Program-made: the position numbers and the translations under genes | Part shown: positions 1 to 64,000 of the stretch, in pieces | Position numbering within the stretch: position 1 is the stretch's first letter | Layout: each line of letters begins with the position of its first letter | NCBI GenBank assembly: GCA_964402555.1 | Contig: CAYOCT010000003.1 | Location: 125,146-189,145 of the forward strand | Length of the DNA: 64,000 nt | Direction: 5' to 3' | DNA from: an uncultured Nitrospiraceae bacterium | Lineage (GTDB): Bacteria; Hydrogenedentota; Hydrogenedentia; Hydrogenedentales; SLHB01 | The notes under the pieces: generated by a model | What the model was told of the DNA's origin: nothing | Database searches by the model: none | The model's input: the letters and a program-made list of their open reading frames with translations, nothing else

Positions 1-954
<954 letters not shown>

Positions 955-1216
955 ATGGTTTTCCATTTCTTATCCTCCGTGCTTTCATCGTCGTCTCACG
1001 ACGCAGACTGGGCCTGCTGTCAGACGCCGGTGCGCGCTCGTTCAAGAGAAATCAACGAATGGGTCGACTTTGTCCGCCCATATGAAATAACCTCGCGAAC
1101 GCCAACGTCCTTCTTGAGGCGTTCCGCGCGGCACAAGCTACTCGTTCATGATGGCAGACACTTTGGGGATCTCGGACTAGAACTTCTGCAACACGTGTGA
1201 TAGCCCGCTCTGCGCG

Positions 1217-1672
1217 TCAGCCACCGAGAAGGGCATCGAGACCGGCCGTAGTGCGCCGGAGCGTGTTATTAGCCTGATTGCAGTCGTCGTTATCGAGATT
1301 GCCATCGATGTAGATGTCGGGATCATAGGACAGATAAGCGGAATACGCTTGTGGCTTGAATTCCTCGGCCAAATCCCATTCCCGTTCGTACGAGACTTCA
1401 ATGGTCGCGCCCACATCCAGCCCAAGAAACTCTTTCTTGGCTACCAGCGTAAAGTCTTCGTACAAGTATAGAGCCTGCTGCCCTTTGCCGGATATGAAAG
1501 GCGCCAGTCCTACATTCTGGGCAACAGCCGTGATCTTCACGGTGCCGGCAAACTCAGAGGTGGTCGAAACGAGCTCGTATCGAATCTCCGTAGCCATCGG
1601 ATCCGGCCCTTCGCACGGGCATCCGGCCAAAAGGGGAAGAACTAACAGAAGTGCCCAGGCATTGTGTCTCAT
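1217..1672 (-). CDS. small secreted lipoprotein, hypothetical
   Basis: 151-aa ORF. N-terminus MRHNAWALLLVLPLLAGC is a signal peptide with a lipobox. No recognisable catalytic motif. Confidence 0.55.
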   Translation of the reverse strand: MRHNAWALLLVLPLLAGCPCEGPDPMATEIRYELVSTTSEFAGTVKITAVAQNVGLAPFISGKGQQALYLYEDFTLVAKKEFLGLDVGATIEVSYEREWDLAEEFKPQAYSAYLSYDPDIYIDGNLDNDDCNQANNTLRRTTAGLDALLGG

Positions 1673-1969
1673 TGCATCGTCTCCTCACTGGTTGGGTCCG
1701 CTTTGGGATCGAAGTCCCGGTGCAGACCGTGTTGGAACTGCGTACAAGACATCACGTTACTCCGCCCTACGCTTGGGAACTGCTTACTAAACAAAGACTC
1801 GCAAAGGTGTGTCGCCAATGTGACGGCGCATTACCCGAACCTGCACCTTCGGAAGACTGCGCGCGCGTTGCGCCACCTGCCCCAGATCGCGCGCATTCCT
1901 GCCATCCCAGATGAACACATTATACCACGGGCGCTAATGGCGGTGCGCTCGCTGTAAAACCGAGATTCG

Positions 1970-3541
1970 TTATCTCCCTGATTGACGTATGAGTTGCCTG
2001 AGCGATTTGATTTCGCTCTCTAACGCGGTGATCCGCGCGTCTTTCTCTTCCAGCCGCTGGGCGAGACCTTGTATAGCCGCGAGCGCGATCCCGGACGCAT
2101 CGACCGTGCAGATACCCGTGTCCGAGTCCCCGAGGCCAAAGGCGGCATAAACGTCCTGGGCCATGGGGCCCATATGGCGAACGCCGCCTTGTTCGGCCTT
2201 GTACTTCCACGTGGTCACGGGGATGCACGCAACCTTGTCAAGGACGTCGCACGGGTTGACGGGAACCATATCCTGTTTGGATTCCCGGCTGCTCAAATCG
2301 GTCCAGGCCCCGGAACCTGCGGACAGCCGGGCGCCCGTGTTGGCGTCCGCGTTCGTGTAGAAATAGAATCCACCACTGGCCCGTGCCATGAAGCGATTGG
2401 AGGCATTGTTGTTGAGGTCGCTGTCGGTGGAATCGGCCCACGTAAACGCACCGATAAAGTTCGACTTCGCGCGCCTGCCAGCGGCAAAGCTGTACGTCCC
2501 TGCGGCCTCATTCGCCGATCCTCCCGGAACCGTCGCGGCGATGCCGGAGACCACATTGCCATATCCGCCGGACACCGTGGACTGCGGCCCAATAGCGTTG
2601 TTGTTATAGCCGCCGCCGACGGTTGCGTAATCCCCAATGGCACTGTTAGTGATGCCCCCGGCGACGGTCGAGTCCAAAGCCGTTGCGATATTCGACTCGC
2701 CGCCCCCCACCGTAGCGTAGTCGTCCGTTGCCTCGTTGTATTGTCCTCCCGCCACGGTCGCCGCGGAACCCGAGGCCTGGTTGATGAGGCCGCCCCCCAC
2801 TGCGGCATGAGCGCCCGAAGCAATGTTGTCCTGCCCTCCGGCAACGGTCCCATACGATGTGGGGGCCACGGAATCGCCGGCACGGTTGTTCGCTCCGCCG
2901 CTAACCGTACAGTAGGAGCCTAGTGCGCGATTCCTGGTCGCTGCCGGGTTGAACCCCGGGCTCCTCGGTCCCCCACCTGCCACAATCGAATACTCGCCTT
3001 GCGCCAGGTTGTATGAGCCGCCGGCCACGGTCGAGTAGTTGCCCTGCGCCACGTTGTACGACCCGCCGCCTACCGTGGATAGGGTTCCCGATGCAGCGTT
3101 GATCAGGCCGCCGGCCACCGTGGACCGGATCCCGCCGGCGGAGTTACGGTAGCCGCCGGCGACGGTCGCTTCCAAGTTACCGGCCGTGTTGCCTGCGCCT
3201 CCGCCTACCACGCCGTAGTGTCCCAATACCTGGTTGATCCAGTTCGCGTACCCGCCGCCCGAGATCGCCGCGCCATAGACGGCAGCGCCCGAAACGTTGC
3301 TCGCGCATCCGCCGATCACATTGGGACTGTTTTGCATCGGTTCGAGCCGCAGCGCTTGGATGGCGTTGACTTTGAACACCAGCGCCTGGTTATCGGTGGT
3401 TCCAACGAAGTTCGCGGCAGGCGTCGTTCCCGCATTGCCGGCGAGAGTCCAGTCGCTGTCATTACCCGCTTGTGCGGAGCATGCGGCTACAACAAGGAGT
3501 GCGCCCATGATCACATGTAGCATGTTCTTTCCGTTCCTCAT
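1970..3541 (-). CDS. secreted Gly-rich repeat protein (Hep_Hag/tail-fibre-like repeats) with a C-terminal peptidase S74 intramolecular-chaperone domain
   Basis: Signal peptide MRNGKNMLHVIMGALLVVAACSAQA. Many TVAGGxxNxAxGxxS repeats. C-terminus SSRESKQDMVPVNPCDVLDKV...WKYK...GVRHMGPMAQDV...TVDASGIALAAIQGLAQRLEEKDARITALESEIKSLRQ matches the chaperone-of-endosialidase (Peptidase_S74) pattern. Start chosen at the internal Met; the ORF extends to 3595. Confidence 0.65.
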   Translation of the reverse strand: MRNGKNMLHVIMGALLVVAACSAQAGNDSDWTLAGNAGTTPAANFVGTTDNQALVFKVNAIQALRLEPMQNSPNVIGGCASNVSGAAVYGAAISGGGYANWINQVLGHYGVVGGGAGNTAGNLEATVAGGYRNSAGGIRSTVAGGLINAASGTLSTVGGGSYNVAQGNYSTVAGGSYNLAQGEYSIVAGGGPRSPGFNPAATRNRALGSYCTVSGGANNRAGDSVAPTSYGTVAGGQDNIASGAHAAVGGGLINQASGSAATVAGGQYNEATDDYATVGGGESNIATALDSTVAGGITNSAIGDYATVGGGYNNNAIGPQSTVSGGYGNVVSGIAATVPGGSANEAAGTYSFAAGRRAKSNFIGAFTWADSTDSDLNNNASNRFMARASGGFYFYTNADANTGARLSAGSGAWTDLSSRESKQDMVPVNPCDVLDKVACIPVTTWKYKAEQGGVRHMGPMAQDVYAAFGLGDSDTGICTVDASGIALAAIQGLAQRLEEKDARITALESEIKSLRQLIRQSGR

Positions 3542-3669
3542 CTCCTGTCCCTCCCTGCCACTCAACTCTAGCCACCTAGAACTCGCACTGCGCATGCGCT
3601 TAACGGACTGGCCTCGGCCCGGTACCCGGCAGGCCTTATCTCCAATCTGACCACGCCATGCAAAGCTCC

Positions 3670-4635
3670 CTATTCTTGAGGTTCATAGAGCGCCAAGAAT
3701 CCTGGGCCGCTTAGTCCGGTGTGCGGACCCCGGATCGTCCCGTCCGGCGCTACCTCCCCGTCGCGAATGGCGATATGTCGGTAGATGTAAATAGCGTTTC
3801 GGGTTGCGTCCGTTATATATCCGGTGCCGTCCGAACCAACGATGAGTCCTCCCAACGTCTCGGCGTTGGGAATGGTCAGGACAGCGTCGGGATCCACGTC
3901 TCCCGAAAGTTGGGAAACATGATGATAGATAGCAACGTCATGGGTGGTATTCGTCGCATAGAGATTGTCATCGGCGTCGATGAAGAAACTCCCCACCCGC
4001 CATGAAGGACCGAGCTTGATCGTGATAACCAAGGGACCGGAGTAAGCATAGATGTCGCCGTCAAGCCGGTCTTTCACGTAAAGTCTGGCGCCGGCGTACA
4101 TGGCGCCAGCAGGAATATCCAACTCCTCGTCGGCTGCGGAGGCCGCTGCAAGAGGAACTGGTCCGTCGAACGTATCACCCGTGGGATCGGCGTACGTCTT
4201 GAAGCGGTTGTCGTCGCTGTCGACAAGGAGCAACCACTCCTCCGTGGGGCCAAAAGCCATACCCCCTATGATATCAGAGAGGTCCTCGAGTTCTGCGACG
4301 CGGTCGGGCGACTGGTTGCCATCGGCCTCGGATGCGTTTTCGAAAACGATGACGGACGTGCCCGCTAGAACGTAGAGCGAACCGTGGGAATCCGTCAGCA
4401 AAGGCCCGGCCCATATGCCTATTTCCGTATCTTCACCTTCCAGCCACGTATCCGGACGCACATCCCCTTTGGCGTCAGCGGGTTCGCGAAACGACACGAT
4501 GCGAGCGATCGAGTCAGAATAGTCATCGGACACGAACAAGACCGTTCCCGTGTTTGCCTTGATACAGCCGGACACGAGCACACACAAGGCTGTAATCCCC
4601 AATACCATTATCGAAGAAGTTGTCTTTTGGGCCAT
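3670..4635 (-). CDS. lipoprotein, probable beta-propeller fold, hypothetical
   Basis: 321-aa ORF with signal peptide and lipobox (MAQKTTSSIMVLGITALCVLVSGC). Repetitive Asp/Gly-rich strand-like segments. Confidence 0.5.
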   Translation of the reverse strand: MAQKTTSSIMVLGITALCVLVSGCIKANTGTVLFVSDDYSDSIARIVSFREPADAKGDVRPDTWLEGEDTEIGIWAGPLLTDSHGSLYVLAGTSVIVFENASEADGNQSPDRVAELEDLSDIIGGMAFGPTEEWLLLVDSDDNRFKTYADPTGDTFDGPVPLAAASAADEELDIPAGAMYAGARLYVKDRLDGDIYAYSGPLVITIKLGPSWRVGSFFIDADDNLYATNTTHDVAIYHHVSQLSGDVDPDAVLTIPNAETLGGLIVGSDGTGYITDATRNAIYIYRHIAIRDGEVAPDGTIRGPHTGLSGPGFLALYEPQE

Positions 4636-5460
4636 TCACACTCCCTCCTGAGTGTTGGTCGGCCTCTGCCGGTTAACGGGGGATCACATCTCCACTAACC
4701 TCTCACCGAAATGTATGTCGATGCACGCCATCGAATGGCTTCGATTCTTCCACGCCGTCCGCATGGTCTCCCCTCCCTCCAGTGGTAACTCGGGTGCAGC
4801 GGGACGTCTGAGCAGGCAATGCGGGGATCGGGTCGATAGCATGCCGTGACGGAATGCTATCGCCACCTGCGGCACGATCGTGACTACGGAAGCGTGGCCC
4901 GTTACAGCCTCAGGATGGGCCATCCCTACGATGTCAGCAACAAACGCGCGCGAATCGAACCCCAGGGGGATGACGGCATTACTGGCCAGAGCCAAGCGGG
5001 AATCAAGCGTACTTCGAGAAGAAAACATGTAGGCACTCCTCCCTTGCGCAAGTGCACTCCCGACTCCTCACACTGTATTGTATCATCGAAACAGTCAAAA
5101 GACAATCGCATCCGTTAGGAGGATTTGCTTCGCCGTCACAAGCTGCTGTTGAACCAGGGCGTTAAGCTCGGTCCTGGCCGCATCGTGTCGAATTACGGTC
5201 CGAGTCGCCGGTTGGTAGCAAAAGCCAAAGCCTTTGGCCAAAGATAGCTTCGTGATCTGCCGACTGGTGTCTCGCCCGGCACACGCTTGCATTGGTATCC
5301 GAAGTTGGTTGGCCAGAAGCCTTCTTCCGGAACGCCGGCAAACTCGTGCTCTCGCTTCGAGCCTTCCCGAGAATCGTCCTGTTCCAGATCGTCCTGTTCA
5401 TTTTCCCCCAACGGACTGCCTCGATTGCGCGTCATGGATCTTGCGGCAGATTCTATCCTC

Positions 5461-5490
5461 TTGACATCTACGAAGGTCTTCGTATATAAT
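5461..5490 (+). promoter_or_regulatory. sigma70-type promoter of the blaI-blaR1 operon with an embedded inverted-repeat operator
   Basis: TTGACA at 5461-5466, TATAAT at 5485-5490 (18-bp spacer; TATATA with a 16-bp spacer is also possible). The palindrome TACGAAGgtCTTCGTA at 5469-5484 lies between -35 and -10. RBS AAGGAG at 5505-5510, ATG at 5519. Confidence 0.7.
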
Positions 5491-5518
5491 CCTTCCGCTG
5501 GCATAAGGAGACTACCCG

Positions 5519-5908
5519 ATGCCTAAGAAAGCCCCGCCCAAACCAACCCAGGCCGAACTCGCGATTCTCAATGTCCTTTGGGAGAAAGGCCCGAGTACCG
5601 TGCGGACGGTGTTCGAGGCGCTTCAACAAGCACAGGACGTGGGATACACGACTGTGCTCAAGCTGATGCAGATCATGGCGTCCAAGGGCCTGGTGCGGCG
5701 GGACGAGCGCCAGAAGACGCATGTGTATACGGCGGCGTCCGGGGCGGAGCGCACGCAGCGCCAACTGGTGCGCGACCTGCTCGAACGGGCCTTTGGAGGA
5801 TCGACGGAACGCCTGGTCTTGCACGCCCTGGAGGAAAAGAACGTAACGCCGGAAGAACTGGCCCGCATCCGGAAGATGCTTGACGACTTGGAGGGTGAAC
5901 AGCGATGA
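5519..5908 (+). CDS. blaI: BlaI/MecI/CopY family transcriptional repressor
   Basis: 129-aa winged-helix penicillinase-repressor pattern (ELAILNVLWEKGPSTVRTVFEAL...GYTTVLKLMQIMASKGLVRR). Stop overlaps the start of the downstream M56 peptidase (ATGA at 5905). Confidence 0.85.
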   Translation: MPKKAPPKPTQAELAILNVLWEKGPSTVRTVFEALQQAQDVGYTTVLKLMQIMASKGLVRRDERQKTHVYTAASGAERTQRQLVRDLLERAFGGSTERLVLHALEEKNVTPEELARIRKMLDDLEGEQR

Positions 5909-7914
5909 ACATGCATCTGCTCGTATCGAACGGGGTCGCGCATCGCGTGGGGTGGTGTCTGGTTCACTTTGTGTGGCAAGGGGCGCTGGTAGCGCTTGTG
6001 CTGGCCATCGCGCTCGCGCTGTTGCGCACGCAGTCGGCGCGCCTTCGGTATGCGGTCTGCTTCGGCGCGCTCCTTCTGATGGCGGCAATGCCTGTCCTGA
6101 CGTATGGCGTCCAGACGGCATCGCTCGCGCCGGAAGAAGTCCGGGCCGACAGCCCGGTGGTGAAAGTGGCGCCGATTGCCGCGCCAGCGCAGCCTGCCCG
6201 CGCAGTCGAGACGCCGGTCCAGGCGCATGCCCGTTACCTTGTAGAATCGTCCTTGCCATGGCTGTGCTGGGTATGGCTGTGCGGCGTAGCGGCCTTCGCG
6301 TTACGCAACACCGTAGGCTGGTTCCGCGTGCGCGGTCTCGTCCGCAGAGATACCCGCGCGCTGGGCGAACCTTGGCGGTCTAGGCTGGACGCCTTGTGCG
6401 CATCGCTCAAGATTGAGAGGCAGGTTCGCCTGCTCGAATCCGCGCGCGTGACCATCCCGATGGCGGCCGGCGTCGTAAAGCCCGTGGTGCTCCTGCCGGC
6501 CTCGATTCTGACGCGCCTCGCGCCGGAACAAATCGAAGCCATCCTCGCGCACGAACTCGCCCATATCCGCCGCCACGATTTCCTGGCCAACGTGATTCAG
6601 ACCGTTGTCGAGACATTGCTGTTCTATCACCCGGCGGTCTGGTGGGTCTCGCGCCGGATACGCGAGGAACGCGAACATTGCTGCGACGACGTGGCCGTGC
6701 GCGTCTGCGGAAACAACATGGCGTACGCTCGCGCCCTTGCCTCGCTCGCCGGTCTGGCGATGGTTCCCTCAGGCATGGCCGTCGCCGCAACGAGCGGCCT
6801 GTTTCGGCGCGTGCAACGGATCGTGGGCGCGCCGGAAAAGCGTGCGTTCGGCGCGGGACCGTCGTTCGCCGCTATATCGGCGTTCGCGGTGGTGTTGGGC
6901 ATGGCGCTGGTTCCCCACTTCGGGTGCGCCAGTGGGGACTTGACGGCCAAGGTCGCCAAGATCGACATCGACCACGCGACGCGCGACGACCTGATCGCCG
7001 CGTTCGGGAATCCCGTTCGATATGCGTGGGACGGACAAACCAATCTCGACCCCAACCACCTTCCTTCGAGCTATTGCATCGATTTTCCGCACGGCGTAAA
7101 CGTCTACGTGCCCGACGGCACGATTCTCGAACTGCGTTTCTCGCAGCCCAACTACACGTTTCGCGGGAAGATCCGTGTCGGCTCGACGCTGGACGACGTA
7201 CTCGCTACGATAGGCCAGCCGGACCAGACCGTCGTGGGGCAGCCGCTCGGTTTCTACGACAAGGTCCTGTACAAGGACATCGACGGCAAGCAAGGATATT
7301 GTTATTACGCGCGCGAGGACTGTTCCGTGCGGCTGTGGTTCAACAACTATGAAGTGAGCGCGGTATACGTTACGCGGAGCGATTACACGGACGGCGCGCA
7401 TTCGCCAAGACTGCCCGGAGCGCCGATCAAGGATCTGACACCGGTGGTCGAATCGATCGCCATCGATACCGCGACGCAGGAAGATGTGATCCGCGCCTTC
7501 GGGACCCCGCGGAAATTCTCGATGGGCCAGCGCCGCCTCGATCCGAACAACCTGCCGGACAGCTACACCATCTCGTTCCCCGACGACGTGGATGTGTGGA
7601 TGGTGAATGGGCGTGTTCGATCAATGGGTTTCTGTTCGCCCAACTACACCTTCCGCGGAACGATCCGCGTCGGCTCGACCCTCGACGAAGTCATAGCCGC
7701 GCTGGGCCAGCCATCGGAGGTCGTCACAGGCCAGCCGACCCAAACTCCCGAAGGCCAAGTCGTCAAACGCAAGAGCGGCGTGCTCTACAGAGACCTCAAC
7801 GGGCGTAAGGGAACTGCGTTCTACCGAAGAGACGATGCCCACATCCTGATGAACTTCGAAGATGACAAAGTATGGCGGCTCGCGGTAATGCGAATCGATT
7901 ACGTCGCCCCTTGA
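5905..7914 (+). CDS. blaR1: BlaR1-type M56 family membrane metallopeptidase / signal transducer with a duplicated non-PBP C-terminal sensor domain
   Basis: N-terminal TM helices. HEXXH zinc motif AHELAHIRRHD and downstream FYHPAVWW, typical of peptidase M56. The C-terminal approximately 300 aa are two tandem approximately 140-aa repeats (…PNYTFRGKIRVGSTLDDVLATIGQP… and …PNYTFRGTIRVGSTLDEVIAALGQP…) rather than a transpeptidase-like domain. Confidence 0.8.
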   Translation: MNMHLLVSNGVAHRVGWCLVHFVWQGALVALVLAIALALLRTQSARLRYAVCFGALLLMAAMPVLTYGVQTASLAPEEVRADSPVVKVAPIAAPAQPARAVETPVQAHARYLVESSLPWLCWVWLCGVAAFALRNTVGWFRVRGLVRRDTRALGEPWRSRLDALCASLKIERQVRLLESARVTIPMAAGVVKPVVLLPASILTRLAPEQIEAILAHELAHIRRHDFLANVIQTVVETLLFYHPAVWWVSRRIREEREHCCDDVAVRVCGNNMAYARALASLAGLAMVPSGMAVAATSGLFRRVQRIVGAPEKRAFGAGPSFAAISAFAVVLGMALVPHFGCASGDLTAKVAKIDIDHATRDDLIAAFGNPVRYAWDGQTNLDPNHLPSSYCIDFPHGVNVYVPDGTILELRFSQPNYTFRGKIRVGSTLDDVLATIGQPDQTVVGQPLGFYDKVLYKDIDGKQGYCYYAREDCSVRLWFNNYEVSAVYVTRSDYTDGAHSPRLPGAPIKDLTPVVESIAIDTATQEDVIRAFGTPRKFSMGQRRLDPNNLPDSYTISFPDDVDVWMVNGRVRSMGFCSPNYTFRGTIRVGSTLDEVIAALGQPSEVVTGQPTQTPEGQVVKRKSGVLYRDLNGRKGTAFYRRDDAHILMNFEDDKVWRLAVMRIDYVAP

Positions 7915-8155
7915 CGGAACGACCTACCTTTTCAAACGACAGGATGACGGGATTTCACGGATAACAACGAACGTCGTTGGGCTATTGCCCGTAGCGCTAC
8001 GTGAACAACGGTATCAGAACCAGGTGTCATCGAGATGGGCCATGCTCGGATGATTGCCGCGTTAGTTGCTTCTCTCTATCGTGATAGCTATCCTGAGTAT
8101 CCTGTTATCCTGTCCACACAATTAGACTTGCCCGTAACAAGGGGGAGAAAGCGAT

Positions 8156-8794
8156 GTGAAGTTATCCCACATTACGCATGACGCCGTCGTGTCCGCGATT
8201 GCCGAGTTCGACAAACTCGGACAAGATCGATTCTTGAAACGATACGGTTTCAAGAAGGCTATACGTTACTATTTGATATACGACAACAAATCCTACGATT
8301 CAAAGGCCATTCTCGGAGTGGCTCGCAAGTTCGTCGACAGAAGAGATGGCCCCCTTGGCGCTGGCGACTTCAGCGGCGGCAAATCAACTACAGACCAGCT
8401 CCGCAAGCTGGGATTAGAGATCGCGGAACGATGGGTTGACGCGTCGGCTATGACTACGGAGAAACGACGATACAAGGACTTTGGCAAGGCTCCGAATGAC
8501 AATGTCAACGAACTTCAAACCTTTGCGAGAAGAGTGCGACGCGGGCAGCAGAGATTCCGCGACAACTTGATGAGGGCATACCAATGTTCCTGTGTTGTAA
8601 CCGGGCCCGGCCCGGGCGAAGTACTCGAAGCCGTTCACATTGAACCGCACGCGGAGTCCGGGATTAACAAACTGGGCAATGGTCTGCTTATGCGAGCGGA
8701 CATTCATGTATTATTCGATGCGCATCTTTTGGGAATCGACCCGCGTTCCATGGAGATTGTGGTGAACGGGAAACTGAAAGACACCTTGTACTAG
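8156..8794 (+). CDS. HNH endonuclease (HNH_2 / McrA-like, restriction-type) with an uncharacterised N-terminal domain
   Basis: GTG start with GGGGGAG RBS. C-terminus CSCVVTGPGPGEVLEAVHIEPHAESGINKLGNGLLMRADIHVLFDAHLLGIDP has the HNH C..C…H…N…H pattern. Sits in a lower-GC stretch. Confidence 0.7.
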   Translation: MKLSHITHDAVVSAIAEFDKLGQDRFLKRYGFKKAIRYYLIYDNKSYDSKAILGVARKFVDRRDGPLGAGDFSGGKSTTDQLRKLGLEIAERWVDASAMTTEKRRYKDFGKAPNDNVNELQTFARRVRRGQQRFRDNLMRAYQCSCVVTGPGPGEVLEAVHIEPHAESGINKLGNGLLMRADIHVLFDAHLLGIDPRSMEIVVNGKLKDTLY

Positions 8795-8924
8795 CGGTTT
8801 TCAGGGAAGAAACTCCCCCGTCGCGTCGATGGGCAGTACCCCGATCTCTACTACTTGGAACGGCGATGGAAAGCGTGGTCGCGCAATCCGAACGGATGAA
8901 CGTGATCGTGCCTGCCAATCAAGC

Positions 8925-8953
8925 TTGACACGCGGACCAAACCAAGGCATAAT
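8925..8953 (+). promoter_or_regulatory. candidate sigma70 promoter upstream of the DUF4143 ATPase gene
   Basis: TTGACA (8925-8930), 17-bp spacer, CATAAT (8948-8953). AT-rich context 45 bp upstream of the ATG at 8997. Confidence 0.45.
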
Positions 8954-8996
8954 TCTTACCAAATAAGGTACAAACTGGAAAGATAAGTTACCGGTC

Positions 8997-10316
8997 ATGT
9001 CGCTACTCGATGCACTCAAGTCCATCGTTTTGGATGCCCAGGAGTTGCCTTGGGACACGGGCACGCCCCGTCTGCTCTCCATGGCGCCGGTCCGCGGCAA
9101 GGCGGCTGTATGTATCGGGGTGCGCCGCAGCGGCAAGTCGACGTATCTCCTTCAAGTCATGCAGGGTCTCGTGGATCGTGGAGTTTCCCGAAAGAACATT
9201 CTCTACCTGAACTTCTTCGACGACCGTCTGCACGTGTTGCGCCGTGAGAATCTCGGTCTTATCGCGGAAGCCTACTTCTCGATGTATCCAGAGAAGAAGA
9301 ACACGGAAACGGTATACTGTTTCTTCGACGAGGTCCAGGCGGCCCCGGGCTGGGAACCGTTCGTTGACCGCCTGATGCGGACCGAACGATGCGCCGTGTA
9401 CCTGACGGGTTCGTCGGCGCGCATGCTCTCGAAAGAAATCGCCACGCAGATGCGTGGCCGGGCGCTTTCTTGGGAACTGTTTCCGTTCTCGTTCCGGGAG
9501 TTTCTCGATTTCAAAGGCGTCGAGCGGACGGGCTCATTGTCGACCAAGAGACGCCTCCTAGTTCAAAAGGCCTTCGAGGACTACTGGGAAACCGGCGGGT
9601 TTCCCGAAGTGGCCGGCCTGGACGCGCCGTTGCGCATCAAGATTCACCAGGAGTACTTTCTGACCATCCTGTTCCGCGACCTGGTTGAGCGATACGACAT
9701 CGCCCATCCGAGAGCCGTGAACGACTTAGCGCATTGGCTGATCGACAACGTGGGTTCGTTCTACTCGGTGAACCGGCTCACCGAATACCTCAAGACGCTG
9801 GGCCACAAAGTCCCCAAGTCGGCCGTCGCCGATTATCTCACGTGGTTCGAAGACGCGTACTTCCTCTTTACGGTGCGGATCTTCGACGCGTCGCTCGCGC
9901 GAAGCAATACGAATCCGAAGAAGATCTACTGCATCGATCACGCCATGGTCGCCTCCGCATCTTCTGGGATACTGGCGAACTCGGGACATCTGTTGGAGAA
10001 CTTGGTTTTCGTGGCGCTCAGGCGTCTCTACCCGAACGTCTATTACTACAAGACACGATCGGGGCGTGAAGTCGATTTTGTCGTTTCGCCGCGGGGCCGA
10101 TCCCGAAAGTTGATTCAAGTCTGCGAGTCGCTGGCGGCGCCACAGACCCGTAAGCGGGAAGTGGCGGCCTTGGCGGAAGCCATGGCCGAGTTGAATGTCC
10201 GCGAAGCCGTCATCGTAACGCGCAACGATAGCGGCAGCATCGAAGAGGAAAGCGGGACGATTCGCGTGGTCCCGGCGTGGCAGTTCTTGGCCGACATGCC
10301 GGACTCGATCGTGTAA
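8997..10316 (+). CDS. AAA+ ATPase with C-terminal DUF4143 (predicted restriction-endonuclease-like fold)
   Basis: Walker A GVRRSGKST, Walker B YCFFDEVQ. C-terminal region with conserved E/D/K pattern typical of the AAA_14–DUF4143 family. Confidence 0.7.
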   Translation: MSLLDALKSIVLDAQELPWDTGTPRLLSMAPVRGKAAVCIGVRRSGKSTYLLQVMQGLVDRGVSRKNILYLNFFDDRLHVLRRENLGLIAEAYFSMYPEKKNTETVYCFFDEVQAAPGWEPFVDRLMRTERCAVYLTGSSARMLSKEIATQMRGRALSWELFPFSFREFLDFKGVERTGSLSTKRRLLVQKAFEDYWETGGFPEVAGLDAPLRIKIHQEYFLTILFRDLVERYDIAHPRAVNDLAHWLIDNVGSFYSVNRLTEYLKTLGHKVPKSAVADYLTWFEDAYFLFTVRIFDASLARSNTNPKKIYCIDHAMVASASSGILANSGHLLENLVFVALRRLYPNVYYYKTRSGREVDFVVSPRGRSRKLIQVCESLAAPQTRKREVAALAEAMAELNVREAVIVTRNDSGSIEEESGTIRVVPAWQFLADMPDSIV

Positions 10317-10556
10317 GCTCGCCAGCGCCGGCCGAGTACACGGAGTGAGGCGTCAACCGGATCCTGAATATCCCAGCGCCGATCGACATTAGTGCGGCAC
10401 GTCGAGCCGGAACACCACGCGCCGGGCCTGAGGAAATCGGCGTCATTCTGATTCCCTCATTCTTTTCGCCGCGACAACTCCCCGGCGCGCCCATTGCGTG
10501 CGAAAACGAGGGTGCACTATAATGCTAAAAACTAGTTCCTTTCAGCACGCAGATCA

Positions 10557-11837
10557 ATGGGTGGATTGATACCGAAGAGGGATATACAGATGCGGCGGGC
10601 CTGTTTGTTTCTTGCGTTCACGGCGGGGGTAAGTGTTGCAGTCGCGGCGGGGGCCGTGGCGGTAGTGTTTCCGGATGCCAATTTGGACGCGGCAATCCGG
10701 GCGGCGCTGAACAAGCCCTCGGGCGATCTCGACGACACAGAGTTGGCGACGCTGACCTCGCTGGACGCGAGCGACAGGGGCATTTCGGATTTGACCGGTA
10801 TCGAGTACTGCGTCAATCTGCAGATGCTGCTGCTGAGCGCCAATAACATCAGCGACATCAGCCGCCTGGCGGGGTTGCACGCGCTTTCGCAACTCATGTT
10901 GTTCAGTAACCACTTGGCGGATATCACGCCGCTGGCGGGATTGACTTCGCTGACGTCGCTCCATCTTCACAATAACCAGATATCGGATGCGCATCCTCTG
11001 GCCGGTTTGACGCAGTTGACAGAACTGGACCTCCAAAACAACCCGCTGATGACCGCAGGCGAACTGTCGGCACTCGTGAACCTGGAATACCTTTCGCTAA
11101 GCGGCTGCCAATTGACGAGCATTACCCCGCTCGCGGGCATGACCACGCTGACGGCGCTCTATATCTCCAATAATCAGATTGCGGATATGAGTACGCTCGC
11201 GTTGCTGGCCAATCTCGAACGCCTGGACATCGGTAGCAATCCGATTGGCCATCTCGACGACGTGGCAGGCCTCACGAACTTGGTGTCGCTGGATGCGTAT
11301 GCGAGCCAATTGACCAGCCTATCGCCCGTGGCAGGGCTGCACAACCTGCATGTGCTCAACGTCATGGGGAACGCGATCGAAGATCTGTCCCCCGTGGCGG
11401 GCCTCACCGGACTGACCGATCTGAATGTGGGGTACAACCAGGTGCGTTCGCTCGCGCCGCTCGCCGGCCTGGCTAACCTGCTCGCGCTCCTGTTCCCAGC
11501 GAATCCGGTACCCGGCCTCGAACCGCTACGGGGGCTTGCCGAGTTGCGCAGCGCCGTGTTCTACGACTGCGGCGTGTGCGACTTGTCGCCGTTCGTCGGA
11601 TTGCCTAACCTGCAGATGATAGACACGGCATGCAATCCCCTCGGCGACGAAAGCATCGCGACGGTTATCCCGCAGTTACAGAATGCCGGCGTAAACGTCA
11701 ACTACGGCAATCAAGGCTGCCCCCAGGTCCCATACGGAGGACCATGCCAGGAAGAGGGAATGCCCGCGGCAGGCGCCATGGCGATGCTGGCGCTGGCGGC
11801 ACTGACGGCGGCGTCCGGGGCGCGACGGCTGAGGTGA
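10557..11837 (+). CDS. secreted leucine-rich-repeat (internalin-like LRR) protein with a C-terminal sorting-signal-like tail
   Basis: Signal peptide. About 14 LxxLxLxxNxIsDisPLagL repeats of 22 aa. C-terminus …EGMPAAGAMAMLALAALTAASGARRLR (hydrophobic helix plus basic tail). Confidence 0.75.
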   Translation: MGGLIPKRDIQMRRACLFLAFTAGVSVAVAAGAVAVVFPDANLDAAIRAALNKPSGDLDDTELATLTSLDASDRGISDLTGIEYCVNLQMLLLSANNISDISRLAGLHALSQLMLFSNHLADITPLAGLTSLTSLHLHNNQISDAHPLAGLTQLTELDLQNNPLMTAGELSALVNLEYLSLSGCQLTSITPLAGMTTLTALYISNNQIADMSTLALLANLERLDIGSNPIGHLDDVAGLTNLVSLDAYASQLTSLSPVAGLHNLHVLNVMGNAIEDLSPVAGLTGLTDLNVGYNQVRSLAPLAGLANLLALLFPANPVPGLEPLRGLAELRSAVFYDCGVCDLSPFVGLPNLQMIDTACNPLGDESIATVIPQLQNAGVNVNYGNQGCPQVPYGGPCQEEGMPAAGAMAMLALAALTAASGARRLR

Positions 11838-11949
11838 CTGCCGCGCGCCGCGTAGCCGCAACATCCGAATCTTCCAGACTCGGTTCCGTGTCACCTTTTC
11901 GGATACTTTCGCGACTGATATATGCTGGACAACGCGAAAGGATCCGACA

Positions 11950-13635
11950 ATGGAAGTCGAGACGTTAGTTGAAGCGACGCGGACAGGGGATACCCGCGCC
12001 TTTGGCCGCATCGTTGCCGCGTATCAGGGGTTGGTGTGTTCGGTCGCGTACAGTCTGACCGGCGACCTGCATCGAAGCGAAGATATCGCGCAAGAGACGT
12101 TTGTCGCGGCATGGCAGCGCATCCGCGATTTGCGCGACCCGCGCAAGCTGCCCGCGTGGTTATGCGGTATTGCGCGCAATCGCGCGCGATCCGCGGTCCG
12201 CGATGCTCAACACGACCCGTTGCGCGGCGCTGCCTCGATTGACGACCGGTCGGAAGCGGGCGCATCCGTCGAACCGGAGACGATGGAGGAGCCGGAGCGG
12301 CTCGAATTGGTCTGGCGGACCTTGGAGGAGATTCCCGAGGAATACCGCGAGCCACTGGTCCTATTCTATCGCGAAGGCCAATCGGTCCGCGACGTATCGG
12401 AAGCGCTCGAACTCTCCGAAGACTGCGTCAAGCAGCGCTTGTCGCGCGGCCGGAAGATGATGAAAGAACGCGTGGCGCGCCTGGTCGAGGAAACGCTCGA
12501 ACACACCCGGCCCGGCGAGGCGTTCACGGCAAGCGTCATGGCCGCGCTGCCTCCGCTGGCCATGCCTGCAAGTATCGCCGCGGCGGTCTCAGGTAAATCC
12601 GTGTGCGCGCTCAAGGCGGCTGCGGCCCTGGCGTGGCTTGCCGGTCCGATCATTGGCGTCACGGGCGGGTTCTTCGGCATGTGGGCCGGCATCCGCAACA
12701 GCCCGACGGTCCGCCTACGCCGCATGATGCTCCAGTGCGCATGCGTGACCTACGCCTTCATCTGGCTGTTCTTCGGTTATGAAGGGTTGTGCGGTGTATT
12801 CTTCTGGCGAGAGCCGCGAACGATGTACGCCCTGTGCGGCCTGGGCTGGGCCGTCTACATTCCCGCGTTGTGCGCGTTGATCTGGCACTCGAACCGGTGG
12901 TGGCGCCGCGTCGCTATCGAGGACGCCGGCGAACTCCCCGCGCCCGCAACGCCGCTCGAAGAATCGTCGCTCGCGCGTTCGCGCGTGCAACGCTGGTTCG
13001 CCGTGTCCCTGGCGCTTGCCGTTGCCGGATCGGTGGGCACGGTGATTTGGATCCACTCGATGCCATGGACGCGCGTTCTATGGCCGGCAGCGTTGCTTGG
13101 TGCCGCGCTCGCGCACTATGCCTTCTTCACCCTCTTTCGCAAGGGCATGGCGATCGCGCACGACGAGGCCGCGGTACGCGAGAACCCTTCGCCCCACACG
13201 CTGGACGAAGCCCTTCATCCCGCCCGCAAAGGCTCTCCGCCGAGCGAACGCGCCCGGTTCCTCAACGACCTTGCTGCGTTGGCTGGGAGCCTCTTCGGAC
13301 CGATGGCCCCTGCCTTCAGCGCCGCCCTCGGCGCGGGGCGTTATAGGTTCTGCGCAATCACAGGCGCCCTGACCCTGTCCGCATTCCTCTTCGGAATCTT
13401 CCTGCGAAGAACCCCAAACGGGCGTCGCTGGGGGTTCTTCGGGATCTACATGGCCATGGGCGTCATCTGCGGCGTAAGCACGGCCATGGCCGGTCCGTTC
13501 ATGGACGCGCCCGGTATCAGCCCGATGGCTGTCCGCCTTATCGAAGGCGCGGTCCCGCTTGCGCTCTACTGGGGCCTCGCGCTGGCCCTATGCTTCATCC
13601 TCGAACGCCCGGTTTCGCCCGCTGAGGAGAAGTAG
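11950..13635 (+). CDS. ECF (sigma-70 family) sigma factor fused to a C-terminal polytopic membrane domain
   Basis: N-terminal sigma2 region (DIAQETFVAAWQRIRDLRDPRKLPAWLCGIARNRA) and sigma4 region (EIPEEYREPLVLFYREGQSVRDVSEALELSEDCVKQRLSRGRKMMK). Residues from about 200 to the end contain at least 6 hydrophobic helices. Confidence 0.8.
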   Translation: MEVETLVEATRTGDTRAFGRIVAAYQGLVCSVAYSLTGDLHRSEDIAQETFVAAWQRIRDLRDPRKLPAWLCGIARNRARSAVRDAQHDPLRGAASIDDRSEAGASVEPETMEEPERLELVWRTLEEIPEEYREPLVLFYREGQSVRDVSEALELSEDCVKQRLSRGRKMMKERVARLVEETLEHTRPGEAFTASVMAALPPLAMPASIAAAVSGKSVCALKAAAALAWLAGPIIGVTGGFFGMWAGIRNSPTVRLRRMMLQCACVTYAFIWLFFGYEGLCGVFFWREPRTMYALCGLGWAVYIPALCALIWHSNRWWRRVAIEDAGELPAPATPLEESSLARSRVQRWFAVSLALAVAGSVGTVIWIHSMPWTRVLWPAALLGAALAHYAFFTLFRKGMAIAHDEAAVRENPSPHTLDEALHPARKGSPPSERARFLNDLAALAGSLFGPMAPAFSAALGAGRYRFCAITGALTLSAFLFGIFLRRTPNGRRWGFFGIYMAMGVICGVSTAMAGPFMDAPGISPMAVRLIEGAVPLALYWGLALALCFILERPVSPAEEK

Positions 13636-13780
13636 GCCCACTTCGTCCACAACGTCCACGCCGTCCCTTGCGAGAATGTTTTCCCGCCTCTTTTGTGCTA
13701 CTATGCTTCGGCGAATCGGGTCCGCGATTCGGGACCGGATCTCGTGGAACCTCATGGAAGGTTAACTCAGTCCATGGCTG

Positions 13781-16336
13781 GTGGAAGCCCGCCGCGGGAA
13801 GAGGGGTGCGACGCATATGGCCGGTACGGAAGCGAGTAACGACGCGAACCGTTTAAGCATGGAAGACTTGAACGCCGGAGGGCGGTTCAAGGTCAAGAAG
13901 TATCTCAAGAGCGGCGGCATGGGCGACGTGTATCTCGCCGAGGACGACCTGCACCGCCGCGTGGTCCTCAAGACGATCCGCTCGGATAAGAACATGGACA
14001 CCGAGTTCCAGAAGCGGATCGAGCGCGAATGCCAGTTGCACGCCAAGGTCGGCACGCATCCGCACATCGTCACGCTGTACGACCGCACGACCATCCGCGA
14101 TCAGCAGGTCCTCATCATGGAATACGTCGACGGCGAGACCCTGCAGGAGCGGCTCGAATCGTACAAGAACCAGGGCAAGATCATCCCGTTGCACGACGCC
14201 CTGCTCATCGCGGCGCAATGCCTGGACGCGCTGTCGCGCATTCACGCGCACAAGATCGTGCATCGCGATATCAAGCCGGCGAACCTGATGCTGACGGTGG
14301 ACGAGGACAGCCAAATCTGCGCGAAGCTGATGGACTTCGGGATCGCGCGGCGCACGGAAGAGGAAACCCTGGCCACGTTCGCCACGGGCGACGGCAGCCG
14401 CGGTCCCGGCACGCCCGCCTATATGGCGCCCGAGCAGATCGATTCGCGCAAGTTCGGCCAGGTCTCCGAGGCAACCGACATCTATGCCGTCGGCGTCATG
14501 CTGTACGAGATGATCTCCGGCGCGACGCCGTTCACGGGAACGCTGACCGACGTCATGATCGGACACCTGACGCGCCAAGTGCCGCCCCTTCAACCGGCGG
14601 CGGGCGCGTTCGTGCCGGCCGAAGTCACCGACGTCATCAACATCGCGTTGAGCAAGAACCCCAAGAACCGATTCCCGAGCGCGAAAGCGTTTCGCGACGA
14701 ACTCAAGCAATTGCTCCAGGGCCAGGTGTCGCTCGATTCCGTAACGACGCCCGTGCAAGAGTTGAACTCGTTTCAGTTGGACGTCGACAACGCCATGACG
14801 CTGCCAACCTCGGGCCAGGCGCAAGCGCAGACCACGCCCGCGCCCGGACGCCTGGTTGCGCAGGCCCCGGCCGCTCCCGCGCAGCCGGTGGCGGAACGCA
14901 CGATGCTCTCCGGAAGCACGACGAACTGCGCGCCGCCGGCCCGCCGCAAAGGCGTGCTTGTCCCCGCGATCGCAGCCGTCGTGCTGCTCGGGTTCTGCGC
15001 GGTCTCCGGCGTGCTCATCTTCGATCGCCTGCGGCAGAAGCCCGAACCGGCGCCGGCCGCGCCGGCCACGCAGCCTGCGCCCGCCCCCGCGGCATCCGCG
15101 GAGCCCCCGGCGAAGGCGCCTGAAGCGCTATCGGGCGCGGCGCAGATCGAGGCCAGTTCGAAAGCCGAAGCCACGCTGAAAAATGCCAGCACCATGGAAG
15201 CCTCGCTGACACAAGAAGCGCGCGAACTCGCAGCGAAGGATGTCCAGGACGGCCACGACAGCATGGACCGCGGGCATAAGGCCTACGATTCTAAGGACTT
15301 CGTCAAGGCGCAGGAGGAGTACGACGCGGCCCTTGCCCATTTCAAGACGGCGTCCGAAATCCTGGCCAAGCGCGACGAAGCCAGCGTAGCGAAGACAAGC
15401 GCCGAAGCCGCGAAAGCGGCGCTGCCGCCCAATGCCGCGGAGGCAGCATCGAAAGAAACCGCCGACGCCGACGAGGCGTTCAAGAACGCAAACGACGCGT
15501 GGGATAAGCAGGATTTCGGCGCCGCGAAAGAGAAGTACGTGTCCGCCGAGGAGCAGTACGAGGCGGTGGCAGGCTTGGCCAACGGCTACACGGATGCGAA
15601 GGCCGCCAAGACGGAAGCGGAGTACGCCCACGAGAGAGTAGCGGGCAAGACTACGGATGCGGATATTCTCAAGTCGGCGAACGCGAATCTGGATCAGGGC
15701 GCCGAGGCCTGGGAGGCAAAGAACTACGACGCGTCGAAGAAGTTCTATAGCTTGGCCAAGAACCAGTATGACGATGCCGTCAAAGCGGGTGAAGCCCAGG
15801 CCGCCATGGCAGCCAAAGCGTCCGAAGCAGCCGAAAGCGTGAAGAAGTTGCAGGCGTCGGCCCAGTCCGCCAAGAACGCGATCCCGAACGAAGCCAAGGG
15901 CCTCGACGAGGTCAAAGCGGGCGACGCGGCCTTCGCCAAGGCCGAGGAAGCCATGGCCAGGCAAGACCTCCAAGGCGCCGGACAGCAGTATCAGACCGCG
16001 CTAAGCAAGTACGGCGCGGCGAGAAAGAAGATCGAGGCGGCGCGGGCGGCGCAACCGCCTGCCCCTGCCCCTGCCCCTGCAACGGCTCAAGCTGCCGCCC
16101 CGGCTCCATCGACCCAGGGAGGCAGCGCTTCGGAAGCGTTCTCAGCAGCCACGCAGAACCAGCCGCCTCCGCCCCCGCCACCTCAGCCCGCTTCGCCTCC
16201 GCCATCGCAATCGTCGGCTGCTCAGACGGTCACTTCGTCGCAGCCGGCGCCGGCGCCTCCGCCGCCATCCCAGCCCTCGCGCCCATCCGGTGGGAGTTCC
16301 AGAAGTGGCGGTCTTCGTAACAGGGCGGTGGACTAA
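13781..16336 (+). CDS. Ser/Thr protein kinase, membrane-anchored, with an extracytoplasmic Ala/Lys-rich repeat region and a Pro-rich tail
   Basis: Hanks motifs HRDIKPANLML, DFGIAR, GTPAYMAPEQ. TM helix VLVPAIAAVVLLGFCAVSGVLIF. Four approximately 45-aa repeats with a conserved (K/D)xxDFxxAxExYxxA core. C-terminal PAPAPAP/PPPPPQP low complexity. Confidence 0.85.
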   Translation: MEARRGKRGATHMAGTEASNDANRLSMEDLNAGGRFKVKKYLKSGGMGDVYLAEDDLHRRVVLKTIRSDKNMDTEFQKRIERECQLHAKVGTHPHIVTLYDRTTIRDQQVLIMEYVDGETLQERLESYKNQGKIIPLHDALLIAAQCLDALSRIHAHKIVHRDIKPANLMLTVDEDSQICAKLMDFGIARRTEEETLATFATGDGSRGPGTPAYMAPEQIDSRKFGQVSEATDIYAVGVMLYEMISGATPFTGTLTDVMIGHLTRQVPPLQPAAGAFVPAEVTDVINIALSKNPKNRFPSAKAFRDELKQLLQGQVSLDSVTTPVQELNSFQLDVDNAMTLPTSGQAQAQTTPAPGRLVAQAPAAPAQPVAERTMLSGSTTNCAPPARRKGVLVPAIAAVVLLGFCAVSGVLIFDRLRQKPEPAPAAPATQPAPAPAASAEPPAKAPEALSGAAQIEASSKAEATLKNASTMEASLTQEARELAAKDVQDGHDSMDRGHKAYDSKDFVKAQEEYDAALAHFKTASEILAKRDEASVAKTSAEAAKAALPPNAAEAASKETADADEAFKNANDAWDKQDFGAAKEKYVSAEEQYEAVAGLANGYTDAKAAKTEAEYAHERVAGKTTDADILKSANANLDQGAEAWEAKNYDASKKFYSLAKNQYDDAVKAGEAQAAMAAKASEAAESVKKLQASAQSAKNAIPNEAKGLDEVKAGDAAFAKAEEAMARQDLQGAGQQYQTALSKYGAARKKIEAARAAQPPAPAPAPATAQAAAPAPSTQGGSASEAFSAATQNQPPPPPPPQPASPPPSQSSAAQTVTSSQPAPAPPPPSQPSRPSGGSSRSGGLRNRAVD

Positions 16337-16363
16337 GTGGACTGAGTGGACGGGCAGCCGAGG

Positions 16364-17296
16364 TTATGCGTGCGGATGCGCGTCGCGGTAGACCTGCTTG
16401 AGCCGATCGATGCTGACGTGGGTGTAGATCTGCGTGCTCGACAGGCTTTCATGCCCGAGCAATTCCTGGACGACACGGAGATCGGCGCCGGCATCGAGCA
16501 TGTGCGTCGCGAAGGTGTGGCGCAACGTGTGGGGCGATATTTCGTGGCGTCCTGGCAACGCCTCGCGCGCATACCTTTCGATCACGCGCTGGACGCTGCG
16601 CGTCGTCAGTGGGCCGCCGCGCCAGTTCACAAACAGCCGGTCATGCGAGGGACGGCCGAATTCCAGCCGCACGCTTAGATAGGCGCGAATTGCCGCCACG
16701 GCGTATTGCCCGAGATGCGCGATGCGTTCCTTCTTGCGTTTGCCCATGACGGCCATCGCCATGCCCGCCAGGTCCAAATGGCCCAGCCGCAGCCCGCAGA
16801 GTTCGCTCGCCCGGATCCCGCTCGAATACAACGTTTCGATAATCGCGCGGTCCCGGACGCCCAGCGGTTCCGAGACATCCGGCGCTTCGATCAGCGCCGT
16901 CACCTCGGGGATGCTCAACACGTCGGGCAGGTTGCGATCGAGCTTCGGCGACTTGACGGTCTGCGCGGGACTGTCTTCGAGTTCGCCCATGCGGACGAAG
17001 AACTTGTACGCGGCGCGGACCGCGGCCAGCTTGCGCGCCGAGGTGCGGGACGTCCCGCCGGTGGTCTGGACGTGCGCAAGAAACGCGCGGATGTCGTTGC
17101 GCGTGGCGCGCTGCAGCGCCCCGAACGAGGCCGGGGGCCGTTCCTCGTCCGGCGCGCGCTCGAAGGCCTTCGGGCCGTGGAGGGCGTAATCGCAGAACTG
17201 ATCCAGGTCGTTAAGATACGCGCGGACCGTGTGCGCGGAAAACCCGCGCTCGACTTCAAGGTACTTGACGAACCGCTCGATTTCGGCAGGATACAT
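16364..17296 (-). CDS. xerC: tyrosine recombinase XerC/XerD family
   Basis: N-terminal core-binding domain (FVKYLEVERGFSAHTVRAYLNDL). C-terminal catalytic region HTLRHTFATHMLDAGADLRVVQELLGHESLSSTQIYTHV (R..H..R..Y). An alternative upstream start exists at 17308. Confidence 0.85.
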   Translation of the reverse strand: MYPAEIERFVKYLEVERGFSAHTVRAYLNDLDQFCDYALHGPKAFERAPDEERPPASFGALQRATRNDIRAFLAHVQTTGGTSRTSARKLAAVRAAYKFFVRMGELEDSPAQTVKSPKLDRNLPDVLSIPEVTALIEAPDVSEPLGVRDRAIIETLYSSGIRASELCGLRLGHLDLAGMAMAVMGKRKKERIAHLGQYAVAAIRAYLSVRLEFGRPSHDRLFVNWRGGPLTTRSVQRVIERYAREALPGRHEISPHTLRHTFATHMLDAGADLRVVQELLGHESLSSTQIYTHVSIDRLKQVYRDAHPHA

Positions 17297-17363
17297 AGGC
17301 GCGGGCAAGCCGTTCCGTCCACTGCGTCCACAACGTCCACTTCGTCCACCGTCGCAGGGGCAG

Positions 17364-17510
17364 CTATTTCTTCTCCAGAATGATCAGGAAGTCGTTGTAG
17401 CTCTTGCCATGGTTCGCCACGATCGACACGACGGTCCATCCGTCGGCCAGCATCGCGTCGAGTTTCTCTTTTCCGGAACCGTTCGATTCGATGATCAACG
17501 CTTTTTGCAT
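17364..17510 (-). CDS. small hypothetical protein (48 aa)
   Basis: ORF MQKALIIESNGSGKEKLDAMLADGWTVVSIVANHGKSYNDFLIILEKK, immediately downstream of the symporter gene. Not in the ORF track. Coding status uncertain. Confidence 0.3.
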   Translation of the reverse strand: MQKALIIESNGSGKEKLDAMLADGWTVVSIVANHGKSYNDFLIILEKK

Positions 17511-17593
17511 CGTCCTTCCCTTTCGCGTTTTCAGTCGCTGTATCGTAGTCTCGATCGGATTCTAACTCGAACCCGCGCCGGATTCCCAGTCCG

Positions 17594-19357
17594 TCAGGCG
17601 GCGCTGCCGCGCGCCTGCCGCGCGAGTAGCGCCCCGGCACAGGCCAGCCCCACGCCCAGGATCGCGTCGAGCGCGAGAGCGGTCGTCCCCGCGGCCCACG
17701 GCAGCACGGCGATCATCATCAGGCCGATGGCCGCGATGCAGATGCCCACGATCCGGAACGGCGACATCATCGCGGCGTGGCCGGACGACTTGTCGGCGTC
17801 TTCGTCCAGCCCGCCGATCGGCGTCGCGAGCCGATTGAAGAACGCCTCGACCCGGGCGCGCGCGGCGGCGTCGAATGGGCTCAGCACGCTGGCCAGCGCC
17901 ATCGCGGCCAGCGTCACGACCGAGGTGCTCGCGAACAACAGGATTTCCGTCTTCACCGCAAACCCGCGGAATAGGAGTTCGTCCTTCTCGGGATTCCACT
18001 CGATCCCGGAAGCCGTGAACGCAAACATCCCGCGCGAGAGGAAGAACAGGACAAGTCCCACCGAAACGCCACACAGGAACCCCGCGATCGCGCCTCCGTT
18101 CGTGACTCGTTTCGACACCAGGCCGAGCAGCATGGGAATCGCCACGGGCGCCGTCGCCACTCCGAACAGAGTAACCATGATCCGGAACAGGTTCTCAGCC
18201 TTGCCGCGCGCCATGACGAACGCCGCGGCCAAGCCTATCACACCGATCAGCAGGGTCATCGCGCGGCCGACAAACACGAGTTCGCGTTCGGTGGCCCTGG
18301 GCCGGATCAGGCGTTTGTACACGTCGTTGGTCAGCACGCTCGCGCAGACGTTGTAGTCGCCGCTCAACGTCGACATCGTCGCGGCAAACATCGCTGCGAT
18401 CGCGAGGCCAAGCATGCCCGCGGGCAGCAGTTGCGCGCACAACGTCGGGTAGATGTCGCCTGCATCGGCGAGCGCGGGGATGAATTGCCGCCCGGCAATC
18501 GCCGGGAAGAACATCAGCGGCGGTCCGACGATATACAACGCGATCACGAGCCAGCCCACCTTCATCGCGTCGCGCTCTTTGGGCACGCAGTAGTAACGCT
18601 GGATGAGCGACCAGTTGATGCTGCTCCACGCGAGCGCGTAGAGCGCGATTACGGGGATCACGTAGGACCACCCGAACTCGTCGTTCGTGGGTCGGAAGAA
18701 CCCTTCGGGCGATTGCGCGATAACCGCGTGCAGCCCGCCGGCCTTCATGACCGACAGCGGCAGGATGACGAGTATCCCCGCGGTCAGCACGACGAACTGG
18801 ATAAAGTCCGTCACCGAGACCGCCCACACGCCGCCCAAGAACGTGTACACAAGCATGATCCCGCCCGCGCCGAGGATGCTCTCGCCAATCGGCAGTCCCG
18901 AGCAGATCGCGATGAACTTGCCGGTCGCGTACAGCTTGATGCCGTCGTCCACAATCTTGACCGGCACGCCCTGCCACGCGAACAACTGGCGCAGCAGCGC
19001 GCTGTAGCGTGTCTCGATATACTCGACCGGACTGTCGATGCGCGCGCGCCGCCAGCGTTTGGCGAAGAACGTCACGCTGAACAGGGTCGCCGGCACCGCG
19101 ACCCACAACAGCGTCACGCCGACCCAGCCGTAGCGGTAACAAAGCGACGGGTAGAACACGAACGCGGCGACGCTGAAACTCGTCATGTAGAACGACACGC
19201 CGCTGAGCCACCACGGGATCGCGTTGCGGCCCGTGAAGTAATCCTTCATCACGCGCATGTGCCGGTAGAAGTACAGGCCGATGCCGAGCATCAGCACGAA
19301 GTACCCCGCCAGCATAGCGAAGTCGGGGAACTGCAGATGCCCTTGCGCTCCGCTCAT
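17594..19357 (-). CDS. sodium:solute symporter family (SSF) transporter
   Basis: 587 aa with 13-14 predicted TM helices. The N-terminus (GYFVLMLGIGLYFYRHMRVMKDYFTGRNAIPWWLSGVSFYMTSFS) is typical of SSF/PutP-like symporters. Confidence 0.85.
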   Translation of the reverse strand: MSGAQGHLQFPDFAMLAGYFVLMLGIGLYFYRHMRVMKDYFTGRNAIPWWLSGVSFYMTSFSVAAFVFYPSLCYRYGWVGVTLLWVAVPATLFSVTFFAKRWRRARIDSPVEYIETRYSALLRQLFAWQGVPVKIVDDGIKLYATGKFIAICSGLPIGESILGAGGIMLVYTFLGGVWAVSVTDFIQFVVLTAGILVILPLSVMKAGGLHAVIAQSPEGFFRPTNDEFGWSYVIPVIALYALAWSSINWSLIQRYYCVPKERDAMKVGWLVIALYIVGPPLMFFPAIAGRQFIPALADAGDIYPTLCAQLLPAGMLGLAIAAMFAATMSTLSGDYNVCASVLTNDVYKRLIRPRATERELVFVGRAMTLLIGVIGLAAAFVMARGKAENLFRIMVTLFGVATAPVAIPMLLGLVSKRVTNGGAIAGFLCGVSVGLVLFFLSRGMFAFTASGIEWNPEKDELLFRGFAVKTEILLFASTSVVTLAAMALASVLSPFDAAARARVEAFFNRLATPIGGLDEDADKSSGHAAMMSPFRIVGICIAAIGLMMIAVLPWAAGTTALALDAILGVGLACAGALLARQARGSAA

Positions 19358-19498
19358 GGCAACTCCTCGTCATATGGAGTGCGGTGGCTTGACACCGCCC
19401 TGTTAAGGCGCGGCTTGACGCGCCGGGTCATGCATGCAGGTCTCGGTGCGTCAAGCCGCACCGAAGTATGGCGGTGTCAAGCCACCGCACTCCATACG

Positions 19499-20359
19499 CT
19501 AGACAAACGTTCCTATTCTGCGCAGATACGCGACCGAATCGGCGATAGCCTGCTTTGTCTGTTCCTCGTTCAGCTCTACCCCCTTGACGCCTTCGAACTC
19601 GATCGTGAACGGTCCCGCGTAACGATGCTCTTTGAGCACCTTGAAGACGCCGGGGAAATCGACCTTGCCCGTGCCCAGCGCAGGAAAAGTCCACGATTCG
19701 AAGTTGGCGTCATGGTCTTTGAGTTCGACCGTCGCGACGTAATCGACGATCTTCTTCAACTCGTCCACGGCGGTCGTGTTCTTGTTGTAGAACGTGATGT
19801 TGCCTGTGTCGAAATTGATCCGCACGTTCGGATGATCGATGGCCTTCATCGTTTCGAGTTGCACGTCGCCGTTCGTGCACAACTCCGGATGTGTCTCGAG
19901 CGAGATCGTCACGCCATGTTGCTTCGCCGCTTCGCCTGCACGGCGCAACCGCTCGTACACGACGGATTTCTCCGCCCCGTTGCACTTCGCGCTCAGGAAC
20001 ATGTAGTCGACGCCCATCTTCCGGCAGATGCCCGCCTGCGCCGCGAGCTCGTCCACACACCCATCCTTGGACAGGTCCGTGTTCCCGCGAATCACGAGCG
20101 GCTTCAGATGGCTGCTCTCGAGCTTCTTCTCGATCTCGGGCAACTGTTCTGGCGTCGGGACGGGGAGAAACAGGTAGTGCACACCGATCGAGGGCAGGTG
20201 CGTCCACGCGGCGTCGGCGAATTTCCCGTAGCTCGCGGTGCGGCACCCCAATCGCCATCCTTGGAGTTCCGCGTGCGCGCCGCGCGCCAACGCCAGCGCC
20301 GCCGCGGCCATCCCGGACTGTTTAAGAAATCCCCGGCGTGTCGATGTCGAGCCAGCCAT
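19499..20359 (-). CDS. sugar phosphate isomerase/epimerase (xylose-isomerase-like TIM barrel) with a TAT signal
   Basis: Twin-arginine motif (TRRGFLKQSGMAAAALALARGAHA) at the chosen internal ATG. TIM-barrel AP-endonuclease-2 family pattern (…ISLETHPE…INFDTGN…). The ORF extends to 20566, but that upstream part is low-complexity. Confidence 0.65.
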   Translation of the reverse strand: MAGSTSTRRGFLKQSGMAAAALALARGAHAELQGWRLGCRTASYGKFADAAWTHLPSIGVHYLFLPVPTPEQLPEIEKKLESSHLKPLVIRGNTDLSKDGCVDELAAQAGICRKMGVDYMFLSAKCNGAEKSVVYERLRRAGEAAKQHGVTISLETHPELCTNGDVQLETMKAIDHPNVRINFDTGNITFYNKNTTAVDELKKIVDYVATVELKDHDANFESWTFPALGTGKVDFPGVFKVLKEHRYAGPFTIEFEGVKGVELNEEQTKQAIADSVAYLRRIGTFV

Positions 20360-20433
20360 ATCCTTGCCTCCTTTTCGGTCCCAAGCGAGATTCGCGTCAT
20401 TCAGAATGCCAGGTGGTCCGGCGTCACACGCGC

Positions 20434-21465
20434 CTACGCATCCCAATCGGTGAAGCGCCGCCGCATGAGCAAATAAAGGAAGAACGGGCCGCCAAACAAC
20501 GTCGTGACGATCCCGATCGGCGTTTCGCCGGGAAGGATCTTGCGGGCCAGGATGTCGCAGAAACATAGAAATCCCGCGCCCACCAGCATGCTCACCGGCA
20601 TCAGCAGGCGGTGCCGCGATCCCGTTATACTACGCACCGCGTGCGGCACGATCAATCCGACAAACCCGATCGTGCCCACAACCGAAACCGCGATCGCCGT
20701 CAATAGCGAACCGACCAGGAAGGTGATTACTTGAAGCACGCGGACGTTCACGCCGCGGCCCGCGGCTATCTCCGCGCCGAACCCGAGTTGATCGTACTTG
20801 GGCGCCTGGAGCAATAGAACTACCGCGCACGGCAGCACGCCCACGAACAGCTTGGATACGGGCGTGTAGCCGAGGACATCGACGCCGCCCATCAGCCAGC
20901 GGTCCATCATCACAACCCGCTCCGGGTCCGCGAAGTAGCGCATGAACATGATCCCGCCGTTTGACAGCATGCCCATGGTCACGCCGCCCAGCAACAGGAC
21001 CGACGGCGAGATGCGTTCCTTGCGCGCGGCGAGCAAGTACACGATGACGATATCGATCTCGGCGAACAGGAACGCGAAGACCTGGATTGTCGGAAGCCCC
21101 AACAAGCTCGCGCTTAGTCCGTAGCCCGCGGTCAAGACGGTCGCCGTCCACGCGCCGAACGCGCCCGCGCTTGCCACGCCCAGGGTGTACGGTTCCGCAA
21201 GCGGGTTGCGCAGCATCGCCTGGAACGCGCACCCCGCCAGCGCCAAGCCGCTGCCGACGATCAGCGCTGCCAACGTCCGCGGGAGGCGCTGCTGCATCAG
21301 AATGCCGAGCATCGGGGCCTGCGACGGCGGCAGGCCCGCGCGCCACTCCGCCCACGCTTGTCCCACGCTCACCGATTCCGTGCCCACGACAAGGGTCGAC
21401 ACGATCATCGCGACGCTCGCAAGCGTCAGCGCGACAACCAGCCAGGTGTGGGTTCGACGAACCAT
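20434..21465 (-). CDS. ABC transporter permease, FecCD/BtuC family (iron-siderophore or cobalamin type)
   Basis: MVRRTHTWLVVALTLASVAMIVSTLVVG… with about 9 TM helices, as in FecCD permeases. GAGGA RBS 8-12 nt upstream. The heptamer repeat tract begins directly upstream. Confidence 0.8.
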   Translation of the reverse strand: MVRRTHTWLVVALTLASVAMIVSTLVVGTESVSVGQAWAEWRAGLPPSQAPMLGILMQQRLPRTLAALIVGSGLALAGCAFQAMLRNPLAEPYTLGVASAGAFGAWTATVLTAGYGLSASLLGLPTIQVFAFLFAEIDIVIVYLLAARKERISPSVLLLGGVTMGMLSNGGIMFMRYFADPERVVMMDRWLMGGVDVLGYTPVSKLFVGVLPCAVVLLLQAPKYDQLGFGAEIAAGRGVNVRVLQVITFLVGSLLTAIAVSVVGTIGFVGLIVPHAVRSITGSRHRLLMPVSMLVGAGFLCFCDILARKILPGETPIGIVTTLFGGPFFLYLLMRRRFTDWDA

Positions 21466-21961
21466 CAGCAAGTCCTCGTGATTTTGGATTTTGGATTTTG
21501 GATTTTGGATTGATGCACCGCCTCTGCGTAATCCGGCCTGAATACTCGAATTCGCGGGCATACCGAGAAACGTAATGCCGAATCGTGATTGCAGCGTTCT
21601 TCTTCCACCGCGAGGCAATCCAAAATCCAAAATCTAAAATCCAAAATCCCCTGCTTATTCCCCAATCTTCTCTGCCCAACTACCCCATGAACGGTCCTTG
21701 ACAAGACAAGCCAATTGCAGCGAGCGTGATGCTGAATCGTGGCAATGTACTCGTCCACCACCGCAAGGCAATCCAAAATCCAAAATCCAAAATCCAAAAT
21801 CCCCTGCTTACTCCCCAATCTTCTCTGCCCAACCGCCCCATGAACGGTCCTTGACAAGACAAGCCAATTGCAGCGAGCGTGATGCTGAATCGTGGCAATG
21901 TACTCGTCCACCACCGCAAGGCAATCCAAAATCCAAAATCTAAAATCCAAAATCCCCACCC
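21466..21961. repeat. intergenic tandem repeat block: about 3 copies of a ~150-bp unit, each terminated by a (GGATTTT)4 heptanucleotide microsatellite
   Basis: Near-identical units around 21651-21798 and 21804-21958, plus a diverged copy at 21513-21650. Heptamer tracts at 21481-21512, ~21616-21650, ~21768-21798 and ~21927-21957 (bottom strand GGATTTT, top strand CCAAAAT, with occasional CTAAAAT variants). Confidence 0.85.
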
Positions 21962-22849
21962 TCATTTCCCTGCCTTCTCCGCCCAGATCAACGGCGCTCC
22001 CGTGACCGGATTGCGATGCACGCGGATCGGCGCGCCGTAGGCCCGCGAAAGCAGGTCCTCCGTGAAGACCGATTCCGGTTTGCCCGACGCGATCAGTTCG
22101 TGCGTCGACGCGAGCAACAGCACGCGGTCGCAGAATTGCGCCGCGAGATTGAGGTCGTGCGTGACCACGGCGACTCCGTAGCCCTCCGAAGCCAGGCGTT
22201 CGAGCAGCGCGAAGATCTCGATCTGGTGATGGATATCGAGCGCGGACGTCGGCTCGTCGAGCAGCAGGATGTTCGGTTCCTGCGCGAGGATGCTCGCGAG
22301 CAATACGCGCTGCCGTTCGCCGCCGGACAGCGTCAGGAAGTCGCGCGCGCGGAGGTCGTCGACGCCGGTGTCGCGCAGGCAGCGTTCCGCGATGTCCTTG
22401 TCTTGCGGACGTAGCGCGCCGAACGCGCCCATGTGCGGATACCGCCCGAGGCACACGACCTCGAACACGTTGAGCGCGAACGCAGGAGTCACGGATTGCG
22501 GCAGAAACGCGAGGACGCGCGCGCGTTCCATGCTCGCAAACGAGGCGAGCGAGCGCCCATCGAGCGTGACGCGGCCGGCATGGGGTTTCAACAAGCCGCA
22601 CAGCACGCGCAACAGCGTGCTCTTCCCCGATCCGTTCGGGCCGACCAGCCCCACCATCTCGCCGCTGTGCACCATCGCGTCGACGCCCTTGAACAAGGGG
22701 CGGCCCGCTTCGTAGGCGTAGGCGAGGGATTCGGCTTTCAACGCATGAAGCAGAGGCGGCTTTTCCGAAACCGTCCCAGGCATTGTTTCCGGCTCACGAT
22801 CCGGGACGGCTTTGGAGGAACCGCCCCCACTGTCATTGCACTCGCTCAT
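21962..22849 (-). CDS. ABC transporter ATP-binding protein, FecE/BtuD family
   Basis: Walker A GPNGSGKST, signature LSGGERQRV, Walker B ILLLDEPTSALD, H-loop. Start overlaps the stop of the upstream binding-protein gene (ATGA). Confidence 0.85.
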   Translation of the reverse strand: MSECNDSGGGSSKAVPDREPETMPGTVSEKPPLLHALKAESLAYAYEAGRPLFKGVDAMVHSGEMVGLVGPNGSGKSTLLRVLCGLLKPHAGRVTLDGRSLASFASMERARVLAFLPQSVTPAFALNVFEVVCLGRYPHMGAFGALRPQDKDIAERCLRDTGVDDLRARDFLTLSGGERQRVLLASILAQEPNILLLDEPTSALDIHHQIEIFALLERLASEGYGVAVVTHDLNLAAQFCDRVLLLASTHELIASGKPESVFTEDLLSRAYGAPIRVHRNPVTGAPLIWAEKAGK

Positions 22850-23727
22850 GATGGCGGTAAGAGTGCCTCAGGATGCAGATCCTTCGCAACTATCCGCGCG
22901 ATTTCCGCAACGCGCGGACCGGGCCGCGCCGCATACGATTCGAGCACGAGGTAGATCCGGCCCTTTTGTACCGCGGGCAGCATCGGGAGCTGCTGCCAGT
23001 CGGCGATGTATTGCGCTTGTTCCGATTCGCTGAGTTTCTCGCCCGCGTGCAGTTCGAGGATGACTTCCGGCTCGCGCACCACCACCGTCTCTTTCGAGGC
23101 CTTCAAGTAGTTCATCTCGGCATCCGCGAAAAGGTTGTCGCCGCCCGCGCACTCGACGACTTCCGAGATGAACGACGTCCGGTTCGCGGTATACAGGTTG
23201 TTAAGCGTGTGCTCCGTGCGCATCGTGATTATCAGCACCTTCGGACGCGGAAGACCCGCGACGGCCTTCCGCACGGCGTCGAGTTCCGAAGTGATCCGCG
23301 CCCGCAACGCATCCGCCTCACGCTCGCAACCCAGCGCCTTGCCGATCGTCGCGATGCCCGCGTCGATCGAAGCGAGGCTGTCCATGTTCACGTTCAGCAC
23401 GGGGATGCTCTTCAGCGCCGCGAAGTCGGTGACCTTCTGATGTTTTCCGGGAAGGATCAACAGCTCCGGCGACAACGACGCTATCTTCTCGAGATTCGGA
23501 TCGACGTAGCCCCCGGCTTTCGGCAGCGCCGCGGCCTCCGGCGGATAATCGTCGAACGATCCGACCGCCACCACGCGAGCGCCTTGTCCGAGCGCAAACA
23601 CCGTCTCGGTCAAATGCGGCGCCATGGTGATGATCCCCTTGCGCGGCGCAGGCGGATTGGCGGGATTGCTGCAAGCTTGGAGACAAACGGCCAAGATGGC
23701 AACGGATAGGTTGATTGAAATCTTCAT
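22846..23727 (-). CDS. ABC transporter periplasmic substrate-binding lipoprotein (BtuF/FhuD-like, class III)
   Basis: Signal peptide plus lipobox (MKISINLSVAILAVCLQAC). Fold pattern typical of iron-siderophore/cobalamin binding proteins. Confidence 0.75.
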   Translation of the reverse strand: MKISINLSVAILAVCLQACSNPANPPAPRKGIITMAPHLTETVFALGQGARVVAVGSFDDYPPEAAALPKAGGYVDPNLEKIASLSPELLILPGKHQKVTDFAALKSIPVLNVNMDSLASIDAGIATIGKALGCEREADALRARITSELDAVRKAVAGLPRPKVLIITMRTEHTLNNLYTANRTSFISEVVECAGGDNLFADAEMNYLKASKETVVVREPEVILELHAGEKLSESEQAQYIADWQQLPMLPAVQKGRIYLVLESYAARPGPRVAEIARIVAKDLHPEALLPPS

Positions 23728-23990
23728 GCGTCCGCTGCGGGTGCTATCATTTCCTGCGAATGCCCAAAAGCCGTCAAACCCGCAATCATGCGCACAGTTA
23801 CACGCGCGCCGGGCATACAGGGGCTGTCCCCCATAGTCTGCGAATCAAGCTTCGCGCGTGTTGCCGATTTCATGCCTCACTTCTCCTGAACGACTTCGAA
23901 CTATGATACCACAGGTCAAGGCCAGCGCGTCGTTCTCGATTTCCGGAGTAAGGCGGGAACTCGTCCGCAAGCGCCGTGCGCCGTAATGCG

Positions 23991-24668
23991 TTAGCGCGTG
24001 GCGTGCCCATGAAAGAAGAACTCCCCTGTCGAACGAACGCAGGTGTTCCACCCCAAGTCCTGAAGCCGCTTCTGCAAAGCTGTCGGATCGTAAAGAATCT
24101 TTACAATGTCGTATTCGGAACCGTCATTCAGTTTTCGCCGCGCAATTCCCGAGTTCTCAAGAACGGCGTGATCGCGAGCCGTGGAGAGTGGGGTGGCAAG
24201 GCTATCGACGAAGAAGACGGCGCCCTCTGGAACCAGGCATTCGGCGAGGAAACGCCAAAACGAATCGAAACGGTCCTCAGGGACATGGGAAAGCCAGAAC
24301 CCGAAGAAGATGAAGTCGTATTTCATGCGAGGCCGCCACTCGAAGAGGTTGGCCTGGACATACTCGATTCGTTGATCGCCAACCCGTTTCCGGCATAGGC
24401 GCAGCATCTCCGGCGAGGCGTCCACCGCCGTCAAACGATCGGCATGAGGAAGAAGATACTCCGTCCAAAGTCCCGTGCCGCAGGCCAGCTCGAGAATCTG
24501 TCCGTGCGGGAGGGCGTCCGCCAAGGCTCGGCGAAGTTGCGCCACCTCGTCGAACCATCGTGCTCGCTGTTCGGCGCCACGGTCGTACCTTCCTTGCCTC
24601 AAGAACCACTCGTCATACTCATGGGCGCGCGCCTTGTAGTACGCGATCTGTTGGTGCAGAAGGTCCAC
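23991..24668 (-). CDS. class I SAM-dependent methyltransferase (small-molecule/protein type)
   Basis: Motif I ILELACGTGLWTEY, motif post-I RLTAVDASPEM, motif II/III …DFIFFGFWLSHV. Start taken at an internal GTG, 24 bp after the upstream gene stop; the ORF extends to 25019. Confidence 0.7.
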   Translation of the reverse strand: MDLLHQQIAYYKARAHEYDEWFLRQGRYDRGAEQRARWFDEVAQLRRALADALPHGQILELACGTGLWTEYLLPHADRLTAVDASPEMLRLCRKRVGDQRIEYVQANLFEWRPRMKYDFIFFGFWLSHVPEDRFDSFWRFLAECLVPEGAVFFVDSLATPLSTARDHAVLENSGIARRKLNDGSEYDIVKILYDPTALQKRLQDLGWNTCVRSTGEFFFHGHATR

Positions 24669-24691
24669 CGGGATGTCATGCCTCGTTCGGG

Positions 24692-25543
24692 TCAGGCGAG
24701 CAGTTTTCCGATACGATCCTTCACCTCGCCTGCGAACCGATCGATATGTTCTTGCACAAACTCGGCGAGACTCTTTGCCGGGTCCTCGATGAGCGGCGTC
24801 AGGTCCATGCCGAAGTTGAGGCCCTGCGTCGCGTCGACGCCGTGCGATGCGTGATACGTCGCGTGGGCTTTGCGGCGGCCCATCGTCGCAAGGTCGTAGC
24901 GCTTGCCGCCGGCGATCTGCGAATCGAACACGCCCAATAACGCCGCCTGGAGATTCTCGTGGCCCGTGCAATCGAACGCGACCTTGTCCTCGTCGATCAT
25001 CCAGTCGAGGTCGCGCCACACCTCGCAGCCGTACAGCTTCTTCGGGCGCGCGTCCGCGGGCAAACCGCGGATGGCCTCGATAAGTTTGACCGTGACGCCC
25101 ACGTGTGTGTCGTGCTTGTCCGCGGGGTTGTGCGTGTAGACAATCTCGGGGCGCGCGGCGTCGAGAAGCATCGCGATGTCCGCAACGGGGTCCTTGTTCG
25201 CGCCGTCTTTGATCGCCCCGCTCGTGTAATCCAGCAGCGCCTGCGCCGCGTACTCGCCCACGACCGCCGCCTTCTTCTGTTCCTTCCGGCGCACGACACG
25301 CATCGCGTCGTCCGTGTACTCCTTATACACGTCGTCGCGCGGCGACCCGCTTCCATTCGTTACGATGACCCCCGTGAACCACTTGTCCGCCTGTTGGAAA
25401 CACGCGAGGATTCCGCCGTAGGCCATGATTTCGAGATCGTCCTGATGCGCCCCGAACGCCATATGCGTCGTGCGCGCCAACGCCGCGTCCTCAGGCACCC
25501 CATCCGGCACATACAATTCCGCGGTGTCCAGCTTGAACTTCAT
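24692..25543 (-). CDS. PIG-L/LmbE family (GlcNAc-type) deacetylase
   Basis: MKFKLDTAELYVPDG… HMAFGAHQDDLEIMAYGGILAC (the AHPDDE-like zinc-binding motif) and a downstream H…D pattern of LmbE-like hydrolases. GGAG RBS. Start overlaps the upstream gene stop. Confidence 0.75.
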   Translation of the reverse strand: MKFKLDTAELYVPDGVPEDAALARTTHMAFGAHQDDLEIMAYGGILACFQQADKWFTGVIVTNGSGSPRDDVYKEYTDDAMRVVRRKEQKKAAVVGEYAAQALLDYTSGAIKDGANKDPVADIAMLLDAARPEIVYTHNPADKHDTHVGVTVKLIEAIRGLPADARPKKLYGCEVWRDLDWMIDEDKVAFDCTGHENLQAALLGVFDSQIAGGKRYDLATMGRRKAHATYHASHGVDATQGLNFGMDLTPLIEDPAKSLAEFVQEHIDRFAGEVKDRIGKLLA

Positions 25544-26256
25544 CCAACTTCTCCTTCGGATTTCCCCAACGATTCCAGACGCGCCAGCCATTGCCCAAAA
25601 TGCGGGCACGCCGCGCGCAGATGTTCCAAGCTAATGGCTTTGAGTGCATTTGCGGCCGCCGCACCCTTCATAGCAGCATATTCGGGAAGAAGACGTTCGA
25701 TGCGTTTGGAGGGAGCGGAATCGGGGCAATCGTCGATGCCTTCAGGATTGTCCCCCTCTATCTCGCGTTTGAGATTCTCGACCGCCTTTATCGCATTTGG
25801 AAACACGGCGAGTAGCGCTTCGGGTTTCGACAAGACCAATGCCTCGAATTCGTGAAGAGACACATACGGGATGAATCGTTCCGCGATGGATTCGTCGAGA
25901 AGCGACTCCCGAATACTCGTGAGCATGCCGGATTCTACCGAGGAACTTCGCTGGGGTTTGGGCAGGGCGGACGAGGTATTGCGATTAGGCCAGTCCGTTG
26001 GGAGCGCGTAGTAATCGACCATGGTAGTTACGTATAGCTGATAGGAGGCGGAGGATTGTCGCAGCGCGCGCTCCAATTCCATGCGCGCGCCGCGTTTCTC
26101 TTCCCAAACGCGCGTGCCGCCCGACGGCTTTCTCCCATAGTGGCCCATGCGCGCGGGCCGCGCGTAGACACCCATTGGTCCCAAGTGCGGCGTAAGCGCC
26201 TCTTCCACAAAACGGAATTCGCCACTGCCCTCAACGTAGATTCTCAGGCTAACCAC
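25540..26256 (-). CDS. DUF4276 family protein (TOPRIM/OLD-nuclease-like), partner of the upstream ABC-type ATPase
   Basis: Conserved N-terminus RIYVEGSGEFRFVEEALTPHL resembles the OLD-family TOPRIM start (hVEGxtE). Acidic GIDDCPD later. GTG start overlapping the ATPase stop by 8 bp is preferred; an alternative ATG lies at 26415. Confidence 0.6.
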   Translation of the reverse strand: MVSLRIYVEGSGEFRFVEEALTPHLGPMGVYARPARMGHYGRKPSGGTRVWEEKRGARMELERALRQSSASYQLYVTTMVDYYALPTDWPNRNTSSALPKPQRSSSVESGMLTSIRESLLDESIAERFIPYVSLHEFEALVLSKPEALLAVFPNAIKAVENLKREIEGDNPEGIDDCPDSAPSKRIERLLPEYAAMKGAAAANALKAISLEHLRAACPHFGQWLARLESLGKSEGEVG

Positions 26257-27445
26257 ACGTGGGGCCTCCGCCGATGATGTTCTTCTCCCATAACTCCCCG
26301 GTGGAGTACTCTTCAAGCCACTCACAGTAAGCTGCCGGATCGAGTTCGAGTATGACGGAACGTCCGCCGCGGTGTTCGATCGGGCGAATTCGATCCAAAT
26401 CGAACTGATCCACAAGCTGCGGAGACTGCGTGGCCACGAGGATCTGCGTTCCGTGGAAGGCAGCGCCTTTAATCATCTCCGCAAGCAATTCGATAGCGCT
26501 TGGATGGAGGCCCAGTTCGGGCTCGTCTAAAACGACGAGCGGCGGCAAACGGTCCGGGGATTGGAGGAGCAGCGCCGCGATTGCGGCAAAACGCAACGCG
26601 CCGTCCGAAATCTGATGCGGACCGAACAAGTAGCTATCGTCCGCGCGTGAACGCCAATTCAACAAGATATACCGCTCGTTCTCGGCGCGCGGCTCCAGCA
26701 CGAAGTGGCCGAATTGCGGAAAGGCCAACTGAACGGTGCTCTCTATCCTTCGGCAGTAGGGCTCCGTCTCCGCCCTCGCCTTCATGCCATGCAAGAACGC
26801 GGCGAGGTTGCCGCCATCGCTTCGCAGGGCATAGGCGTCCTCGATGTAGCCGCTCTTGCGAAACCCCGATTCGCTGGAGGTGTCGTGAAAGTGATAGGGC
26901 CGGCCGCTCTTCAAGATGCCAAAGACATCCTTCAGTATGGCATCATTCAGAAAGGTCTCTTTGAAAAGGTCCGATTCGGAGGATCCAGAACCGTTGCCGC
27001 CGAGAACATAGCCATCGGTAGCTTTCTCCTGTCCTTCACCGTACCTCACGAGCGATTCGTCGGTGAAGACCACCCCATCCCCGGCGTCGGCCGCCAAGTG
27101 AAACTCGTACTTGTAAACGCCATCGCCGGGATCTTGCGTGCCAAATTCCATGCAGGCCGCCATCTGAGGCGTCTTTTTCGAACCATAATGGAGAAGCGAA
27201 TCCGCGAAGCCGGAGCGTGCCACGTACTCCCGAAACGATCGATCCATCATGGCGGATACCATACGGAAGAACGAAACGATATTGCTCTTGCCTGCGCCAT
27301 TCGGTCCAACGAGAACCGTCACGTCTCCAAAGGCCAAACGATTCGTCACTCGGCCTCGTCCTGGAAGTCCCGGGAGATCCTGGCTGGAGAAATCGGCGGC
27401 GAATGACTTGAAGCCTTCGAGCGTCAAACCTGTCAGTTTCAGCAT
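26249..27445 (-). CDS. ABC-type AAA ATPase (AAA_15/AAA_21, OLD/AbiLi-like)
   Basis: MLKLTGLTLEGFKSF…, Walker A GPNGAGKSN. C-terminal LVVLDEPELGLHPSAIELLAEMIKG…ILVATQSPQLVDQF (Walker B plus the HP motif of the AAA_21 family). Strong GGAGGAGGAG RBS before the ATG at 27445. Confidence 0.8.
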   Translation of the reverse strand: MLKLTGLTLEGFKSFAADFSSQDLPGLPGRGRVTNRLAFGDVTVLVGPNGAGKSNIVSFFRMVSAMMDRSFREYVARSGFADSLLHYGSKKTPQMAACMEFGTQDPGDGVYKYEFHLAADAGDGVVFTDESLVRYGEGQEKATDGYVLGGNGSGSSESDLFKETFLNDAILKDVFGILKSGRPYHFHDTSSESGFRKSGYIEDAYALRSDGGNLAAFLHGMKARAETEPYCRRIESTVQLAFPQFGHFVLEPRAENERYILLNWRSRADDSYLFGPHQISDGALRFAAIAALLLQSPDRLPPLVVLDEPELGLHPSAIELLAEMIKGAAFHGTQILVATQSPQLVDQFDLDRIRPIEHRGGRSVILELDPAAYCEWLEEYSTGELWEKNIIGGGPTCG

Positions 27446-27475
27446 GGCCGCTCCTCCTCCCGCTTTCCGCAATGA

Positions 27476-28876
27476 CTATCCCGCCAGGGCCGGCAAGCTC
27501 GCCGCGGCGATGGACTGGCCTACGCGGCGGCTCTTTTCGTCGGGCAACTGGATGTTGACACTCGCGGCGATCTCGGGGAACTCGGCTTGAAGGACTTCGT
27601 TCGCGCCGTCAAGGATCAGTTGGCCGCCGCGCCCGGATGTGCACCGCCCGAGGATCAGCACGTGTTTCAGGTCGTAGAAATCGGCGTAGTGCGCGACGCC
27701 GTAGCCCATGTAGTAGCCCATGCTTTGCCAGATCTTCGTCGCGCCGTCGTGGCCGGCTTCGAGTTTCTCTTGGACGAGCTTGAGACGTTCAGCGTCGGTG
27801 ATGTCTTTCGGCAGATCGATCCCGGCCTTGGGCGCGAGGCGGAACACGCATTGCTGCGAGAAGTACAGCGCGCCGGTCCCGCGGTCGCCGGACCATTCGT
27901 CGACGGGCGCCTCGGCGCTGTAGTCGATCGGGCAGAACGCGAGTTCGTTGAGCCAGCCCGTGATGTTGCCGTCGAGCGTCACGTAGCCGCCGGCCTCGCT
28001 CGAACCCAGCGCCACGCCAAGCACGCCGTTGTCTTCGAGCGACATCGATCCCGCGAGCGCGGTCACTTCGCCGTCGTTGACGACTTCGAGCGGCACGCCG
28101 AGTTCCTGGCGAATGCGCGGGAAGATCTCGTGGACTTCGTGGAAGCGATCCTTCGGGACGCCGCGGAACAGCGACGCGATCATGACGCGGCTATTGATGA
28201 TCACGCCGGCCGAACTCCCGCCGATCGCGTCGACGCGCGGCAGCTTGGATGCGGCGGTCTTGATGCCTGCGAGGATCTCATTGTAGTGATATTGGGGATC
28301 GGAATGTTTGCGCGGTTCCCAGACGACCTCTTCACTGAAGATTGCTTCTCCATTGACCACGGCGGACACTTTGCGATCCGACGCGCCGAGATCGAACCCG
28401 ATGCGGCACCCGTCGAGATGGCGTCCGAGCGGCTGCGTGGTTTCCTTTTCGCGCGGGGCCTCGAACGGTTCGCACGACACGACCGTGAACGTGTGTTCGT
28501 ACACGTCCTCGCCCATGAAATGATAGTCGAACTTGCGCTCGCCCTCGGGACTGTACACGCGCGTGAGGTGTTCGCCGACCGATCGCGGCCCGCCCACGTA
28601 GAGCTTCCATCCCCCACGCTGCCACAACAAGAATTTCACCAGGCGTTCCGCGTAGAACAGATTGGCCTCGGCGCGCGGATGCCCGTCGGGGAACGCGCGC
28701 GTGTCGAAACGCGAAACGGAACCGTCGGCGCGTTCGAGCGCCAGCACGAGCGGCACGCCCACGCCGGACGCGTCCACTTCCTTCAAGAACGCTCGGTTGG
28801 CAAGAATCGCCGGACGAAACGAGGCGTCCAGCGGCGGTACAAAACGCGGTTGGGTGAGATTGAATCCTGCGGCCAT
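27476..28876 (-). CDS. ROK-family (sugar kinase/regulator fold) protein with an approximately 140-aa N-terminal extension
   Basis: ROK/glucokinase-like ATPase core (IGFDLGASDRKVSAVV… DAIGGSSAGVI… VNDGEVTALAG… GSSEAGGYV) preceded by an uncharacterised N-terminal domain. Same strand as the ATPase gene and 30 bp upstream of it. Confidence 0.6.
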   Translation of the reverse strand: MAAGFNLTQPRFVPPLDASFRPAILANRAFLKEVDASGVGVPLVLALERADGSVSRFDTRAFPDGHPRAEANLFYAERLVKFLLWQRGGWKLYVGGPRSVGEHLTRVYSPEGERKFDYHFMGEDVYEHTFTVVSCEPFEAPREKETTQPLGRHLDGCRIGFDLGASDRKVSAVVNGEAIFSEEVVWEPRKHSDPQYHYNEILAGIKTAASKLPRVDAIGGSSAGVIINSRVMIASLFRGVPKDRFHEVHEIFPRIRQELGVPLEVVNDGEVTALAGSMSLEDNGVLGVALGSSEAGGYVTLDGNITGWLNELAFCPIDYSAEAPVDEWSGDRGTGALYFSQQCVFRLAPKAGIDLPKDITDAERLKLVQEKLEAGHDGATKIWQSMGYYMGYGVAHYADFYDLKHVLILGRCTSGRGGQLILDGANEVLQAEFPEIAASVNIQLPDEKSRRVGQSIAAASLPALAG

Positions 28877-29091
28877 CGCCAGCCCTTTCTGTTACTGCTC
28901 CCACCAGACTGGGTTCGAGTTGAGGCCAGACTATACCACAACGCGCGAAAAAGACGCCACGAGGGATCGCGCGGCGCAGGCCATGTTTGTCGTAGCGAAA
29001 CGCCAGCCTCCGGCATCGAGGCCGCGGGTGAAGAAGAGCGACAAGAGTAAAGGTTGCGCAACCGAAATAGAGCGCCGTATGCTTGGCTGGG

Positions 29092-30366
29092 ATGAACGCC
29101 ACGGCAACAAAGCGATGGCTACTGAACGCCTTGGTGTGCGCGCTGGCCATCGGCGCGGGCTATCTTCTGATCGAAGGGGGCCTCCGGCTCTATCTGTTTC
29201 ACAGCCTCATGTGGCCCCATGCGGGTTTGCCTCCGTTACGCATGCCGCCGGATCCCGTGATGGGCTGGAAGCCCGCCCCGAACCAGTGCGCCGTCGATAA
29301 CCGCATGGAACATCAGGGCCTCGTGCGCACCAACTCGAAGGGTCTTTGCGACGGCGAACATGCGTACGATCCGGCGCCGGGCGTGTTCCGGATCGTCATC
29401 TTGGGCGACTCATTCATGCAGGGCGCAAGCGTCGATCCTGAGGAGGCCGTTCCCGCGCTGTTAGAACAGCAATTCGCCGGCCGCCGCGTTGAAGTCATCA
29501 ATCTCGGCGTCAAAGGATACTCAACGGTCCAGGAACTCCTGTATCTCAAAGAGGAAGGCGTCAAGTATCGGCCGGACCTCGTGCTCGCGGTCGTCTATGC
29601 CGAGAACGATGTCTGCGACAATGTTCGCCCGCTCGCTGAGCGCCTATACGGGAAAGATGCGTTGTCCTTCTACGCGAGACCCTATGGCACATGGGACGAC
29701 GAGAAGCGTGTGCTCGAGATTGTTCCGGGCGATATCGGCCGTGCGCGAAACCACAGCGCCGCATCCACGCTTCAAGACCGGCCGTTCGTCCGAAAACTGG
29801 CCTCGCTGAAAAAGAGCCTTGCCGGCCAGGTTTATCGGCAGACGCTACGGTCGGTCAGGCAGAAGGTGTTCTTCACGGGCGACGACCCGAATGTGTTCCT
29901 GGGAGCGCACATGCCGGAGTTCCATCCCGTTCAAGGCCGCGGGACAGCATGGACGCAAGAGGATTACTCCCGGCACTGGGAAGAGGCGTGGACGGTTACC
30001 GAACAGTCGCTCCGGGCGATAAACGGCATTGCCGAGTCGATCCGCGCGCGCTTCGGTATAGTAACGGCGCCCTCGAAACTGCAGGCCGAGGCGGAATACT
30101 TGGGCGTTGTCCGGAAGCGCTTTCCGGGAGTGGACCTCGATCCCAATTTCGCCGAAGAGCGCCTCCGGGTCATAGCCGAGAACGCGAAGATTCCCTTTCT
30201 CGGACTTGTTGATGCGTTTCGATTGGCTCATGAAAAGGACAAGACCGTGTTGTTCTACGGTCTCGACGACACGCACTGGAACGCCGAGGGACACCGCCTC
30301 GCGACGCGATGTATTGCCAAATGGCTGAATGCCGCGGGCCTCATCGCCCATCCGGATTCGCCGTGA
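29092..30366 (+). CDS. membrane-anchored SGNH/GDSL-family hydrolase
   Basis: N-terminal TM helix (WLLNALVCALAIGAGYLLIEG). GDS block VILGDSFMQG. Distal DDTHWN block. A TTG alternative start is at 29083. Confidence 0.65.
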   Translation: MNATATKRWLLNALVCALAIGAGYLLIEGGLRLYLFHSLMWPHAGLPPLRMPPDPVMGWKPAPNQCAVDNRMEHQGLVRTNSKGLCDGEHAYDPAPGVFRIVILGDSFMQGASVDPEEAVPALLEQQFAGRRVEVINLGVKGYSTVQELLYLKEEGVKYRPDLVLAVVYAENDVCDNVRPLAERLYGKDALSFYARPYGTWDDEKRVLEIVPGDIGRARNHSAASTLQDRPFVRKLASLKKSLAGQVYRQTLRSVRQKVFFTGDDPNVFLGAHMPEFHPVQGRGTAWTQEDYSRHWEEAWTVTEQSLRAINGIAESIRARFGIVTAPSKLQAEAEYLGVVRKRFPGVDLDPNFAEERLRVIAENAKIPFLGLVDAFRLAHEKDKTVLFYGLDDTHWNAEGHRLATRCIAKWLNAAGLIAHPDSP

Positions 30367-30473
30367 ACGGCCCTCGACAGCGTCCCCCGATATCGAGTGT
30401 ATCGCGCTACGTATTGCAAAATTGTGGCACTTTGGACTATAGTTAACTGAGTCGACAGCCAGGGGGCGACGAC

Positions 30474-31721
30474 ATGCCTGCGGATGATCGAGTTCGTTTC
30501 GAGCGGAAGGTGAACCATCTCCGTCACGTGATCGTCGCGGGATTCTGCTGGTTCTTCTTCGTGATCGTCGTGCCCGATTTCATCTCCGGAATGGCGCGCT
30601 ACTCGAACCCGAAGATGCATGCGATTCTGGACGCAATGTCGATGGTTGTCCTCGGTTCGGCCACCGTGTACCTGATGGTCCAGATTTGGTCGCTCACCAA
30701 AGTGATTCTTCCGGTCCTGATTGGCGTCGCCTTGCTGCTGATCTCACAGGCCTTTCGAATCTTGGGCACAATGGCCCTGACTGAGCAGTGGGTGCCCACA
30801 GGATGGTTCCATCTCTTCTATCATCTCGTCATCGAGGCCTTCAATGGCATGGGCATGGTCCTGTTTGTGGCAGGGCTGTTCTACGCCATCGTCGAGTTGA
30901 TCGCCGCCCGCCATGCGGCCGAGACGGCCCACGAACAACTGTCGCGCGAGATGGCCGAGCGCCAGCGCGCAGAAAGGGCCGTCGCCGAACAACGCATGCG
31001 CACCGTGGCCGCGTCGCGCCTGTCATCGCTGGGCACGATGGCCAGCGGCGTGGCCCACGAAATCAACAACCCGCTTGCCGTCATATCCGGCACCTGCCAG
31101 CAATTGGAGGCGCTCGTCGCCCGTGGCGATATGGACACCGACAGGGCAACGCGGCTGACGTCCGTCCTGGCTCGAAACGTCGGGCGTATCGAGCGTATTG
31201 TTCGCGGCCTGCGCCGGCTATCGCGCGATGGCGAACGGGAGCCCTTTGTTGCCGTGCCGGTCAAGACGCTCGTCGAAGACACGCTGGAGTTGTGCCGCCA
31301 GCGTTTCAAAATACACGGCATCGCATTGACCGTGCCCGAGGTCCGAGAGGACTTGATGATCGAGTGCCGTCCGACGCTCGCGGCTCAAGTCCTGCTCAAT
31401 CTCCTCAACAATGCCTTCGACGCTTCGGAATCCGCAAGCGAGAAATGGGTCCGGCTCGAGATCCTCGAGGGTCAGAATTCGGTCGATCTCCGAGTGATTG
31501 ACAGTGGCGTTGGGATTCCCAACGACCAGCGCGAGCAGGTCTTCGATCCTTTCTACACCACGAAGACGGCAGGCCAGGGGGTAGGAATTGGGCTGAGTAT
31601 TTCCAGGAGCATCATGCAAGCGCATGATGGCGATCTGCTGCTCGATGCCACGAATCCAAACACGTGCTTTGTGGCTAAATTCCCTAGAAACCATCCTTTA
31701 CGCGAATATGCCGTTCCATAG
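30474..31721 (+). CDS. sensor histidine kinase (orphan; no response regulator adjacent)
   Basis: N-terminal membrane domain. H-box LGTMASGVAHEINNPLAVISG. N/G1/G2 boxes …NLLNNAFDAS… DSGVGIP…DPFYTTK…GQGVGIGLSIS. Confidence 0.85.
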   Translation: MPADDRVRFERKVNHLRHVIVAGFCWFFFVIVVPDFISGMARYSNPKMHAILDAMSMVVLGSATVYLMVQIWSLTKVILPVLIGVALLLISQAFRILGTMALTEQWVPTGWFHLFYHLVIEAFNGMGMVLFVAGLFYAIVELIAARHAAETAHEQLSREMAERQRAERAVAEQRMRTVAASRLSSLGTMASGVAHEINNPLAVISGTCQQLEALVARGDMDTDRATRLTSVLARNVGRIERIVRGLRRLSRDGEREPFVAVPVKTLVEDTLELCRQRFKIHGIALTVPEVREDLMIECRPTLAAQVLLNLLNNAFDASESASEKWVRLEILEGQNSVDLRVIDSGVGIPNDQREQVFDPFYTTKTAGQGVGIGLSISRSIMQAHDGDLLLDATNPNTCFVAKFPRNHPLREYAVP

Positions 31722-31901
31722 CTGACCTTACGCCTTTCAAGTCAATCTAATTCTCTTGTCTAATCCAATTGTTAAAACTAGTATGCTCATTAATAAGGGT
31801 ATCTGTGCAGACGTTGGTAATAAAGTACCGAAAACTTCCTATTTACATCCGCAGAATTCATGCTGTGCGTTGTATTCGTGTAAACTACGTGAAGAATTCT
31901 C

Positions 31902-31930
31902 TTGACGAAATCCACGCGTCAAGGTATACT
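31902..31930 (+). promoter_or_regulatory. near-consensus sigma70 promoter in the AT-rich region upstream of the giant lipoprotein gene
   Basis: TTGACG (31902-31907), 17-bp spacer, TATACT (31925-31930). Implies an approximately 490-nt leader before the ATG at 32424. A second weaker candidate is TTGACC(32111)-17-TAGACT. Confidence 0.5.
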
Positions 31931-32423
31931 ACTTATGCGATAAAGATTTCTTTTCAGGATAGGCAATGCGCCGCGCGATATGGGGTCGGGGGCGTGGCGC
32001 GGGAGATGGAAGTTCGTGGGCCGCGCCGACGGAGATAGCAGACATCCTTTACATCGATCGGCATGCCCTCTCTCCGTCTTGGTCGCCACCTGGATAACGC
32101 CCGGTTACCCTTGACCGGCTTGGGATAGCGGGTTAGACTATTTCTACGGTAAAGTCTGCATGGCAAAATGGGCTTAGCCGCGCGAGCTTTGGGTGCGGCT
32201 CGGATTGTGGGAGACGGCGCAGCGGCCTTCCGGCGCGCCGGAGGACAGGTGAATAGAGGAATAGGGCCACCCATGCAGACATACATGGCGTGCGCTCCGG
32301 CAAACATGAATCGTCTGCTATGCCTCGGAATGCGCGGAGGCCGGGGTCTAGAGTGATATACGTGCAGGGAGGCCCGTGTTCCGCGGGCGCCCGAGGGCAG
32401 GTTGTTGCCGAGGAGGAAAGGTC

Positions 32424-35400
32424 ATGCGTACGTCATCAGTGTTCCGTGGGGCGATCCTTGTCATTCTAGCGTCGATCGGGGGCATCGGATGCCCCTGGAT
32501 AGCGCCCAAAGCACAATTCGCGGCGTACCCGCAAAGCGGTATGGCCCCGCTCGAGGTCCAATTCACGGACCAGTCCGTTCCAGGCGTCGTTCCAATCTCG
32601 CAGTGGGCATGGGACTTTGGCGATGGCGGAACGAGCCGCGCTCGCAATCCCAAGCACACGTACTCCGCTTCGGGATCGTACACGGTCTCGCTTACAGTCA
32701 AGGGTTTCCTGGCCCAGAGCACGGCGGCCATACAGGACCTCATTCAGGTTTCGGGCGAGGGCGAAGGGGAAGGCGAGGGTGAGGGCGAGGGCGAGCAGCC
32801 TGTGTATTTTGTGGTCGGCGATCCGCTGAGCATCGCCCATGGCGCCTACGTGCTGCCGTTGACCAACGCGGACGATATCGCCCACGCGCGGGACGTTATT
32901 GCGGACCCGGCCAACACGGACATGCACATCGTGGTCGCGCGCATCGATCGCGGGGGAACCGAGGGAGAGTATACCAACTGCGATCCATACCATCCCGGAA
33001 ACGTCTGGTCGTGGCGCGTGACGGAATTCGTCGGGTTTGCCGACAACACCATCGAGATCCTGGATGGTTGGCCGCAATATGTCGAGGACAATCTGGATGC
33101 GTGGATGCAGGCTACCGGCGGCGAGATCGGATTCTGGAACTGCCGAGTCTTGTACGAATTGACGGACGGATGCCCCGGCGCCGAAGGCGAAGGCGAAGGC
33201 GAAGGCGAAGGCGAGGGCGAAGGCGAGGGTGAAGGTGAAGGCGAAGGCGAAGGCGAGGGTGAAGGCGAAGGTGAAGGCGAAGGCGAAGGCGAAGGCGAAG
33301 GCGAAGGTGAAGGTGAAGGCGAGGGTGAAGGTGAGGGTGAGGGCGAAGGTGAAGGTGAAGGTGAAGGTGAAGGCGAGGGCGAAGGTGAAGGTGAAGGTGA
33401 AGGTGAGGGTGAGGGTGAAGGTGAGGGCGAAGGCGAAGGCGAGTTGTTCTTGATCGGCGTCTTCCCTGCGGCGGGTTCCGGGGCCGGCGGTACACTTGTC
33501 TATATCCCCGGTGGCGGATTTGTTAGCGAGGGAACCACGCGCGTGCTGTTCGGCGACGCCGACGCGACCAACGTGCTTGTGGGTTCCTCCGATGGTGTCG
33601 ATTATGTGCAGTGTGTGACCCCGCCGCACGCGCACGGTACGGTGGATGTCACCGTCATCAATCCCGATGGCGCAAGCGCCTATCTGCCCGCCGCCTTTAC
33701 GTATCAGGACGCGCCTGCGGTGGCGTTCATCGAGCCGAATGCGGGGTCGTCGTTAGGCGGGCAGCATGTGACCGTCCGAGGCTCGGGTTTCATGAGTTCC
33801 GGCGCAACCAGGGTTACGTTCGGTGGCGCTGACGCAACGGAAGTTACCGTCATCGACGACGGTTACAATCCGCCGTTTGTCACGTGTGTCGCGCCACTGC
33901 ACGCGCCAGGCGTCGTCGACGTCACGGTCATCAATCCTGACGGGTTGCGCGGGACGCTCGCGAGGCGCTTCACGTATTTTTCACCGGTTTACATTCAACG
34001 CGATGGCCGCTATGTGACGAATGCGTCGGTCGGATACGAGGGCGGGCCGTTCTATCCCGACAAGGTGCCCTATGGCCTAAGGAATAGCCACACGGCAGCG
34101 CTAATGTACGACCTGAAGGTCACGAATGACATCCTGCAGATCGAGTTCCCGATGGGGCTTCCGCCCGTGCCCGGAATAACCGGTACCGTTGCCAGGGATA
34201 GCTATGGCACAACCTTCTTGGCGGATCTCGCGGACGATGTCGTCAACCGGCTCACTCCCGGAACATACCCGACCGGACTCCAGTTAACGAACGTCACGTT
34301 CCAGCAATTTGCTCAAGCCGAAGACATCTACCTGGACGTCCTGGATCGGAGCGAGCCGGGGCTTGAGGTCACTCCGAGGGAGGATTTCTATGCGGCGGGA
34401 CCTGTCGGCGGGCCATTCGAGCCCCTGGCGAAGATCTACCGATTCTACAATCCGGACCCGACACCGGTTGCGGTCAGCGCGTTCCTCGTGAACACGGACC
34501 GGTATCTCTCGCTTGACCCGTCGCGGTACGTGCAGGGCGTCGAAACAACCCTGGATGCGTTCCAGGCCATCGACGTTGGCGTCTATGTCGATCAGACGCT
34601 GACCGGCAGGCTCGATGCAACCGAACTTACCAACCAGCTCCGGTTCTACAACGCAACGCTGGGTAAGGTGGCCGCCGCCCGGATGATCTATGTGACCGTG
34701 TCTGAAGACGACTTCAGCGGCCTGTCGTTCGTCGACGTGCTTAACAACATAGGACAGAACACGGCATTGCTGGGCATCGCTCCGGAACCCGGTCTCCCCG
34801 AAGATGCCGACTACAATGGCCCAGGATGGTCTCCTGGGGATGCCCTGTCCGTCCATGTCAGCGGCAATGGAATGCCCGACGCAACCACGGAACTCAAGTT
34901 GATCGAGAATGTCCTCCATGATCGGTCCTTCTCCCTGCCGAACGGACTGACCCACGCGCGCGTGGCCAGCGCATGGCATGCCAATCGGCAGCGTCTTGCG
35001 CAGGACTTGGCCCCTGTGTGGGACATGTTCGAGGTCTTGCTGCCGGGGTTCCAGGATTTCCTCACCGGTATGATGATCATTGGCGACGGAGAGATGGATC
35101 TTTCAGACCCAAGCGTCGTGCGTTGGACCGGTTCGGCGGGCTTCGTTCAGGGGCTCCTGCATTCGTTCCGAGAAGTCTTCGGTATCGAAGACATCGACCT
35201 CAGCCATTACATTCGCATGCCGGAGTACTTCGCGTTCTATGGCGACGCGGACGGCGACGGCTGCAAGAACTACTTCGAGTACGTACGGAACTCGTGGGAC
35301 TTTCCCTACGATGTCATCGCGCTCGATCCCGCGTTTAACAGTGAGAACCTCTGCATGATCGATGTTGTTCCCTCGTCTAGGGCAGGAGGCACTTTCATCG

Positions 35401-38400
35401 GCTATCCGGAAGGGCCTTTCGAACCTGAGTCGTATTCGTACACGTTGACCAACCTCGCTGCCTCAGCCAGGACGTACGAGATCCGAAACAACTCTTATCT
35501 TGGGTTCAGGATGCCGGGGACGGAGATTGGAAGCCACTTTGTCCAGGGAACGCTGGAAGCCTATCAGGCTGTCGCTATCGAGGTGTACGTGGATGCCAAT
35601 GTGGCACGCACTCTGTCGGCTGGACGAAGTCACTCCGATTCCGTCCGCGTGATCAGTTCGGGCGGTTCGCTGTTTATCGGCGATAATCCCCCGTTCTTCC
35701 TCGACCTACTTGCGCCGGGAACAAGTTCCTTGCGCGTCACACCCGAGACCGATTTCCAGACCACGTTTCAGGCGGGCAGTTCGCTGGCGAGCACGTGCGC
35801 AACCTATGCGCTCGAAAACGTGACGTCAGCGACGATACGGTACGCGGTAAACCGCGACCATGCCGGAATCGCGTTCAAGCCTAGCCCGGGCGGCGTGCTT
35901 ACCAACGTCCTGTCGGGCGCCTTGGGCGCGATGCAATCCGTCGATATCCGCGTGTATCTCGATCCGTCGTCGCCGAATTGGAACTCGCCCGGGGAATACA
36001 GCAACGCCGTGACGTTCGTAGACGGGACGTTGAACGCCGTGGCGGCCACGCGGGGCGTCTATGTGGAAGTGACGCCCGCGCAGCCCGTGCTCGATTACGA
36101 TTTCACCGACTACTTCAACCGGGTACGCAACAATTCATTCGTCGCCTTGCTGCCCCCCGAGTATGGAAGCATCATGCTGATGCTGGATCCGAATACCGCG
36201 GACTTCAACGGCCCTTCGTCAATGAAGCTGAGTCCGCTCCAGCTCAATATTCAAGGCAACGGCATGCTGGATTGCCTGCACGAACTGGCGCTTGTCCAGG
36301 CGGTGCTAAATGACCCGAACTTTTCGCTGCCGAACGGCCTCACGCATCAGCGCGTCATCGACGCTTGGAACCAGAATATTGGCCAGTTTGCTGCGGATGT
36401 CGGCAGCTACTGGCCGATACTCGGTGCGTTGATGGACGGCCTGCCTCAGATTCTCAACGGCATGATGATCCTGGGAGACGGATCGGCGCAGACCTCGGAT
36501 CCCAACATGGTGATTTGGGACGGTTCCGCTGGATTCATCCAAGCGTTGATGAGCCTTCTCGGCGGGTACATCACGAATCCGACGATCGACCTCGACACCT
36601 ATGGCCGGTTGCCGGAGTTCTTCTCGAAAGATGGCGATGCCGATGGCGATGGATGCTCGAACTATGAAGAGTTCCTCGCCTACGGGTCCAATCCCGCGGT
36701 CTATGTCGCCAACGCGCTGAACCCCGACGTTCATCCGAGTGACTGTGCCGGTGAGGGCGAAGGTGAAGGTGAGGGTGAAGGTGAGGGTGAAGCCGCGTTC
36801 TGCGATTTCTGGCCGCTGGCAGTCGGGAATCAGTGGAACTGGAATGATGGCCAGGACAACGCCGAGACCTTCGAGATAGTCGATTTCTTCGTGGCGAACG
36901 GGTTCCGTGCGTGGCAGATGTACAACATGTTCTATGGGTTCGTCACAACGACCACGGTGCAGAATCTCGTCTTCGTGGACGGGTGGCTGTACGTTACGCC
37001 GGACATTGCGGACCTCGATGCGCTGCCCGCGATCACGGGCAGTCTCAAGGGATGGGTTCCCGAGGTCATGACGTGTGGCCAGTCGTTCTACTCGCCGTTG
37101 TTCGGCAAGACGATTACTCCGATGTGCTCGGGCGATACACTCTCCCTGTCGGTCGAAGGTGTGCCTGAGCCGCTGGTGCTCGAGCGCGGTCTCGGTCCGA
37201 TGAACTTCGGCGGGCTGGGCGGCACATACTCGCAGACGATTGTCGGCGGATGCGACACGGACACGGAGGACTTCAGCGCAGACCCCGGCGAGCAGCCGTT
37301 GAGCGGCGGCTCGTTTCCGATGGTCCAGTGGGTAAGCGGCGAGACGAGTACGGGTACGATCGATCTGAAGCCCGCAAGTCCCACCGTTCAGGATGTCCTC
37401 TACTTCAATCTTCCCACGAGCGTGTTCGGGCTTGCGGGTCTTGCGGAAGCCGCCGCGGGCGGCCATCCGAACCTCGTAGTCGACGCGCTTACCCATCGCG
37501 TCGAGTTGCGGTTCGTTCCGCCGGCCGCGCCGCCGGCAATTACGCTGTGGGATCCGGTGTGCGGTATGGAAGGCCACTTCGGCCCCATCGAAGCGGGCGA
37601 CTGGGAGTTCTTCTGCGACAATGCCCTTGTGCCCTTCTCGATGACGTTCCACGTCAATCCGGCAGAAGGCCAGGGCCAAGTCGCTTGGATTCCGGGAGAA
37701 ACGAGTCCAGGCGCATGGATGGTTCTGCCTCCGGCGCCCGTCGAATCGAGTCCGGTACGGTTTGAAGGCCCCATTCCCCTTCAAGGCAACGCGTGCCTCG
37801 CGACGGTCGCGGCGGGAGGACGTCCCGAACTCCATATCGATCAGGCCGCGCACACCATCGAATTGTGGTACCGCCCGCCCGCGCCGGACGCCTGCATCGA
37901 GGTCTTCGATCCCGTGTGCGGCCTGCGCGGCACGTTTGGATACTTGGAGGCCGGCACGTGGACTTTCTATTGCACGAGTCCGTTCTCGACGTTCAATCTT
38001 TCGTTCGAGGTCGCGCCCGCGGGCGGCGGTCCACCGGCGCACATGTTCTGCGACTACCTGCGCAGTCTCCTGAGCAATCAGCTCGTGGCGATGCTGCCCT
38101 CGGAATTCGCTGGCTCGATATGGCAACTTACGCCGGAGAATGTGGACTGGAACGGGGAATGGTCGATTAGCGCGGACGGCATTGCAACCTTGGGCTACAA
38201 TGGCAACGGCTTGCTCGACTGTTACCACGAGATGAAACTCGTCGAAATCGTCCTGAACGATCCTAACTTCCGGCTGCCCAACGGACTGACGCATGCACTC
38301 GTGCAGCAGGCTTGGGACACGAACGAAGCGCAGTTTGCCCGCGATGTAGGTTCGTACTGGGCGTTGATGCGGGCTCTGGTCGACGGATTGCCGCAAATCG

Positions 38401-41400
38401 CTAACGCCTACATGATCCTGGGCGACGGTTCCGCCACGCAAGACCCCGTTACAGGCGAAATCGTTTCCGAAGGTTCCGCGGGCCTGGTCCAGGCATTGAT
38501 GTTGACGCTCGGCTCGAACATTACGAACGCCCACATCGACCTCGCCAACTACGGGCGTTTGCCGCAGTACTTCTCGAAGTATGGCGACGCGGACGGCGAT
38601 GGATGCTCGAACTACGAAGAATTCCTGGCCTATGGTTCTGATCCCGATCGGTACGCTGCCAACGCGCTCAATCCCCGCGTGCATCCCATTTCATGCAGTG
38701 GGGAAGGAGAGGGCGAGGGAGAAGGAGAAGGCGAGGGTGAGGGTGAGGGTGAAGGTGAAGGTGAAGGTGAACCGCAAGGACTGTTCTGCGGCTACATCGA
38801 TCAGCTTCGCTCGAACTCGCTGCTTCAAATGCTCCCGGCCGAGTACCAACCGTTCCTGAACCTGATCGTGCCGGAAGCAGTCGATATCAACGGCAGCGCG
38901 TGGCTCGATCAGAACGGCAGCGCCACCTTCGATCTCCAAGGCAACGGCATGTTCGATTGCGTCTACGAGTTGCGGCTTGTCGAGGCAGTCATGGCTGACC
39001 CGGCGTTTGCGTTGCCCAATGGCTTGACCCACGCTTTGGTCCAACAGGCGTGGAACACCAGCGAGGCCCAGTTCCAGGCGGATATCGGCAGCTACTGGAG
39101 CTTGGCCGGCGCGCTTGTGCCCGGGTTGAAGGAACTCCTCAAAGGCTACATGTTGCTCGGCGATGGCTCGGCCGATCTCTCCGATCCGAATCACATTACG
39201 TGTCAAGGTTCGGCCGGGTTGATCCAGGCGCTGGTTTTCCTGATTGGCGACTATGCGATGAATCCCAACATCGACCTGAGCCAGTATGGGCGTCTGCCGG
39301 AGTACTTCTCGAAGGACGGCGACGCCGATGGCGACGGATGCTCGAACTACGAAGAGTTCCTCGCCTATGGTTCGGACCCGTTGGTCTACGTGGCCAACGC
39401 GCTCGATCCGAACGTTCATCCGGCGCTGTGCAAAGGCGGATCCGAAGGCGAAGGCGAGGGAGAGGGAGAAGGTGAAGGTGAAGGCGAGGGAGAGCCGCAG
39501 GGACAGTTCTGCGGCTATATCGATCAGCTTCGTTCGAACTCCCTCGTCCAGATGCTTCCCCCGGAGTATCTGCCCTATCTGGATCTGATCGTGCCGGAGG
39601 CAGTCGATATCAACGGCAGTGCGTGGCTCGATCAAAACGGCAGCCCGACCTTCGACCTCCAAGGCAACGGCATGCTCGATTGCGTTTACGAGTTGCGACT
39701 CGTCGAAGCCGTCATGGCTGACCCGGCGTTTGCGTTGCCCAATGGCTTGACCCACGCTTTGGTCCAACAGGCGTGGAACACCAGCGAGGCCCAGTTCCAG
39801 GCGGATATCGGCAGCTACTGGAGCTTGGCCGGCGCGCTTGTGCCCGGGTTGAAGGAACTCCTCAAAGGCTACATGTTGCTCGGCGATGGCTCGGCCGATC
39901 TCTCCGATCCGAATCACATTACGTGTCAAGGTTCAGCCGGGTTGATTCAGGCGGTGGTCTTCCTGATCGGCGACTATGTAGCGAATCCCAACATCGATCT
40001 GAGCCTGTACGGCCGCCTGCCGGAGTACTTCTCGAAGGACGGCGACGCTGATGGCGACGGCTGCTCGAACTACGAAGAGTTCCTCGCCTACGGTTCGGAC
40101 CCGCTGGTCTACGTGGCCAACGCGCTCGATCCGAATGTCCATCCGGCGTTGTGCAAAGGCGGATCGGAAGGTGAAGGCGAAGGCGAGGTCGTCCCGCTGT
40201 GCGACTTTCTGCCCCTCGCCGAAGGGAATGAGTGGAACTTCAATATACCTCTGATGGTGGGATCTGGCGGGCGCTTGGCAGTGACGGACCAGACCGAGTG
40301 GAATGGCGTCCGCGTGTGGGAGGTCGAAGAGGACACCTACGGCGACTTGACGACTTCTTCGTCGCTCTTGTACATGGCCTTCGTCGACGGATGGCTTTGG
40401 GCAACGAGCGCCGCCAATGACATCTACCAGCTTCCCGCGATCACGGGCAGTTTTCGACAGATGCTTCCCGAGACTGTTGTCAGCGGACAATCGTATTATC
40501 TTCCCGCGTTGTCCGTGACCGTCACGACGGCCCTGGAAAGCCCCGATGTCCTGAGCGCCCAGGTGCAGTACATGGGGCTGACCTTGAGCATACTCCTGGG
40601 CCGAGGCCTTGGATTCATCGACAGCGCTGTCATAGACGTGACCAGCGCGAGCATTGTGGGCGGCTGCGGCGACGGATGGAGCGGCAGCGGTGAGGGCGAA
40701 GGAGAGGGAGAAGGCGAAGGCGAGGGCGAGGGAGAGGGAGAAGGAGAAGGAGAAGGAGAACTTCCCAAGACGTTCTGCAACTACTTCCAGATGGTCCACG
40801 ACAACACCCTGCTCCAGGTGCTCCCGTCCGAGTATTTCTTCATCACGAACCTGTTGTCGCCCGATCAAGCTGATCTCAACGGAGACTCGTACGTGCAGTT
40901 GAATCCGTCGACCGAGTTCGGCATCAACGGCAACGGTATGCTCGATTGCGTCTACGAGATGAAGCTGATCGAGAAGGTCCTCAACGATCCGGAATTCGAC
41001 CTGCCCAACGGGTTGACCTATGCGCTCGTCCAGGCCGCATGGAACAAAAACGCTGCGCAGTTCGCGGCGGATGTCGGGCAATACTGGGGCTTGCTCGGCT
41101 CGCTTGCGAACGGCTTGCCGCAGATCCTCAACGCGTACATGATTCTCGGCGATGGTTTCGCGCAGCAGGATCCTTCGACCGGACGGATCGATTGCACCGG
41201 ATCGGCGGGATTGATCCAGGCCATCATGCTGTTGCTCGACGGCCAAATCGCCAACAGCCACATCGATCTCGATACGTACGGGCGCCTGCCGCAGTATTTC
41301 GCGAAGGACGGCGATGCCGACGGCGACGGTTGCACGAACTACGAAGAGTTTCTTGCGTACGGTTCCGATCCGGCGCTGTACGCAGCCAACGCCCTCGACC

Positions 41401-41942
41401 CGAACGTGCATCCCGATGCGTGCTCCGGTGAAGGCGAAGGAGAGGGCGAGGGTGAAGGTGAGCTCCTTGCAGTGTGCGACTACTGGCCTCTGGCCAAAGG
41501 CAACTACTGGCGGTGGCACACCGGTATGATTGACGCGGATGGCGGCGAGATTGCCGTGACCGATTCGAGCGTTGTCAACGGATTCAAGACGTGGGAAGTG
41601 AAGCTCTACGCTGACACAATCGCCGGGTTGTTGCCTCAACTGGACGTCTTTGTCGTCTTCGTCGACGGCTGGCTCTACGGCACGGATGTGCGCGCCGACC
41701 TCGACGGCTTGCCCGTCGTCGGTGGCGGGATGCAGCGCATCTGCCCGCAGACCATGCAATCCGGCCAAACGTTCACGTCGGATTACTTCGGCTGGCCAGT
41801 GACGGTCAGCGGCGGCGCATCTACGGTCCTGGTTTCGGTCAGTGGGTTCGGACCACTGTTCATCTTGTCCCAAGGCCAGGGACCGACAGCCGGTATACTC
41901 GGCGCTTTCGATCCTCCGGTTATCGTCGGCGGGTGCGAGTAG
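32424..41942 (+). CDS. giant (3172 aa) modular cell-surface lipoprotein: PKD domain, two IPT/TIG domains, repeated Ca-binding (DADGDG) modules, (Gly-Glu)n linkers
   Basis: AGGAGG RBS then ATG at 32424 ([23 protein letters not shown], lipobox). PKD-like segment (WAWDFGDGG…HTY…GSYTVSLTV). An 88-codon pure (GE)n run at ~33178-33443 and about 8 shorter GE linkers. IPT-like domains ([17 protein letters not shown]…[10 protein letters not shown]). Six copies of an approximately 215-aa module ending …[21 protein letters not shown]…NALNPxVHPxxC. Three copies of an approximately 160-aa module ([16 protein letters not shown]…). Two copies of an approximately 90-aa module. The ORF track starts at an upstream in-frame Met at 32376. 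Confidence 0.85.
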
Positions 41943-41966
41943 CGCGGTCAAGAGTCGCGACCATTT

Positions 41967-42011
41967 GGAGTGCGGCGATGCTTCGCCGCTTTGGCTGCGG
42001 CCGGTACAGTG
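41967..42011 (+). repeat. REP element (hairpin GCGGCGAtgctTCGCCGC) immediately 5' of the RAYT gene
   Basis: Perfect 7-bp-arm hairpin followed by TTTGGCTGCGGCCGGTACAGTG. A near-identical copy lies at 42719-42765 on the other side of the RAYT gene. Confidence 0.7.
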
Positions 42012-42015
42012 ATCC

Positions 42016-42591
42016 ATGGGCAATGCTGACAACTTGAATGTCGTGCCATGGCCGCATGCGCCGACACACCAATTGTCGGACGCCGGAACCTATTTCGTGA
42101 CCTCCGGCGCCTATCGTAAAGATCACTTCTTTCGCGGCGGTAAACGCCTTTCGGTGCTACAACGTGGGCTTCTTAAGCTCGCTGCCCGTTTCGGATGGCG
42201 GGTCGAAGCGTGGGCCGTCTTTTCGAATCACATCCACTTCGTAGCGCATTCACCAGAGGACGGAGCGGAAAGCCTAAGGGAACTTCTCACTATCCTTCAC
42301 CGAGAGACAGCGATTTGGGTCAACAAACTCGACAAGTCCCCGGCCCGCAAGGTATGGCACAACTTTCGTGAGACTCGCCTGACCTTCGAGAAGTCCTACC
42401 TGGCCCGTCTCAACTACGTCCATCAGAATCCGGTCAGGCATGGCCTCGTGCCGATTGCTTCACGATACCCCTGGTGTTCCGCGACATGGTTTGAACAGGT
42501 GGCCACTCCGGCCCAGGTACGAACGATTTACAGTTTCAAGACCGACTCGCTCACGGTCTATGACGAATACGATGTCTGCGACGAATGGTAG
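42016..42591 (+). CDS. REP-associated tyrosine transposase (RAYT; IS200/IS605 TnpA-like, Y1 HUH family)
   Basis: 191 aa with an HxH motif (FSNHIHFVAH) and a distal catalytic Tyr region (…SYLARLNYVHQNPVRHGLV…). Flanked on both sides by REP hairpins. Confidence 0.75.
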   Translation: MGNADNLNVVPWPHAPTHQLSDAGTYFVTSGAYRKDHFFRGGKRLSVLQRGLLKLAARFGWRVEAWAVFSNHIHFVAHSPEDGAESLRELLTILHRETAIWVNKLDKSPARKVWHNFRETRLTFEKSYLARLNYVHQNPVRHGLVPIASRYPWCSATWFEQVATPAQVRTIYSFKTDSLTVYDEYDVCDEW

Positions 42592-42600
42592 TAGCAGGAA

Positions 42601-42765
42601 CCGCTGCGATGATTCGCCGTTTGGCTGGGTTGTTCAGGCGTCGCTACGAGCTTTCATCCAAAGCGCCGAACAGACGGCGCACTCCATAGAACGCGCTCTC
42701 GATGGCGTGTTGACCCTTTGGAGTGCGGCGATGCTTCGCCGCTTTGGCTGCGGCCGATACAGTGC
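42601..42765 (+). repeat. two adjacent REP-type elements 3' of the RAYT gene (a ~110-bp composite element plus the REP hairpin copy)
   Basis: 42601-42709 is about 90% identical to 60031-60150 (…GGCTGGGTTGTTCAGGCGyCGCTACGA…CATCCAAAGCGCCGAACAGACGGCGCAyTCCATAGArCGCG…). 42719-42765 repeats the REP at 41967. Confidence 0.7.
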
Positions 42766-42801
42766 TTCATGAATAGCGCGGACGGTTCGCATGGTACTCG
42801 A

Positions 42802-43950
42802 TTACTCCGCTTGGACCGTTCGTTTAAGCCATCCGTCAGGATTGCAGACATGGACTTCCAGATTGGAGTAGGTCTTGACGTAGCCGTCGACGCTCAGCGG
42901 GCCGACTACGTAGTTGCTGCCGTTCGGGTAGTATGAACGGAACACAGCCAATCCCGCTGGATCGAACTGGCGGGGATCCCATTTGCACTCGATGACGTCC
43001 ACGTGGTCACGGTTGCGTGCGATGACGAAGTCCACCTCGTGCCCGGAGGCGTCGCGCCAGTATTGAACTTGCCATTCATGGCCGTGCGCCAGCAGGTACT
43101 CCAGCACGAGATGTTCCCAGAGCGTGCCGTAATCCGAAGGGCGCAACGGATCCCAACCTCGGCTGAAACTGACGAATCCTGTATCGAACGCATAGGCCTT
43201 GGGCATCTTCACGATCTCGCCTTGCCCGCCGCCGTGGAATGGACGCACGACCGTAAGGGCATGGGTTGCCTCCAGCGCGCGGACATGGCTGTCGACGGTC
43301 TGGCGGCTGATACCAAGCGCGCGCGCCACGCCGGAAACCGCCAAAAGACCCCCGCTCTGTTTCATCATATACTCAAACAGCGAACTGAACTTGTCCGGAT
43401 CGCGAAAGGCGAAGAGCCGCTGCATGTCCCGGGCGTAGAACGAGTCCATCCATTCCCGGTAGAAGCTGGGGGATTTCTCTTCCGCCAGCAACGCATCGGG
43501 AAGCCCCCCGTGATAGAGCCGTTTCAGCAGGGATTGGTCGAATGCGCCAAGCTCGTCCCAGAGTACCGGCGTCAGACGGACGAGCCGTTTCCGCCCCGCC
43601 AACGTATCCCGGAACTTTCGCGATGCGGCCAGCGTCGAAGAACCGGTCGCCAGAATCCTCAAGTGCGGGAAGACGTCGGCTCCTATCTTCAACAGCCGGC
43701 TCGGGTCCGGAAGCTGGTGAATCTCATCGAACACCACGATGGGCCGTTCGACGTTTCGAAAGAACAGCTCCGGGTCGGCGGTCATCTCCGCGACCACGGG
43801 CAGGTCGCAGTTGACATAATGGACGCGCTCATCGCCAAGGCTTCGCGCTAGCGTCGTCTTTCCAACGCGCCGCACCCCTGCGAGCCACACGATCGGCGCG
43901 TTCGCCCACGCGCTGTGAATTCGATCAATCCAGAATGGCCGTTCAATCAT
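42802..43950 (-). CDS. AAA+ ATPase with C-terminal DUF4143 (second, divergent paralog)
   Basis: Walker A GVRRVGKTT, Walker B VVFDEIHQ. Same architecture as the 8997 gene. Confidence 0.7.
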   Translation of the reverse strand: MIERPFWIDRIHSAWANAPIVWLAGVRRVGKTTLARSLGDERVHYVNCDLPVVAEMTADPELFFRNVERPIVVFDEIHQLPDPSRLLKIGADVFPHLRILATGSSTLAASRKFRDTLAGRKRLVRLTPVLWDELGAFDQSLLKRLYHGGLPDALLAEEKSPSFYREWMDSFYARDMQRLFAFRDPDKFSSLFEYMMKQSGGLLAVSGVARALGISRQTVDSHVRALEATHALTVVRPFHGGGQGEIVKMPKAYAFDTGFVSFSRGWDPLRPSDYGTLWEHLVLEYLLAHGHEWQVQYWRDASGHEVDFVIARNRDHVDVIECKWDPRQFDPAGLAVFRSYYPNGSNYVVGPLSVDGYVKTYSNLEVHVCNPDGWLKRTVQAE

Positions 43951-44135
43951 GATAATATACTTATCAAATTATCAGCAAATTTGTCAAGTACGATTATGCA
44001 CGGGATCTCGCTTTGGCCTTGCGAAACTGGGCACACTATTGCTGACGTCAGCATGGAAACGCTGCGATTGATGCTGCGTAAGAACAAACGGCGGATTCCG
44101 CTACGGAACCCGCCGAAGTATTCTATTTGAAACGA

Positions 44136-47100
44136 CTATGGGCGATGCCGCGCAACGGCGCGAGCGCCGATCGCGCCGGCCAGCATCATCGCCGCGATCA
44201 GGGCCGCCAGCCCTCCTGCCGGCAGCGCCGGCCCGACCATGAACGGCGCGCCAGGCCCGACGCCGGGAGCCAGGTGGCCTTCCGAGTCGGAAGCGGTCGC
44301 GGGCTGGATTCCGACGCTGATGTTGCCTTCACCGGCGATCGCTTCGATGCTGATCACATAGGTATTCGCGTCGATCATGGTGACGGCCGGAACACCCGTG
44401 GCGGTGCCGGTGGCGTTCAGGATCACATCGGAAGCATCAAGCGTCACGGTCTCGGCGCCCGTATACGTGACCAGGTACGTGACGGGGCCTGAGGTCGTGT
44501 AGTACGCCGAAGGCGGGCTGAGGCTGACCACCGGACCGGTAGATACAATCGTAAATACCTCGCCGCCGGTGAATGTACCATTGCCCGGGCTGAACCCTCC
44601 GAGGACATGGCCGCTGAAATCGAGAATCGAATCGTTGTCGATGACATCGAGCCGGATCGTGCCTTCCCCTGTGCCTCGATCGACGTTAACGATGAAGCTG
44701 TGGAGGCCGCCCGACACGCTCGCGACAAAGGCGCCGCTGACGTCGCCGGTGGTCGTGAGCGCGAAATCCGAATACGGCCACGACGTATCCACGCCGAAAA
44801 CATTGTCGGTAAATGTAACGAGGAACGTCACATAGGGCGCGTTGGTCGGGCTGGCGCCGAGCCGCGTTACGGAGGCGACCATGGGCGGTACGAACAGGCC
44901 CCAGAGTTCGCGGCCGTGAATGTACTCGGCCGCGCTGAAGTACAGACGGCCACCCGCCGCAGCCAGGTTGCGCGGCGCGGAACCCGCCGGACCGGCGTTG
45001 ATGTCCGTTACCAGCGCAGTGCCTTCCTCCGTATTGTTGGTCTGCCACAGCTCGGTGCCGTGCGCGCCGTCATCGGCGGCGAAGTACACGAGTCCGCCGA
45101 GAGTCGCGAGGTTCCGGGGCGCCGAACTGCCTGGGCCGGCGTTGATGTCTTTCAGCAACAGGGTCCCGTAGGTGGTGCCGTTGGTGTGCCACAGTTCGCG
45201 GCCGCTGACGCCGTCGTTGGCCGCGAAGTAGATGGTTCCGTCGATACTCAACAGCCCTTCGGGCGCCCCGGAATTCGATCCCGGCCAGATATCCTTGACC
45301 ATGACGGTGCCATAATCCGTGCCGTCGCTTTTCCAAAGCTCGATGCCGTGCACGCCGTCATTCGCGGCGAAATACGGCTTGCCGTTGCGTTCGACCATGC
45401 CTTGGGGCGACGAGTCCGCCGGCCCGGGGTTGATGTCCATCACGAGAACCGTGCCTGGGGTCGTGCCGTCCGTGCGCCAGAGTTCGACGCCGTGGGTCGT
45501 GTCGCGCGCGGAGAAGAAGACCATCCCGTTCGCCAAGGTGAACAACTGCGGCAGGGAATCCCCGGCGCCCGTGTAGATGTCTCTCAGCATGAACGTGCCC
45601 GCGTCGGTGCCGTCGCTTCTCCAGGGCTCGATACCGTTCGTACGATCGTTGGCCGCGAAGTACAGGACGCCGCCGCACGAGGCCAGCAACTGCGGACTCG
45701 ACGACTGCCCGGCGGCCGGAGCGATGTCCTTGACCAGCACCGTGCCCTCCGGAGTGCCGTCGCTCTTCCAGAGTTCGTAGCCCGCGTTCGTGTCGTAGGC
45801 GCTGAAGAAGAGCTGATTGCCCACCACCGTCAGATAGGTCGGGAACGAATCGCTGGTCCCGGGCCGGATGTCCTTGACCAGCACGGTGCCGCTCTGCGTG
45901 CCGTCGCTCTTCCAAAGCTCCGCGCCTCGCGTGCCGTCGTTCGCGGTGAGATATAGCACGCTGTTCATGACGACCAGATAGTTCGCGTTCGAACTGCTGG
46001 AGCCGGGATAGATGTCCTTGACCATCGTGGTGCCGCCGGCCGTGCCGTCGCTTCGCCACAACTCGACCCCGTGAACGCCGTCGTTCGCGCTGAACATCAG
46101 AATTCCGTTCAGGTCGGTCAAAGACTGCGGCAAGGAATCCGAGGTCTCCGGACGGATGTCCGACACGAGGACCGTTCCGCCCGCCGTGCCGTCCGTGCGC
46201 CACAGTTCGATTCCGTGGGATCCATCGTTCGCGCTGAAATACATGACCCCGTTCATCGGGGTAAACTGGCGGGGAAGCGAATTGCCGGAGCCCGGCAGGA
46301 TGTCGCGGACCTGCGCCGTCCCTGCGGCGGTGCCGTCGCTCTTCCAAAGTTCCGTGCCCGCGGCGCCCGTGCTTGCGCTGAAGTAAAGTTCCGAACCAAG
46401 TGCCTCGATGCCTTGCGGATCGCCGTTGGCGGTGCCCGGATCGATATCGTACACGAGCGCCGTCCCTTCGGCGGTGCCGTCGCTCTTCCACAACTCGTAC
46501 CCGGTGATGCCGTCCGTGGCATTGAAATACACGGCCCCGCCGATCACCGCTAGATCGGACGGATTGGAATCGGGCACGCCCGCGTTAATATCCGCGACAA
46601 GGACCGTGCCCTCTGCGGTGCCGTCGCTCTTCCAGAGTTCGACGCCCTCGGTGGCATTCAGCGCGGCGAAGTACAAATTCGCTCCGGCCACAACGAAGTA
46701 CTGCGCGTCGGAGCTCTCGCTGCCTTCATTAATATCCTTGACCATCGCCGTACCGGCGTCGGTGCCGTCGCTCGTCCAGAGTTCGTAGCCGTGCGCGCCA
46801 TCGTCGGCTTTGAAGTAGGCCTTGCCGTTGAGCTCGGTGAGGTACTGCGGATACGAGGACGCCGTCGGATGAATGTCTTTGACCATCGTTGTACCGGCCT
46901 CAGTGCCGTCCGTCTTCCAGAGCTCGAAGCCGTGCGTGCCGTCGTTGGCCACGAAGTACAACACGCCGCCAATCACGGTCAGCGAACGCGGGGACGACGA
47001 AATAGGACCCGGATTGATGTCTTTCACGAGCGCCGTGCCCGCATTGGTGCCATCGCTCTTCCAGAGTTCGTAGCCATGAACCCCGTCCGTGGCCATGAAG

Positions 47101-47648
47101 AACACAAGGCCGTTATACGCTTCCAGGTTCTGCGGGAAGGACCCGGTGCTTCCGGGAGCGATGTCGCTGACTTGCATGGTGCCTTCAGGGGTTCCGTCGG
47201 TCTTCCACAATTCCTGGCCGCCCACCGCGTCGATAGCCCTGAAGTACATTGTGGATCCCACCACCGTGAATTCCCACGGCTCCGATCCGTTAACGCCGGG
47301 ATTGATGTCTTTCACGAGTTGCGTGCCAAGCGCGGAACCGTCAGAGCGCCATAGCTCTGTTCCGGTGATGCCGTCCGTCGCGCTAAAAAGGAGGAAGCCG
47401 TTCATCAATGTCATCAACTGCGGATTGGCCGGCGCGGGCGCGGCGGCGCCGGAGTTGATGTCCTTAACGATGTCCGCCGCGGTGATTGCTCCACCAACCG
47501 ATGGGAGCAGCGTCAACAGGAGCACACATGCCGCCACGGCGCCACGCCGCAGGCGAAGTTCCTTCTTGCCAGACCATACCGGGATCTCGCCATGCCGCTC
47601 TCGCGCGCTCGTGACCGACTTCATCATTCGAACTCCTGTGCTGACCAT
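44136..47648 (-). CDS. ELWxxDGT-repeat protein (about 20 repeats) with signal peptide and C-terminal sorting-signal-like tail
   Basis: Repeats of the form …ELW(K/R)(S/T)DGTxxGTxLVKDIxPG… of about 50 aa, throughout. N-terminal signal (AVAACVLLLTLLPSVGGA). C-terminus GPALPAGGLAALIAAMMLAGAIGARAVARHRP. The exact start (47648 or the Met at 47627) is uncertain. Confidence 0.85.
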   Translation of the reverse strand: MVSTGVRMMKSVTSARERHGEIPVWSGKKELRLRRGAVAACVLLLTLLPSVGGAITAADIVKDINSGAAAPAPANPQLMTLMNGFLLFSATDGITGTELWRSDGSALGTQLVKDINPGVNGSEPWEFTVVGSTMYFRAIDAVGGQELWKTDGTPEGTMQVSDIAPGSTGSFPQNLEAYNGLVFFMATDGVHGYELWKSDGTNAGTALVKDINPGPISSSPRSLTVIGGVLYFVANDGTHGFELWKTDGTEAGTTMVKDIHPTASSYPQYLTELNGKAYFKADDGAHGYELWTSDGTDAGTAMVKDINEGSESSDAQYFVVAGANLYFAALNATEGVELWKSDGTAEGTVLVADINAGVPDSNPSDLAVIGGAVYFNATDGITGYELWKSDGTAEGTALVYDIDPGTANGDPQGIEALGSELYFSASTGAAGTELWKSDGTAAGTAQVRDILPGSGNSLPRQFTPMNGVMYFSANDGSHGIELWRTDGTAGGTVLVSDIRPETSDSLPQSLTDLNGILMFSANDGVHGVELWRSDGTAGGTTMVKDIYPGSSSSNANYLVVMNSVLYLTANDGTRGAELWKSDGTQSGTVLVKDIRPGTSDSFPTYLTVVGNQLFFSAYDTNAGYELWKSDGTPEGTVLVKDIAPAAGQSSSPQLLASCGGVLYFAANDRTNGIEPWRSDGTDAGTFMLRDIYTGAGDSLPQLFTLANGMVFFSARDTTHGVELWRTDGTTPGTVLVMDINPGPADSSPQGMVERNGKPYFAANDGVHGIELWKSDGTDYGTVMVKDIWPGSNSGAPEGLLSIDGTIYFAANDGVSGRELWHTNGTTYGTLLLKDINAGPGSSAPRNLATLGGLVYFAADDGAHGTELWQTNNTEEGTALVTDINAGPAGSAPRNLAAAGGRLYFSAAEYIHGRELWGLFVPPMVASVTRLGASPTNAPYVTFLVTFTDNVFGVDTSWPYSDFALTTTGDVSGAFVASVSGGLHSFIVNVDRGTGEGTIRLDVIDNDSILDFSGHVLGGFSPGNGTFTGGEVFTIVSTGPVVSLSPPSAYYTTSGPVTYLVTYTGAETVTLDASDVILNATGTATGVPAVTMIDANTYVISIEAIAGEGNISVGIQPATASDSEGHLAPGVGPGAPFMVGPALPAGGLAALIAAMMLAGAIGARAVARHRP

Positions 47649-47941
47649 GTAAATGCCCTCTAGTCATGACGCAACAGCTCACCCCCTGGCCGCCGGTGAG
47701 ATGAGACCACAATGAAAAATGTCAACATATTATATCACCTAATACAAAAAATGTCGACAAGATTCTAAGTTCAACACAACACATTGCTATATAATCACTT
47801 AGTATCTTCGACCCGCTCTTGCCCAAGCGGTAATTTCACGAATAGCAATGAAGAAGATCCAGATATATAGAGGACAGAATTAGGAATGGTGCGAATACGG
47901 GATTTTTCGATACTCTTGCCGCACGACAAGGAGCCGAAACC

Positions 47942-49057
47942 TTAGTCCACCAATTGAAGGCCGATCTCGTTGTTCATCTCGAAGCCCAACGCAGTAGGAC
48001 GAATCGCCAGCCCATCGTCCTCGATGAGACCGCGGGCGGCGAGCGTGGCGAGGTCAGTTCCGAAGTCCGAGAGGAGTGCTGTGCCGAAACGCCGCGCGTA
48101 AGCCGAATGGCGAATGCCGTCCCGAAGGCGCAGATGCTGGATCACGGTCTCGACGCGAATCTCGCGCGGGCTTAAGCGCAACGCTTCCATCTTGCCGCCG
48201 GGATCGCGAAGGTACGCTTCAAGCGCGGCGTGGTTGCGCGCGCGCACGCCGTCGAGAAACGAGTAGGCCGCGGGACCAAGTCCCGCGTAGGCTTCGTTGT
48301 GCCAGTAGATCAAATTGTGCCGGCACGTGTAACTGGGCCGCGCGAAGTTCGAGATCTCGTAGCGTGTGAAACCCTCGAGCAGCGCGTCCGCCCGTCGATA
48401 GAGCGCAAGCCACGTGGCCTCGTCCACGGCCTCGCCCGCGCGATCGCCGAAGGGAGTTCCTGACTCATAGGTTAATCCATAGGTGGAGATATGCGTAGGT
48501 TGATAATCCTGCGCCTCGATCAACGTTGCGTCCCAGGCATGGACCGGCATTGCGCCGAAGATCAGGTCCATGCTCCAATTGTCGAAACGTTCTGCGATAC
48601 ACGCGCACGCGCGGCGGGCGGTGTCGGCATCGTGGCGCCGGCCGAGATAGCGAAGCGCGCCGTCGTCGAAGCTCTGCACACCGAGACTCACGCGGTCGAT
48701 CCCGAGCGCGCGCCACGCTTGCGCCAGAGGCGCGGTAACGTCGTCGGGATTGGCCTCGATCGTCTTTTCGGCTCCTTCGAGATCGAAGCGCGCATGCAGG
48801 GCATCGAGGATGCGTTCGAGTTGCCTCGCTTCGAGGAGCGAGGGCGTCCCGCCTCCGAAGAACACGGTTCCGGCCTCGCGCGGCCCCTCGAACGCCGCGA
48901 TCTCGTTGCAGACCGCTGCGACGAAGGCCTCAGGCGGCGCTTCGGGCACGGCCTGGCTTACAAAATCGCAGTAAGGACAGCGCGTCCTGCAAAAGGGAAT
49001 GTGAAGGTACACGCCGAGGCGATTTTGGATTTTGGATTTTGGATTTTGGATTGACAT
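47942..49057 (-). CDS. hemW: radical SAM heme chaperone / coproporphyrinogen-III-oxidase-like HemW(HemN) family protein
   Basis: CxxxCxxC radical-SAM motif in LHIPFCRTRCPYCDF, then a HemN-like core. N-terminal codons 3-12 (SIQNPKSKIQN) are encoded by a (CCAAAAT)4 heptamer tract at 49021-49052. An alternative TTG start is at 49087. Confidence 0.8.
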   Translation of the reverse strand: MSIQNPKSKIQNRLGVYLHIPFCRTRCPYCDFVSQAVPEAPPEAFVAAVCNEIAAFEGPREAGTVFFGGGTPSLLEARQLERILDALHARFDLEGAEKTIEANPDDVTAPLAQAWRALGIDRVSLGVQSFDDGALRYLGRRHDADTARRACACIAERFDNWSMDLIFGAMPVHAWDATLIEAQDYQPTHISTYGLTYESGTPFGDRAGEAVDEATWLALYRRADALLEGFTRYEISNFARPSYTCRHNLIYWHNEAYAGLGPAAYSFLDGVRARNHAALEAYLRDPGGKMEALRLSPREIRVETVIQHLRLRDGIRHSAYARRFGTALLSDFGTDLATLAARGLIEDDGLAIRPTALGFEMNNEIGLQLVD

Positions 49058-49149
49058 CGGGTCTATCCGGTCGCGCTGCCGAGACAACGGCGTAGTTCTA
49101 CATAAGCAGGAGAAGCTAAAAATAGAGCAACTGGCAGAAGCGAGAAGAG

Positions 49150-49220
49150 CGAGCGAAAAACGGGGACTGACTCGCTTTTCGTCGGTTTGAAAAGCGTGTC
49201 TGTCCCCGCTTTTCGCGGCG
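49150..49220. terminator. repeated hairpin element between the cimA 3' end and the hemW 5' end; likely intrinsic terminator
   Basis: GCGAAAAACGGGGACTGACTCGCTTTTCG…AAAAGCGTGTCTGTCCCCGCTTTTCGC has stem-loops followed by T-runs. A related copy in inverse orientation is at 55985-56050. Confidence 0.4.
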
Positions 49221-49261
49221 TTTCGCCGCAGAATACGATACCGTCAGAACGATTCAGTTTG

Positions 49262-50848
49262 CTACGCGCGGATGCCGCGGACGCGCAAGAGCTTGTACTC
49301 GATGCTGTCGACGAGCGCCTTATACGAAGCGGAGATGATGTTCTCGGACACGCCGACGGTGCTCCAGGATTCCTCGAGGTCGCTCGACTCGATCACGACG
49401 CGGGTCTTGGCTCCGGTCGCGGCCCGGGCGTCGACGATGCGGACCTTGTAGTCTTCCAGGTGCACGTCGCGCAGCTCGGGATACACCGCTTCGAGCGCTT
49501 TGCGTAGCGCGTTATTCAACGCGTCGACCGGACCGTGGCCTTCGGCGACGGTATGCTTGGGCGCGCCATCGGGCATGGTCAGCAGGATCGTCACGACCGA
49601 AACGGCGGACGGCGCGGACGGCTGCTGGATGACCGTGACGTGGAATCCGTCGAGATTGAAGAACACGGGGAACTCGCCTTTGGCGCGGCGGAGGAGGAGT
49701 TCGAGCGAGGCGTCGGCCCCTTCGAATTCGTAGCCCTGCCGTTCGAGTTCCTTGACTTGTTCGAGAATGCGTTTCGTCTCGGGGCTGTCCGGATCGAGAA
49801 CGACGCCGAGTTCGGCGGCCTTGTGCAGCAAGCTCGCGCGGCCCGCCATTTCGCTGACGGTGATCCGCGTCCGGTTGCCGACGAGGTCGGGGTCGCAGTG
49901 CTCGTAGCTCGTCTTCTGTTTCTTAACCGCGTCGGCGTGCATGCCGGCCTTGTGCGTGAACGCGTCGCGGCCGACGTAGGGATCGGAGTCGCGCGGCGGC
50001 ATATTCGCAAGTTCGGACACGAGGTGCGAGACGTGGGTCAGGCTCGCGAGTTGGTCGGGGCGCAACACGGGGATGCCCATCTTAAGCTGCAAATCGGGGA
50101 TGATGGTGCAGAGGTTCGCGTTGCCCGTACGCTCGCCGAATCCGTTGATCGTGCCCTGCACCTGAACCGCGCCGGCGGCCACGGCCACCAGGCTGTTAGC
50201 GACGGCGCACCCGGAATCGTTGTGCACGTGAATGCCGATCTGCGCGCCCGGGATGCGTTCGCGGACGGCTAGCGTCGCGGTGCGGATCTCGTCGGGCAGG
50301 CGGCCGCCGTTCGTGTCGCACAAGACCAGGACTTCCGCCCCGGCGCGCGCGGCATGTTCGAGGGCCGTGAGCGCGTACTCCGCGTCCTCGGCATAGGCGT
50401 CGAAGAAATGCTCGGCGTCGAGAAATACGCGGCGGCCTTGCGCGCGAAGAAACGAGACGGATTCGTCGATGATGACGAGGTTGTTGTCGAGCGAGGTGCG
50501 CAGGACCTGGGCAACGTGGCGCGGCGAGGTCTTGGCGAAGATGGTGACCACGTCGGTGTTCGCGGCGACCAGGCCCTTGAGATTGGCGTCGTCTTCGACG
50601 GCCGACTTCGTATGCCGCGTGCTGCCGAACGCGACAACCGTAGCGCTGGCCAGTTCGAAGTCGCGCACGCGGACGAAGAACTCGGCGGCCTTGGGATTCG
50701 AGCTAGGTTGGCCGCCCTCGATATAGCGCACGCCGAGGCCGTCGAGCGCGCGCACCACGCGCAACTGGTCCTCGGACGAGAACTTGATGCCGGGACCTTG
50801 GGCGCCGTCGCGCAAGGTCACGTCATAGATATCGACGAGCGATGACAC
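49262..50848 (-). CDS. cimA: (R)-citramalate synthase / 2-isopropylmalate-synthase family (LeuA/CimA)
   Basis: N-terminus (V)SSLVDIYDVTLRDGAQG matches the HMGL-like DRE-TIM start. Approximately 528 aa with the C-terminal LeuA-dimer regulatory domain typical of CimA. GTG start with a GGAG RBS; the ORF extends to 50908. Confidence 0.75.
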   Translation of the reverse strand: MSSLVDIYDVTLRDGAQGPGIKFSSEDQLRVVRALDGLGVRYIEGGQPSSNPKAAEFFVRVRDFELASATVVAFGSTRHTKSAVEDDANLKGLVAANTDVVTIFAKTSPRHVAQVLRTSLDNNLVIIDESVSFLRAQGRRVFLDAEHFFDAYAEDAEYALTALEHAARAGAEVLVLCDTNGGRLPDEIRTATLAVRERIPGAQIGIHVHNDSGCAVANSLVAVAAGAVQVQGTINGFGERTGNANLCTIIPDLQLKMGIPVLRPDQLASLTHVSHLVSELANMPPRDSDPYVGRDAFTHKAGMHADAVKKQKTSYEHCDPDLVGNRTRITVSEMAGRASLLHKAAELGVVLDPDSPETKRILEQVKELERQGYEFEGADASLELLLRRAKGEFPVFFNLDGFHVTVIQQPSAPSAVSVVTILLTMPDGAPKHTVAEGHGPVDALNNALRKALEAVYPELRDVHLEDYKVRIVDARAATGAKTRVVIESSDLEESWSTVGVSENIISASYKALVDSIEYKLLRVRGIRA

Positions 50849-50914
50849 GTGTTCCAGCTCCTGATCTCCAAATGCCGAAGAGAGGCGTCTGCCGTTCGAG
50901 AACGGCAATCTACA

Positions 50915-52143
50915 TCATCCGTCTACGCGATTCAAGGTGGGGAAATCGATCGTGGGCGCATGGATCATGTGTTCGACGAGCGTATGGCCATGGACGAGCA
51001 GGATGCCGGTGTCGTGCGCGGCGCGTTCGGAGTACGAGTCGCATGCGTTGGGCTTGACGTCCTCGCCGCACAGGGCGAACGGCACAGGGCCTTGGGCATG
51101 CGTGCGCGTGCCGATCGCGGTGACGTGGTCCGGCGCGACGAGCAGGCGGCAATTGCGGTGTTTCCGGACGTGTTCGAGGACGGGCGCGACGACGTAGGCA
51201 TCGAAGTCTTCGATAGCGCGTATCTTGAGATCGACGCGGCCCTGGTGGCTCGTCTCGTCGGGGGCCTCGACGTGAAGGTAGACGAAGTCGACCTCGCGCA
51301 GGGCTTCGAGCGCGGCGGAGACTTTGCCCTTGTAGTTGGTGTCGAGATAGCCGGTCGCTCCAGGGACTTTGATTACGTTAAGTCCGGCGCAGACGCCGAT
51401 ACCATTGACGAGGTCGACGGCCGAAATCACCGCGCCCGTCAGGTTGAACTTCTGCTTGTACGTGGGCATCGAGGGCGATTGGCCTTGGCCCCAGAGCCAG
51501 ATCGACGTTGCGGGGAGCTTGCCCGCGGCGATGCGCGCGGCATTGACGGGGTGCGCCGCCAGGATGGGCTTCGAGGCCTCCATCATATCAAGGAGCATTT
51601 GCGACGAAGCGCCCTGAGGCAGGTACGGGGCGAAGGCCTGGCCGGTGATATCGTGCGGCGGCGTACAAGGAACCTTGCCGAGTTCGGCGACGGCTTCGGG
51701 CGGCAGCGTGATTATGGTAAGATGGCGGTAGCTTACGCCGGGCGAGAAGAACGCCGGGAATTGTCCGAGGCCCTCGTTGAGCGCCGCGATGAGTTGCGCC
51801 GCTTCTTCGCTGCTGATATGGTCAGCCGTAAAGTCCTGCATGACGCCGTCTTGCAGCGTGACCAAGTTGCAGCGGAAGGCCATCTGGTCCGGCTTGAGCA
51901 GAATGCCCTGGTTGGCGGCCTCGAACGGGGCGCGGCCCGTAAAGGCGGTTGCGGGATCGTAACCGAACAGGGACAGGTTGCCGATATCGCTCCCGGGAGG
52001 AAGTCCTTCCGGGATGGGACAAAACAGGCCACAGACGCCGATGCGATGGAAGGTGTAAATGCGACTTCGATAGGCGTGCGGCCGTCTAATTCGTCAAGCG
52101 GAAAATCGGCCATGCCATCACCAAGAAGGATAATGTACTTCAA
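50915..52143 (-). pseudogene. apgM: cofactor-independent phosphoglycerate mutase, archaeal type (ApgM), interrupted by a +/-1 frameshift near 52040-52050
   Basis: N-terminal part (TTG start, GGAGAAG RBS): MKYIILLGDGMADFPLDELDGRTPIEVAFTP…. C-terminal part in another frame: …GVCGLFCPIPEGLPPGSDIGNLSLFGYDP…MAFRCNLVTLQDG…YLHVEAPDETSHQG…. The frames meet around the TPSIAS / HRIGVCGL junction (top strand ~52039-52055). Confidence 0.7.
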
Positions 52144-52259
52144 AGGACTTCTCCGTGTAGTATGATTAGAACTGCCGTGAGCGAAGATAGCACACGACTT
52201 GAGGGATGTCAAGGAGAGGCGATTTTGCGAAACAAGGGTGCTCAGTCTGATTCATAATT

Positions 52260-52910
52260 ATGAGTAATCATATAATACGTATATTGGAAGGGCTTCCGGC
52301 TTGGGCATTGCTTAGGTCAGAGGCAATCGAAGTGGACGGACGCTGTCTGGAGCGTCTTGTGGCTTACGTAGAGTTGCTCCATGAGTGGAATGCGTTTGCT
52401 TCGCTGATGTCGCGCAACGACCTTGAAGAGAACTTGGGGGCGCATGTCGCGGATTCGCTGAGCCTGCTTCCGGTGATACGCCGCTGCTGCCCCGATCCAG
52501 GGCTGCTTCTTGATATCGGCAGCGGAGGGGGCTTCCCTGCGCTCCCTCTCAAGATGGCCGCGCCGGAGTATGACATGGTATTAGTGGAACGCACCATGAA
52601 GAAAGCGGGGTTCCTTCGGAAGGCGATCGGCGCTATGGGTCTTCAGGGGATCACCGTATTCACGGGGACCTTTCCTGATTGCGCTCGGAGTGTCGAACCG
52701 GACTTGATTACCGCGCGCGCCGTCGAACGACGAGGTGACCTGCACGAACGGATTCTAGACTATCTTCCTGCTGGAAGCACCTTCTTGTGTCCTGCCGAAC
52801 CGCATCCATCGAGTATCCAGCCGATGTTCCACGTGGAACGTGTGGAGGACGAATGGGCGGCAAAGGGATTAAGGCGAGGGGATCTGTTCACCATCACGCG
52901 ATTAGCGTAA
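52260..52910 (+). CDS. rsmG: 16S rRNA (guanine527-N7)-methyltransferase RsmG (GidB)
   Basis: 216 aa. SAM motif LLDIGSGGGFPALPL and overall GidB pattern. Confidence 0.85.
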   Translation: MSNHIIRILEGLPAWALLRSEAIEVDGRCLERLVAYVELLHEWNAFASLMSRNDLEENLGAHVADSLSLLPVIRRCCPDPGLLLDIGSGGGFPALPLKMAAPEYDMVLVERTMKKAGFLRKAIGAMGLQGITVFTGTFPDCARSVEPDLITARAVERRGDLHERILDYLPAGSTFLCPAEPHPSSIQPMFHVERVEDEWAAKGLRRGDLFTITRLA

Positions 52911-53110
52911 TGGCCACAAAGCGCGCAGAGAACACATAAGGCTGAGACTTCGGGCCGGGGTTGGGAAGTCTACAGTACGTTGTGAGGACACTTGGGGGAA
53001 TGGCTAGCCCTGATTGTTCACACGGTGTCTTGACGAAACGAGAACAACACTTGATCGGCGAAAGACTTCTATCTCAGAACTTGGCGTGAACGCTGCAACA
53101 CCTTTGTCTC

Positions 53111-53218
53111 GTGTCATTGCGAGGAGGGGTTCAGCCCGACGAAGCAATCTCCCGGCCTGTTGTGCGCAGAAGAACAGGGGATTGCTTCGTCGGGCTGAAC
53201 CCCTCCTCGCAATGACAC
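53111..53218. repeat. 108-bp perfect-palindrome repeat element (approximately 42-bp arms)
   Basis: GTGTCATTGCGAGGAGGGGTTCAGCCCGACGAAGCAATC…GATTGCTTCGTCGGGCTGAACCCCTCCTCGCAATGACAC. A second copy is at 62352-62459 and a partial arm at ~55557-55600. Confidence 0.85.
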
Positions 53219-54112
53219 CACAGACTTGTGAACAATACGGGCTAGGTGCGCTCTTAACAATCCAGTGCAAAGGTGCCATCCAGAGCCCGGGAAATGCTGC
53301 GTCGACTCTTGGTGTTGGCACTCTCTGTGTCTCTGCGTCTCCGTGTGAAGAGAAGTCTCTTCTGTTCTCACACAAAACACGGGGAGCGATGGATTATAGA
53401 AGGTTGCTTCGCTATGCCGTAAGGAACGAACCCGATGTCTCTTCTATGCACGACACGAAGAAAGACAGGTCAGAAGTCTGGTCTCCGATAGGTCTGAATT
53501 CCTCTGAACACCGGGGGGCGGCCTAGAAATCCTATAATCGGAGGGAAAGAGACAAGAAAGCAATTGGCCCACGCTCATGCGTCAGTATAGGCCATCGGCT
53601 CACAATTGTTGACCCTACACATGAGATGCCTGACAGGACCGCCAAGCCGCTGTGAACGTACAGGGCAGCAGTTCGAGTTATGAAATCATGTTTGAGAGAA
53701 GTCGATGGATGCCGGCCTCTCTGCGAACTCACTATACTCCTTACATGCTTGCGACCAAGAGACGCACTGGACAGTCTAACTCAGGAGGCTATCCGTAAGG
53801 AACCCTCCTAGGGCATTAAGCGGCTACGCTCTTTTGTGATTGTTGTGCGCTCTGTGGCAATTAGGTCTGAACATCTTCAAATCACGTTCCACGTGGAACA
53901 TGAGTTGAATTGCCTCGGGCGGCTGAATCACAAATTGTCAGCGAAATGTCGCTGCTCTATTTTTCTCGTTATATACATATATCCTCTCATCACACATCAC
54001 GTGCTGTCCGCCCTCGATGCTTTGCCAAGCGCTTGAATCGCGATTCAATGCCCGCTACAATTCTACTGACGTTTGGGCGCGAGCGCGGTTGAGGGAGGTC
54101 TTTTCATTCATT

Positions 54113-55366
54113 ATGCCTGAGGTCTTTGGTTTTTGCGGATGGCGATTCGATCCCGCAGTAGTGGGAAGTTTGGATTGCGTGGTCACGCCTCCTTACGATG
54201 TGATCACGCCGGACGACCGCCGTCATCTCGCGAGCCAGAATCCGCATAGTCTCGTGCACCTGATCCTGCCCGAAGAACGCGACGGCTTGAATCGGTACGA
54301 GGCGGCGGCGGACACGCTGCACTCGTGGATGCGCCAAGGCGTGTTGAAGCAAGATGCCGAGCGGTCGTTCTACTTGCTCGAACAATCGTTCACCGATCCT
54401 GAGGGCGTGGCGCTGGTGCGGCGCGGGTTCCTCGGCGTAGTGCGTTTGCCGGAGACAGGCGGGCGCACGATCCTCGGCCACGAGCAGACCTTCCCGAAAA
54501 CGGTCGAGGACCGCTTCCTGCTCACGCAGGCGACGCAAGCCAATCTCGGGCCGGTCTTCGCGTTGTACGCGGATCCCGACGGCGTGCTGACCGCCTTTCT
54601 GAATCAGACTTCCGGACGCGCGCCGGACCTCGAAGCGCGCACGTTTGAAGGCGTCACGCAACGCGTGTGGCGCGTGCCGCATGACGATCGCGTCACGGCG
54701 TTCATGCGGGACCGTCAGTTCTACATCGCCGATGGCCATCACCGTTATGGGACGGCGTGCAGGTATCGCGACCTGATGCACGAGCGCGAATGCCCGGACG
54801 GCGAACGCCTGTACGACTTCGCGCTGATGGGCTTTGTATCGCTCTCGGACCCGGGACTCCGGGTGTATCCGACGCACCGGCTGATTCCGATGCCACGCGA
54901 ATACGACCGCGCGCGGTTCTTTAGACGCCTCGCGAAGTGGTTCGAGGTCGAGCGCGTGGAGTCGGACCTCGAAGCGCGCGTGGAGTCGGAACCGGGCTGT
55001 GCGATCGGCATGGTCATCCATGGCGACGGCGCGCATCTCCTGCGGTTGCTCGACGTCGACCGCGTGGCGCTGCTCGGGTCCGACCGGTCGGCCTCGTGGC
55101 GGGATCTCGATGTGGCGATCCTGCATCGCGGCGTGACGGAACGCTGCCTGGGCCTTCCTGCCGAGACTTCGTTTACCTACGAGCGCGAGGCCGCGAAGGC
55201 GATCGCGGCGGCGGAGCGCGGCGACTCTGGGATGGCGTTCATTCTGAAGGCAACGCGCGCGGATCAGATCCAGGCCTGCGCCGAAGCGGGCGAGGCCATG
55301 CCGCACAAGTCGACGTATTTCTTCCCCAAACTTCCCTCGGGCGCGGCGATCTATCGGCTGGTTTAG
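54113..55366 (+). CDS. DUF1015 family protein
   Basis: MPEVFGFCGWRFDPAVVGSLDCVVTPPYDVITPDD… matches the conserved DUF1015 N-terminus. GAGGGAGG RBS upstream of the internal ATG; the ORF track starts at 54017. Confidence 0.7.
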   Translation: MPEVFGFCGWRFDPAVVGSLDCVVTPPYDVITPDDRRHLASQNPHSLVHLILPEERDGLNRYEAAADTLHSWMRQGVLKQDAERSFYLLEQSFTDPEGVALVRRGFLGVVRLPETGGRTILGHEQTFPKTVEDRFLLTQATQANLGPVFALYADPDGVLTAFLNQTSGRAPDLEARTFEGVTQRVWRVPHDDRVTAFMRDRQFYIADGHHRYGTACRYRDLMHERECPDGERLYDFALMGFVSLSDPGLRVYPTHRLIPMPREYDRARFFRRLAKWFEVERVESDLEARVESEPGCAIGMVIHGDGAHLLRLLDVDRVALLGSDRSASWRDLDVAILHRGVTERCLGLPAETSFTYEREAAKAIAAAERGDSGMAFILKATRADQIQACAEAGEAMPHKSTYFFPKLPSGAAIYRLV

Positions 55367-56030
55367 CTATCGCGACGCGTGGCGTGAGGGAAGGGCCTTA
55401 TCCAACGCAGAGCCGCGGAGAATCGCGGACGTCCGCAGAGGAAGCATTGCGTTAGCCCAGATGGGTCACGCTATGTCTTGATGAGAAGAGGCCAACTCTT
55501 GAACGGAGCCATGCTTCTGTCTCAGGTCCTGGCCCGAACTCAACAACAGCCTAGTCCGTGTCATTGCGAGCGCCGGACCGCCTTTGGCGGCGATTCGTTG
55601 TGGAAAGTGAGACTCCTCGTAAAACCGCGAATGAACGCAAATTGACGCGAATGTGCGACTCTGGCAAGACGATTTAAGGGCAGGACGATTGAGCCCATGC
55701 TGGGTACGCGCGCGTGGTGTCGCTGCAATCTTGGGAGTGCCATTGCCGACACTCTTTCATGGAAGACGAGATTTCCCCTTGTTCATAGTGCAAACATCAA
55801 TTACTTTGTTCGCAGCAGCGGCTTCGGCACGACGTACGGCGCTTAGGATACTCATCGAGAGCTTCTCTAATCTTCCTCTGCGATGCTCTGCGACTCTGCG
55901 TTGGTTTAAGACACGACATAACACGTAGGATATACCTCGTGGAGTAGCGACTTTGATGGTGTCTTAGTTTGCTCGCTGAATGCCGCTAAAAGAGTGGACA
56001 GACACGCTTTTCAAACAGCCAAAACGCGAG

Positions 56031-56993
56031 TCAGTCCCCGTTTTTCGCTGAGTTCCGGCGTTTGGCGGCGACGTAGGCCAAGCCTTGTGCGCCGATGCGG
56101 ACGTCGATGGCAAGCTGATGCTCGGCGCCGTCTTCGAGCGTGACGCCGCAGGCTTCGATGCTTTCGCGGAAGGCGCGTTCGGCCCGGGCCTCGCAGAAGC
56201 GTTGCAGGGCATCGCCTTCGAGGCCGGACGCTTCGGCGTCGTTCAGGATCGCTTCCATGGCGTCGATCGAAGCGAACAACACCTCGGCGCCTTCCCTGAC
56301 CCGTTGCAGTTCGCCGTAATGCGCGAGGTACACGCGCTGGGCGCCGGTATCGAGAATGCGCTGGATGCTTCGCCGGGCCTCGCCAGGATCGAAATCCGTG
56401 GGGGCCGTCGAGTAGAGGATAAACGGCAGGACCGTCGGCCGTTTCGCTTTGTAGTTGACGCCGAAGGTGTCGCCGCTGAACACGCCGTTCGATTTCGAAT
56501 CGTGAATGCAGATGTGATGATTCGCGTGGCCGCGCGTCTGCATGAACGTGAACGTGCGTTCGCCGAACGCGAGCGTCTCGCCATCCTCGACGCCGCGGAC
56601 GCGCGATGCCTCGATGGGCAGGATCGGCGCGTAGAGCCGCTCGAACTCCGCCTCGCCGTAGACGGCCTTCACGCCGGCGATCAGGCGTTCCGGTTCGCAC
56701 AGATGGCGGACGGCGCGCGGGTGGGCGAGGACCGACGCGTTCGGGCAACGTTCGACCAGCGCGGAAGTCCCGCCGCCGTGATCGAGATGGAGATGCGTCG
56801 GGATGACATAGCGAACGGCGGACGGGCCGAGTCCGTAGTGTGCGAGCGCATCGAGCAGGAGCGGCACAGCGTGGACGGTGTTATTGTCGATGAACACGGC
56901 TTCGCCGTTTTCGATGAGCAGATAGGCGGCGGCGTGTTCCGGTTCGAGATACTCGCAGTCGACGGTGACGACGGCAGGGATAGTGGGGGCCAT
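56031..56993 (-). CDS. MBL-fold metallo-hydrolase
   Basis: Metallo-beta-lactamase fold motifs: HLHLDHGGG (HxHxDH), downstream H and D ligands (…HANHHICIH…FSGDT…). Confidence 0.8.
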   Translation of the reverse strand: MAPTIPAVVTVDCEYLEPEHAAAYLLIENGEAVFIDNNTVHAVPLLLDALAHYGLGPSAVRYVIPTHLHLDHGGGTSALVERCPNASVLAHPRAVRHLCEPERLIAGVKAVYGEAEFERLYAPILPIEASRVRGVEDGETLAFGERTFTFMQTRGHANHHICIHDSKSNGVFSGDTFGVNYKAKRPTVLPFILYSTAPTDFDPGEARRSIQRILDTGAQRVYLAHYGELQRVREGAEVLFASIDAMEAILNDAEASGLEGDALQRFCEARAERAFRESIEACGVTLEDGAEHQLAIDVRIGAQGLAYVAAKRRNSAKNGD

Positions 56994-56999
56994 GGGCGC

Positions 57000-57476
57000 T
57001 TACTCCGTTTCTTCGATGATCTTTCGGAACTTCTCGTAGCGGCGCAACGGTTCGAAGCGCGCTTCGTTGCGCAGCAGGTTGCGGACGTTAGGCGATTCGG
57101 TGACGGCGGTTGCAAACGCGTCAATCGCGTCTTCGGCGCGGTCCGGCGCGCACAACGCGAAGAAGTAGCCGAGGTCGATGAACCCGGCTGGATTGCGTGG
57201 CTCAAGTTCCGCGCCGAAACGGAGACGTTCCTCGGCTTCGGCCAGTTTACCCCGCCGCGCGAGGACACCGCCCAGCGCGCGATGCGCCGGGCCGGCGGTC
57301 GGGAGTATCTTGACGCACTCGCGGAACGCGGCCTCCGCCGCGACCATGTTGCCTTCCTGGAGTGCGGCCTGGCCACGGCTCCATCGCTTGAGCAACCGTT
57401 TCGTACGGTACCGCGACCAGCCCCATTGTCCCGCAACGAGGAGGATCAACACTGCCACGCCAAGATATGTCGTCAT
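57000..57476 (-). CDS. membrane-anchored TPR-repeat protein
   Basis: MTTYLGVAVLILLVAGQWGW (TM helix) then TPR-like helices (AEAAFRECVKILPTAGPAHRALGGVLARRGKLAEAEERLRFGAELEPRNPAGFIDLGYFF). Immediately upstream of the MBL gene on the same strand. Confidence 0.65.
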   Translation of the reverse strand: MTTYLGVAVLILLVAGQWGWSRYRTKRLLKRWSRGQAALQEGNMVAAEAAFRECVKILPTAGPAHRALGGVLARRGKLAEAEERLRFGAELEPRNPAGFIDLGYFFALCAPDRAEDAIDAFATAVTESPNVRNLLRNEARFEPLRRYEKFRKIIEETE

Positions 57477-57528
57477 AGCGCGTAATCTTACGCCATCGCA
57501 GGCCTGATCCGAAAACGAACCGCCGCGA

Positions 57529-58962
57529 TCACTTGGACAGGAAGCCTTTCGGGAACGGCTCAGGGTGCTCGTACTTGAAGGGCAGCACATCGGGGAAGAC
57601 GCGGACCGGCGTCGTGAAGGTGAATGGAGCGCCGGTCGCGCCCGGGAACGTCAGCTCCACCATGAACGCGGTCCAGCCCTTTTCCGGTTTCTCGACATGG
57701 CCGACGTACGAGCCGTCGGGCTGGGCGGTTAGGCCGGTCGATTGCCAGATCTTACCGACCTTGTCGATGCGGAAGTCGCGCGCATCGGGATTCGTGGCCT
57801 GCCACAGTTTCACCGCCGTGGGTTTCGAAGGCGTCTCGACACGCGTAGTCGCGTCGTCCGGGAACGACCAGCGATACTCGGGGATCGGCTTGTTCTCCGC
57901 TACGGCGTCGAAGAAAGACTGGACGCTGGCTACGGCGGAGACGTCGAGTCCGTGGCCGGTATTGGGCACCGCGCGCAGATACGTGGGGCCCTTCAGATCG
58001 TTGAGGTAGAATTGCCACGAGTCCGGACAGAAGAACTGATCGCCGCAGGAATGCATGATGAGCTTCGGCATGGTGAGGCGGTCAAGGTAGCTGTACGGTT
58101 CGACGATCTTCATGAGGGCGTCGTATTCCTTCGTGCCCATCCAATCCATTATGTGCATTTCGGTGTAATCGTCGATCGCCTCGGCCCAGAATCCGTAAAC
58201 CGCTTTGTGATGTTCGAACGACGGGACGATGTTGAGCATGTCGATCACAATCGGCACGCACGCGACGACGCGTTTGTCGACGATCGACGTGGTCCAGGTA
58301 GTCCAGCCGCGTTTCGACGCGCCGGTGACCATGAAGTGCTCGACCTTGTGTTTGCCGCCTTGCTTGCTCGCGCAGAATTCCTGGATGGTGTCCATGGCGC
58401 GCACGACCGCCTTCGTCATCGGGAGGCGCAGAGGCCATTCTTCGTCGCCGGTGCGCATGTACTTGTCCCACGTGTAGGCGATGATGGAGTCTTCGGAGCG
58501 CCGTTTGTTGTCGTCGGAGAAGGTGAGGGGTTCGTTGGGAATCTGGCTGACGGACGCGACAATCGCATTCGTGGCGCGGGCGATGTTATTGAGCATCACG
58601 TCGCCGCCCTTCGGGGCCTCGCCACCGTTCTTGCCGCCGTTGATGAGCAACATGGCCGTTTTGCTCTTGACTTTGGCTGGAACCGCGATGGTCATCCAGT
58701 GCGTCCAGATGGGCCGGTCGACCTCGGCGGCGGTGCGCCATTGTTGCGAAGTAAGTTCGATTACGTAGCCGGTCGTGTCCTTGCCCTCGAAGGTGTTGAC
58801 AAGCTTGTAGGCGTAGTTCGCGTCCGGCTTCGCGACGTAGCGGTCGAGCGCGGTCTGGTTCGCGGTTTCGCGGAGATTGTTGGGTGGGGCCGCCAGAGCC
58901 TGCGCGCTAGAGACGACAACGAGGATAAGAAGCAAAACGTTGTAGCGGGTTATCTTCGACAT
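57529..58962 (-). CDS. secreted PhoPQ-activated pathogenicity-related (PqaA-type, alpha/beta-hydrolase-like) family protein
   Basis: Signal peptide MSKITRYNVLLLILVVVSSAQALA with a GGAAGGA RBS. Approximately 475 aa. GxSxG-like GASKRGW and overall similarity to the PhoPQ_related family. The ORF track starts further upstream at 59109. Confidence 0.55.
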   Translation of the reverse strand: MSKITRYNVLLLILVVVSSAQALAAPPNNLRETANQTALDRYVAKPDANYAYKLVNTFEGKDTTGYVIELTSQQWRTAAEVDRPIWTHWMTIAVPAKVKSKTAMLLINGGKNGGEAPKGGDVMLNNIARATNAIVASVSQIPNEPLTFSDDNKRRSEDSIIAYTWDKYMRTGDEEWPLRLPMTKAVVRAMDTIQEFCASKQGGKHKVEHFMVTGASKRGWTTWTTSIVDKRVVACVPIVIDMLNIVPSFEHHKAVYGFWAEAIDDYTEMHIMDWMGTKEYDALMKIVEPYSYLDRLTMPKLIMHSCGDQFFCPDSWQFYLNDLKGPTYLRAVPNTGHGLDVSAVASVQSFFDAVAENKPIPEYRWSFPDDATTRVETPSKPTAVKLWQATNPDARDFRIDKVGKIWQSTGLTAQPDGSYVGHVEKPEKGWTAFMVELTFPGATGAPFTFTTPVRVFPDVLPFKYEHPEPFPKGFLSK

Positions 58963-59081
58963 GTCGAAATCCTTCCGTGTGTTCGTAGACCGACCATTGG
59001 ACGCGCGAAACGCCGATCCAGTTTCCGCGCCGGGAGTACTTTGGCCGCGTTGTGTGTATAGTTCATTAAAGGGACGGGTTA

Positions 59082-59972
59082 ATGCAATCGAAAGGGATCG
59101 ACATGGCAATGCTGAACCGGCGCGATTTCATGAAGCATGCCGCGGGCGCCGCGGCTGTGGCGCTGGCGGCGCCCGGGCTGGCCGCCGAAGAAACCCCGAA
59201 ACTCGCGGCCACGACCTTGCGCACGCTCGGCGGCACAGGGATACGTCCGACGCTGCTGGGCGTGGGGATGGGCGTGAAGGCGTGGGGCGGGCATTCGGAA
59301 CTGACCCGCAAAGGGCATGATACATTCATGGCCGTGCTGCGGCACGGGTACGAAAAGGGGATTCGCTATTTCGACATGGCCGACATGTATGGGGCGCATC
59401 CGTACGTGCGCGAGGCGCTGGACACCTTCATGGATCGCGATAAGGTCGTCCTGTTGACGAAATCCGACGCGCGCGAGCCCGAAGCCTTGCGCGCCGCGGT
59501 CGAACAGTTTCGCAAGGAACTCGGGACCGACCGGCTCGACGTCGTGCTCTTGCACTGCCTGCAAAAGGGGGATTGGCCGGAAACGCTGAAGCCGTGTATG
59601 GACGTGCTGTCGGAGTTCAAAGCGAAGAACGTCATTCGCGCGCACGGGGTCTCGTGCCATCATCTCGATGCGGCCGAACGCGCGGCGGAATCGCCGTGGG
59701 TCGACGTGTTGCTCGAACGGATCAATCCGTACGGTCTCAAGATGGACGGACCGCCGGAGAAGGTCGTGCCCGTGCTGCGCAAAGCGCATGAGAACGGCAA
59801 GGGCGTCGTAGGGATGAAGATCGCCGGCGAAGGGCAATGCGCGGACCGGCTCGTCGAGTCGATGAGGTTCGTGCTCGGCCTGGGGTGCATCGACGCGATG
59901 CCGATCGGGTTCCTGGACCCGTCGGAGATCGACAGCGCGTTCGCGCATATCGAATCGCTCCAGATCGCTTGA
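59082..59972 (+). CDS. aldo/keto reductase with twin-arginine (TAT) signal peptide
   Basis: TAT motif NRRDFMKHAAGAAAVALAAPGLAA. AKR motifs GIRYFDMADMYG, …LDVVLLHC…, …NVIRAHGVSCH. Confidence 0.75.
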   Translation: MQSKGIDMAMLNRRDFMKHAAGAAAVALAAPGLAAEETPKLAATTLRTLGGTGIRPTLLGVGMGVKAWGGHSELTRKGHDTFMAVLRHGYEKGIRYFDMADMYGAHPYVREALDTFMDRDKVVLLTKSDAREPEALRAAVEQFRKELGTDRLDVVLLHCLQKGDWPETLKPCMDVLSEFKAKNVIRAHGVSCHHLDAAERAAESPWVDVLLERINPYGLKMDGPPEKVVPVLRKAHENGKGVVGMKIAGEGQCADRLVESMRFVLGLGCIDAMPIGFLDPSEIDSAFAHIESLQIA

Positions 59973-60030
59973 CCGGGATTCGGCCGCAAGCACAATCGAC
60001 GCAGAGTCCACGAAAGCAAGTGGCGACGAT

Positions 60031-60150
60031 ATGGACTGCGGCGATGCTTCGCCGCTCTGGCTGGGTTGTTCAGGCGCCGCTACGATACCTCATCCAAAGC
60101 GCCGAACAGACGGCGCATTCCATAGAGCGCGTCTTCGAGAGCGCAACCGC
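60031..60150 (+). repeat. REP-type composite element (copy of 42601-42709) including the GCGGCGAtgctTCGCCGC hairpin
   Basis: Direct sequence similarity to the elements flanking the RAYT gene. Lies between the AKR gene and the 3' end of the large membrane-protein gene. Confidence 0.7.
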
Positions 60151-62288
60151 AGCGCTACGTGATAGGCGACTGCGACCGCGAGGGCCGCAATAGTAATCCA
60201 AAGGCCGAGCGTGAAGCTTCGCGGTTGGAAACGAAGCGTCACTTCGTGTGCGCCCGGCTCGATGATAACCCCAATGAAATCGCCGTACGCGGGAACGACG
60301 TTGCAGGCCGCGCCTTCGGCCCGCGCCGTCCGACCCTCGTGATAGCGTTCGTTGACAATGAGCAACTGGCGCGTGGGCGCGTCCACGGCGATGCGGATTA
60401 GTCCGGGACGGTCGTCCACGATCGACGCGCGACCCGGCGTACCTTGGGGTAAATCGAGTGGGGCTGCAATGAGCGCGGTTGTCGCAATGTCGATGCGCTC
60501 GATGTCGTCGTGCGGATTGGCGCTGACCTGTGTCTGCGTGACGAGCCGCGCTCTAGGCATCGGATCGGAGACTTCGTACCACGCCTTGCCTTCACGCGCG
60601 GCTTGGGTAAGCTCGGGGATCGCGCCGTAGCGCGCCTTTCGCCAGCGCACGCCGGCCAGGCGCAATGCGGCAGTTTGGTTGTAGTAGTCGAGACGGCTCT
60701 CGGGGATCAGGCCGCAGTACCCTTGCGGCACGGAGACGCCCTTAAGCGTCGCGCAGGAATGCGCGTATAGCGGGCGTAGATCGGGGTCGGCTCGAAACCC
60801 GGGACTCGGCGGCGGGACCTCGATGCGATTGACGAACGCATCGAAGCGTTCCCATTCCGGATGGCGCAATCCGTAGAGCGCGAGATCGGCGATCGTAAAC
60901 GCCAGCAATGCCGGCAGCGCGAAGCGTCTTCCGCGCGCGGCTGCTATGACCAGAATGGTCGCCACGGCAAAGAGTGCCGCGCCCATGAGGATGTTGCGGG
61001 TGGATGCGAAGACGAACGGGGGTTCCGGCCGGCCGCGAGAGGCGATTGCGGCGGCCGCGACGACCAGACTGGCCAGGAACGGCAGCGCGAGCACGGCGGC
61101 ACGAGGCCACGGCATGCGATTGTTGTCGCGCAACCGCGCGAACAGGTCCGCGCACGCTACGGCCGTTACGATGGCCGTCGCGAAATGCAACCAGAAGAGG
61201 TGCCGTTGCGCGGCGCGAAACGAACGGACGATCGGGAGCAGCGCCCACGCGCGATAGACATAGCCGTATTGTCCAAGGGCCAAAACGACACCGATTACTG
61301 CGAGTCCCGTTGCGGCAGCCACGAGCGGGCGGTACGTTCCGAGGTCGCGGTAGCGAAGGAGCGCGTAGACCCAAAGCACGGCGGCGGCCGCGCCCATGTA
61401 AGGTGCGATCTCCTGTGCGCCGCGTTGCTCGAACACGTACGGACTGAACCATTGAATGAGCATCAAGGGACGAAGCGACCAGCCCATGCGAAACGCGAAC
61501 GACGGATCGGCGCGGTAGGAATGCGCCGCCGCGTCGAGCGTGGGCAGGATCTGAATCGCGCCGATGGCGAGTCCCAACAGTTTGGCCACGACCAGCATGA
61601 CAAGAATCTTGCGCGATCGGATCGAGCGCAGACGGTAGAGGACGTACAGCGCTTCGACGATCACAGTGAGGTAGACCATCTGCGGATGGCCAAGAAGCAG
61701 TTGCGACGCGGTCAGCGCGGTGATCGCGAGCGACGCGCCGGCGGCCTTGCGCGGCGTGGGCTGGTTGAGCGCGGTGTCGATGGCGAGCAGAAGCCAGGGA
61801 AGATGCGCGACGATGGCGGTCATGTGCATGAACTCGTCTTTGCAGAACCCGCACCACGTAAAGACGAACGCGCCGAACAGCGCGGCGAACGCGGGAAGCG
61901 TCCATCGCCGTAGGAGAAGGTACATGCCCGCGAAGAGGAACGCGTAGGCCAAGAGGCCCTCGAGGTTGTACGCGACCGTGAACGGCAGCGTGCCGTAGAG
62001 GAGCAGGTGCAGCGGGTGGCACATTCCGACCTCGCCGATCCCGTGTAGGTAGAACCCGCAGAACATGCCGGGCATCCAGAGAAAGCTGTCGCCGTGATGC
62101 AGGCATTGCTGGTAGAACCAGCGCGCGGGGAGATGAAATGTGGAGAGGTCCTGGCGGAGATCGACCGTGCCCGCGAACATCGGATAGCTGACCACGGCAA
62201 AGAAGAACAGCGCGCCGGCCGCTACGATCGCGGCCAATGGGCGCGTTCGCGACTCCGATTGCATAGGCCAGCCTCCCGAAAGCAGCAT
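60090..62288 (-). CDS. large polytopic membrane protein (YfhO/PMT-like putative glycosyltransferase fold) with a C-terminal soluble domain
   Basis: 732 aa. About 14 TM helices over the first ~480 aa, then an approximately 250-aa soluble region. Family assignment is tentative. Confidence 0.4.
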   Translation of the reverse strand: MLLSGGWPMQSESRTRPLAAIVAAGALFFFAVVSYPMFAGTVDLRQDLSTFHLPARWFYQQCLHHGDSFLWMPGMFCGFYLHGIGEVGMCHPLHLLLYGTLPFTVAYNLEGLLAYAFLFAGMYLLLRRWTLPAFAALFGAFVFTWCGFCKDEFMHMTAIVAHLPWLLLAIDTALNQPTPRKAAGASLAITALTASQLLLGHPQMVYLTVIVEALYVLYRLRSIRSRKILVMLVVAKLLGLAIGAIQILPTLDAAAHSYRADPSFAFRMGWSLRPLMLIQWFSPYVFEQRGAQEIAPYMGAAAAVLWVYALLRYRDLGTYRPLVAAATGLAVIGVVLALGQYGYVYRAWALLPIVRSFRAAQRHLFWLHFATAIVTAVACADLFARLRDNNRMPWPRAAVLALPFLASLVVAAAAIASRGRPEPPFVFASTRNILMGAALFAVATILVIAAARGRRFALPALLAFTIADLALYGLRHPEWERFDAFVNRIEVPPPSPGFRADPDLRPLYAHSCATLKGVSVPQGYCGLIPESRLDYYNQTAALRLAGVRWRKARYGAIPELTQAAREGKAWYEVSDPMPRARLVTQTQVSANPHDDIERIDIATTALIAAPLDLPQGTPGRASIVDDRPGLIRIAVDAPTRQLLIVNERYHEGRTARAEGAACNVVPAYGDFIGVIIEPGAHEVTLRFQPRSFTLGLWITIAALAVAVAYHVALRLRSRRRALWNAPSVRRFG

Positions 62289-62527
62289 CGTAATCGATTG
62301 CGAACGCCAATGCGATAGGAGGGGCTAGCCCGCGTTCTTTATGAGCCTACGGTGTCATTGCGAGGAGGGGTTCAGCCCGACGAAGCAATCCCCCGGCCTG
62401 TTGTGCGCAGAAGATCTGGGGATTGCTTCGTCGGGCTGAACCCCTCCTCGCAATGACACGAGACAGAAGTACTCCTCCGAGCACGCGTTGGCCTCTTCTT
62501 CTCAAGGCATGGTGTGAACCATCTAGA

Positions 62528-63949
62528 TCAGTCGTAGGACTTGCGGAGGGACGTTGTGAGGATGCCGAGGGCTTCGCGATATTTCGTCACGGTGCGGCGC
62601 GCGATATTCAGCCCTTGTTCCTTGAGCATGTCGGCGATCTTCTGATCGCTGAGCGGCTTGCTCTTGTCTTCTTCGTCGATGATCTTCTTGATCATCGACT
62701 GGACGCTCTTCGAGGACTGGGCCTCGCCACTGTCGCGGCGGAGTCCGGGCGAGAAGAAGTACTTGAGTTCGAAGAGGCCCTGCGGCGTCTGCATGTATTT
62801 GCCGCGGGTGGTGCGGCTGACCGTCGCTTCATGGACGCCCACCTTGTCGGCGATCTCCTGGAGCGTAAGCGGTTTGATGAACTCGACGCCTTTGTCGAGG
62901 AACTCTTCCTGCACATCGACGATGGCGGTGGCGATGCGCAGGATGGTGTTTTGGCGCTGCTCGATGTTGCGAATGAGCCACTTGGCGGACTCGACTTTTT
63001 CGCGGAGGTATTGTTTGTCCTGGCGGCAGATCTTCGTGTTGCGCGCCATGGCCTGATATTGCTGGCTGATCCGCAGTTCGGGGATGCGCTCATCGCTGAG
63101 ATAGACGATGTACTTGCCGTCGATCTTTTCGACGATCACATCGGGCGTGACGTACTGCGCGGGGCTCGAGGTGTATTCGAATCCGGGCCAGGGATTGAGT
63201 TTCGCGAGCATCGCCGTGAGTTCTTCGATGCGCTCGGGCGCGACGTTCATGGCCTTGGCTATCTTGGGAACCTGGCGGCGTTCGAGTTCGACGAGGTGAT
63301 GCTCGACCAATTCGCGGAGTTGATCCTCGTCGGGATACTCCATATTGATCTGGAGCAATAGACATTCGACAACGTCGCGCGCGCCGACGCCCGTCGGCTC
63401 GAACTTCTGAATCAGGTAAAGCACGCGCTCGACGGCCTCGACCGGGACGTCGAGTTCGCCCGCAATTTCTTCAAGCGATCCCGTGAAGTAGCCGCGGTTG
63501 TCGATGTCGCCGATGATGTACTCGCCGATCTGATACGTGCGGTCGTCTTTGGCGGCAAGACGCAATTGCGTGAGAAGCCGCGAGCTGAACGACTCGCCCT
63601 GCGTGATCGAGTCCTGGTAGTACTGGCGGCGGTCGTCGGCATCGGGATTGCGGCTGAGATCGGTGCCTTCGCGATGGCGGCGGTCGTACTCCCATTCGCG
63701 GGCGAAATCGTCGAGATCGAAACTCTCTTCGTGATCCTTTGCGTACTCGGTGGCGGGCTCGGTGGGCGGGGGCGTCATCTCGAGGACCGGTTCCTTCGCA
63801 ATCTGTTCGAGAACCGGATTCGTCTCCAATTCCTGCTGGACATATTGGTCGAGTTCGATGCCCGAGAGCTGCAGGATTTGAATGGCCTGCTGCATCTTCT
63901 GGGTAAGCATCAGACGCTGTTGTTGCGTCTGAATCAACCGATGTTCCAT
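62528..63949 (-). CDS. rpoN: RNA polymerase sigma-54 factor
   Basis: N-terminal Gln-rich activator-interacting region (LIQTQQQRLMLTQKMQQAIQILQLS). C-terminal HTH and RpoN box (ARRTVTKYREALGI). Confidence 0.9.
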   Translation of the reverse strand: MEHRLIQTQQQRLMLTQKMQQAIQILQLSGIELDQYVQQELETNPVLEQIAKEPVLEMTPPPTEPATEYAKDHEESFDLDDFAREWEYDRRHREGTDLSRNPDADDRRQYYQDSITQGESFSSRLLTQLRLAAKDDRTYQIGEYIIGDIDNRGYFTGSLEEIAGELDVPVEAVERVLYLIQKFEPTGVGARDVVECLLLQINMEYPDEDQLRELVEHHLVELERRQVPKIAKAMNVAPERIEELTAMLAKLNPWPGFEYTSSPAQYVTPDVIVEKIDGKYIVYLSDERIPELRISQQYQAMARNTKICRQDKQYLREKVESAKWLIRNIEQRQNTILRIATAIVDVQEEFLDKGVEFIKPLTLQEIADKVGVHEATVSRTTRGKYMQTPQGLFELKYFFSPGLRRDSGEAQSSKSVQSMIKKIIDEEDKSKPLSDQKIADMLKEQGLNIARRTVTKYREALGILTTSLRKSYD

Positions 63950-64000
63950 GCCCATCATGATGGGAGAATGCCTCCTAAGGGTGCGCAGGAATTATACCAA

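Follow-up and report, generated by a model that had tools for sequence, protein, structure and literature searches.

The locus begins at position 5461 of the window, by which we mean the whole 64-kb stretch of DNA that was analyzed, and consists of a promoter and two genes. In a consensus scan the promoter at 5461-5490 scored 12/12, with the -35 hexamer TTGACA (5461..5466, + strand) and the -10 hexamer TATAAT (5485..5490, +) separated by an 18-nt spacer. This spacer is filled by a perfect 7-2-7 palindrome, TACGAAGgtCTTCGTA = TACGAAGGTCTTCGTA (TACGAAG-gt-CTTCGTA, family core TACGAA-N4-TTCGTA; 5469..5484, no strand assigned), the final base of which directly abuts the -10 hexamer. A Shine-Dalgarno-like AAGGAG, read from the sequence (5505..5510, +), lies 8 nt before the ATG of a gene for a blaI-like repressor of 129 aa (5519..5908, +). 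It is followed by the gene for an M56 membrane zinc protease of 669 aa (5905..7914, +), the start of which overlaps the blaI stop by 4 nt (ATGA), and the promoter with its dyad is placed 5' of this translationally coupled pair. The arrangement with blaI immediately upstream of the M56 gene likewise occurs in about 60 related loci. A blaI-M56 operon with a dyad between -35 and -10 had been described in the first-pass annotation, and all of these elements were found in place.

The blaI-like protein matched the Pfam family PF03965 (Penicillinase_R) over residues 10-122 of 129 with an E-value of 1.8e-27 and a score of 96.4 bits (cut-off 22.6). More than 4,800 clusters matched the protein. It possesses a winged helix and C-terminal dimerization helices. 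Of the solved structures, M. tuberculosis BlaI (2G9W, 1.2e-11), S. aureus BlaI and MecI are nearest to it, and the alignments with 2G9W, 1SD4 and 1OKR extend from end to end. Scores with the NCBIfam exception models for BlaI/MecI were far under the cut-offs. Among the 120 closest BlaI homologues the recognition-helix segment GYTT(V/A)LKxxQxM hardly varies, which fits a common operator. The scissile pair N101-F102 of S. aureus BlaI corresponds to H102-A103 here, the family consensus being Q/R/H-A. The scissile pair is thus not conserved, and cleavage of the BlaI-like protein by the M56 protein is assumed.

Palindromes with 7-nt arms are not rare in themselves, with about four expected per spacer length in 64 kb by our estimate, and the significance of the dyad therefore derives from its position and comparative conservation. 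Two orthologous loci, with BlaI proteins that are 76-79% identical, retain the -35 element, the dyad and the -10 element almost base for base amid diverging flanks. The dyad arms are invariant among these orthologues and variation is restricted to the central 2 nt. The -35 element reads TTGACG in L001 and TTGACA in L004, the -10 element TATGAT and TATAAT, respectively, and the Shine-Dalgarno sequence (AGGAG/GGAGG) is retained as well. More widely, a TACGAA-N4-TTCGTA site (match of at least 10/12) preceded blaI in 53 of 63 loci, which came from Acidobacteriota, Planctomycetota, Verrucomicrobiota, Bacteroidota, Myxococcota and others. The density upstream of blaI was 6.1 sites/kb as compared to 0.022/kb elsewhere, which is ca. 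280-fold over background. A search of 60 related loci and 3.5 kb to either side of them found no second dyad, and searching the literature for the dyad sequence in connection with BlaI returned unrelated primer matches only. One contig (L104) carries two blaI promoters with the TACGAA-N4-TTCGTA operator, and in L188 a related blaI is preceded by a TACGAC-N4-GTCGTA variant. In mycobacteria the operator is a dyad of the TACGAC...GTCGTA type.

From these sequence comparisons, TACGAA-N4-TTCGTA is the consensus of a large environmental BlaI clade. The comparative evidence for the dyad in the window being a BlaI operator is strong, and the BlaI-like protein would bind this predicted site as a dimer. 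The first-pass annotation had called it a textbook BlaI/MecI-type autoregulatory operator; the comparative data bear out the operator assignment but not the word textbook, as the TACA-NN-TGTA operator of BlaI/MecI/CopY (PMC7253601) is absent and TACGAA-N4-TTCGTA is found instead. An RNA structure was considered for the palindrome and rejected: there was no Rfam match, the arms are conserved in sequence without covarying, and transcription is predicted to start downstream of the dyad. The latter two properties fit a protein-binding site rather than RNA.

Among metagenomic sequences that matched the promoter and dyad combined (TTGAC-N3-dyad), a blaI homologue was located downstream in 101 of 121 cases (83%). 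The other 17% had no detectable blaI downstream, and some of these matches occurred on AT-rich, phage-like contigs adjoining XRE-type genes. Such cases would be compatible with a dyad that is bound by a non-BlaI regulator or is merely a conserved promoter feature. Likewise, since CopY belongs to the same Pfam family, the BlaI-like protein might be a CopY-like metal-responsive repressor that acts independently of the protease. We consider this set of explanations very improbable, as the dyad is tightly and specifically tied to blaI across phyla, the protease encoded by the M56 gene to which blaI is translationally coupled has an intact active site, and about 96% of M56 genes are found near a blaI (PMC13492132). 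Metal sensing of the CopY type was rejected: the 129-aa protein contains no cysteine, so that the CxC metal motif of CopY/TcrY is absent, and the CopY/TcrY model TIGR02698 gave 49 bits against a cut-off of 122.

Searching for further copies of the dyad had been suggested as a way to define the regulon. In the 64-kb window this led to no regulon member; the promoter copy is the sole perfect one, and relaxed searches, which allowed up to 3 mismatches to TACGAAGNNCTTCGTA and up to 2 to TACGAANNNNTTCGTA, returned the promoter copy and chance-level matches only. Nor does the window contain another blaI, M56 or sensor-repeat gene. The neighbors of the operon are a lipoprotein-like ORF, an HNH nuclease, an AAA_14/DUF4143 ATPase and an LRR protein, and the three orthologous loci differ in their gene neighborhoods. 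A role of the BlaI-M56 pair as a defense system was rejected because neither protein gave a meaningful PADLOC match.

The M56 protein matched PF05569 (Peptidase_M56) with an E-value of 6.2e-35 and 121 bits against a cut-off of 31. The matching region, residues 27-303 (5983..6813, +), comprises transmembrane helices and a cytoplasmic gluzincin domain, and more than 7,000 clusters matched the protein. The HEXXH motif noted in the first-pass annotation is present as HELAH at residues 216-220. The zinc site (6550..6690, +) consists of H216-E217-L-A-H220 followed by E257 and D261 (EXXXD). These residues (H216/E217/H220/E257/D261) align with H201/E202/H205/E242/D246 of S. aureus BlaR1 and are nearly invariant in 52 M56 homologues. 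A hydropathy scan indicated a BlaR1-like multi-pass membrane topology in which the last transmembrane helix spans residues ~317-339 (6853..6921, +), in agreement with a helix at 317-339 in the structural model. By analogy with BlaR1 the C-terminus would be outside the cytoplasm, in a periplasmic orientation.

The full-length AF2 model of the M56 protein had a pLDDT of 88.6 and a pTM of 0.62, and its domain arrangement is uncertain. A Foldseek search of the PDB with this model gave the cryo-EM structures of S. aureus BlaR1 (8EXQ/8EXS/8EXT/8EXP/8EXR) as the best matches, the top six all being BlaR1 with a probability of 1.00 and E-values of 9e-8 to 4e-4. The TM-scores to BlaR1 were low (0.23-0.59) because the N-terminal half alone matches and because of the uncertain domain arrangement of the model. 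The generic BlaR1 model NF000326 (blaR1_generic) scored 90.7 bits against a cut-off of 400, aligning at model positions 10-255 with the N-terminal half of the M56 protein only, and there was no PF00905 match.

The C-terminal part of the M56 protein consists of two tandem repeats of ~150 aa each, which are 45% identical (E 4e-47) and both contain PNYTFRGxIRVGSTLD. Repeat 1 (residues 345-498; 6937..7398, +) carries the canonical family signature VLYKDIDGKQGYCYY and has a domain HMM i-E of 3.4e-67. The signature of repeat 2 (residues 508-669; 7426..7911, +) is degenerate, VLYRDLNGRKGTAFY, and lacks the Cys and Asp characteristic of the family. Neither repeat matched a Pfam or NCBIfam family at threshold, and no match to a transpeptidase was obtained. 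The scores for BamE (20.4 bits vs a cut-off of 23.2) and DUF2845 (13.1 vs 21) were below threshold, and among 104 relatives only three matched BamE, and three DUF4309, at E<=1e-4. A single-repeat model had a pLDDT of 93, and a fold search with it identified YjgB/DUF4309, YfeY, BLIP and BamE rather than a PBP. The repeats are tandem alpha-beta(4) units that are structurally similar to solved BamE/DUF4309/BLIP-like members. This fold is a generic scaffold that does not in itself name a ligand. Thus two tandem repeats indeed occupy the place of a penicillin-binding domain, as the first-pass annotation had it, and the check for a PBP/transpeptidase fold that it had proposed was negative by both HMM and fold search.

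The matches to the M56 and BlaI families would also suit a canonical beta-lactam-sensing BlaR1/BlaI resistance switch, and on a metagenomic contig from another lineage (L132) the same promoter-dyad precedes a metallo-beta-lactamase-fold gene. However, the Pfam and NCBIfam searches, including the low blaR1_generic score, revealed no transpeptidase or PBP domain, and the fold of the sensor is BLIP/BamE-like. Furthermore, neither the window nor the orthologous loci have a beta-lactamase or low-affinity PBP gene next to the operon. Canonical beta-lactam sensing was rejected on these failed defining features, the transpeptidase domain and a linked target gene, and we consider it extremely improbable. 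Sensors other than a PBP are common in this family: according to Kurtz et al. 2026 only about 6% of M56 'BlaR' proteins possess a transpeptidase domain (PMC13492132), published work puts BlaR homologues with a PBP domain at <10%, and a scan of 51 M56 C-termini taken from related loci detected no transpeptidase domain.

The repeat domain belongs to a family of 556 representatives that is absent from Pfam and has a strongly conserved, surface-type signature, VLYKDIDGxxGxCYY, to which D458, D460 and C466 of the M56 protein belong. In 43 of the 182 family members examined the domain follows the last transmembrane helix of an M56 protein; elsewhere its fusion partners are ECF sigma factors, HAAS, Ser/Thr kinases, S8 proteases and PDZ proteins. 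Domain shuffling of this kind is typically seen for extracytoplasmic sensor modules and suggests that the repeat domain is one. The repeats could also be envelope-anchoring or protein-scaffold domains like BamE, OsmE and YfeY, with the protease gated by the general envelope state or constitutively active. The closest folds of the repeat model include these envelope lipoproteins, and the domain occurs beside PDZ and S8 protease domains, of a kind common in envelope quality control. A ligand-binding signature was not identified in the repeats, and no inducer was found for the related CenIR system despite screening (PMC13492132). We nevertheless regard an anchoring function as unlikely, as the repeated fusion to the signaling outputs M56, ECF sigma, HAAS and Ser/Thr kinase, together with the conserved surface-type motif, suggests specific recognition by the repeats.

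We consider it probable that the locus is a stand-alone, self-repressed proteolytic signaling module of the non-canonical BlaI/BlaR (M56) type. A dimer of the BlaI-like protein would bind TACGAAG-N2-CTTCGTA in the spacer of the consensus sigma-70 promoter and occlude RNA polymerase, so that the translationally coupled blaI and M56 genes would be expressed only weakly. The M56 protein would act as a four-helix membrane zinc protease with its catalytic HELAH/E257/D261 site facing the cytoplasm. Each of its two ~150-aa copies, which would be periplasmic, comprises two BamE-like alpha/beta units with a BLIP/DUF4309-like fold. We infer both their sensor role and the nature of the signal: the modules may recognize an extracytoplasmic cue other than a beta-lactam, most likely a protein or envelope component. 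The cue would activate the protease, which would cleave BlaI and thereby derepress the operon, plus any other dyad-bearing promoters in the genome.

The duplicated BLIP-like module might also serve as a protein receptor for a periplasmic or incoming protein, e.g. a hydrolase or toxin, the recognition of which would trigger BlaI proteolysis, with paralogous M56 sensors acting on a common operator set in a cross-wired multi-input repressor network. The receptor function is proposed by analogy with partner binding by BLIP and the fold-related T6SS immunity proteins. The operator common to BlaI homologues across phyla and the two blaI promoters on L104 imply that many paralogous M56 sensors with different extracytoplasmic domains could feed one operator set. 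Many blaI/M56 pairs occur, for example, in the complete genome of Singulisphaera sp. PoT (L030). We judge this proposal to be rather improbable.

The locus is an ordinary member of the BlaI-BlaR-type family with an undescribed sensor domain. Non-PBP BlaR homologues have already been published as the common case. The locus leaves the current understanding of BlaI/BlaR function unchanged and shows no evident connection to antibiotic resistance. Soil and aquatic bacteria possess very large numbers of non-canonical BlaI/BlaR pairs, with the signal or regulon known for almost none. The sharp cross-phylum operator consensus TACGAA-N4-TTCGTA, positioned in or beside the -35/-10 elements, can be scanned for in complete genomes to find regulons. 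The compact, confidently modeled sensor family, found on M56 proteases, ECF sigma factors, HAAS and kinases, is a candidate for ligand discovery.

The system resembles BlaI-BlaR1 and MecI-MecR1 of S. aureus and B. licheniformis in combining a winged-helix dimeric repressor with an M56 zinc protease that has the HEXXH and EXXXD site and a similar transmembrane/protease fold. An extracytoplasmic domain after the last transmembrane helix and an operator that overlaps the promoter, giving autoregulation, are also shared. The sensor differs, consisting of two BLIP/BamE-like modules instead of a penicillin-binding transpeptidase domain. The gene order is blaI followed by blaR, H-A stands in place of the N-F scissile pair, and a linked beta-lactamase or PBP2a gene is lacking. 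In the TACGAA-N4-TTCGTA operator the TAC and GTA elements are 10 nt apart, as compared to 4 nt in TACA-NN-TGTA.

Further parallels are C. difficile CenIR, P. aeruginosa PvmSR and mycobacterial BlaIR (Rv1846c/Rv1845c), which likewise combine BlaI with an M56 protein without a beta-lactam-binding domain. CenIR (PMC13492132) and PvmSR (bioRxiv 10.64898/2026.08.03.742534) are functional regulators with a non-PBP BlaR. The three systems have roles outside beta-lactam resistance and no known inducer, and their regulons are partly known. Mycobacterial BlaIR includes the closest solved relative of the present repressor, M. tuberculosis BlaI (2G9W). The extracytoplasmic parts of these systems are short, disordered or absent, in contrast to the ~325-aa well-folded, duplicated domain found here. 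This domain shares 5-23% sequence identity with the BLIP-like/BamE/DUF4309 (YjgB)/YfeY group and is distinguished from it by its own signature VLYKDIDGxxGxCYY. Members of that group are free lipoproteins or inhibitors, whereas the repeats described here are an output-coupled domain of membrane signaling proteins.

The blaI-like gene (5519-5908, + strand; 129 aa) is preceded by AAGGAG 8 nt 5' of its ATG, and the start of the M56 protease gene (5905-7914, +; 669 aa) overlaps its stop codon (ATGA). Upstream on the same strand, a TTGACA -35 element (5461-5466) and a TATAAT -10 element (5485-5490) are separated by 18 nt and together score 12/12 in a consensus scan. The spacer contains a perfect 7-2-7 palindrome, TACGAAGgtCTTCGTA (5469-5484), the final base of which touches the -10 element. 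The sequence thus matches the first-pass annotation, which had described a promoter enclosing a palindrome ahead of blaI-like and M56 genes.

Two groups of close orthologous contigs were compared with the window, L001-L003 (BlaI 79% identical, M56 protein of 660 aa) and L004-L005 (76%, 665 aa). Their upstream regions can be aligned solely from -35 to -10, as cTTGAC(A/G)tcTACGAAG(g/a)tCTTCGTATAT(A/G)AT. A BlaI scan of species-representative genomes added 62 more distant loci (43-66% identity) from Acidobacteriota, Planctomycetota, Verrucomicrobiota, Bacteroidota, Myxococcota, Poribacteria, Omnitrophota and others, nearly all with an M56 gene immediately 3' of blaI. The dyad TACGAA-N4-TTCGTA, scored at ≥10/12 matches and ≤250 nt 5' of blaI, was found in 53/63 loci, at a density of 6.1 sites/kb 5' of blaI versus 0.022/kb elsewhere in the same loci. 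The commonest layout among the distant loci (e.g., L013 ~3352-3395 and L027 ~3453-3490) has two tandem dyads 5' of blaI; the 3' arm of the upstream dyad is fused into the -35 element (TTCGTTGACA; TACGAAnnnnTTCGTTGACA) and the second dyad occupies the spacer. The window, L001 and L004 carry the spacer dyad only; the upstream copy was either lost from them or never present.

Conversely, a metagenome scan for TTGAC-N3-TACGAA-N4-TTCGTA gave at least 121 sites, and a BlaI homologue begins within 200 nt after 101 of the 121 listed. Since its arms are conserved in sequence, it lies 5' of the predicted start site and it has no Rfam match, the dyad is interpreted as a protein-binding site. Judged from these sequence patterns, autoregulation by BlaI through the dyad is by far the best explanation. 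The proposal of a BlaI-type autoregulatory operator therefore holds, on the strength of conservation among orthologues and across phyla, but the label "textbook" does not, because the BlaI/MecI/CopY operator of Firmicutes is TACA-NN-TGTA (PMC7253601).

Related sites occur in other settings. On a 7.5-Mb contig (L188, 5533-5548) a variant dyad, TACGACacatGTCGTA (TACGAC-N4-GTCGTA), keeps the 6-4-6 geometry with different inner arm bases, 5' of a more distant blaI whose M56 partner has 1010 aa. The 4.5-kb contig L104 has promoter-dyad cassettes at 542-565 (-) and 3973-3996 (+), ~3.4 kb apart, each facing a short ORF placed like blaI, which suggests an operator common to paralogous repressors of one genome. 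In three AT-rich contigs (L112, L120 and L127), the genes behind TTGACAATTACGAAnnnnTTCGTATAAT promoters, some of which have a second dyad upstream, are of XRE-type HTH and phage GP88-like type, not blaI; a different regulator may use a similar operator in Firmicutes-type phage or mobile DNA.

Over its full length the 129-aa protein matches Penicillinase_R (1.8e-27), the BlaI/MecI/CopY repressor family; among solved structures M. tuberculosis BlaI (2G9W) is nearest, and S. aureus BlaI and MecI come next. It contains no cysteine and hence lacks the CxC metal site of CopY. Its H102-A103 aligns with the S. aureus scissile pair N101-F102; the 120 closest homologues have Q, R or H here and, after it, Ala-Leu without exception. 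The recognition helix GYTT(V/A)LKxxQxM is near-invariant in the same set, which fits one operator common to these homologues.

The Peptidase_M56 domain spans residues 27-303 of the 669-aa protein (6.2e-35). As claimed earlier, an HEXXH motif is present: H216-E-L-A-H220, together with E257 and D261, matches H201/E202/H205/E242/D246 of the BlaR1 zinc site in an alignment. Hydropathy and a full-length AlphaFold model (pLDDT 88.6) place transmembrane helices at ~9-39, 45-73 and 104-148 and a last helix at 317-339; the protease domain between helix 104-148 and the last helix is predicted to be cytoplasmic. In a PDB search with this model, the top six structures were all S. aureus BlaR1, solved by cryo-EM (probability 1.00).

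Beyond the last helix one domain occurs twice (residues ~345-498 and ~508-669; 45% identity, E 4e-47), an architecture kept in both orthologue groups (M56 proteins 53-55% identical to that of the window overall, C-terminal regions 52-57%). Neither repeat reached Pfam or NCBIfam thresholds; BamE came closest, with 20.4 bits where 23.2 are required. A model of repeat 2 was built with an 18-sequence alignment (pLDDT 93.4), and by this model each repeat is two BamE-like alpha/beta units in tandem, a BLIP-type architecture. The sensor had been proposed not to be a penicillin-binding domain, and the BLIP/BamE-like model bears this out: a penicillin-binding fold, named beforehand as the refuting outcome, was not found in the structure search of the repeated domain. 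Given the fold, a protein or an envelope component may be a likelier ligand than a small molecule. The family signature VLYKDIDGxxGxCYY is whole in repeat 1 and in both repeats of both orthologues; in repeat 2 of the window it is degenerate (LNG...TAFY; VLYRDLNGRKGTAFY, 7780-7830, residues 626-640), with the near-invariant Cys and one Asp lost.

The domain family is small: a profile run against 1.84 billion representatives gave 556 proteins at E ≤ 1e-3; the few matches with a named source came chiefly from Planctomycetota MAGs. Of 182 members examined, 43 carry one to three copies of it behind an M56 domain, the usual starting point being residue ~345-375. Other fusions, among 104 members, were to Peptidase_S8 (13), HAAS (10), ECF sigma factors (8), PDZ (4) and Ser/Thr kinases (2). 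Shuffling across transmembrane signalling outputs is the usual mark of an extracytoplasmic sensor module, and these fusion partners give the ~150-aa domain that usual signature.

We propose that a dimer of BlaI bound to the dyad in the spacer would block RNA polymerase and so hold a very strong promoter, and with it the coupled blaI-M56 operon, at low output. The duplicated BLIP-like modules would sense a periplasmic cue and switch on the cytoplasmic zinc protease; cleavage of BlaI would then derepress the operon together with any further promoters bearing a dyad. Cue sensing, cleavage and derepression are inferred by analogy with the S. aureus/B. licheniformis paradigm and with non-canonical systems, among them CenIR, a BlaI-M56 pair of C. 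difficile (PMC13492132).

The 64-kb window contains no further dyad, relaxed searches giving chance-level matches only, and no second dyad lies within ±3.5 kb of the related loci. The neighbours of the module differ among orthologues. In the window, the gene directly after it (8156-8794, +) encodes an HNH_2 nuclease whose N-terminus is like that of type IV methyl-directed restriction proteins. Next comes an AAA_14/DUF4143 ATPase gene (8997-10316, +), the product of which matches PDC-S01, a PADLOC candidate system, at 1.7e-107; AAA_14/DUF4143 recurs in another gene at 42.8 kb (42802-43950, -). Further on are an ECF-type sigma factor that has regions 2 and 4 and, fused to them, ~390 aa of C-terminal extension (11950-13635, +), an 851-aa Ser/Thr kinase (13781-16336, +) and a tyrosine recombinase/integrase (16364-17308, -); the BLIP-like domain is absent from both the sigma factor and the kinase. 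A 541-aa glycine-rich repeat protein (1970-3595, -) ends in Peptidase_S74, the endosialidase chaperone domain also known from surface proteins of tail-fibre type, and the largest ORF encodes 3188 aa (32376-41942, +).

On metagenomic contigs of other lineages, a few TTGAC-N3-dyad promoters have no blaI downstream. They precede MacB_PCD/FtsX permeases (L076, 1096-3717, -; L086, 430-3105, +; L186, 4685-7222, -), a metallo-beta-lactamase-fold protein (HSHRD...GGCLVK; L132, 442-1218, -), a DUF5916 protein (L139, 3057-5276, +) and a hybrid histidine kinase (L143, 1693-4608, +). These are candidate regulon members in those lineages, leads rather than evidence for the organism of the window. One improbable, speculative extension is a network of paralogous BlaI/M56 pairs that share an operator and take their input from a receptor that senses a protein.

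We found no description in the searchable literature of the cross-phylum TACGAA-N4-TTCGTA promoter-operator cassette or of the sensor family defined by the ~150-aa BLIP-like domain; each is a useful but incremental addition. The window pair (families PF03965 and PF05569) probably resembles BlaI/BlaR1 in working mode, but the defining features of beta-lactam sensors, i.e., a PBP domain, the N-F site, the TACA/TGTA operator and a linked resistance gene, are missing. Because these features fail, the pair is to be counted with the non-canonical BlaIR systems. In 51 M56 partners the C-terminal parts carried CarboxypepD_reg, GWxTD, Big_1, HEAT, POTRA, PDZ and other domains and no PBP domain, in agreement with a survey (Kurtz et al. 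2026, PMC13492132) in which M56 proteins have 254 architectures, M56 with an unannotated C-terminus is the most frequent, only ~6% carry a transpeptidase domain and 96% adjoin a blaI. The earlier interpretation is thus supported overall with two corrections, one to the operator type and the other to the standing of the non-PBP sensor, which is that of the family majority: non-canonical BlaIR systems are the majority of their kind.

Follow-up and report, generated by a model that had tools for sequence, protein, structure and literature searches.

A membrane-tethered ECF sigma factor from a conserved fusion family, adjacent to a Hanks kinase with a rare helical-repeat ectodomain

Described systems comparable to the two proteins

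ECF sigma factors with transmembrane (TM) extensions have already been catalogued in the groups ECF263 and ECF01-Gob, and the sigma fusion analysed here is a further member of this known but uncharacterised kind. ECF01-Gob is reportedly a bioinformatically defined group with a C-terminal extension of TM helices, and is said to originate with Jogler et al. 2012. ECF263 (Casas-Pastor et al. 2021, PMC7826278) was likewise defined bioinformatically, by a C-terminal extension for which five or seven TM helices are described. Our protein resembles both in joining an ECF core to a long polytopic C-terminal extension, in having no cognate anti-sigma gene, in its occurrence in phyla of the Planctomycetes-Verrucomicrobia type and in the lack of any experimentally characterised member. 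It departs from the description of ECF263 in having ~10 spans (6-8 across its family, by crude counts).

A second set of systems, IutY of Pseudomonas putida (ECF243) and the actinobacterial sigma/anti-sigma fusions ECF48, ECF52 and ECF53, shares with it the covalent joining of a sigma factor to a membrane-spanning regulator. The proposed mode of activation, regulated intramembrane proteolysis involving Prc and RseP, is proven for IutY (PMC8999054). In these proteins an anti-sigma domain of the FecR-like or zinc-finger type can still be recognised, one or two TM helices are present and a sizeable sensor domain lies in the periplasm, whereas the fusion described here enters the membrane ~15 residues after region 4, has no detectable anti-sigma domain, contains ~10 TM helices and lacks a periplasmic domain. 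Other ECF factors, EcfP/PknT of Vibrio parahaemolyticus (ECF43) and EcfK/PknS of Xanthomonas citri, are activated by phosphorylation, and the ECF43 sigma factors are soluble, have a conserved kinase neighbour and have lost the acidic DAED motif, which is their defining feature (PMC8999054). There, as here, the ECF gene adjoins that of a transmembrane Hanks kinase, but our sigma factor keeps an acidic S-E-D, is tethered to the membrane and belongs to a family without a kinase neighbour. The kinase itself is built like those of the PknB/Stk1 and LysM types, with a kinase domain in the cytoplasm that is followed by a juxtamembrane linker, a single TM helix and an ectodomain made of repeats, although that ectodomain contains neither PASTA nor LysM and instead displays fourfold TPR-like helical hairpins. 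Pro-sigmaK of Bacillus subtilis, the substrate of SpoIVFB, is a group 3 sigma factor with a short N-terminal prosequence; unlike the protein described here it is not an ECF factor and has no C-terminal polytopic domain.

The sigma-membrane fusion and its family

The features of the locus are collected in Table 1, with positions counted in the window, which is the whole 64-kb stretch of DNA that was analysed. The product of the first gene is identical to a protein in the public record and scores 81.6 bits against NCBIfam TIGR02937 (sigma70-ECF, cut-off 42.9). A sequence-only reading of this DNA had described the sigma2 and sigma4 regions as intact, and this is borne out by that score and by both Pfam matches; the family alignment reveals that S-E-D is retained in region 2.2.

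Table 1. Positions of the genes, domains and putative control elements in the window.
Feature	Position	Residues	Strand	Details
Predicted family-specific ECF-type promoter	11887..11921		+	-35 TGTCACC 11889-11895; -10 GACTGATAT 11913-11921
RBS-like AAAGGA before sigma gene	11937-11942		+	read from sequence
Gene, ECF sigma fused to polytopic membrane domain	11950..13635		+	single ORF, 561 aa, 0 internal stops
Sigma region 2, incl. acidic S43-E44-D45 of region 2.2	12013..12210	22-87	+	Pfam Sigma70_r2, E 2.8e-16
Sigma region 4	12304..12465	119-172	+	Pfam Sigma70_r4_2, PF08281, match at 119-171, E 3.1e-11
Junction and first membrane segment TM0	12496..12588	183-213	+	L..T.PG.AFT.AVLAALP, then Ala-rich stretch
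Nine-helix membrane bundle, short periplasmic and Arg-rich cytoplasmic loops	12601..13602	218-551	+	AlphaFold
Possible extended -10 element TGcTACTAT, candidate kinase promoter	13696..13704		+	read from sequence; weak evidence
Hanks-type Ser/Thr kinase gene	13781..16336		+	ORF from GTG 13781; likely start ATG 13817, giving 839 aa
Kinase catalytic domain; VLK, HRDIKPAN, DFG and APE motifs intact	13889..14689	37-303	+	Pfam PF00069 Pkinase, E 7e-47
Single TM helix of kinase	14966..15022	396-414	+	hydropathy peak 2.68, sole one in protein
Extracytoplasmic fourfold helical-hairpin repeat, degenerate TPR-like	15209..16060	477-760	+	period 70-81 aa
Pro/Ser/Ala-rich low-complexity tail of kinase	16061..16333		+	read from sequence

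The sigma domains are continued in the same frame by ~375 residues, in which hydropathy analysis finds 8-9 hydrophobic segments. The AlphaFold model of the fusion (mean pLDDT 85.6) contains nine long, confident helices (residues 218-249, 254-284, 289-325, 343-370, 375-402, 433-461, 465-485, 489-514 and 525-551; pLDDT mostly >90) and one low-confidence hydrophobic segment, TM0 (pLDDT 40-47 at residues 200-215), which is modelled apart from the bundle and followed in the alignment by a variable Ala/Gly linker. TM0 must cross the membrane, since the positive-inside rule otherwise fails; the loops carry 24 Lys and Arg residues inside and 6 outside, and every outer loop is 14 residues or shorter, a pattern repeated in six relatives. 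Among the cytoplasmic elements of the extension, NR..R.I..ED and FRKG..IA.DE are conserved. The membrane domain is thus predicted to comprise about 10 spans, with both termini cytoplasmic and no periplasmic domain. The earlier reading had anticipated an in-frame extension of ~360 residues with six or more TM helices, of which the extension stands and the helix count is revised upwards. Its description of the protein as a self-contained anti-sigma fusion does not hold in the canonical sense, as no anti-sigma domain is detectable in the extension and the first hydrophobic segment begins ~15 residues after region 4, which leaves no space for one there. The extension also gave no Pfam match, no PDB sequence match and no specific fold match.

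The search with the 561-residue protein returned 750 homologs at E < 1e-5; the best are full-length with 49-60% identity, and all full-length homologs are fused. At least 547 loci were found in species-representative genomes from at least six phyla, and the hundreds of full-length relatives include proteins from Hydrogenedentes, Verrucomicrobiota, Planctomycetota, Acidobacteriota and cultured Gammaproteobacteria. All 81 of the 81 reference-genome ORFs have the fused architecture (median length 545 residues), 109 of 120 homologs display 6-9 hydrophobic segments, and one match that seemed to be a stand-alone sigma factor is a fragment, likewise fused. Family members share a near-invariant junction motif: across 112 sequences L183 and P188 are invariant, F192, V196, A198, L200 and P201 reach 90% conservation or more, and the junction with TM0 equals the sigma core in conservation. 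The junction is the most conserved segment outside sigma. The fusion has no family-wide neighbour gene, the commonest one being present at 13 of 81 loci, which agrees with a published rule that C-terminal extensions take the place of anti-sigma factors (PMC7826278). From these comparisons we can assign the product of the first gene to a large and conserved family of ECF-membrane fusions, experimentally uncharacterised so far. Given this conservation, the earlier proposal of a membrane-tethered sigma factor is upheld, and the protein is a tethered ECF factor of the type with a regulatory C-terminal extension.

A predicted family promoter and the proposed release of the sigma factor

Using a weight matrix built from 48 homolog loci, with the window left out of the training set, we obtained a single match on both strands of the entire window (score 26.6; the spacer has the modal length of 19 nt), and this lies directly upstream of the sigma gene; shuffled sequence gives ~0.5 matches per window at the threshold of 14. 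The family consensus, TGTCACC-N17-(C/G)ACT(T/G)AT, is present in 59 of 83 loci and is positioned at -60 to -62, ~61 nt before the start codon, in the window gene and at loci L001, L002, L006 and L088. Of 19 extra matches, 14 are beside sigma genes. A family-specific promoter in this position marks the sigma-fusion gene, as judged from its predicted elements, as positively autoregulated.

The best joint explanation, to which we give a probability of roughly 0.6, is that of a tethered ECF-family sigma factor which is autoregulated and released by proteolysis, with an independent kinase as its neighbour. The fusion would be made as an inactive, membrane-tethered pro-sigma, and the presence of sigma factor and inhibitor in one protein would fix their ratio at 1:1. 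The helical bundle may sense an intramembrane signal, for instance a hydrophobic ligand or a disturbance of the lipids or the envelope, upon which the sigma factor would be freed by regulated proteolysis in or close to TM0, a conserved segment rich in Pro and Ala, in a step likened to the cleavage of IutY by RseP or of pro-sigmaK by SpoIVFB. The freed protein would then bind RNA polymerase and direct it to its own gene and to a regulon elsewhere in the genome.

It is also conceivable, if rather unlikely, that the sigma factor is active while tethered, in the manner of ToxR or CadC, the bundle shifting its conformation upon a membrane signal such that regions 2 and 4 are exposed and RNA polymerase is recruited to the membrane without proteolysis. 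One-component transcription factors that sit in the membrane are well established, and the window contains no linked protease gene. The extension is conserved and modelled with confidence over its whole length, which points to a role beyond that of a disposable tether, and its two conserved cytoplasmic elements could dock on sigma. However, the short linker is sterically tight for binding to both the beta-flap and the beta-prime clamp in a holoenzyme, the detached TM0 and the variable linker after it are as expected of a cleavable tether, and all experimentally studied fused ECF factors require cleavage (IutY; PMC8999054).

As to the geometry of proteolytic release, a nine-helix bundle following TM0 is atypical of a site-2 protease substrate and counts against it, as does the absence of a linked protease gene from the window. 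Such substrates normally need prior trimming.

The neighbouring kinase and its ectodomain

The second gene had been read as a Hanks kinase, rightly so given its catalytic domain and single TM helix, and the kinase is, to judge from its motifs, catalytically intact. An identical record (P0121, 100%, 839 residues) starts at ATG 13817, upstream of which lies an RBS-like GAGGGG. By kinase domain its nearest relatives are Hydrogenedentes kinases, most of which contain LysM (PF01476).

The two genes are separated by 145 nt (181 nt with the ATG start) and are therefore not translationally coupled. Neither a full sigma-70 promoter nor an intrinsic terminator turned up in a consensus scan of 11700-14000, the stretch between the genes included, so read-through is possible and the kinase could be co-transcribed in this organism from the autoregulated sigma promoter.

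The sequence-only reading had gone further and proposed that the kinase controls release or activation of the tethered sigma factor, as in ECF43-like pairs. In such a model the repeat ectodomain would detect a cue outside the cell, and the kinase would phosphorylate the sigma factor, its linker or its loops. The close, same-strand arrangement without a detected terminator would suit such control, as would the placement of both proteins in the inner membrane with sigma and catalytic domains in the cytoplasm, the conserved S43 adjoining the acidic pair of region 2.2, and the record of one phosphorylated fused ECF factor, SCO4117 (ECF52; PMC8999054). Against this, all 80 reference loci and all 10 close full-length relatives lack an adjacent Hanks kinase, and the 9 of 80 reference loci with a kinase within 10 kb resemble background. 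The sole ortholog sharing the ectodomain is flanked by an FHA-FHA-ABC transporter gene, which it follows, and by flgK, and it has no sigma factor nearby; the matrix scan of the window found no family promoter before the kinase gene, and retention of S-E-D departs from the acidic loss in sigma2.2 that defines ECF43. Because the whole family conserves S43 and yet has no such kinase, this residue is not evidence for the one here. We consider the proposed pairing very improbable; the kinase is most likely independent of the sigma fusion and the adjacency a coincidence specific to this genome, although a lineage-specific link may exist despite the lack of conservation. Of the earlier interpretation, then, the tethered sigma factor and the unnamed repeat are supported while the canonical anti-sigma fusion and the kinase pairing are not.

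We give virtually no credence to the idea that a frameshift or assembly error merged a sigma gene with a separate membrane-protein or anti-sigma gene: nothing was found in its favour, the reading frame is uninterrupted, an identical protein is on record, the junction is the best-conserved non-sigma segment, and the fusion recurs across hundreds of separately assembled genomes, some of them complete and from cultured bacteria, a conservation which refutes it.

Both genes are accordingly real, and what needed correction besides the TM count is the period of the ectodomain repeat. Four repeats of ~45 residues and a Pro-rich tail had been noted; the repeats and tail are present, with the quoted motifs at residues 502, 574, 644 and 725, but the period is 70-81 residues. 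Each unit is a helix-turn-long-helix hairpin, and AlphaFold models four such hairpins (pLDDT 91.9). The repeats go beyond what residue composition would produce: for five of the six pairs of units the observed score is matched by no more than 2 of 500 shuffles (best pair z = 9.9). They are also kept colinearly in the ortholog (29% identity over 372 residues, E 5e-21). As had been surmised, no named family fits: the Pfam search returned nothing at E <= 10 and the best Foldseek match in the PDB has an E of 0.55. This degenerate TPR-like repeat of the ectodomain is very rare: an exhaustive phmmer search of 1.84 billion representative proteins returned only the protein itself, P0122 (whose Pro-rich tail is also similar) and the canonical TPR protein P0241; the fourfold repeat thus occurs in two kinases among them.

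Fusion of an ECF sigma factor to a polytopic membrane domain

Of the sigma regions, the sigma gene encodes only sigma2 and sigma4 (Sigma70_r2 at residues 22–87 and Sigma70_r4_2 at residues 119–171; Pfam) and passes the cut-off of the generic ECF model TIGR02937. The protein is thus an ECF (group 4) factor, a class defined by these two regions alone together with an ECF profile match above threshold; no specific equivalog scored above its cut-off in the same scan of NCBIfam-type models. Beyond the sigma domains, ~375 residues are rich in hydrophobic amino acids and give 8–9 hydropathy peaks. A full-protein search returned 750 matches at E < 1e-5, essentially all of which contain the sigma domains and a long extension. 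The best of these (555–584 aa) are full-length, with 49–60% identity at ~100% coverage, and 6–9 hydrophobic segments were found in 109 of the 120 matches listed from the 750. The sigma ORF is fused in 81/81 loci examined (median length 545 aa). The in-frame fusion read from the sequence is therefore borne out as a single reading frame conserved across the family, and a frameshift or assembly error between separate sigma and membrane genes is excluded as its source. One candidate for a stand-alone membrane domain (P0013) was rejected as a contig-edge fragment whose frame runs on upstream into region 4, and an alignment of the extension alone against metagenomes, a weak test for such domains, recovered one locus that is probably on the same contig as the homolog locus L008. 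A scan of species-representative genomes located at least 547 family loci, the majority in Verrucomicrobiota, with further hosts in Planctomycetota, Hydrogenedentes, Sumerlaeota, Lentisphaeria, Acidobacteriota and cultured Gammaproteobacteria, including Cellvibrio, Alteromonas alba, Teredinibacter waterburyi and Ningiella.

Positions of the sigma gene, the kinase gene and their upstream elements in the window
Feature	Position	Strand	Details
Family promoter	11887-11919		Upstream of sigma gene; sole weight-matrix match in the 64-kb window (both strands), score 26.6
Sigma-membrane fusion ORF	11950..13635	+	561 aa, uninterrupted
Extended -10-like element TGcTACTAT	13696-13704		5' of kinase gene; read from sequence
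Hanks kinase ORF	13781..16336	+	Next gene on the sigma gene's strand

Conservation was read from alignments of 36 and 112 family members. Immediately after region 4 comes a junction motif, L183..T.P188 G.A F192 T.A V196.A L200 P201, in which L183 and P188 are invariant and each of the other marked residues reaches 90% conservation or more in these alignments, equalling the sigma core in strength. The junction is followed by a variable Ala/Gly/Lys linker, a Gly-rich helix (GGFFGMW), an R.RR cluster and then more helices. The whole family shares a cytoplasmic NR..R.I..ED element and the first four spans; the distal half is modular, and in distant members a different, Gly-rich module takes its place. 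Past residue ~330, the last five or six helices of the window protein are swapped out, for example in P0025, P0029, P0043, P0052, P0079 and P0106, and in distant members of the P0025/P0029 type the replacement consists of a Gly-rich repeat (G..S.GG.A.G...) and a HAND..A motif. Members with a swapped distal half keep the sigma domains, the junction and the first four spans.

An AlphaFold model (mean pLDDT 85.6) contains nine long, confident helices between residues 218 and 551, while the junction and the first membrane segment after it (TM0) are of low confidence. By the positive-inside rule, the charge count points to 10 spans and places both termini in the cytoplasm (24 Lys and Arg residues in cytoplasmic versus 6 in periplasmic loops), with the same pattern in six close relatives. 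The sequence-only reading, which gave six or more TM helices, was thus correct in calling the extension polytopic, and the model and the charge count raise the number to about 10. Since all periplasmic loops are ≤14 aa, the extension lacks an extracytoplasmic domain and any sensing must therefore occur within or at the membrane; with about 10 helices and such short loops, the protein departs from sigma/anti-sigma fusions of the IutY or ECF48/52/53 type, in which a periplasmic sensor domain comes after one or two TM helices. Only about 15 residues separate the end of region 4 (~aa 172–176) from the start of TM0 (~aa 191). No recognisable anti-sigma domain, either FecR-like or ZAS, lies between sigma4 and the TM helix, and the extension has no Pfam match at E ≤ 10, which argues against the proposal that the protein is a self-contained anti-sigma fusion.

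A family promoter and its putative regulon

Enumeration of bipartite words upstream of family sigma genes yielded the motif TGTCACC(T)TT ... (G)G(C/T)ACTTAT, in which the TGTCAC-to-ACT spacing is 19 nt in 42/48 instances. It is located at about -71 from the start codon, or at -60 to -62 in the closest relatives. A weight matrix was trained without the window and then applied to both of its strands, where the single match precedes the sigma ATG by 61 nt; in shuffled controls, a threshold as low as 14 still gave ~0.5 matches per window. The matrix identified an autoregulatory site in 59/83 loci and 19 extra matches in 1.48 Mb, 11 of which are divergent and immediately upstream of the sigma gene and three just downstream of it. 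On the basis of this distribution the motif acts as a genuine regulon signal, and the window sigma gene is most likely positively autoregulated. In some lineages the promoter also predicts neighbouring targets, namely a secreted CIA30-domain protein (in Gammaproteobacteria and others), TPR proteins and a beta-lactamase-family protein.

In gammaproteobacterial and some other members, a second family promoter pointing in the opposite direction was observed (L037, L041, L046, L053, L060-L062, L068, L073, L074 and L083). The divergent gene that it drives is next to the sigma gene on its upstream side, on the minus strand (L037:9058-9657), and encodes a ~200-aa secreted protein with a CIA30 domain (PF08547); this protein is a likely regulon member and may give a hint to the physiological role of the family. 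In a Chthoniobacter MAG, two sigma-membrane fusion paralogs are arranged in tandem (L027:8266-9906 and L027:10001-~11600), with a TGTCACC promoter before each.

Candidate mechanism and relation to known ECFs

ECF sigma factors are a major bacterial signal-transduction route, and by frequency the type with a regulatory C-terminal extension ranks second. Pro- and Ala-rich, helix-destabilising segments are typical for substrates of intramembrane proteases, such as those of RseP. [quoted passage not shown] Compared by description, the family has a polytopic extension and no conserved neighbour gene, like these groups, but the window protein has about 10 helices where ECF263 is described with five or seven. 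The literature searched contained no experimental study of an ECF with a polytopic membrane extension. IutY and ECF48/52/53 are fused sigma/anti-sigma proteins (reviewed in PMC8999054); unlike the IutY type, the window sigma has no anti-sigma domain, no periplasmic domain and about 10 spans.

The tethering, the conserved junction, the topology without a periplasmic domain, the lack of a partner gene and the autoregulatory promoter are taken as established. We tentatively propose (with a probability of roughly one in three) that the family is a distinct regulatory ECF class. Each member would be a one-polypeptide intramembrane sensor, in which a signal detected within the membrane by a bundle without a periplasmic domain or solved structural relative sets the fate of the sigma factor via the junction and TM0, by dedicated cleavage or conformational unmasking, and no anti-sigma domain, partner protein or kinase would be needed. 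In the mechanism that we favour, and consider somewhat more likely than not, the protein would be held at the membrane as an inactive pro-sigma until the bundle senses a membrane-borne signal, and the sigma factor would then be released via regulated proteolysis at or near TM0. We infer this site of release because TM0 is Pro/Ala-rich and is detached from the bundle in the AlphaFold model, and because IutY, the only experimentally studied fused ECF, is activated by regulated proteolysis (PMC8999054). The detachment of TM0 and the IutY precedent tell against the main rival, in which the sigma factor is active while still tethered, following a conformational switch, and which we consider unlikely. 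The proposed intramembrane sensor is directly testable because cultured strains of Cellvibrio, Teredinibacter and Alteromonas carry family members and a reporter promoter can be predicted. Indeed, the family now offers several handles: the junction/TM0 motif, a ten-span topology without sizeable periplasmic loops, a modular distal half, a specific promoter and cultured hosts.

The adjacent kinase and other genes of the window

The gene downstream encodes a Hanks-type (eukaryote-like) Ser/Thr kinase, with a Pkinase domain at residues 37–303 (PF00069, 160.5 bits versus a cut-off of 31.7; Pfam), legible VLK, HRDIKPAN, DFG and APE motifs, and one TM helix (residues 396–414). In the identical public record (P0121, 839 aa) the protein starts at the ATG at 13817, which is accompanied by an RBS-like GAGGGG, such that the gap between the sigma and kinase genes is 145–181 nt depending on the start used. 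The protein falls short of a PASTA kinase (PknB/Stk1), scoring 239.9 bits against the NF033483 cut-off of 450 with a match limited to residues 33–433, and most of its nearest kinase-domain relatives (Hydrogenedentes) have a LysM ectodomain. A XerC/D-type tyrosine recombinase gene (16364-17308, minus strand) is convergent with the kinase gene, with 27 nt between the stop codons.

The sequence-only reading had paired this kinase with the sigma factor in the manner of ECF43, a functional partnership that we now regard as very improbable. The two genes are adjacent on the same strand and no terminator was detected between them, so read-through co-transcription of the kinase is possible. However, a Hanks kinase is adjacent to the family sigma in 0/80 reference loci, where the closest such kinase is at a distance of about 4 kb or more (within 10 kb in nine), and in 0/10 close full-length relatives, whose neighbours are all different. 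No family promoter was found upstream of the kinase gene by the weight matrix, and the gene for P0122, the sole ortholog with the same ectodomain, is flanked by an FHA-FHA-ABC transporter fusion and flgK. What defines ECF43-type regulation is that the acidic DAED of sigma2.2 has been lost and Ser/Thr stands in its place (STTA in EcfP) (PMC8999054), whereas S-E-D is kept in the window sigma (R-S-E-D, residues 42–45) and in the family (E44 and D45 at least 90% conserved in 112 members). The conserved Ser/Thr kinase neighbourhood that is a trait of ECF43 and ECF59/61/62/217/283 was likewise lacking in the 80 reference loci and 10 close relatives. The analysis therefore removes the tempting inference that the neighbouring kinase controls the window sigma, a correction without which the two genes would have passed for a new ECF43-like pair. 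A consensus scan around the two genes detected neither a sigma-70 promoter nor a terminator, and the extended -10-like element hints weakly at a separate kinase promoter.

FHA proteins are far more conventional partners of Hanks kinases. The window, a mixed chromosomal neighbourhood, contains no FHA, PP2C or site-2 protease genes near the sigma/kinase pair and no FHA-ABC transporter gene near the kinase. Directly upstream of P0122 and on the same strand is a 1051-aa protein in which two FHA domains are joined to an ABC transporter (ATPase and ABC-2 membrane domain; L005:149-3304, contig Ga0172371_10021826), and a transporter gated by FHA domains in this way could plausibly act as a phospho-dependent partner for a P0122-type kinase. 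The 557-aa gene downstream of P0122 was considered as a sigma fusion and rejected, as it encodes FlgK. Elsewhere, an APH-family (PF01636) kinase-fold gene (L090:6793-7731) follows the fusion relative P0017 (37% identical) on the same strand after a gap of 68 nt; this is a single case, with no such cluster among 81 loci.

The kinase ectodomain is Ala/Lys/Glu-rich and does carry the four repeat motifs (at residues 502, 574, 644 and 725) and Pro-rich tail reported from the sequence, although the units are spaced 70–81 aa apart and not ~45. For 5/6 unit pairs the observed score was reached by at most 2/500 composition-preserving shuffles (best pair z = 9.9), and the entire ectodomain is colinear in P0122 (29% identity over 372 aa, E 5e-21), with the cores of all four repeats kept; the region is therefore not generic low complexity lacking conservation in homologs. 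AlphaFold (pLDDT 91.9) models four helix-turn-long-helix hairpins with a conserved K-D/N-F/Y at the turn, the second helix of each being 28–51 aa compared with ~34 aa for a whole TPR hairpin. As anticipated, the repeat has no obvious named family: Pfam, TPR included, gave no match at E ≤ 10, and no PDB structure was matched significantly by Foldseek (best E 0.55). When 1.84 billion representative proteins were searched exhaustively with phmmer, the sole matches besides the query were P0122 and a canonical TPR protein (P0241, E 5e-6), the last in agreement with a weak, below-cut-off NCBIfam BatC-TPR match (E 4e-4). A very rare, apparently degenerate TPR-like hairpin is the description that fits the repeat best, and as a helical repeat sensor with almost no counterparts the ectodomain holds some minor interest of its own.

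Among the other genes of the window, an AAA_14/DUF4143 ATPase gene occurs twice (8997-10316, plus strand, and 42802-43950, minus strand). The first copy is two genes upstream of the sigma gene, and between them is a gene for a leucine-rich-repeat protein with a signal-like N-terminus (10557-11837). A 541-aa protein (1970-3595, minus strand) combines a C-terminal Peptidase_S74 (endosialidase chaperone) domain with a UspA1-type adhesin repeat, the predicted layout being that of an intramolecular-chaperone tail fibre or adhesin. A single ORF at 32376-41942 (plus strand) encodes a giant protein of 3188 aa. Two further regulators, a BlaR1-type M56 membrane peptidase/sensor gene (5905-7914, plus strand) and the sigma-54 gene rpoN (62528-63958, minus strand), are unconnected to the sigma/kinase finding.

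Follow-up and report, generated by a model that had tools for sequence, protein, structure and literature searches.

The 496-bp spacer between the ATPase and permease genes of an ABC importer operon is probably a lineage-specific insertion, assembled from a dispersed heptanucleotide-tract element of fixed length, one of the short intergenic heptamer repeats that are found at ORF ends. The repeated tract, built of GGATTTT units, is a dispersed element and not a local microsatellite, and it fits among the intergenic heptamers that are already known and unexplained (GGGAATC/GGGGAYT, TAACTGA and STRR). In the window, i.e. the whole 64-kb stretch of DNA that was analysed, five tracts were located at two loci, all of the same length (4.6-4.7 units); within this genome, dispersal is thus documented for two loci in the 64 kb covered. 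The two loci provide clean comparisons of filled with empty sites, one at the coupled junction of the ABC operon and the other at the first codon of hemW.

Anatomy of the block and the interrupted operon

Features of the two loci are listed in table 1. The ATGA overlap of the binding-protein and ATPase genes was borne out at the junction sequence, as was the separation of the ATPase from the permease gene by the spacer, both genes having Pfam support. Homologues of the permease aligned with 100% query coverage. The last tract adjoins the permease RBS as originally described, ending 3 nt before GAGGA. The window genome has a GC content of 61% and is non-cyanobacterial, its nearest named homologues being from Hydrogenedentota.

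Table 1. Coordinates of features at the two tract-bearing loci of the window.
Feature	Coordinates	Strand	Remarks
Binding-protein gene, Peripla_BP_2	22846..23727	-	Pfam E=1.8e-27
ABC ATPase gene	21962..22849	-	Pfam ABC_tran E=5.4e-31
Tract T1, GGATTTTGGATTTTAGATTTTGGATTTTGGATT	21923..21955	-	begins 6 nt past ATPase stop codon
Body A	21803..21922	-	120-nt non-heptamer portion of 153-bp unit A; 57% GC
Tract T2, all-G variant	21770..21802	-	perfect complement of T4'
Body B	21650..21769	-	belongs to unit B (T2 + body B)
Tract T3	21617..21649	-	carries the A variant of T1
Body C, 105 nt	21512..21616	-	homologous to bodies A/B over first ~46 nt only (21616..21571); remainder unique
Tract T4', inverted	21480..21511	+	GATTTT...GGATT on plus strand; AAAATCC on coding strand
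GAGGA Shine-Dalgarno of permease	21473..21477	-	7 nt before ATG, 3 nt after T4'
TGATG	21463..21467	-	comparison with L122, L125, L126
FecCD-family permease gene	20434..21465	-	Pfam E=7.2e-79, full-length match; intact, 343 aa
Fifth tract, solo, no body	49021..49052	+	identical tract, 27 kb from block
hemW-like radical-SAM gene	47942..49057	-	371-aa call starts MSIQNPKSKIQNRLGVYLHIPFC

The repeat block fills the whole ATPase-permease spacer (21466-21961) and contains four tracts of ~33 nt each with the structure (GGATTTT)4GGATT. Tandem Repeats Finder returned one array of period 153 at 21605-21957 (2.3 copies, 97% matches) and four period-7 arrays (4.6-4.7 units, 92-100% matches), and 15 occurrences of the GGATTTT dimer were counted in the window, where 0.01 would be expected. 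Units A and B differed at 4 of 153 positions (97% identity), with three of the four differences in the body, and the two 120-nt bodies were 97.5% identical. The third unit had the tract and ~46 nt in common with the others (~78% identity) and diverged beyond that point. The three tandem units of ~150 bp in the original prediction were recovered as two near-identical 153-bp units and a third that is only partly alike. Its three tracts, one at the end of each unit, were not recovered; there are four, of which three read GGATTTT on the coding strand and the permease-adjacent T4' reads AAAATCC, an inversion that the original prediction had overlooked. T4' forms the 3' arm of a 33-nt inverted repeat beside the permease RBS, being 100% complementary to the middle tract T2 and 97% complementary to T1 and T3.

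No convincing ORF was found through the 153-bp units (153 = 3 x 51), and neither a promoter nor a terminator was found in the block, promoter-like sites being absent from 21300-22100. Searches by sensitive blastn for other copies of the 120-nt body in the window, in 129 loci, in plasmids and in phages gave none, and the tract-body junction, used as a query against JGI metagenome contigs, gave four matches, all by chance and inside coding sequence lacking tracts. As none of these searches turned up a second 120-nt body, a copy of some larger repeat would not by itself account for the block. Derivation of the body from the ATPase 3' end was considered and not relied on, the alignment being marginal (p ~0.01-0.05). 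A CRISPR array was rejected, as the 33-nt tracts are separated by near-identical 120-nt segments and not by unique spacers, and one tract is inverted.

Filled and empty sites

In the orthologous loci (permease 76-81% identical) the gene order was binding protein, ATPase, permease. The block was absent from all eight, which represent four independent contexts (L122; L123/124; L125/126; L127-129), and no GGATTTT tract was present in the ~47 kb of relatives' orthologous loci. The ATPase and permease genes overlapped by 1-4 nt in L122-L126 and were separated by a gap of 43 nt in L127-129; at four of the eight loci the ATPase stop overlapped the permease start as TGATG. Comparison of sequences suggests that the TGATG retained in the window is the remnant of an ancestral ATPase-stop/permease-start overlap. 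The window sequence preceding the permease, ...GAGGACTTGCTGATGG, resembles the ATPase tails of relatives (e.g. ...GGAGCGCTGCTGATGG in L125), and the ATPase itself ends in ...PLIWAEKAGK*, a tail shortened relative to those of L122, L123 and L125. Since the block was missing at eight orthologous loci and TGATG was found at four of them, the block was interpreted as an insertion specific to this lineage, by which translational coupling was broken. The earlier expectation that the permease had been uncoupled from the upstream genes is supported by the same comparison, and the practical consequence for the operon is that translational coupling of the permease to the ATPase is lost.

The most plausible order of events begins with an insertion that would have landed within the last few ATPase codons, supplying a new stop and pulling apart the TGATG stop/start overlap that couples translation of the two genes in relatives. 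The tract-plus-120-nt unit may then have been duplicated, by unequal recombination or slippage between tract copies, to give the 153-bp tandem array. The permease would now have to initiate independently from the retained GAGGA, behind ~0.5 kb of transcript in which T4' could pair with any of the three upstream tracts in a predicted duplex of 32-33 bp. Lower or uncoupled permease expression, possibly accompanied by RNase III-type processing, would be the most likely effect. Searches for an insertion mechanism, a target-site duplication or an associated enzyme for the block found none; the block could be selectively maintained for some unseen function.

At the second locus, the tract follows directly after an ATG on the minus strand and is in frame with hemW, so that it lies within an ORF only if this upstream ATG is the true start. 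The alternative start is a GTG, with the tract 8 nt upstream. Most hemW relatives are ~359 aa long, and the seven shortest start M-x-G-x-Y-x-H-x-PFC. There is no target-site duplication at the hemW tract. Both window insertions look fresh, one lying a few codons before a stop and the other right behind a start codon, in frame.

Distribution, length and polarity of the tract

Genomes were scanned with a pattern that demanded at least 25 nt, by which short tracts are under-sampled. The same tract was found at at least 120 loci in about nine phyla, as judged from record titles. The taxa among the matches listed include Cyanobacteria, Acidobacteriota, Chloroflexota, Planctomycetota, Verrucomicrobiota, Rhodothermales/Saprospiraceae, Latescibacterota and Omnitrophota; about half of the loci listed are cyanobacterial, and the GC content of the loci, again among the matches listed, ranges from 36 to 68%. 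Several loci occur in single genomes (at least three in OZ245371.1), and complete genomes, among them that of Calothrix NIES-3974, contain tracts of the same architecture. In IMG/VR the tract was found in 38 viral stretches, whereas two control heptamers gave 17 and 6. Arrays of TAACTGA, GGGGATT and CAACAGT (STRR3-type) co-occur in GGATTTT loci. A generic dispersed repeat, named in the original prediction as the outcome that would speak against a locus-specific role, is an apt description of the heptamer tract and not of the 120-nt body, which was seen at no other locus in the sequences searched.

The consensus of the tract is (G)ATTTT-RGATTTT-RGATTTT-GGATTTT-GGATT(G), ~31-33 nt. Lengths were sharply peaked and did not decay: 87 of 160 tracts from other genomes, among the matches listed, and 29 of 55 from viral contigs measured 31-33 nt, and other heptamers in the same loci had broad length distributions. 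Tracts vary at the outer end and are fixed at the inner end, which was ...RGATT in 142 of 212 tracts and was followed by G in 102 of these 142, among the matches listed. An orthologous pair (L169/L170) that is ~9% diverged carries an identical tract.

ORF boundaries in the same loci, at least 120 in number, were set by a crude rule (ORFs of at least 100 codons). Among the matches listed, 90 tracts had a boundary no more than 30 nt away on the 5' side of the G-strand, and 17 had one on the 3' side (p=3.5e-13). The 90 tracts were divided equally between stops of same-strand ORFs (45) and starts of diverging ORFs on the opposite strand (45). In inverted pairs within 300 nt, again among the matches listed, the G-arm came first in 30 cases and the A-arm in none (p=2e-9). 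The outer tracts of the window block (T1 and T4') and the hemW tract conform to this G-strand polarity. As the polarity towards ORF ends holds irrespective of gene orientation, it points to a rule at the level of DNA rather than RNA.

One sequence and one length shared across phyla are hard to reconcile with independent slippage and point to a shared recognition or insertion mechanism. We tentatively entertain the stronger reading that the ~33-nt (GGATTTT)4.6 tract is a discrete unit placed at ORF termini, by active insertion or by templating, through an unrecognised mechanism for which a tiny non-autonomous mobile element and a polar, 3'-extension-like repair or reverse-transcription process are candidates. 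A passive microsatellite explains neither the single sequence and length found in about nine phyla, in viral contigs and at 36-68% GC nor the fixed inner and variable outer ends, the 30 of 30 inverted pairs with the G-arm first and the two fresh-looking insertions of the window.

A selected intercistronic RNA element, whether a determinant of processing or stability or a regulator of translation by which the ATPase:permease ratio is set, seems doubtful. RNase III would act on the 33-bp duplex and RNase E on single-stranded GGAUUUU; the GGAUU of the tract, which we take to fit the RNase E motif RN|WUU, was counted as a putative site. In favour of such an element, T4' and T2 form a 33-bp duplex in the predicted fold, with its end 3 nt from the SD, and the fold is more stable than shuffled sequences (minimum free energy -197 vs -173 kcal/mol, z=-3.3). 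In other genomes, most start-adjacent cases listed have the A-rich strand in place of the SD region, 0-9 nt before the ATG, and a translational role has been proposed for TAACTGA repeats by MacGregor (PMC4679880). Relatives, however, manage without the block by direct coupling, the body has no homologue in the sequences searched, and polarity towards ORF ends is indifferent to gene orientation here as in other heptamers (PMC4692102). No Rfam family matched the window at its gathering score, so that the attenuator or processed-RNA structure of the original prediction has no counterpart there; the sole match by E-value was MIR5998, a plant miRNA hairpin, with 30.6 bits against a gathering score of 180. 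A MITE-like non-autonomous transposon, with the 33-bp tracts as terminal inverted repeats (T4' with T3, T2 or T1) and a later internal tandem duplication, is unlikely. It would account for the perfect 33-bp inverted repeat that bounds the block (arms 97-100% complementary), for the clean absence of the block from orthologues, for the strictly fixed orientation of inverted pairs (30:0 among the matches listed), for tracts across phyla and viral contigs, and for one Rhodothermales MAG in which tract-flanking sequences are homologous between copies. It sits poorly with the flanks of the block (...GAGGGTGG before T1 and ACGAGGAC... after T4'), which lack an abutting target-site duplication and have only a non-adjacent GAGG in common, and with the same lack at hemW and in L008. 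Nor does it fit a body with no second copy in the window, the 129 loci, JGI metagenome contigs, plasmids or phages, or a hemW site with a solo tract that has neither partner nor body. Ordinary genes and no transposase lie between the arms in L120, and a variable outer with a fixed inner tract end is the opposite of transposon termini.

A phase-variable contingency locus or VNTR, in which permease expression would be switched or tuned through heptamer slippage or through gain and loss of 153-bp units, we regard as quite improbable. Heptamer tracts and 153-bp direct repeats are in principle substrates for slippage and unequal recombination, the 97% identity of units A and B suggests a recent duplication, and at hemW a change of one unit in either direction would shift the frame if the upstream ATG were the true start. 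Uniform tract length argues against contingency driven by slippage, however: all five window tracts have the same number of units, the mode is 31-33 nt in the various phyla and in viruses alike among the matches listed, and the tract is unchanged in an orthologous pair ~9% diverged. T1-T4' are intercistronic with no promoter-like site spanning them, the neighbouring genes are housekeeping or transport genes (FecCD/ABC importer, hemW), and for heptamer families in the literature no connection with surface or virulence genes has been seen (PMC4692102). The heptamers had originally been taken for slipped-strand contingency motifs; this is not supported by tracts of uniform length that lie outside ORFs and promoter spacers, and the block does not look like an on/off slippage switch. 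A G-quadruplex repeat of the kind proposed for GGGAATC/GGGGAYT, in which four or five GG runs would form a two-tetrad structure that modulates transcription or translation, is very improbable. The ~4.6 units of the window tracts do provide four or five GG runs, and the four-unit preference and positional rule of Rehm et al. are the same (PMC4692102), but the G runs are just two long and A replaces the first G of the unit in ~35-45% of variable internal units among the matches listed. Many tracts are thereby left with only one to three GG runs, and G-quadruplex formation is not conserved across the GGATTTT family. A collapsed or mis-joined repeat in the metagenome-assembled contig can scarcely be credited. 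The source is uncultured and short-read assemblies are error-prone at tandem repeats; against this, four differences separate the units, of which the third is distinct, the flanking genes are intact and in orthologous order, and the architecture is also found in complete genomes, as in Calothrix NIES-3974.

Comparison with known repeat systems

Short heptamers that sit at the ends of genes were described in cyanobacteria as early as 1990, and in 2015 in Xanthomonas and in Beggiatoaceae. The STRR short tandem heptamers described by Mazel and colleagues in 1990 are reportedly abundant in filamentous cyanobacteria, and Elhai and colleagues are said to have found in 2008 that very small cyanobacterial repeats (21-27 nt) behave as insertions without a known transposase. 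The window genome differs in being non-cyanobacterial, though about half of the GGATTTT loci listed are from cyanobacteria. In the literature searched, GGATTTT was not found among the named STRR units, and neither the heptamer nor its dimer was met in bacterial literature.

REP/BIME hairpins lie between cistrons of operons such as malEFG, and REP sequences are linked to RAYT transposases. The block is likewise a repetitive extragenic element between cistrons of an ABC importer, with a predicted stable RNA hairpin, and by analogy it could bring about REP/BIME-like differential expression of upstream and downstream genes. A REP is, however, an imperfect palindrome of 20-40 nt, whereas the GGATTTT tract is a direct heptamer array without self-complementarity, and the hairpin of the block arises only from two oppositely oriented tracts ~100-400 nt apart. 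Assignment to REP/BIME (REPIN) was ruled out, as the tract is not itself an imperfect palindrome. With MITEs the block has in common a size of 170-476 bp, 33-bp terminal inverted repeats and absence from orthologous sites; unlike them it has no target-site duplication, no other copy of its interior was found in the sequences searched, its tract occurs solo at hemW, and the outer tract end varies.

The GGGAATC and GGGGA(C/T)T heptamers of Xanthomonas and Nostoc described by Rehm et al. in 2015 are dispersed over the genome and mostly non-coding (PMC4692102). Whichever way the 5'-neighbouring ORF is oriented, they lie nearer to it, i.e. after the stop on the coding strand and before the start on the non-coding strand. 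They have a preference for about four units, stem-loops can arise from inverted copies, and neither mobile elements nor particular gene classes were linked to them (PMC4692102). GGATTTT resembles them in its tandem 7-nt units, ~four-unit preference, 5'-ORF proximity and inverted copies (PMC4692102). It differs in having GG only and being T-rich, with no conserved G-quadruplex, in its much tighter length (31-33 nt) and in its occurrence in about nine phyla and viral contigs as against two lineages. The TAACTGA direct repeats reported by MacGregor in 2015 from marine Beggiatoaceae, Cyanobacteria and Bacteroidetes occur in two to six tandem copies in intergenic sequence, a few nt upstream of start codons at the Shine-Dalgarno position, and their patchy distribution across phyla suggests horizontal spread without a known vehicle (PMC4679880). 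GGATTTT is similarly a specific tandem heptamer near starts and patchy across phyla, but TAACTGA is mostly 'forward' upstream of starts whereas GGATTTT lies equally after stops and before starts (PMC4679880). Inverted pairs are common for GGATTTT (at least 30 within 300 nt) and nearly absent for TAACTGA (one in BOGUAY) (PMC4679880). The tract shares with the class its tandem arrays of 7 nt, a fixed small number of units, proximity to the 5' ORF and sporadic distribution among lineages, and GGATTTT adds to it a heptamer family with one sequence and one length across genomes of 36-68% GC and many phyla.

Structure and setting of the ATPase–permease spacer

The original prediction of a repeat block in the ABC importer operon was borne out, with 21466–21961 being exactly the spacer between the ATPase and permease genes (496 bp, hereafter the block), and the proposed ATGA overlap of the binding-protein and ATPase genes was present in the junction sequence. 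Tandem Repeats Finder identified a period-153 array (2.3 copies, 97% matches) and four period-7 arrays of 4.6–4.7 units each, here termed tracts T1, T2, T3 and T4′ in coding-strand order; the heptamer dimer occurred 15 times in the window versus 0.01 expected from shuffles. Each of bodies A, B and C is the non-heptamer segment following a tract, with which it forms a unit. Units A and B differed at 4/153 positions, and unit C shared with them the tract and approximately 46 nt (approx. 78% identity) and diverged beyond, so that only two of the three tandem copies of approximately 150 bp initially proposed stand as good units. The heptamer tracts were present as described but number four, the last being inverted: T1–T3 read (GGATTTT)4GGATT on the coding strand, and T4′ gives rise to a 33-nt inverted repeat in which complementarity is 100% with T2 and 97% with T1 or T3. 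T4′ does adjoin the permease ribosome-binding site, as claimed. GC content was 27–30% in the tracts, 54–57% in the bodies and 60.8% in the window.

Features of the importer operon, the block (elements in coding-strand order) and the hemW site, in window coordinates
Feature	Position	Strand	Remarks
Peripla_BP_2 binding protein gene	23727..22846	minus	strong Pfam support
ABC ATPase gene	22849..21962	minus	strong Pfam support
Block, start			ATPase stop, 6 nt, T1 (33 nt), body A (120 nt)
Block, middle			T2, body B (120 nt), T3, body C (105 nt)
Block, end			T4′ (32 nt), 3 nt, GAGGA, 7 nt, permease ATG
Period-153 array	21605–21957
FecCD permease gene	21465..20434	minus	strong Pfam support
hemW	47942–49057	minus	database gene call matching the window exactly (371 aa), begins MSIQNPKSKIQNRLGVYLHIPFC
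Fifth tract	49021–49052		same sequence as T4′

The closest named relatives of the permease were found in Hydrogenedentes/Hydrogenedentota MAGs. Eight orthologous loci (L122–L129; four distinct contexts, permeases 76–81% identical) were compared; the order binding protein, ATPase, permease was found in 8/8, and a GGATTTT tract in none. ATPase stop and permease start overlap (TGATG or ATGA) in L122, L123/124 and L125/126, and a 43-nt gap in L127–L129 is occupied by a different, 9-mer repeat, which on sequence comparison marks the junction as a repeated target of short tandem repeats in this lineage. Parsimony over these sequences favours a gain of the block in the lineage of the window. The window retains ...GAGGACTTGCTGATGG before the permease, resembling the ATPase tails of the relatives (...GGAGCGCTGCTGATGG in L125), and the ATPase C-terminus reads PLIWAEKAGK* in the window versus ...HAGKERC* in L125. 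The block would have entered a few codons ahead of the stop that the ATPase gene originally used, giving this gene a new TGA and pushing apart the stop/start overlap. The 9-mer array of L127–L129 comprises about eight units of GGGACGNNN exactly in the gap (L127 about 4355–4431), and inverted arrays of a similar 9-mer, GTGGACNNN, bracket approximately 1 kb of the window (16327–16351 and 17316–17349).

The genes on either side of the block were intact and the permease retains its own GAGGA. Uncoupling of the permease from the upstream genes, as originally predicted, agrees with the 496 bp found where L122–L126 have a stop/start overlap; as judged from the junctions, ATPase–permease translational coupling is shown to be lost. 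Permease initiation would be independent and probably weaker. In the predicted transcript fold T4′ pairs with T2 over 33 bp (MFE −197 kcal/mol; shuffled sequences, −173; z=−3.3). Such a long duplex could plausibly serve as an RNase III substrate, and single-stranded GGAUU would match RNase E preference. It is also possible that the block is simply tolerated. Promoter-like and terminator-like sites were absent from the block in a sequence scan, and no Rfam family matched it. The T3/T4′ hairpin (21479–21649, minus) matched MIR5998, a plant microRNA precursor, with 30.6 bits where the gathering score is 180; this was rejected as generic long-hairpin likeness, not homology.

Dispersal, length and polarity of the tract

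A genome scan with the pattern GATTTTRGATTTTRGATTTTGGATT, using one genome per species, gave at least 120 loci (L001–L120). By record title, about half of the matches listed were cyanobacterial and about a quarter Acidobacteriota, the others being Chloroflexota, Planctomycetota, Verrucomicrobiota, Rhodothermales/Saprospiraceae, Latescibacterota, Omnitrophota and one 'Proteobacteria' MAG, with locus GC from 36 to 68%. The tract was found in 38 IMG/VR stretches versus 17 for the reversed and 6 for the permuted control heptamer. Period 7 was the commonest tandem repeat in L001–L120 (492/1083 TRF arrays), where many different heptamers directly adjoin the tracts, several of them sharing a GGATT core (GGGGATT, GCGGATT, CGGATTT and AGGGATT). 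Hexamer arrays, (GAAGGY)n, were seen elsewhere in the window, many of them at 32753–41461 within a 3188-aa ORF (32376–41942, plus strand), where they encode (Glu-Gly)n runs and the longest has 43.5 units (33182–33442), and also on the other strand at 416–630.

Tract length peaked sharply at 31–33 nt, in 87/160 tracts among the matches listed and 29/55 of the viral set; the control heptamers, like a further 321 heptamer arrays of the same loci, gave broad distributions. The inner end was ...RGATT in 142/212 tracts, followed by G in 102 of these 142, the outer end was variable (ATTTT, GATTTT or a full unit), and in internal units A often replaces G as the first base. In two orthologous IMG/VR contigs approximately 9% diverged (L169:2500–2760 and L170:2480–2740), the tract was identical in length and A-variant position, while adjacent GTTCGTTGAGT-type repeats varied in copy number, which argues, at the level of sequence, that the tract is unlike a freely slipping microsatellite. 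The slipped-strand contingency reading was thus not supported, given the length peak and this viral pair.

Polarity was analysed with all tracts read as GGATTTT and ORF boundaries counted within 30 nt (153 tracts); any frame of at least 100 codons was taken as an ORF, a crude criterion that makes absolute counts approximate and on which the asymmetry does not hinge. Among the matches listed, a boundary lay 5′ of the G-strand in 90/153 tracts and 3′ in only 17 (binomial p=3.5e-13), the 90 comprising 45 same-strand stops and 45 starts of diverging opposite-strand ORFs. With ATG starts only, the counts were 27 versus 3 (random positions, 4%), and start-adjacent offsets were mostly 0–9 nt, leaving no space for a Shine-Dalgarno sequence. 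Adjacent pairs within 300 nt, among the matches listed, were G-arm first in 30 cases, A-arm first in 0 and direct in 14 (p=2e-9). The hemW tract conforms to this polarity, as do T1, 6 nt past the ATPase stop, and T4′, which precedes the permease ATG by 14 nt. In a Rhodothermales MAG (L120:5690–6470), tracts overlap stop codons (TAA followed by TTTTAGATTTT, and TGA by TTTTGG...), one lies between co-directional genes like T1, copies within this MAG share a conserved inner flank, CACCGTCATCTCAA, and one inverted pair encloses a terminator-like hairpin. Between orthologous Nostoc/Cuspidothrix intergenic regions (L032:2300–2520 and L118:3120–3340), the tract-arm hairpin appears to be reversed, its long arm changing sides, which suggests that the imperfect palindrome of tract arms may have inverted.

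The hemW site and the origin of the units

Most hemW relatives listed were approximately 359–364 aa, and 7/8 of those read began M-[ILV]-G-[LVI]-Y-[IL]-H-[IV]-PFC; the remaining one, P0143 (371 aa), had a different 12-residue N-terminal extension. The window's coding strand runs ATG, T-CAATCC(AAAATCC)3AAAATC-GC, CTC GGC GTG TAC. Two readings fit this sequence: the tract may be part of a 36-nt in-frame insertion right after the start codon, adding MSIQNPKSKIQN, or it may precede a GTG start by 8 nt, the old ATG having been lost. If the upstream ATG is used, a one-unit change in the tract would shift the frame. Under both readings a solo 33-nt tract without body lies exactly at the ORF terminus, and the tract itself therefore appears, from its sequence context, to be the insertable unit. 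No second copy of the 120-nt body was found in the window or 129 fetched loci, nor any copy among plasmids or phages or in JGI metagenome contigs (four chance matches only), and the alignment of its 3′ end with that of the ATPase gene was no more than marginal (p about 0.01–0.05). Tandem arrays of tract plus short spacer occur in L084, L087, L095 and L012. Direct tract copies that recombined unequally or slipped against each other would be the simplest origin of the 153-bp units.

Relation to known heptamer repeats

The block is a genuine repeat insertion, specific to the lineage of the window, and it uncouples the permease. Contingency loci, MITEs, CRISPR, REP, known RNAs and G4 were each rejected as its class on tested defining features that the block lacks. 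Cyanobacterial STRR heptamers are a further described case of the heptamer-repeat class, to which the small dispersed repeats of Elhai reportedly also belong. Arrays of TAACTGA, GGGGATT and CAACAGT were found alongside GGATTTT tracts in the fetched loci, and no mention of GGATTTT repeats in bacteria was found in the literature searched. The GGGAATC and GGGGAYT heptamers of Xanthomonas and Nostoc favour arrays of four units and are placed 'almost exclusively' closer to the 5′-neighbouring ORF, whatever its orientation (Rehm et al. 2015, PMC4692102). In Beggiatoaceae, Cyanobacteria and Bacteroidetes, TAACTGA repeats precede start codons by a few nucleotides, and their horizontal spread was left without explanation (MacGregor 2015, PMC4679880). 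The GGATTTT tract is a new sequence family in this known, unexplained class of gene-end heptamer repeats, and its cross-phylum identity, fixed length and strict polarity merit follow-up.

Follow-up and report, generated by a model that had tools for sequence, protein, structure and literature searches.

Five genes packed onto one strand, with overlapping reading frames at two of their junctions, raise the question of whether such a block works as a functional unit. Within the window (the whole 64,000-nucleotide stretch analyzed here), they encode a ROK-like protein, an ATPase, a DUF4276 protein, an LmbE/PIG-L-family deacetylase, and a class I SAM-dependent small-molecule methyltransferase. The initial annotation read them as one defense system, in which a signal or effector derived from a sugar could be produced or altered by the deacetylase, the methyltransferase, and possibly the ROK-like protein. 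We conclude with good confidence that the locus is instead a mosaic, made up of a conserved Hydrogenedentota operon, an HEC-01 cassette inserted once, and a separately inserted methyltransferase with a DUF433 remnant.

Layout of the block

Read from the sequence, the minus strand carries in order the ROK-like gene (28876..27476; ATG start, 466 amino acids), the ATPase gene (27445..26249; ATG start, 398 amino acids), the DUF4276 gene (26256..25540; GTG start, 238 amino acids), the LmbE gene (25543..24692; 283 amino acids), and the methyltransferase gene (24668..23991; GTG start, 225 amino acids). The shared strand is as first described, and the junctions (+30, −8, −4, and +23 nt) agree with the earlier account in the 30-bp gap, the 8-bp ATPase/DUF4276 overlap, and the 4-bp DUF4276/LmbE overlap (ATGA); the last gap, given there as 24 bp, is 23 nt. 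The ATPase ATG, 30 nt past the ROK stop, has a strong ribosome-binding site, GGAGGAGGAG, in front of it. The methyltransferase GTG start is backed by an ortholog (P0121) whose MDLLQQQ begins at the same position.

A consensus scan of the minus strand found no promoter-like site, and terminator-like sites were in no excess over shuffled sequence, which makes co-transcription plausible. An Rfam scan of the whole window gave no match to a riboswitch or other RNA that would split the operon. The tight junctions, with neither promoter nor terminator between the genes, favor a single five-gene system. Against it, the DUF4276–LmbE junction varies among sister loci, with a spacer of −4 in the window versus +16 to +34 nt elsewhere.

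The ATPase–DUF4276 pair

Both proteins of the pair match PADLOC models near full length. The ATPase matches HEC-01A (PDLC04175) with an E-value of 1.5e-107 and 357.8 bits (residues 36-395, profile positions 21-362 of 363), and the DUF4276 protein matches HEC-01B (PDLC04188) at 4e-54 (profile positions 12-227 of 230). Pfam bears out the initial placement of the ATPase in the AAA_15/AAA_21 group (AAA_21, 1.9e-25; AAA_15, 8.4e-9) and recognizes DUF4276 over the full length of its partner (1.9e-37). The Walker A (GPNGAGKS at residue 47), signature (ISDGALR at 279), and Walker B (VVLDEPE at 304) motifs of the ATPase are intact; the H-loop is replaced by TQS, as it is in 75 of 76 homologs. The DUF4276 protein, a putative nuclease, carries YVEGSGE at its N terminus and has a TOPRIM fold with a conserved metal-binding site, including the catalytic acidic residues. 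The Walker A, C-terminal LDEPE, and VEGxGE motifs quoted in the initial annotation are all present in the translations. With the two genes also adjacent and co-oriented, these matches identify the cassette as a new member of HEC-01, a published family of candidate anti-phage systems, so that a module first thought to be undescribed proves to be one already catalogued.

HEC-01 (Hma-embedded candidate 01 of PADLOC-DB) was described as an ABC ATPase with a TOPRIM protein and was discovered inside Hma defense loci; an example tested in Escherichia coli gave no protection against the phages used (Payne et al., bioRxiv 10.1101/2024.01.29.577857). Because of that result, the function of the family is only a candidate one. 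The window cassette resembles the published systems in having two genes, the first for an ABC ATPase and the second for a DUF4276/TOPRIM protein, with conserved metal-site residues. Unlike them, it lies outside any Hma system, in a Hydrogenedentota operon for sugar-type metabolism and transport, and no other recognizable defense gene was found near the pair within the window.

The pair lacks the defining features of PARIS, OLD/Gabija, AbiL, and MADS. PARIS combines the ABC ATPase AriA with AriB, a DUF4435 TOPRIM nuclease, whereas the window nuclease is a DUF4276 protein that matches HEC-01B models only, with no AriB or DUF4435 match; the window ATPase resembles AriA mainly across a C-terminal stretch. 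In OLD and GajA, ATPase and TOPRIM share one polypeptide, whereas here they are encoded by two overlapping genes. The ATPase matches to Old (7.8e-15) and GajA (about 1e-10) are weak and fall mainly in the Walker B region, and no GajB/UvrD-like gene was found near the pair in the window. AbiL also has two genes, for an ATPase and a Toprim-superfamily nuclease, a superfamily in which DUF4276 has already been placed (PMC12065111), but its AbiLii is RloB-type, from another Toprim family (PMC12065111). The window ATPase matches AbiLi at only 7.6e-18, versus 1.5e-107 for HEC-01A, and the pair has no AbiLii or RloB match.

MADS, the methylation-associated defense system, likewise contains an AAA_21-type ATPase (Mad3) and a DUF4276 protein (Mad4) (PMC12065111). 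Reading the methyltransferase, the ATPase, and the DUF4276 protein as mad2, mad3, and mad4, respectively, is ruled out by the NCBIfam cut-off, the partial-domain matches, and the missing mad genes. The ATPase matches the PADLOC mad3 model at 3.2e-25 and scores 68.7 bits against NCBIfam MADS3 (NF047739), for which the cut-off is 420; the DUF4276 protein has no mad4 match, and the other mad genes are absent. A weak mad2 match of the methyltransferase (4.8e-19) would suit a five-gene system, but it extends over no more than the SAM-binding core that such enzymes share (profile positions 263-398 of 492).

The pair also stands alone in other genomes. A metagenome scan with a DUF4276 alignment gave, among the matches listed, 80 loci with relatives 31-41% identical; the ATPase gene immediately precedes DUF4276 in 75 of these, and homologs of LmbE, the methyltransferase, and ROK occur in none, with at least 1 kb of downstream flank in 48. 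Close relatives of the pair were recovered through exact look-ups of database matches, by way of the ROK-like and DUF4276 proteins rather than the ATPase; an exact look-up of the 398-residue ATPase returned no record, probably because of a differing gene-caller start. Three mid-distance homologs (L084, L085, and L167; 52-59% identity) lie in unrelated contexts, all three without ROK, LmbE, or methyltransferase. Among the matches listed, then, all 83 loci outside one Hydrogenedentota subclade have the pair but none of these genes, which argues against the three as accessory genes of a defense system. The pair also occurs without them on plasmids. DUF4276 homologs are present on 13 plasmids, mostly annotated beside an AAA ATPase gene; on an 11-kb mobilizable Acinetobacter plasmid the pair stands alone, adjoining VapBC. 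No DUF4276 homolog was found in phage genomes.

The host operon and its two insertions

The ROK-like protein has no Pfam match (E ≤ 0.01, PF00480 included) and no NCBIfam match. In its AlphaFold model (pLDDT 81), the C-terminal ~320 residues match ROK glucokinases and GlcNAc/ManNAc kinases by Foldseek (E 2e-16 and target TM 0.74 against the ROK glucokinase 3vgk). The model thus predicts that this divergent protein has a ROK/ASKHA sugar-kinase fold, together with an extra N-terminal domain of ~150 amino acids. More than 8000 homologs were found; the best 120 listed are 74-86% identical and are named "ROK family protein" by their sources, and only 2 of these 120 have a precomputed PF00480 match. 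The LmbE protein matches Pfam PIG-L (PF02585) at 1.5e-15, with AHQDD and HDTH metal-site motifs visible in the translation, and its orthologs (64-87% identical) lie directly 3' of ROK in other genomes.

Among 80 species ROK loci, LmbE directly follows ROK in 66, with a gap of at most 300 bp in 59, and the ATPase–DUF4276 pair is present in only one. ROK and LmbE are adjacent without the pair in about 65 other species, which speaks against a five-gene system; where LmbE is lacking from a ROK locus, the genes downstream of ROK are ordinary metabolic ones. This gene order indicates that ROK and LmbE were neighbors ancestrally and have widely remained so, also in genomes that have no cassette. Three more genes on the minus strand complete the operon: a Peripla_BP_2 substrate-binding protein (22846..23727; Pfam, 1.8e-27), which comes after LmbE in most Hydrogenedentota loci, and, both in conserved synteny, a transporter ABC ATPase (21962..22849; ABC_tran, 5.4e-31) and a FecCD-family permease (20434..21465; FecCD, 7.2e-79). 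The spacer between the last two is widened here by a tandem repeat (21605..21957; 2.3 copies of a 153-bp unit with (AATCCAA)n runs) to ~500 bp, compared with ~20 bp in several orthologous loci. Third-position GC content also divides the inserted from the host genes, at odds with a five-gene system: the five backbone genes have GC3 values of 0.77–0.84 (ROK, 0.81; LmbE, 0.83), and the three inserted genes have values of 0.62–0.68 (ATPase, 0.68; methyltransferase, 0.68).

The order ROK–pair–LmbE occurs on seven contigs (the window, L002, a 4.6-kb ENA contig, L081, L166, L168, and L169). This recurrence, with the methyltransferase on two of the seven, might seem to favor a five-gene system, but every case falls within one clade. 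In simple neighbor-joining trees, the LmbE sequences of the seven contigs form a single clade, and 265 of 300 bootstrap trees with identity distances (88%) group the embedded DUF4276 sequences in one clade as well. A single old, vertically inherited insertion would explain all seven. Adjacency of the pair to LmbE or the methyltransferase, which the initial annotation had proposed to look for across genomes, recurs solely by vertical descent in this clade, and on the evidence of gene order it is essentially fortuitous. Identity among the embedded loci is 58-76% for DUF4276 versus 79-92% for the flanking LmbE. One locus (L001) falls inside the LmbE clade yet has no pair, which calls for a clean loss or a second gain. 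Around the cassette we found no insertion scar and no direct or inverted repeat, only short chance-like matches.

The methyltransferase, assigned by Pfam Methyltransf_25/23/11 (Methyltransf_25, 3.3e-16), has as its nearest structure 3ou2 (E 7e-38), annotated as a SAM-dependent methyltransferase. We take 3ou2 to be the small-molecule O-methyltransferase DhpI. The gene occurs in none of the 80 species ROK loci, and the sister locus L166 (32-bp junction) retains the pair, LmbE, and the binding protein but lacks the methyltransferase, which again counts against a five-gene system. Three homologs with 58-62% identity lie in unrelated contexts. These comparisons indicate a second insertion that is separate from, later than, and independent of that of the pair. 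After the methyltransferase in the window lies a truncated DUF433 open reading frame of 49 amino acids (23724..23873, minus strand; Pfam DUF433, 4e-05, profile positions 4-38 of 56). The second contig with the methyltransferase (L081) has a DUF433-homologous frame after it as well, and remnant and methyltransferase seem to have come in as one.

A mosaic locus

We propose that an autonomous cassette, in which a HEC-01A ABC ATPase is translationally coupled to a HEC-01B DUF4276 TOPRIM protein, was inserted between ROK and LmbE a single time, in an ancestor of the subclade, and would since have been inherited vertically while diverging much faster than its neighbors. The host operon would have supplied a ROK-fold kinase, an LmbE-type deacetylase, a Peripla_BP_2 binding protein, an ABC ATPase, and a FecCD permease, and the methyltransferase with the DUF433 remnant would have come in separately at the junction between LmbE and the binding protein. 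If the cassette works like OLD, Gabija, and PARIS, its ATPase may respond to a phage cue or to a nucleotide state, whereupon the metal-dependent TOPRIM nuclease would be licensed or set free to cleave DNA or tRNA. Packed so closely against ROK and LmbE, the cassette is probably expressed from the transcript of the host operon; the close packing is no sign of shared function.

The pair could alternatively be a selfish, toxin–antitoxin-like addiction or stabilization module, kept because its loss is costly and not immune in function, although we consider this unlikely. In its favor, AAA_21 is entered in Pfam as a putative AbiEii toxin domain, the pair is found next to VapBC on small plasmids, the cassette has long been retained in a non-defense context, and HEC-01 gave no protection in its sole test. 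However, the pair has been cleanly lost from, or was never gained by, L001, the nearest characterized architectures (OLD, Gabija, and PARIS) are anti-phage systems, and HEC-01 itself was first found embedded in Hma defense loci.

Repeated entry of defense cassettes between ROK and LmbE, or their exchange by recombination between the conserved flanking genes, would make this site a hot spot, but we consider that very unlikely. Other inserts do occur there, namely a GNAT-like open reading frame in L007 and L019, a related and apparently disrupted one in L039, and other small frames in L017 and L040, and DUF4276 identities far below those of the flanking LmbE could reflect such exchange. These remaining inserts are not defense-like, however, the monophyly of the embedded DUF4276 sequences favors one entry, and the loci without LmbE carry ordinary metabolic genes at this position.

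Functional or regulatory capture of the cassette by the ROK–LmbE amino-sugar operon in this subclade appears very improbable. Such capture would account for the long retention at one junction and for the translational coupling to LmbE seen here, and it would make expression or triggering of the cassette depend on cell-envelope turnover or on a metabolite of N-acetyl-sugars. A lineage-specific link of this kind would fit the very tight junctions in the window (−8 and −4) and a stay in the operon that was long enough for DUF4276 identity to fall to 58-76%. A single five-gene defense system, largely refuted by synteny, is scarcely credible.

Compared with that first reading, the mosaic locus reveals no new class of defense system with enzymatic accessory genes. 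It does give reason for caution, in that overlapping and tight junctions alone are no proof of a functional unit, because a conserved metabolic operon can take in a small defense-type cassette, which is then expressed from the operon's transcript. With this locus, the HEC-01 family gains a Hydrogenedentota clade, in which such a cassette can evidently be kept at a single chromosomal junction for a long time even as its sequence changes much faster than those of the genes on either side.

Assignment of the ATPase–DUF4276 pair to HEC-01

The five minus-strand genes are closely spaced, as the initial annotation had it. The ROK-like gene (28876..27476, 466 aa) is followed 30 nt past its stop codon by the ATPase gene (27445..26249), which has a ribosome-binding site, GGAGGAGGAG, before its start. 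The DUF4276 gene (26256..25540) begins with GTG and overlaps the ATPase gene by 8 bp, the LmbE/PIG-L gene (25543..24692) follows through a 4-bp ATGA overlap, and the methyltransferase gene (24668..23991) has a GTG start after a 23-nt gap. That start is backed by an orthologue (P0121), in which MDLLQQQ begins at the same position. Consensus scanning of the block gave no promoter on the minus strand, and terminator-like sites were no commoner there than in shuffled sequence; its co-transcription is plausible from the sequence. A Pfam search of the block proteins confirmed AAA_21/AAA_15, DUF4276, PIG-L, and Methyltransf_25/23/11.

In PADLOC-DB, the ATPase matches HEC-01A (E 1.5e-107) and the DUF4276 protein matches HEC-01B (E 4e-54), both near full length, whereas AriA, AbiLi, Old, GajA, NsnB, and mad3 score far below HEC-01A for the ATPase, several of these models aligning mostly at Walker B. 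Residues E13, D81, E136, and E138 of DUF4276 are invariant and E9 is near-invariant in an alignment of 60 homologues, and the Walker A, signature, and Walker B motifs of the ATPase are all intact. The proposed reading as a split OLD-type ATPase–nuclease pair was therefore right: sequence, predicted fold, and intact motifs identify a putative ABC ATPase and metal-dependent TOPRIM nuclease. The H-loop THS of ABC ATPases is replaced by TQS (residues 337–343), as in 75 of the 76 HEC-01A homologues examined, with TES in the other. This Gln-for-His substitution may alter ATP hydrolysis.

The pair had been taken as undescribed, but it is already published as HEC-01, in which an ABC ATPase is paired with a TOPRIM protein that shares the OLD metal site, and the representative tested gave Escherichia coli no protection from the phages tried (bioRxiv 10.1101/2024.01.29.577857). 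The locus adds one more member to this known candidate family. PMC12065111 places DUF4276 in the Toprim superfamily and names Mad4, from MADS, as a homologue. The PARIS paper includes DUF4276 among the partners of AAA15/21 ATPases (PMC11464382). If the pair works as OLD, Gabija, and PARIS do, its ATPase would sense a phage cue or nucleotide state and then license the TOPRIM nuclease to cut nucleic acid. Because of the 30-nt and overlapping junctions, the cassette would be expressed in this genome from the host operon's transcript.

Distribution and history of the pair

The pair stands on its own as a two-gene unit and is horizontally mobile. The ATPase gene immediately precedes DUF4276 in 75 of 80 listed metagenome loci of DUF4276 relatives (31–41% identity), and no LmbE, methyltransferase, or ROK homologue occurs in any of these 80, of which 48 include 1 kb or more of downstream sequence. 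Relatives at middle distance (L084, L085, and L167; 52–59% identity) lie in unrelated contexts. Thirteen plasmids from several phyla carry DUF4276 homologues, in most cases with an AAA ATPase gene annotated alongside, and on an 11-kb mobilizable Acinetobacter plasmid the pair stands alone, adjoining VapBC.

In six further contigs (L002, a 4.6-kb ENA contig, L081, L166, L168, and L169), found in part through exact matches to the nearest DUF4276 homologues (59–69% identity), the pair occupies the position that it has in the window. Many of the contigs in the analysis are short; wherever sequence on either side of the pair is available, ROK precedes it and LmbE comes after. The recurrence is local in phylogenetic terms. 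In distance-based trees, the LmbE proteins from the window, L081, L166, and L169 group in a single clade that also holds pair-less L001 (tree without bootstrap), and the embedded DUF4276 proteins group in one clade, apart from those in other contexts, in 265 of 300 neighbour-joining bootstrap trees. A single old insertion passed on vertically, plus one loss or a second gain, is the simplest history. We also considered that the ROK–LmbE junction is an integration hot spot with allele turnover, given further small, non-defence inserts at the same junction, but the embedded pairs are monophyletic.

LmbE is 92% identical between L081 and L166 and 87% between the window and L081, versus 76% and 59% for DUF4276; divergence of the pair is far more rapid than that of the adjacent genes. 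The DUF4276–LmbE spacer is −4 nt in the window versus +16 to +34 nt in sister loci, so the tight junction is not conserved. GC3 is 0.81 for ROK, 0.83 for LmbE, 0.77 for the binding protein, 0.82 for the transporter ATPase, and 0.84 for the permease, versus 0.68 for the HEC-01 ATPase, 0.62 for DUF4276, and 0.68 for the methyltransferase, a split that agrees with a mosaic locus.

We searched 80 species-representative genome loci around ROK orthologues with the window proteins. An LmbE orthologue follows ROK in 66, with a gap of at most 300 bp in 59 of these, and Peripla_BP_2, ABC ATPase, and FecCD genes come next in most Hydrogenedentota loci, as in the window. The pair is present in one of the 80 (L002), in the same position after ROK, and the methyltransferase in none. 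The claim that ROK, LmbE, and the methyltransferase belong with the pair in one five-gene system is largely refuted by this synteny, in which ROK–LmbE occurs without the pair and the pair elsewhere without them; association of the pair with LmbE or methyltransferase recurs only locally, in one clade. Of the original interpretation, the pair stands and the extended system does not. That the pair is a selfish addiction module is improbable.

The methyltransferase and other features of the window

Both the window and L081 have the methyltransferase after LmbE. A truncated DUF433-like ORF (23724-23873, minus strand, 49 aa) lies directly past the methyltransferase in the window, and a homologue (2510-2635) comes after it in L081; therefore the two seem to have arrived as one unit. 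In L166, the sister of L081, the pair is present, the methyltransferase is absent, and the LmbE–binding-protein junction is 32 bp. Three methyltransferase homologues (58–62% identity) have assorted gene neighbours, with neither HEC-01 nor LmbE among them. Of the solved structures, 3ou2 (E 7e-38) comes closest; we take it to be the phosphonate O-methyltransferase DhpI, and so a small-molecule enzyme. The PADLOC match to mad2 of MADS is confined to the SAM-binding core.

A third insertion in the host operon is a 153-bp unit in 2.3 tandem copies (21605-21957, 97% matches), which widens the transporter ATPase–permease spacer to ∼500 bp versus ∼20 bp in several orthologous loci. Each unit contains (AATCCAA)n heptamer runs, and such a run is also present at 21480-21511, in inverted orientation, and at 49021-49052 (15 matches versus 0 expected by chance).

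Elsewhere in the window are two AAA_14 + DUF4143 ATPase genes (8997-10316, plus strand; 42802-43950, minus strand), one showing a weak C-terminal resemblance to Mrr_cat (E 0.007); the second adjoins a weakly matching IS200-like Y1 transposase ORF (42016-42591). A giant plus-strand ORF (32376-41942, 3188 aa) has repeated ∼300-aa modules that end in DGDADGDGC(S/K/T)NYEE(F/Y) and are separated by long (GE)n spacers; its product is likely to be secreted or exposed on the cell surface.

The ROK–LmbE operon

The ROK-like protein has no match in Pfam or NCBIfam. When modelled with AlphaFold (pLDDT 81), it can be overlaid on ROK glucokinases and on GlcNAc/ManNAc kinases (Foldseek E 2e-16) and has an additional N-terminal domain of ∼150 residues. 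There are more than 8000 homologues; the best 120 are 74–86% identical, and the named ones among them are labelled Hydrogenedentota, Anaerolineae, or FCB group.

The ROK–LmbE junction tolerates insertions: a GNAT-like acetyltransferase ORF is found there in L007 (11416-11904) and L019 (11366-11938), a related, apparently disrupted ORF in L039 (11404-11823), a 136-aa ORF of no assigned family in L017 (11415-11825), and two small ORFs in L040 (3409-4171).

Records labelled Nitrospiraceae, Bathyarchaeia, or Verrucomicrobiota also have the ROK–LmbE–transporter operon (L001, L003, L016, L024, L030, and others). Taxon labels of metagenome-assembled genomes are unreliable, and these odd labels probably reflect mis-binning or mislabelling.

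The ROK–LmbE gene pair is kept across Hydrogenedentota and Anaerolineae/Chloroflexota, with ROK identity of 69–84% between loci whose labels place them in different phyla, the complete chromosomes CP070811 and OY782877 among them. With GlcNAc and ManNAc kinases among its structural neighbours, the ROK-fold kinase of the host would, like the LmbE deacetylase, most plausibly act on an N-acetyl-amino-sugar. This conserved gene pair may merit more study than the original finding.
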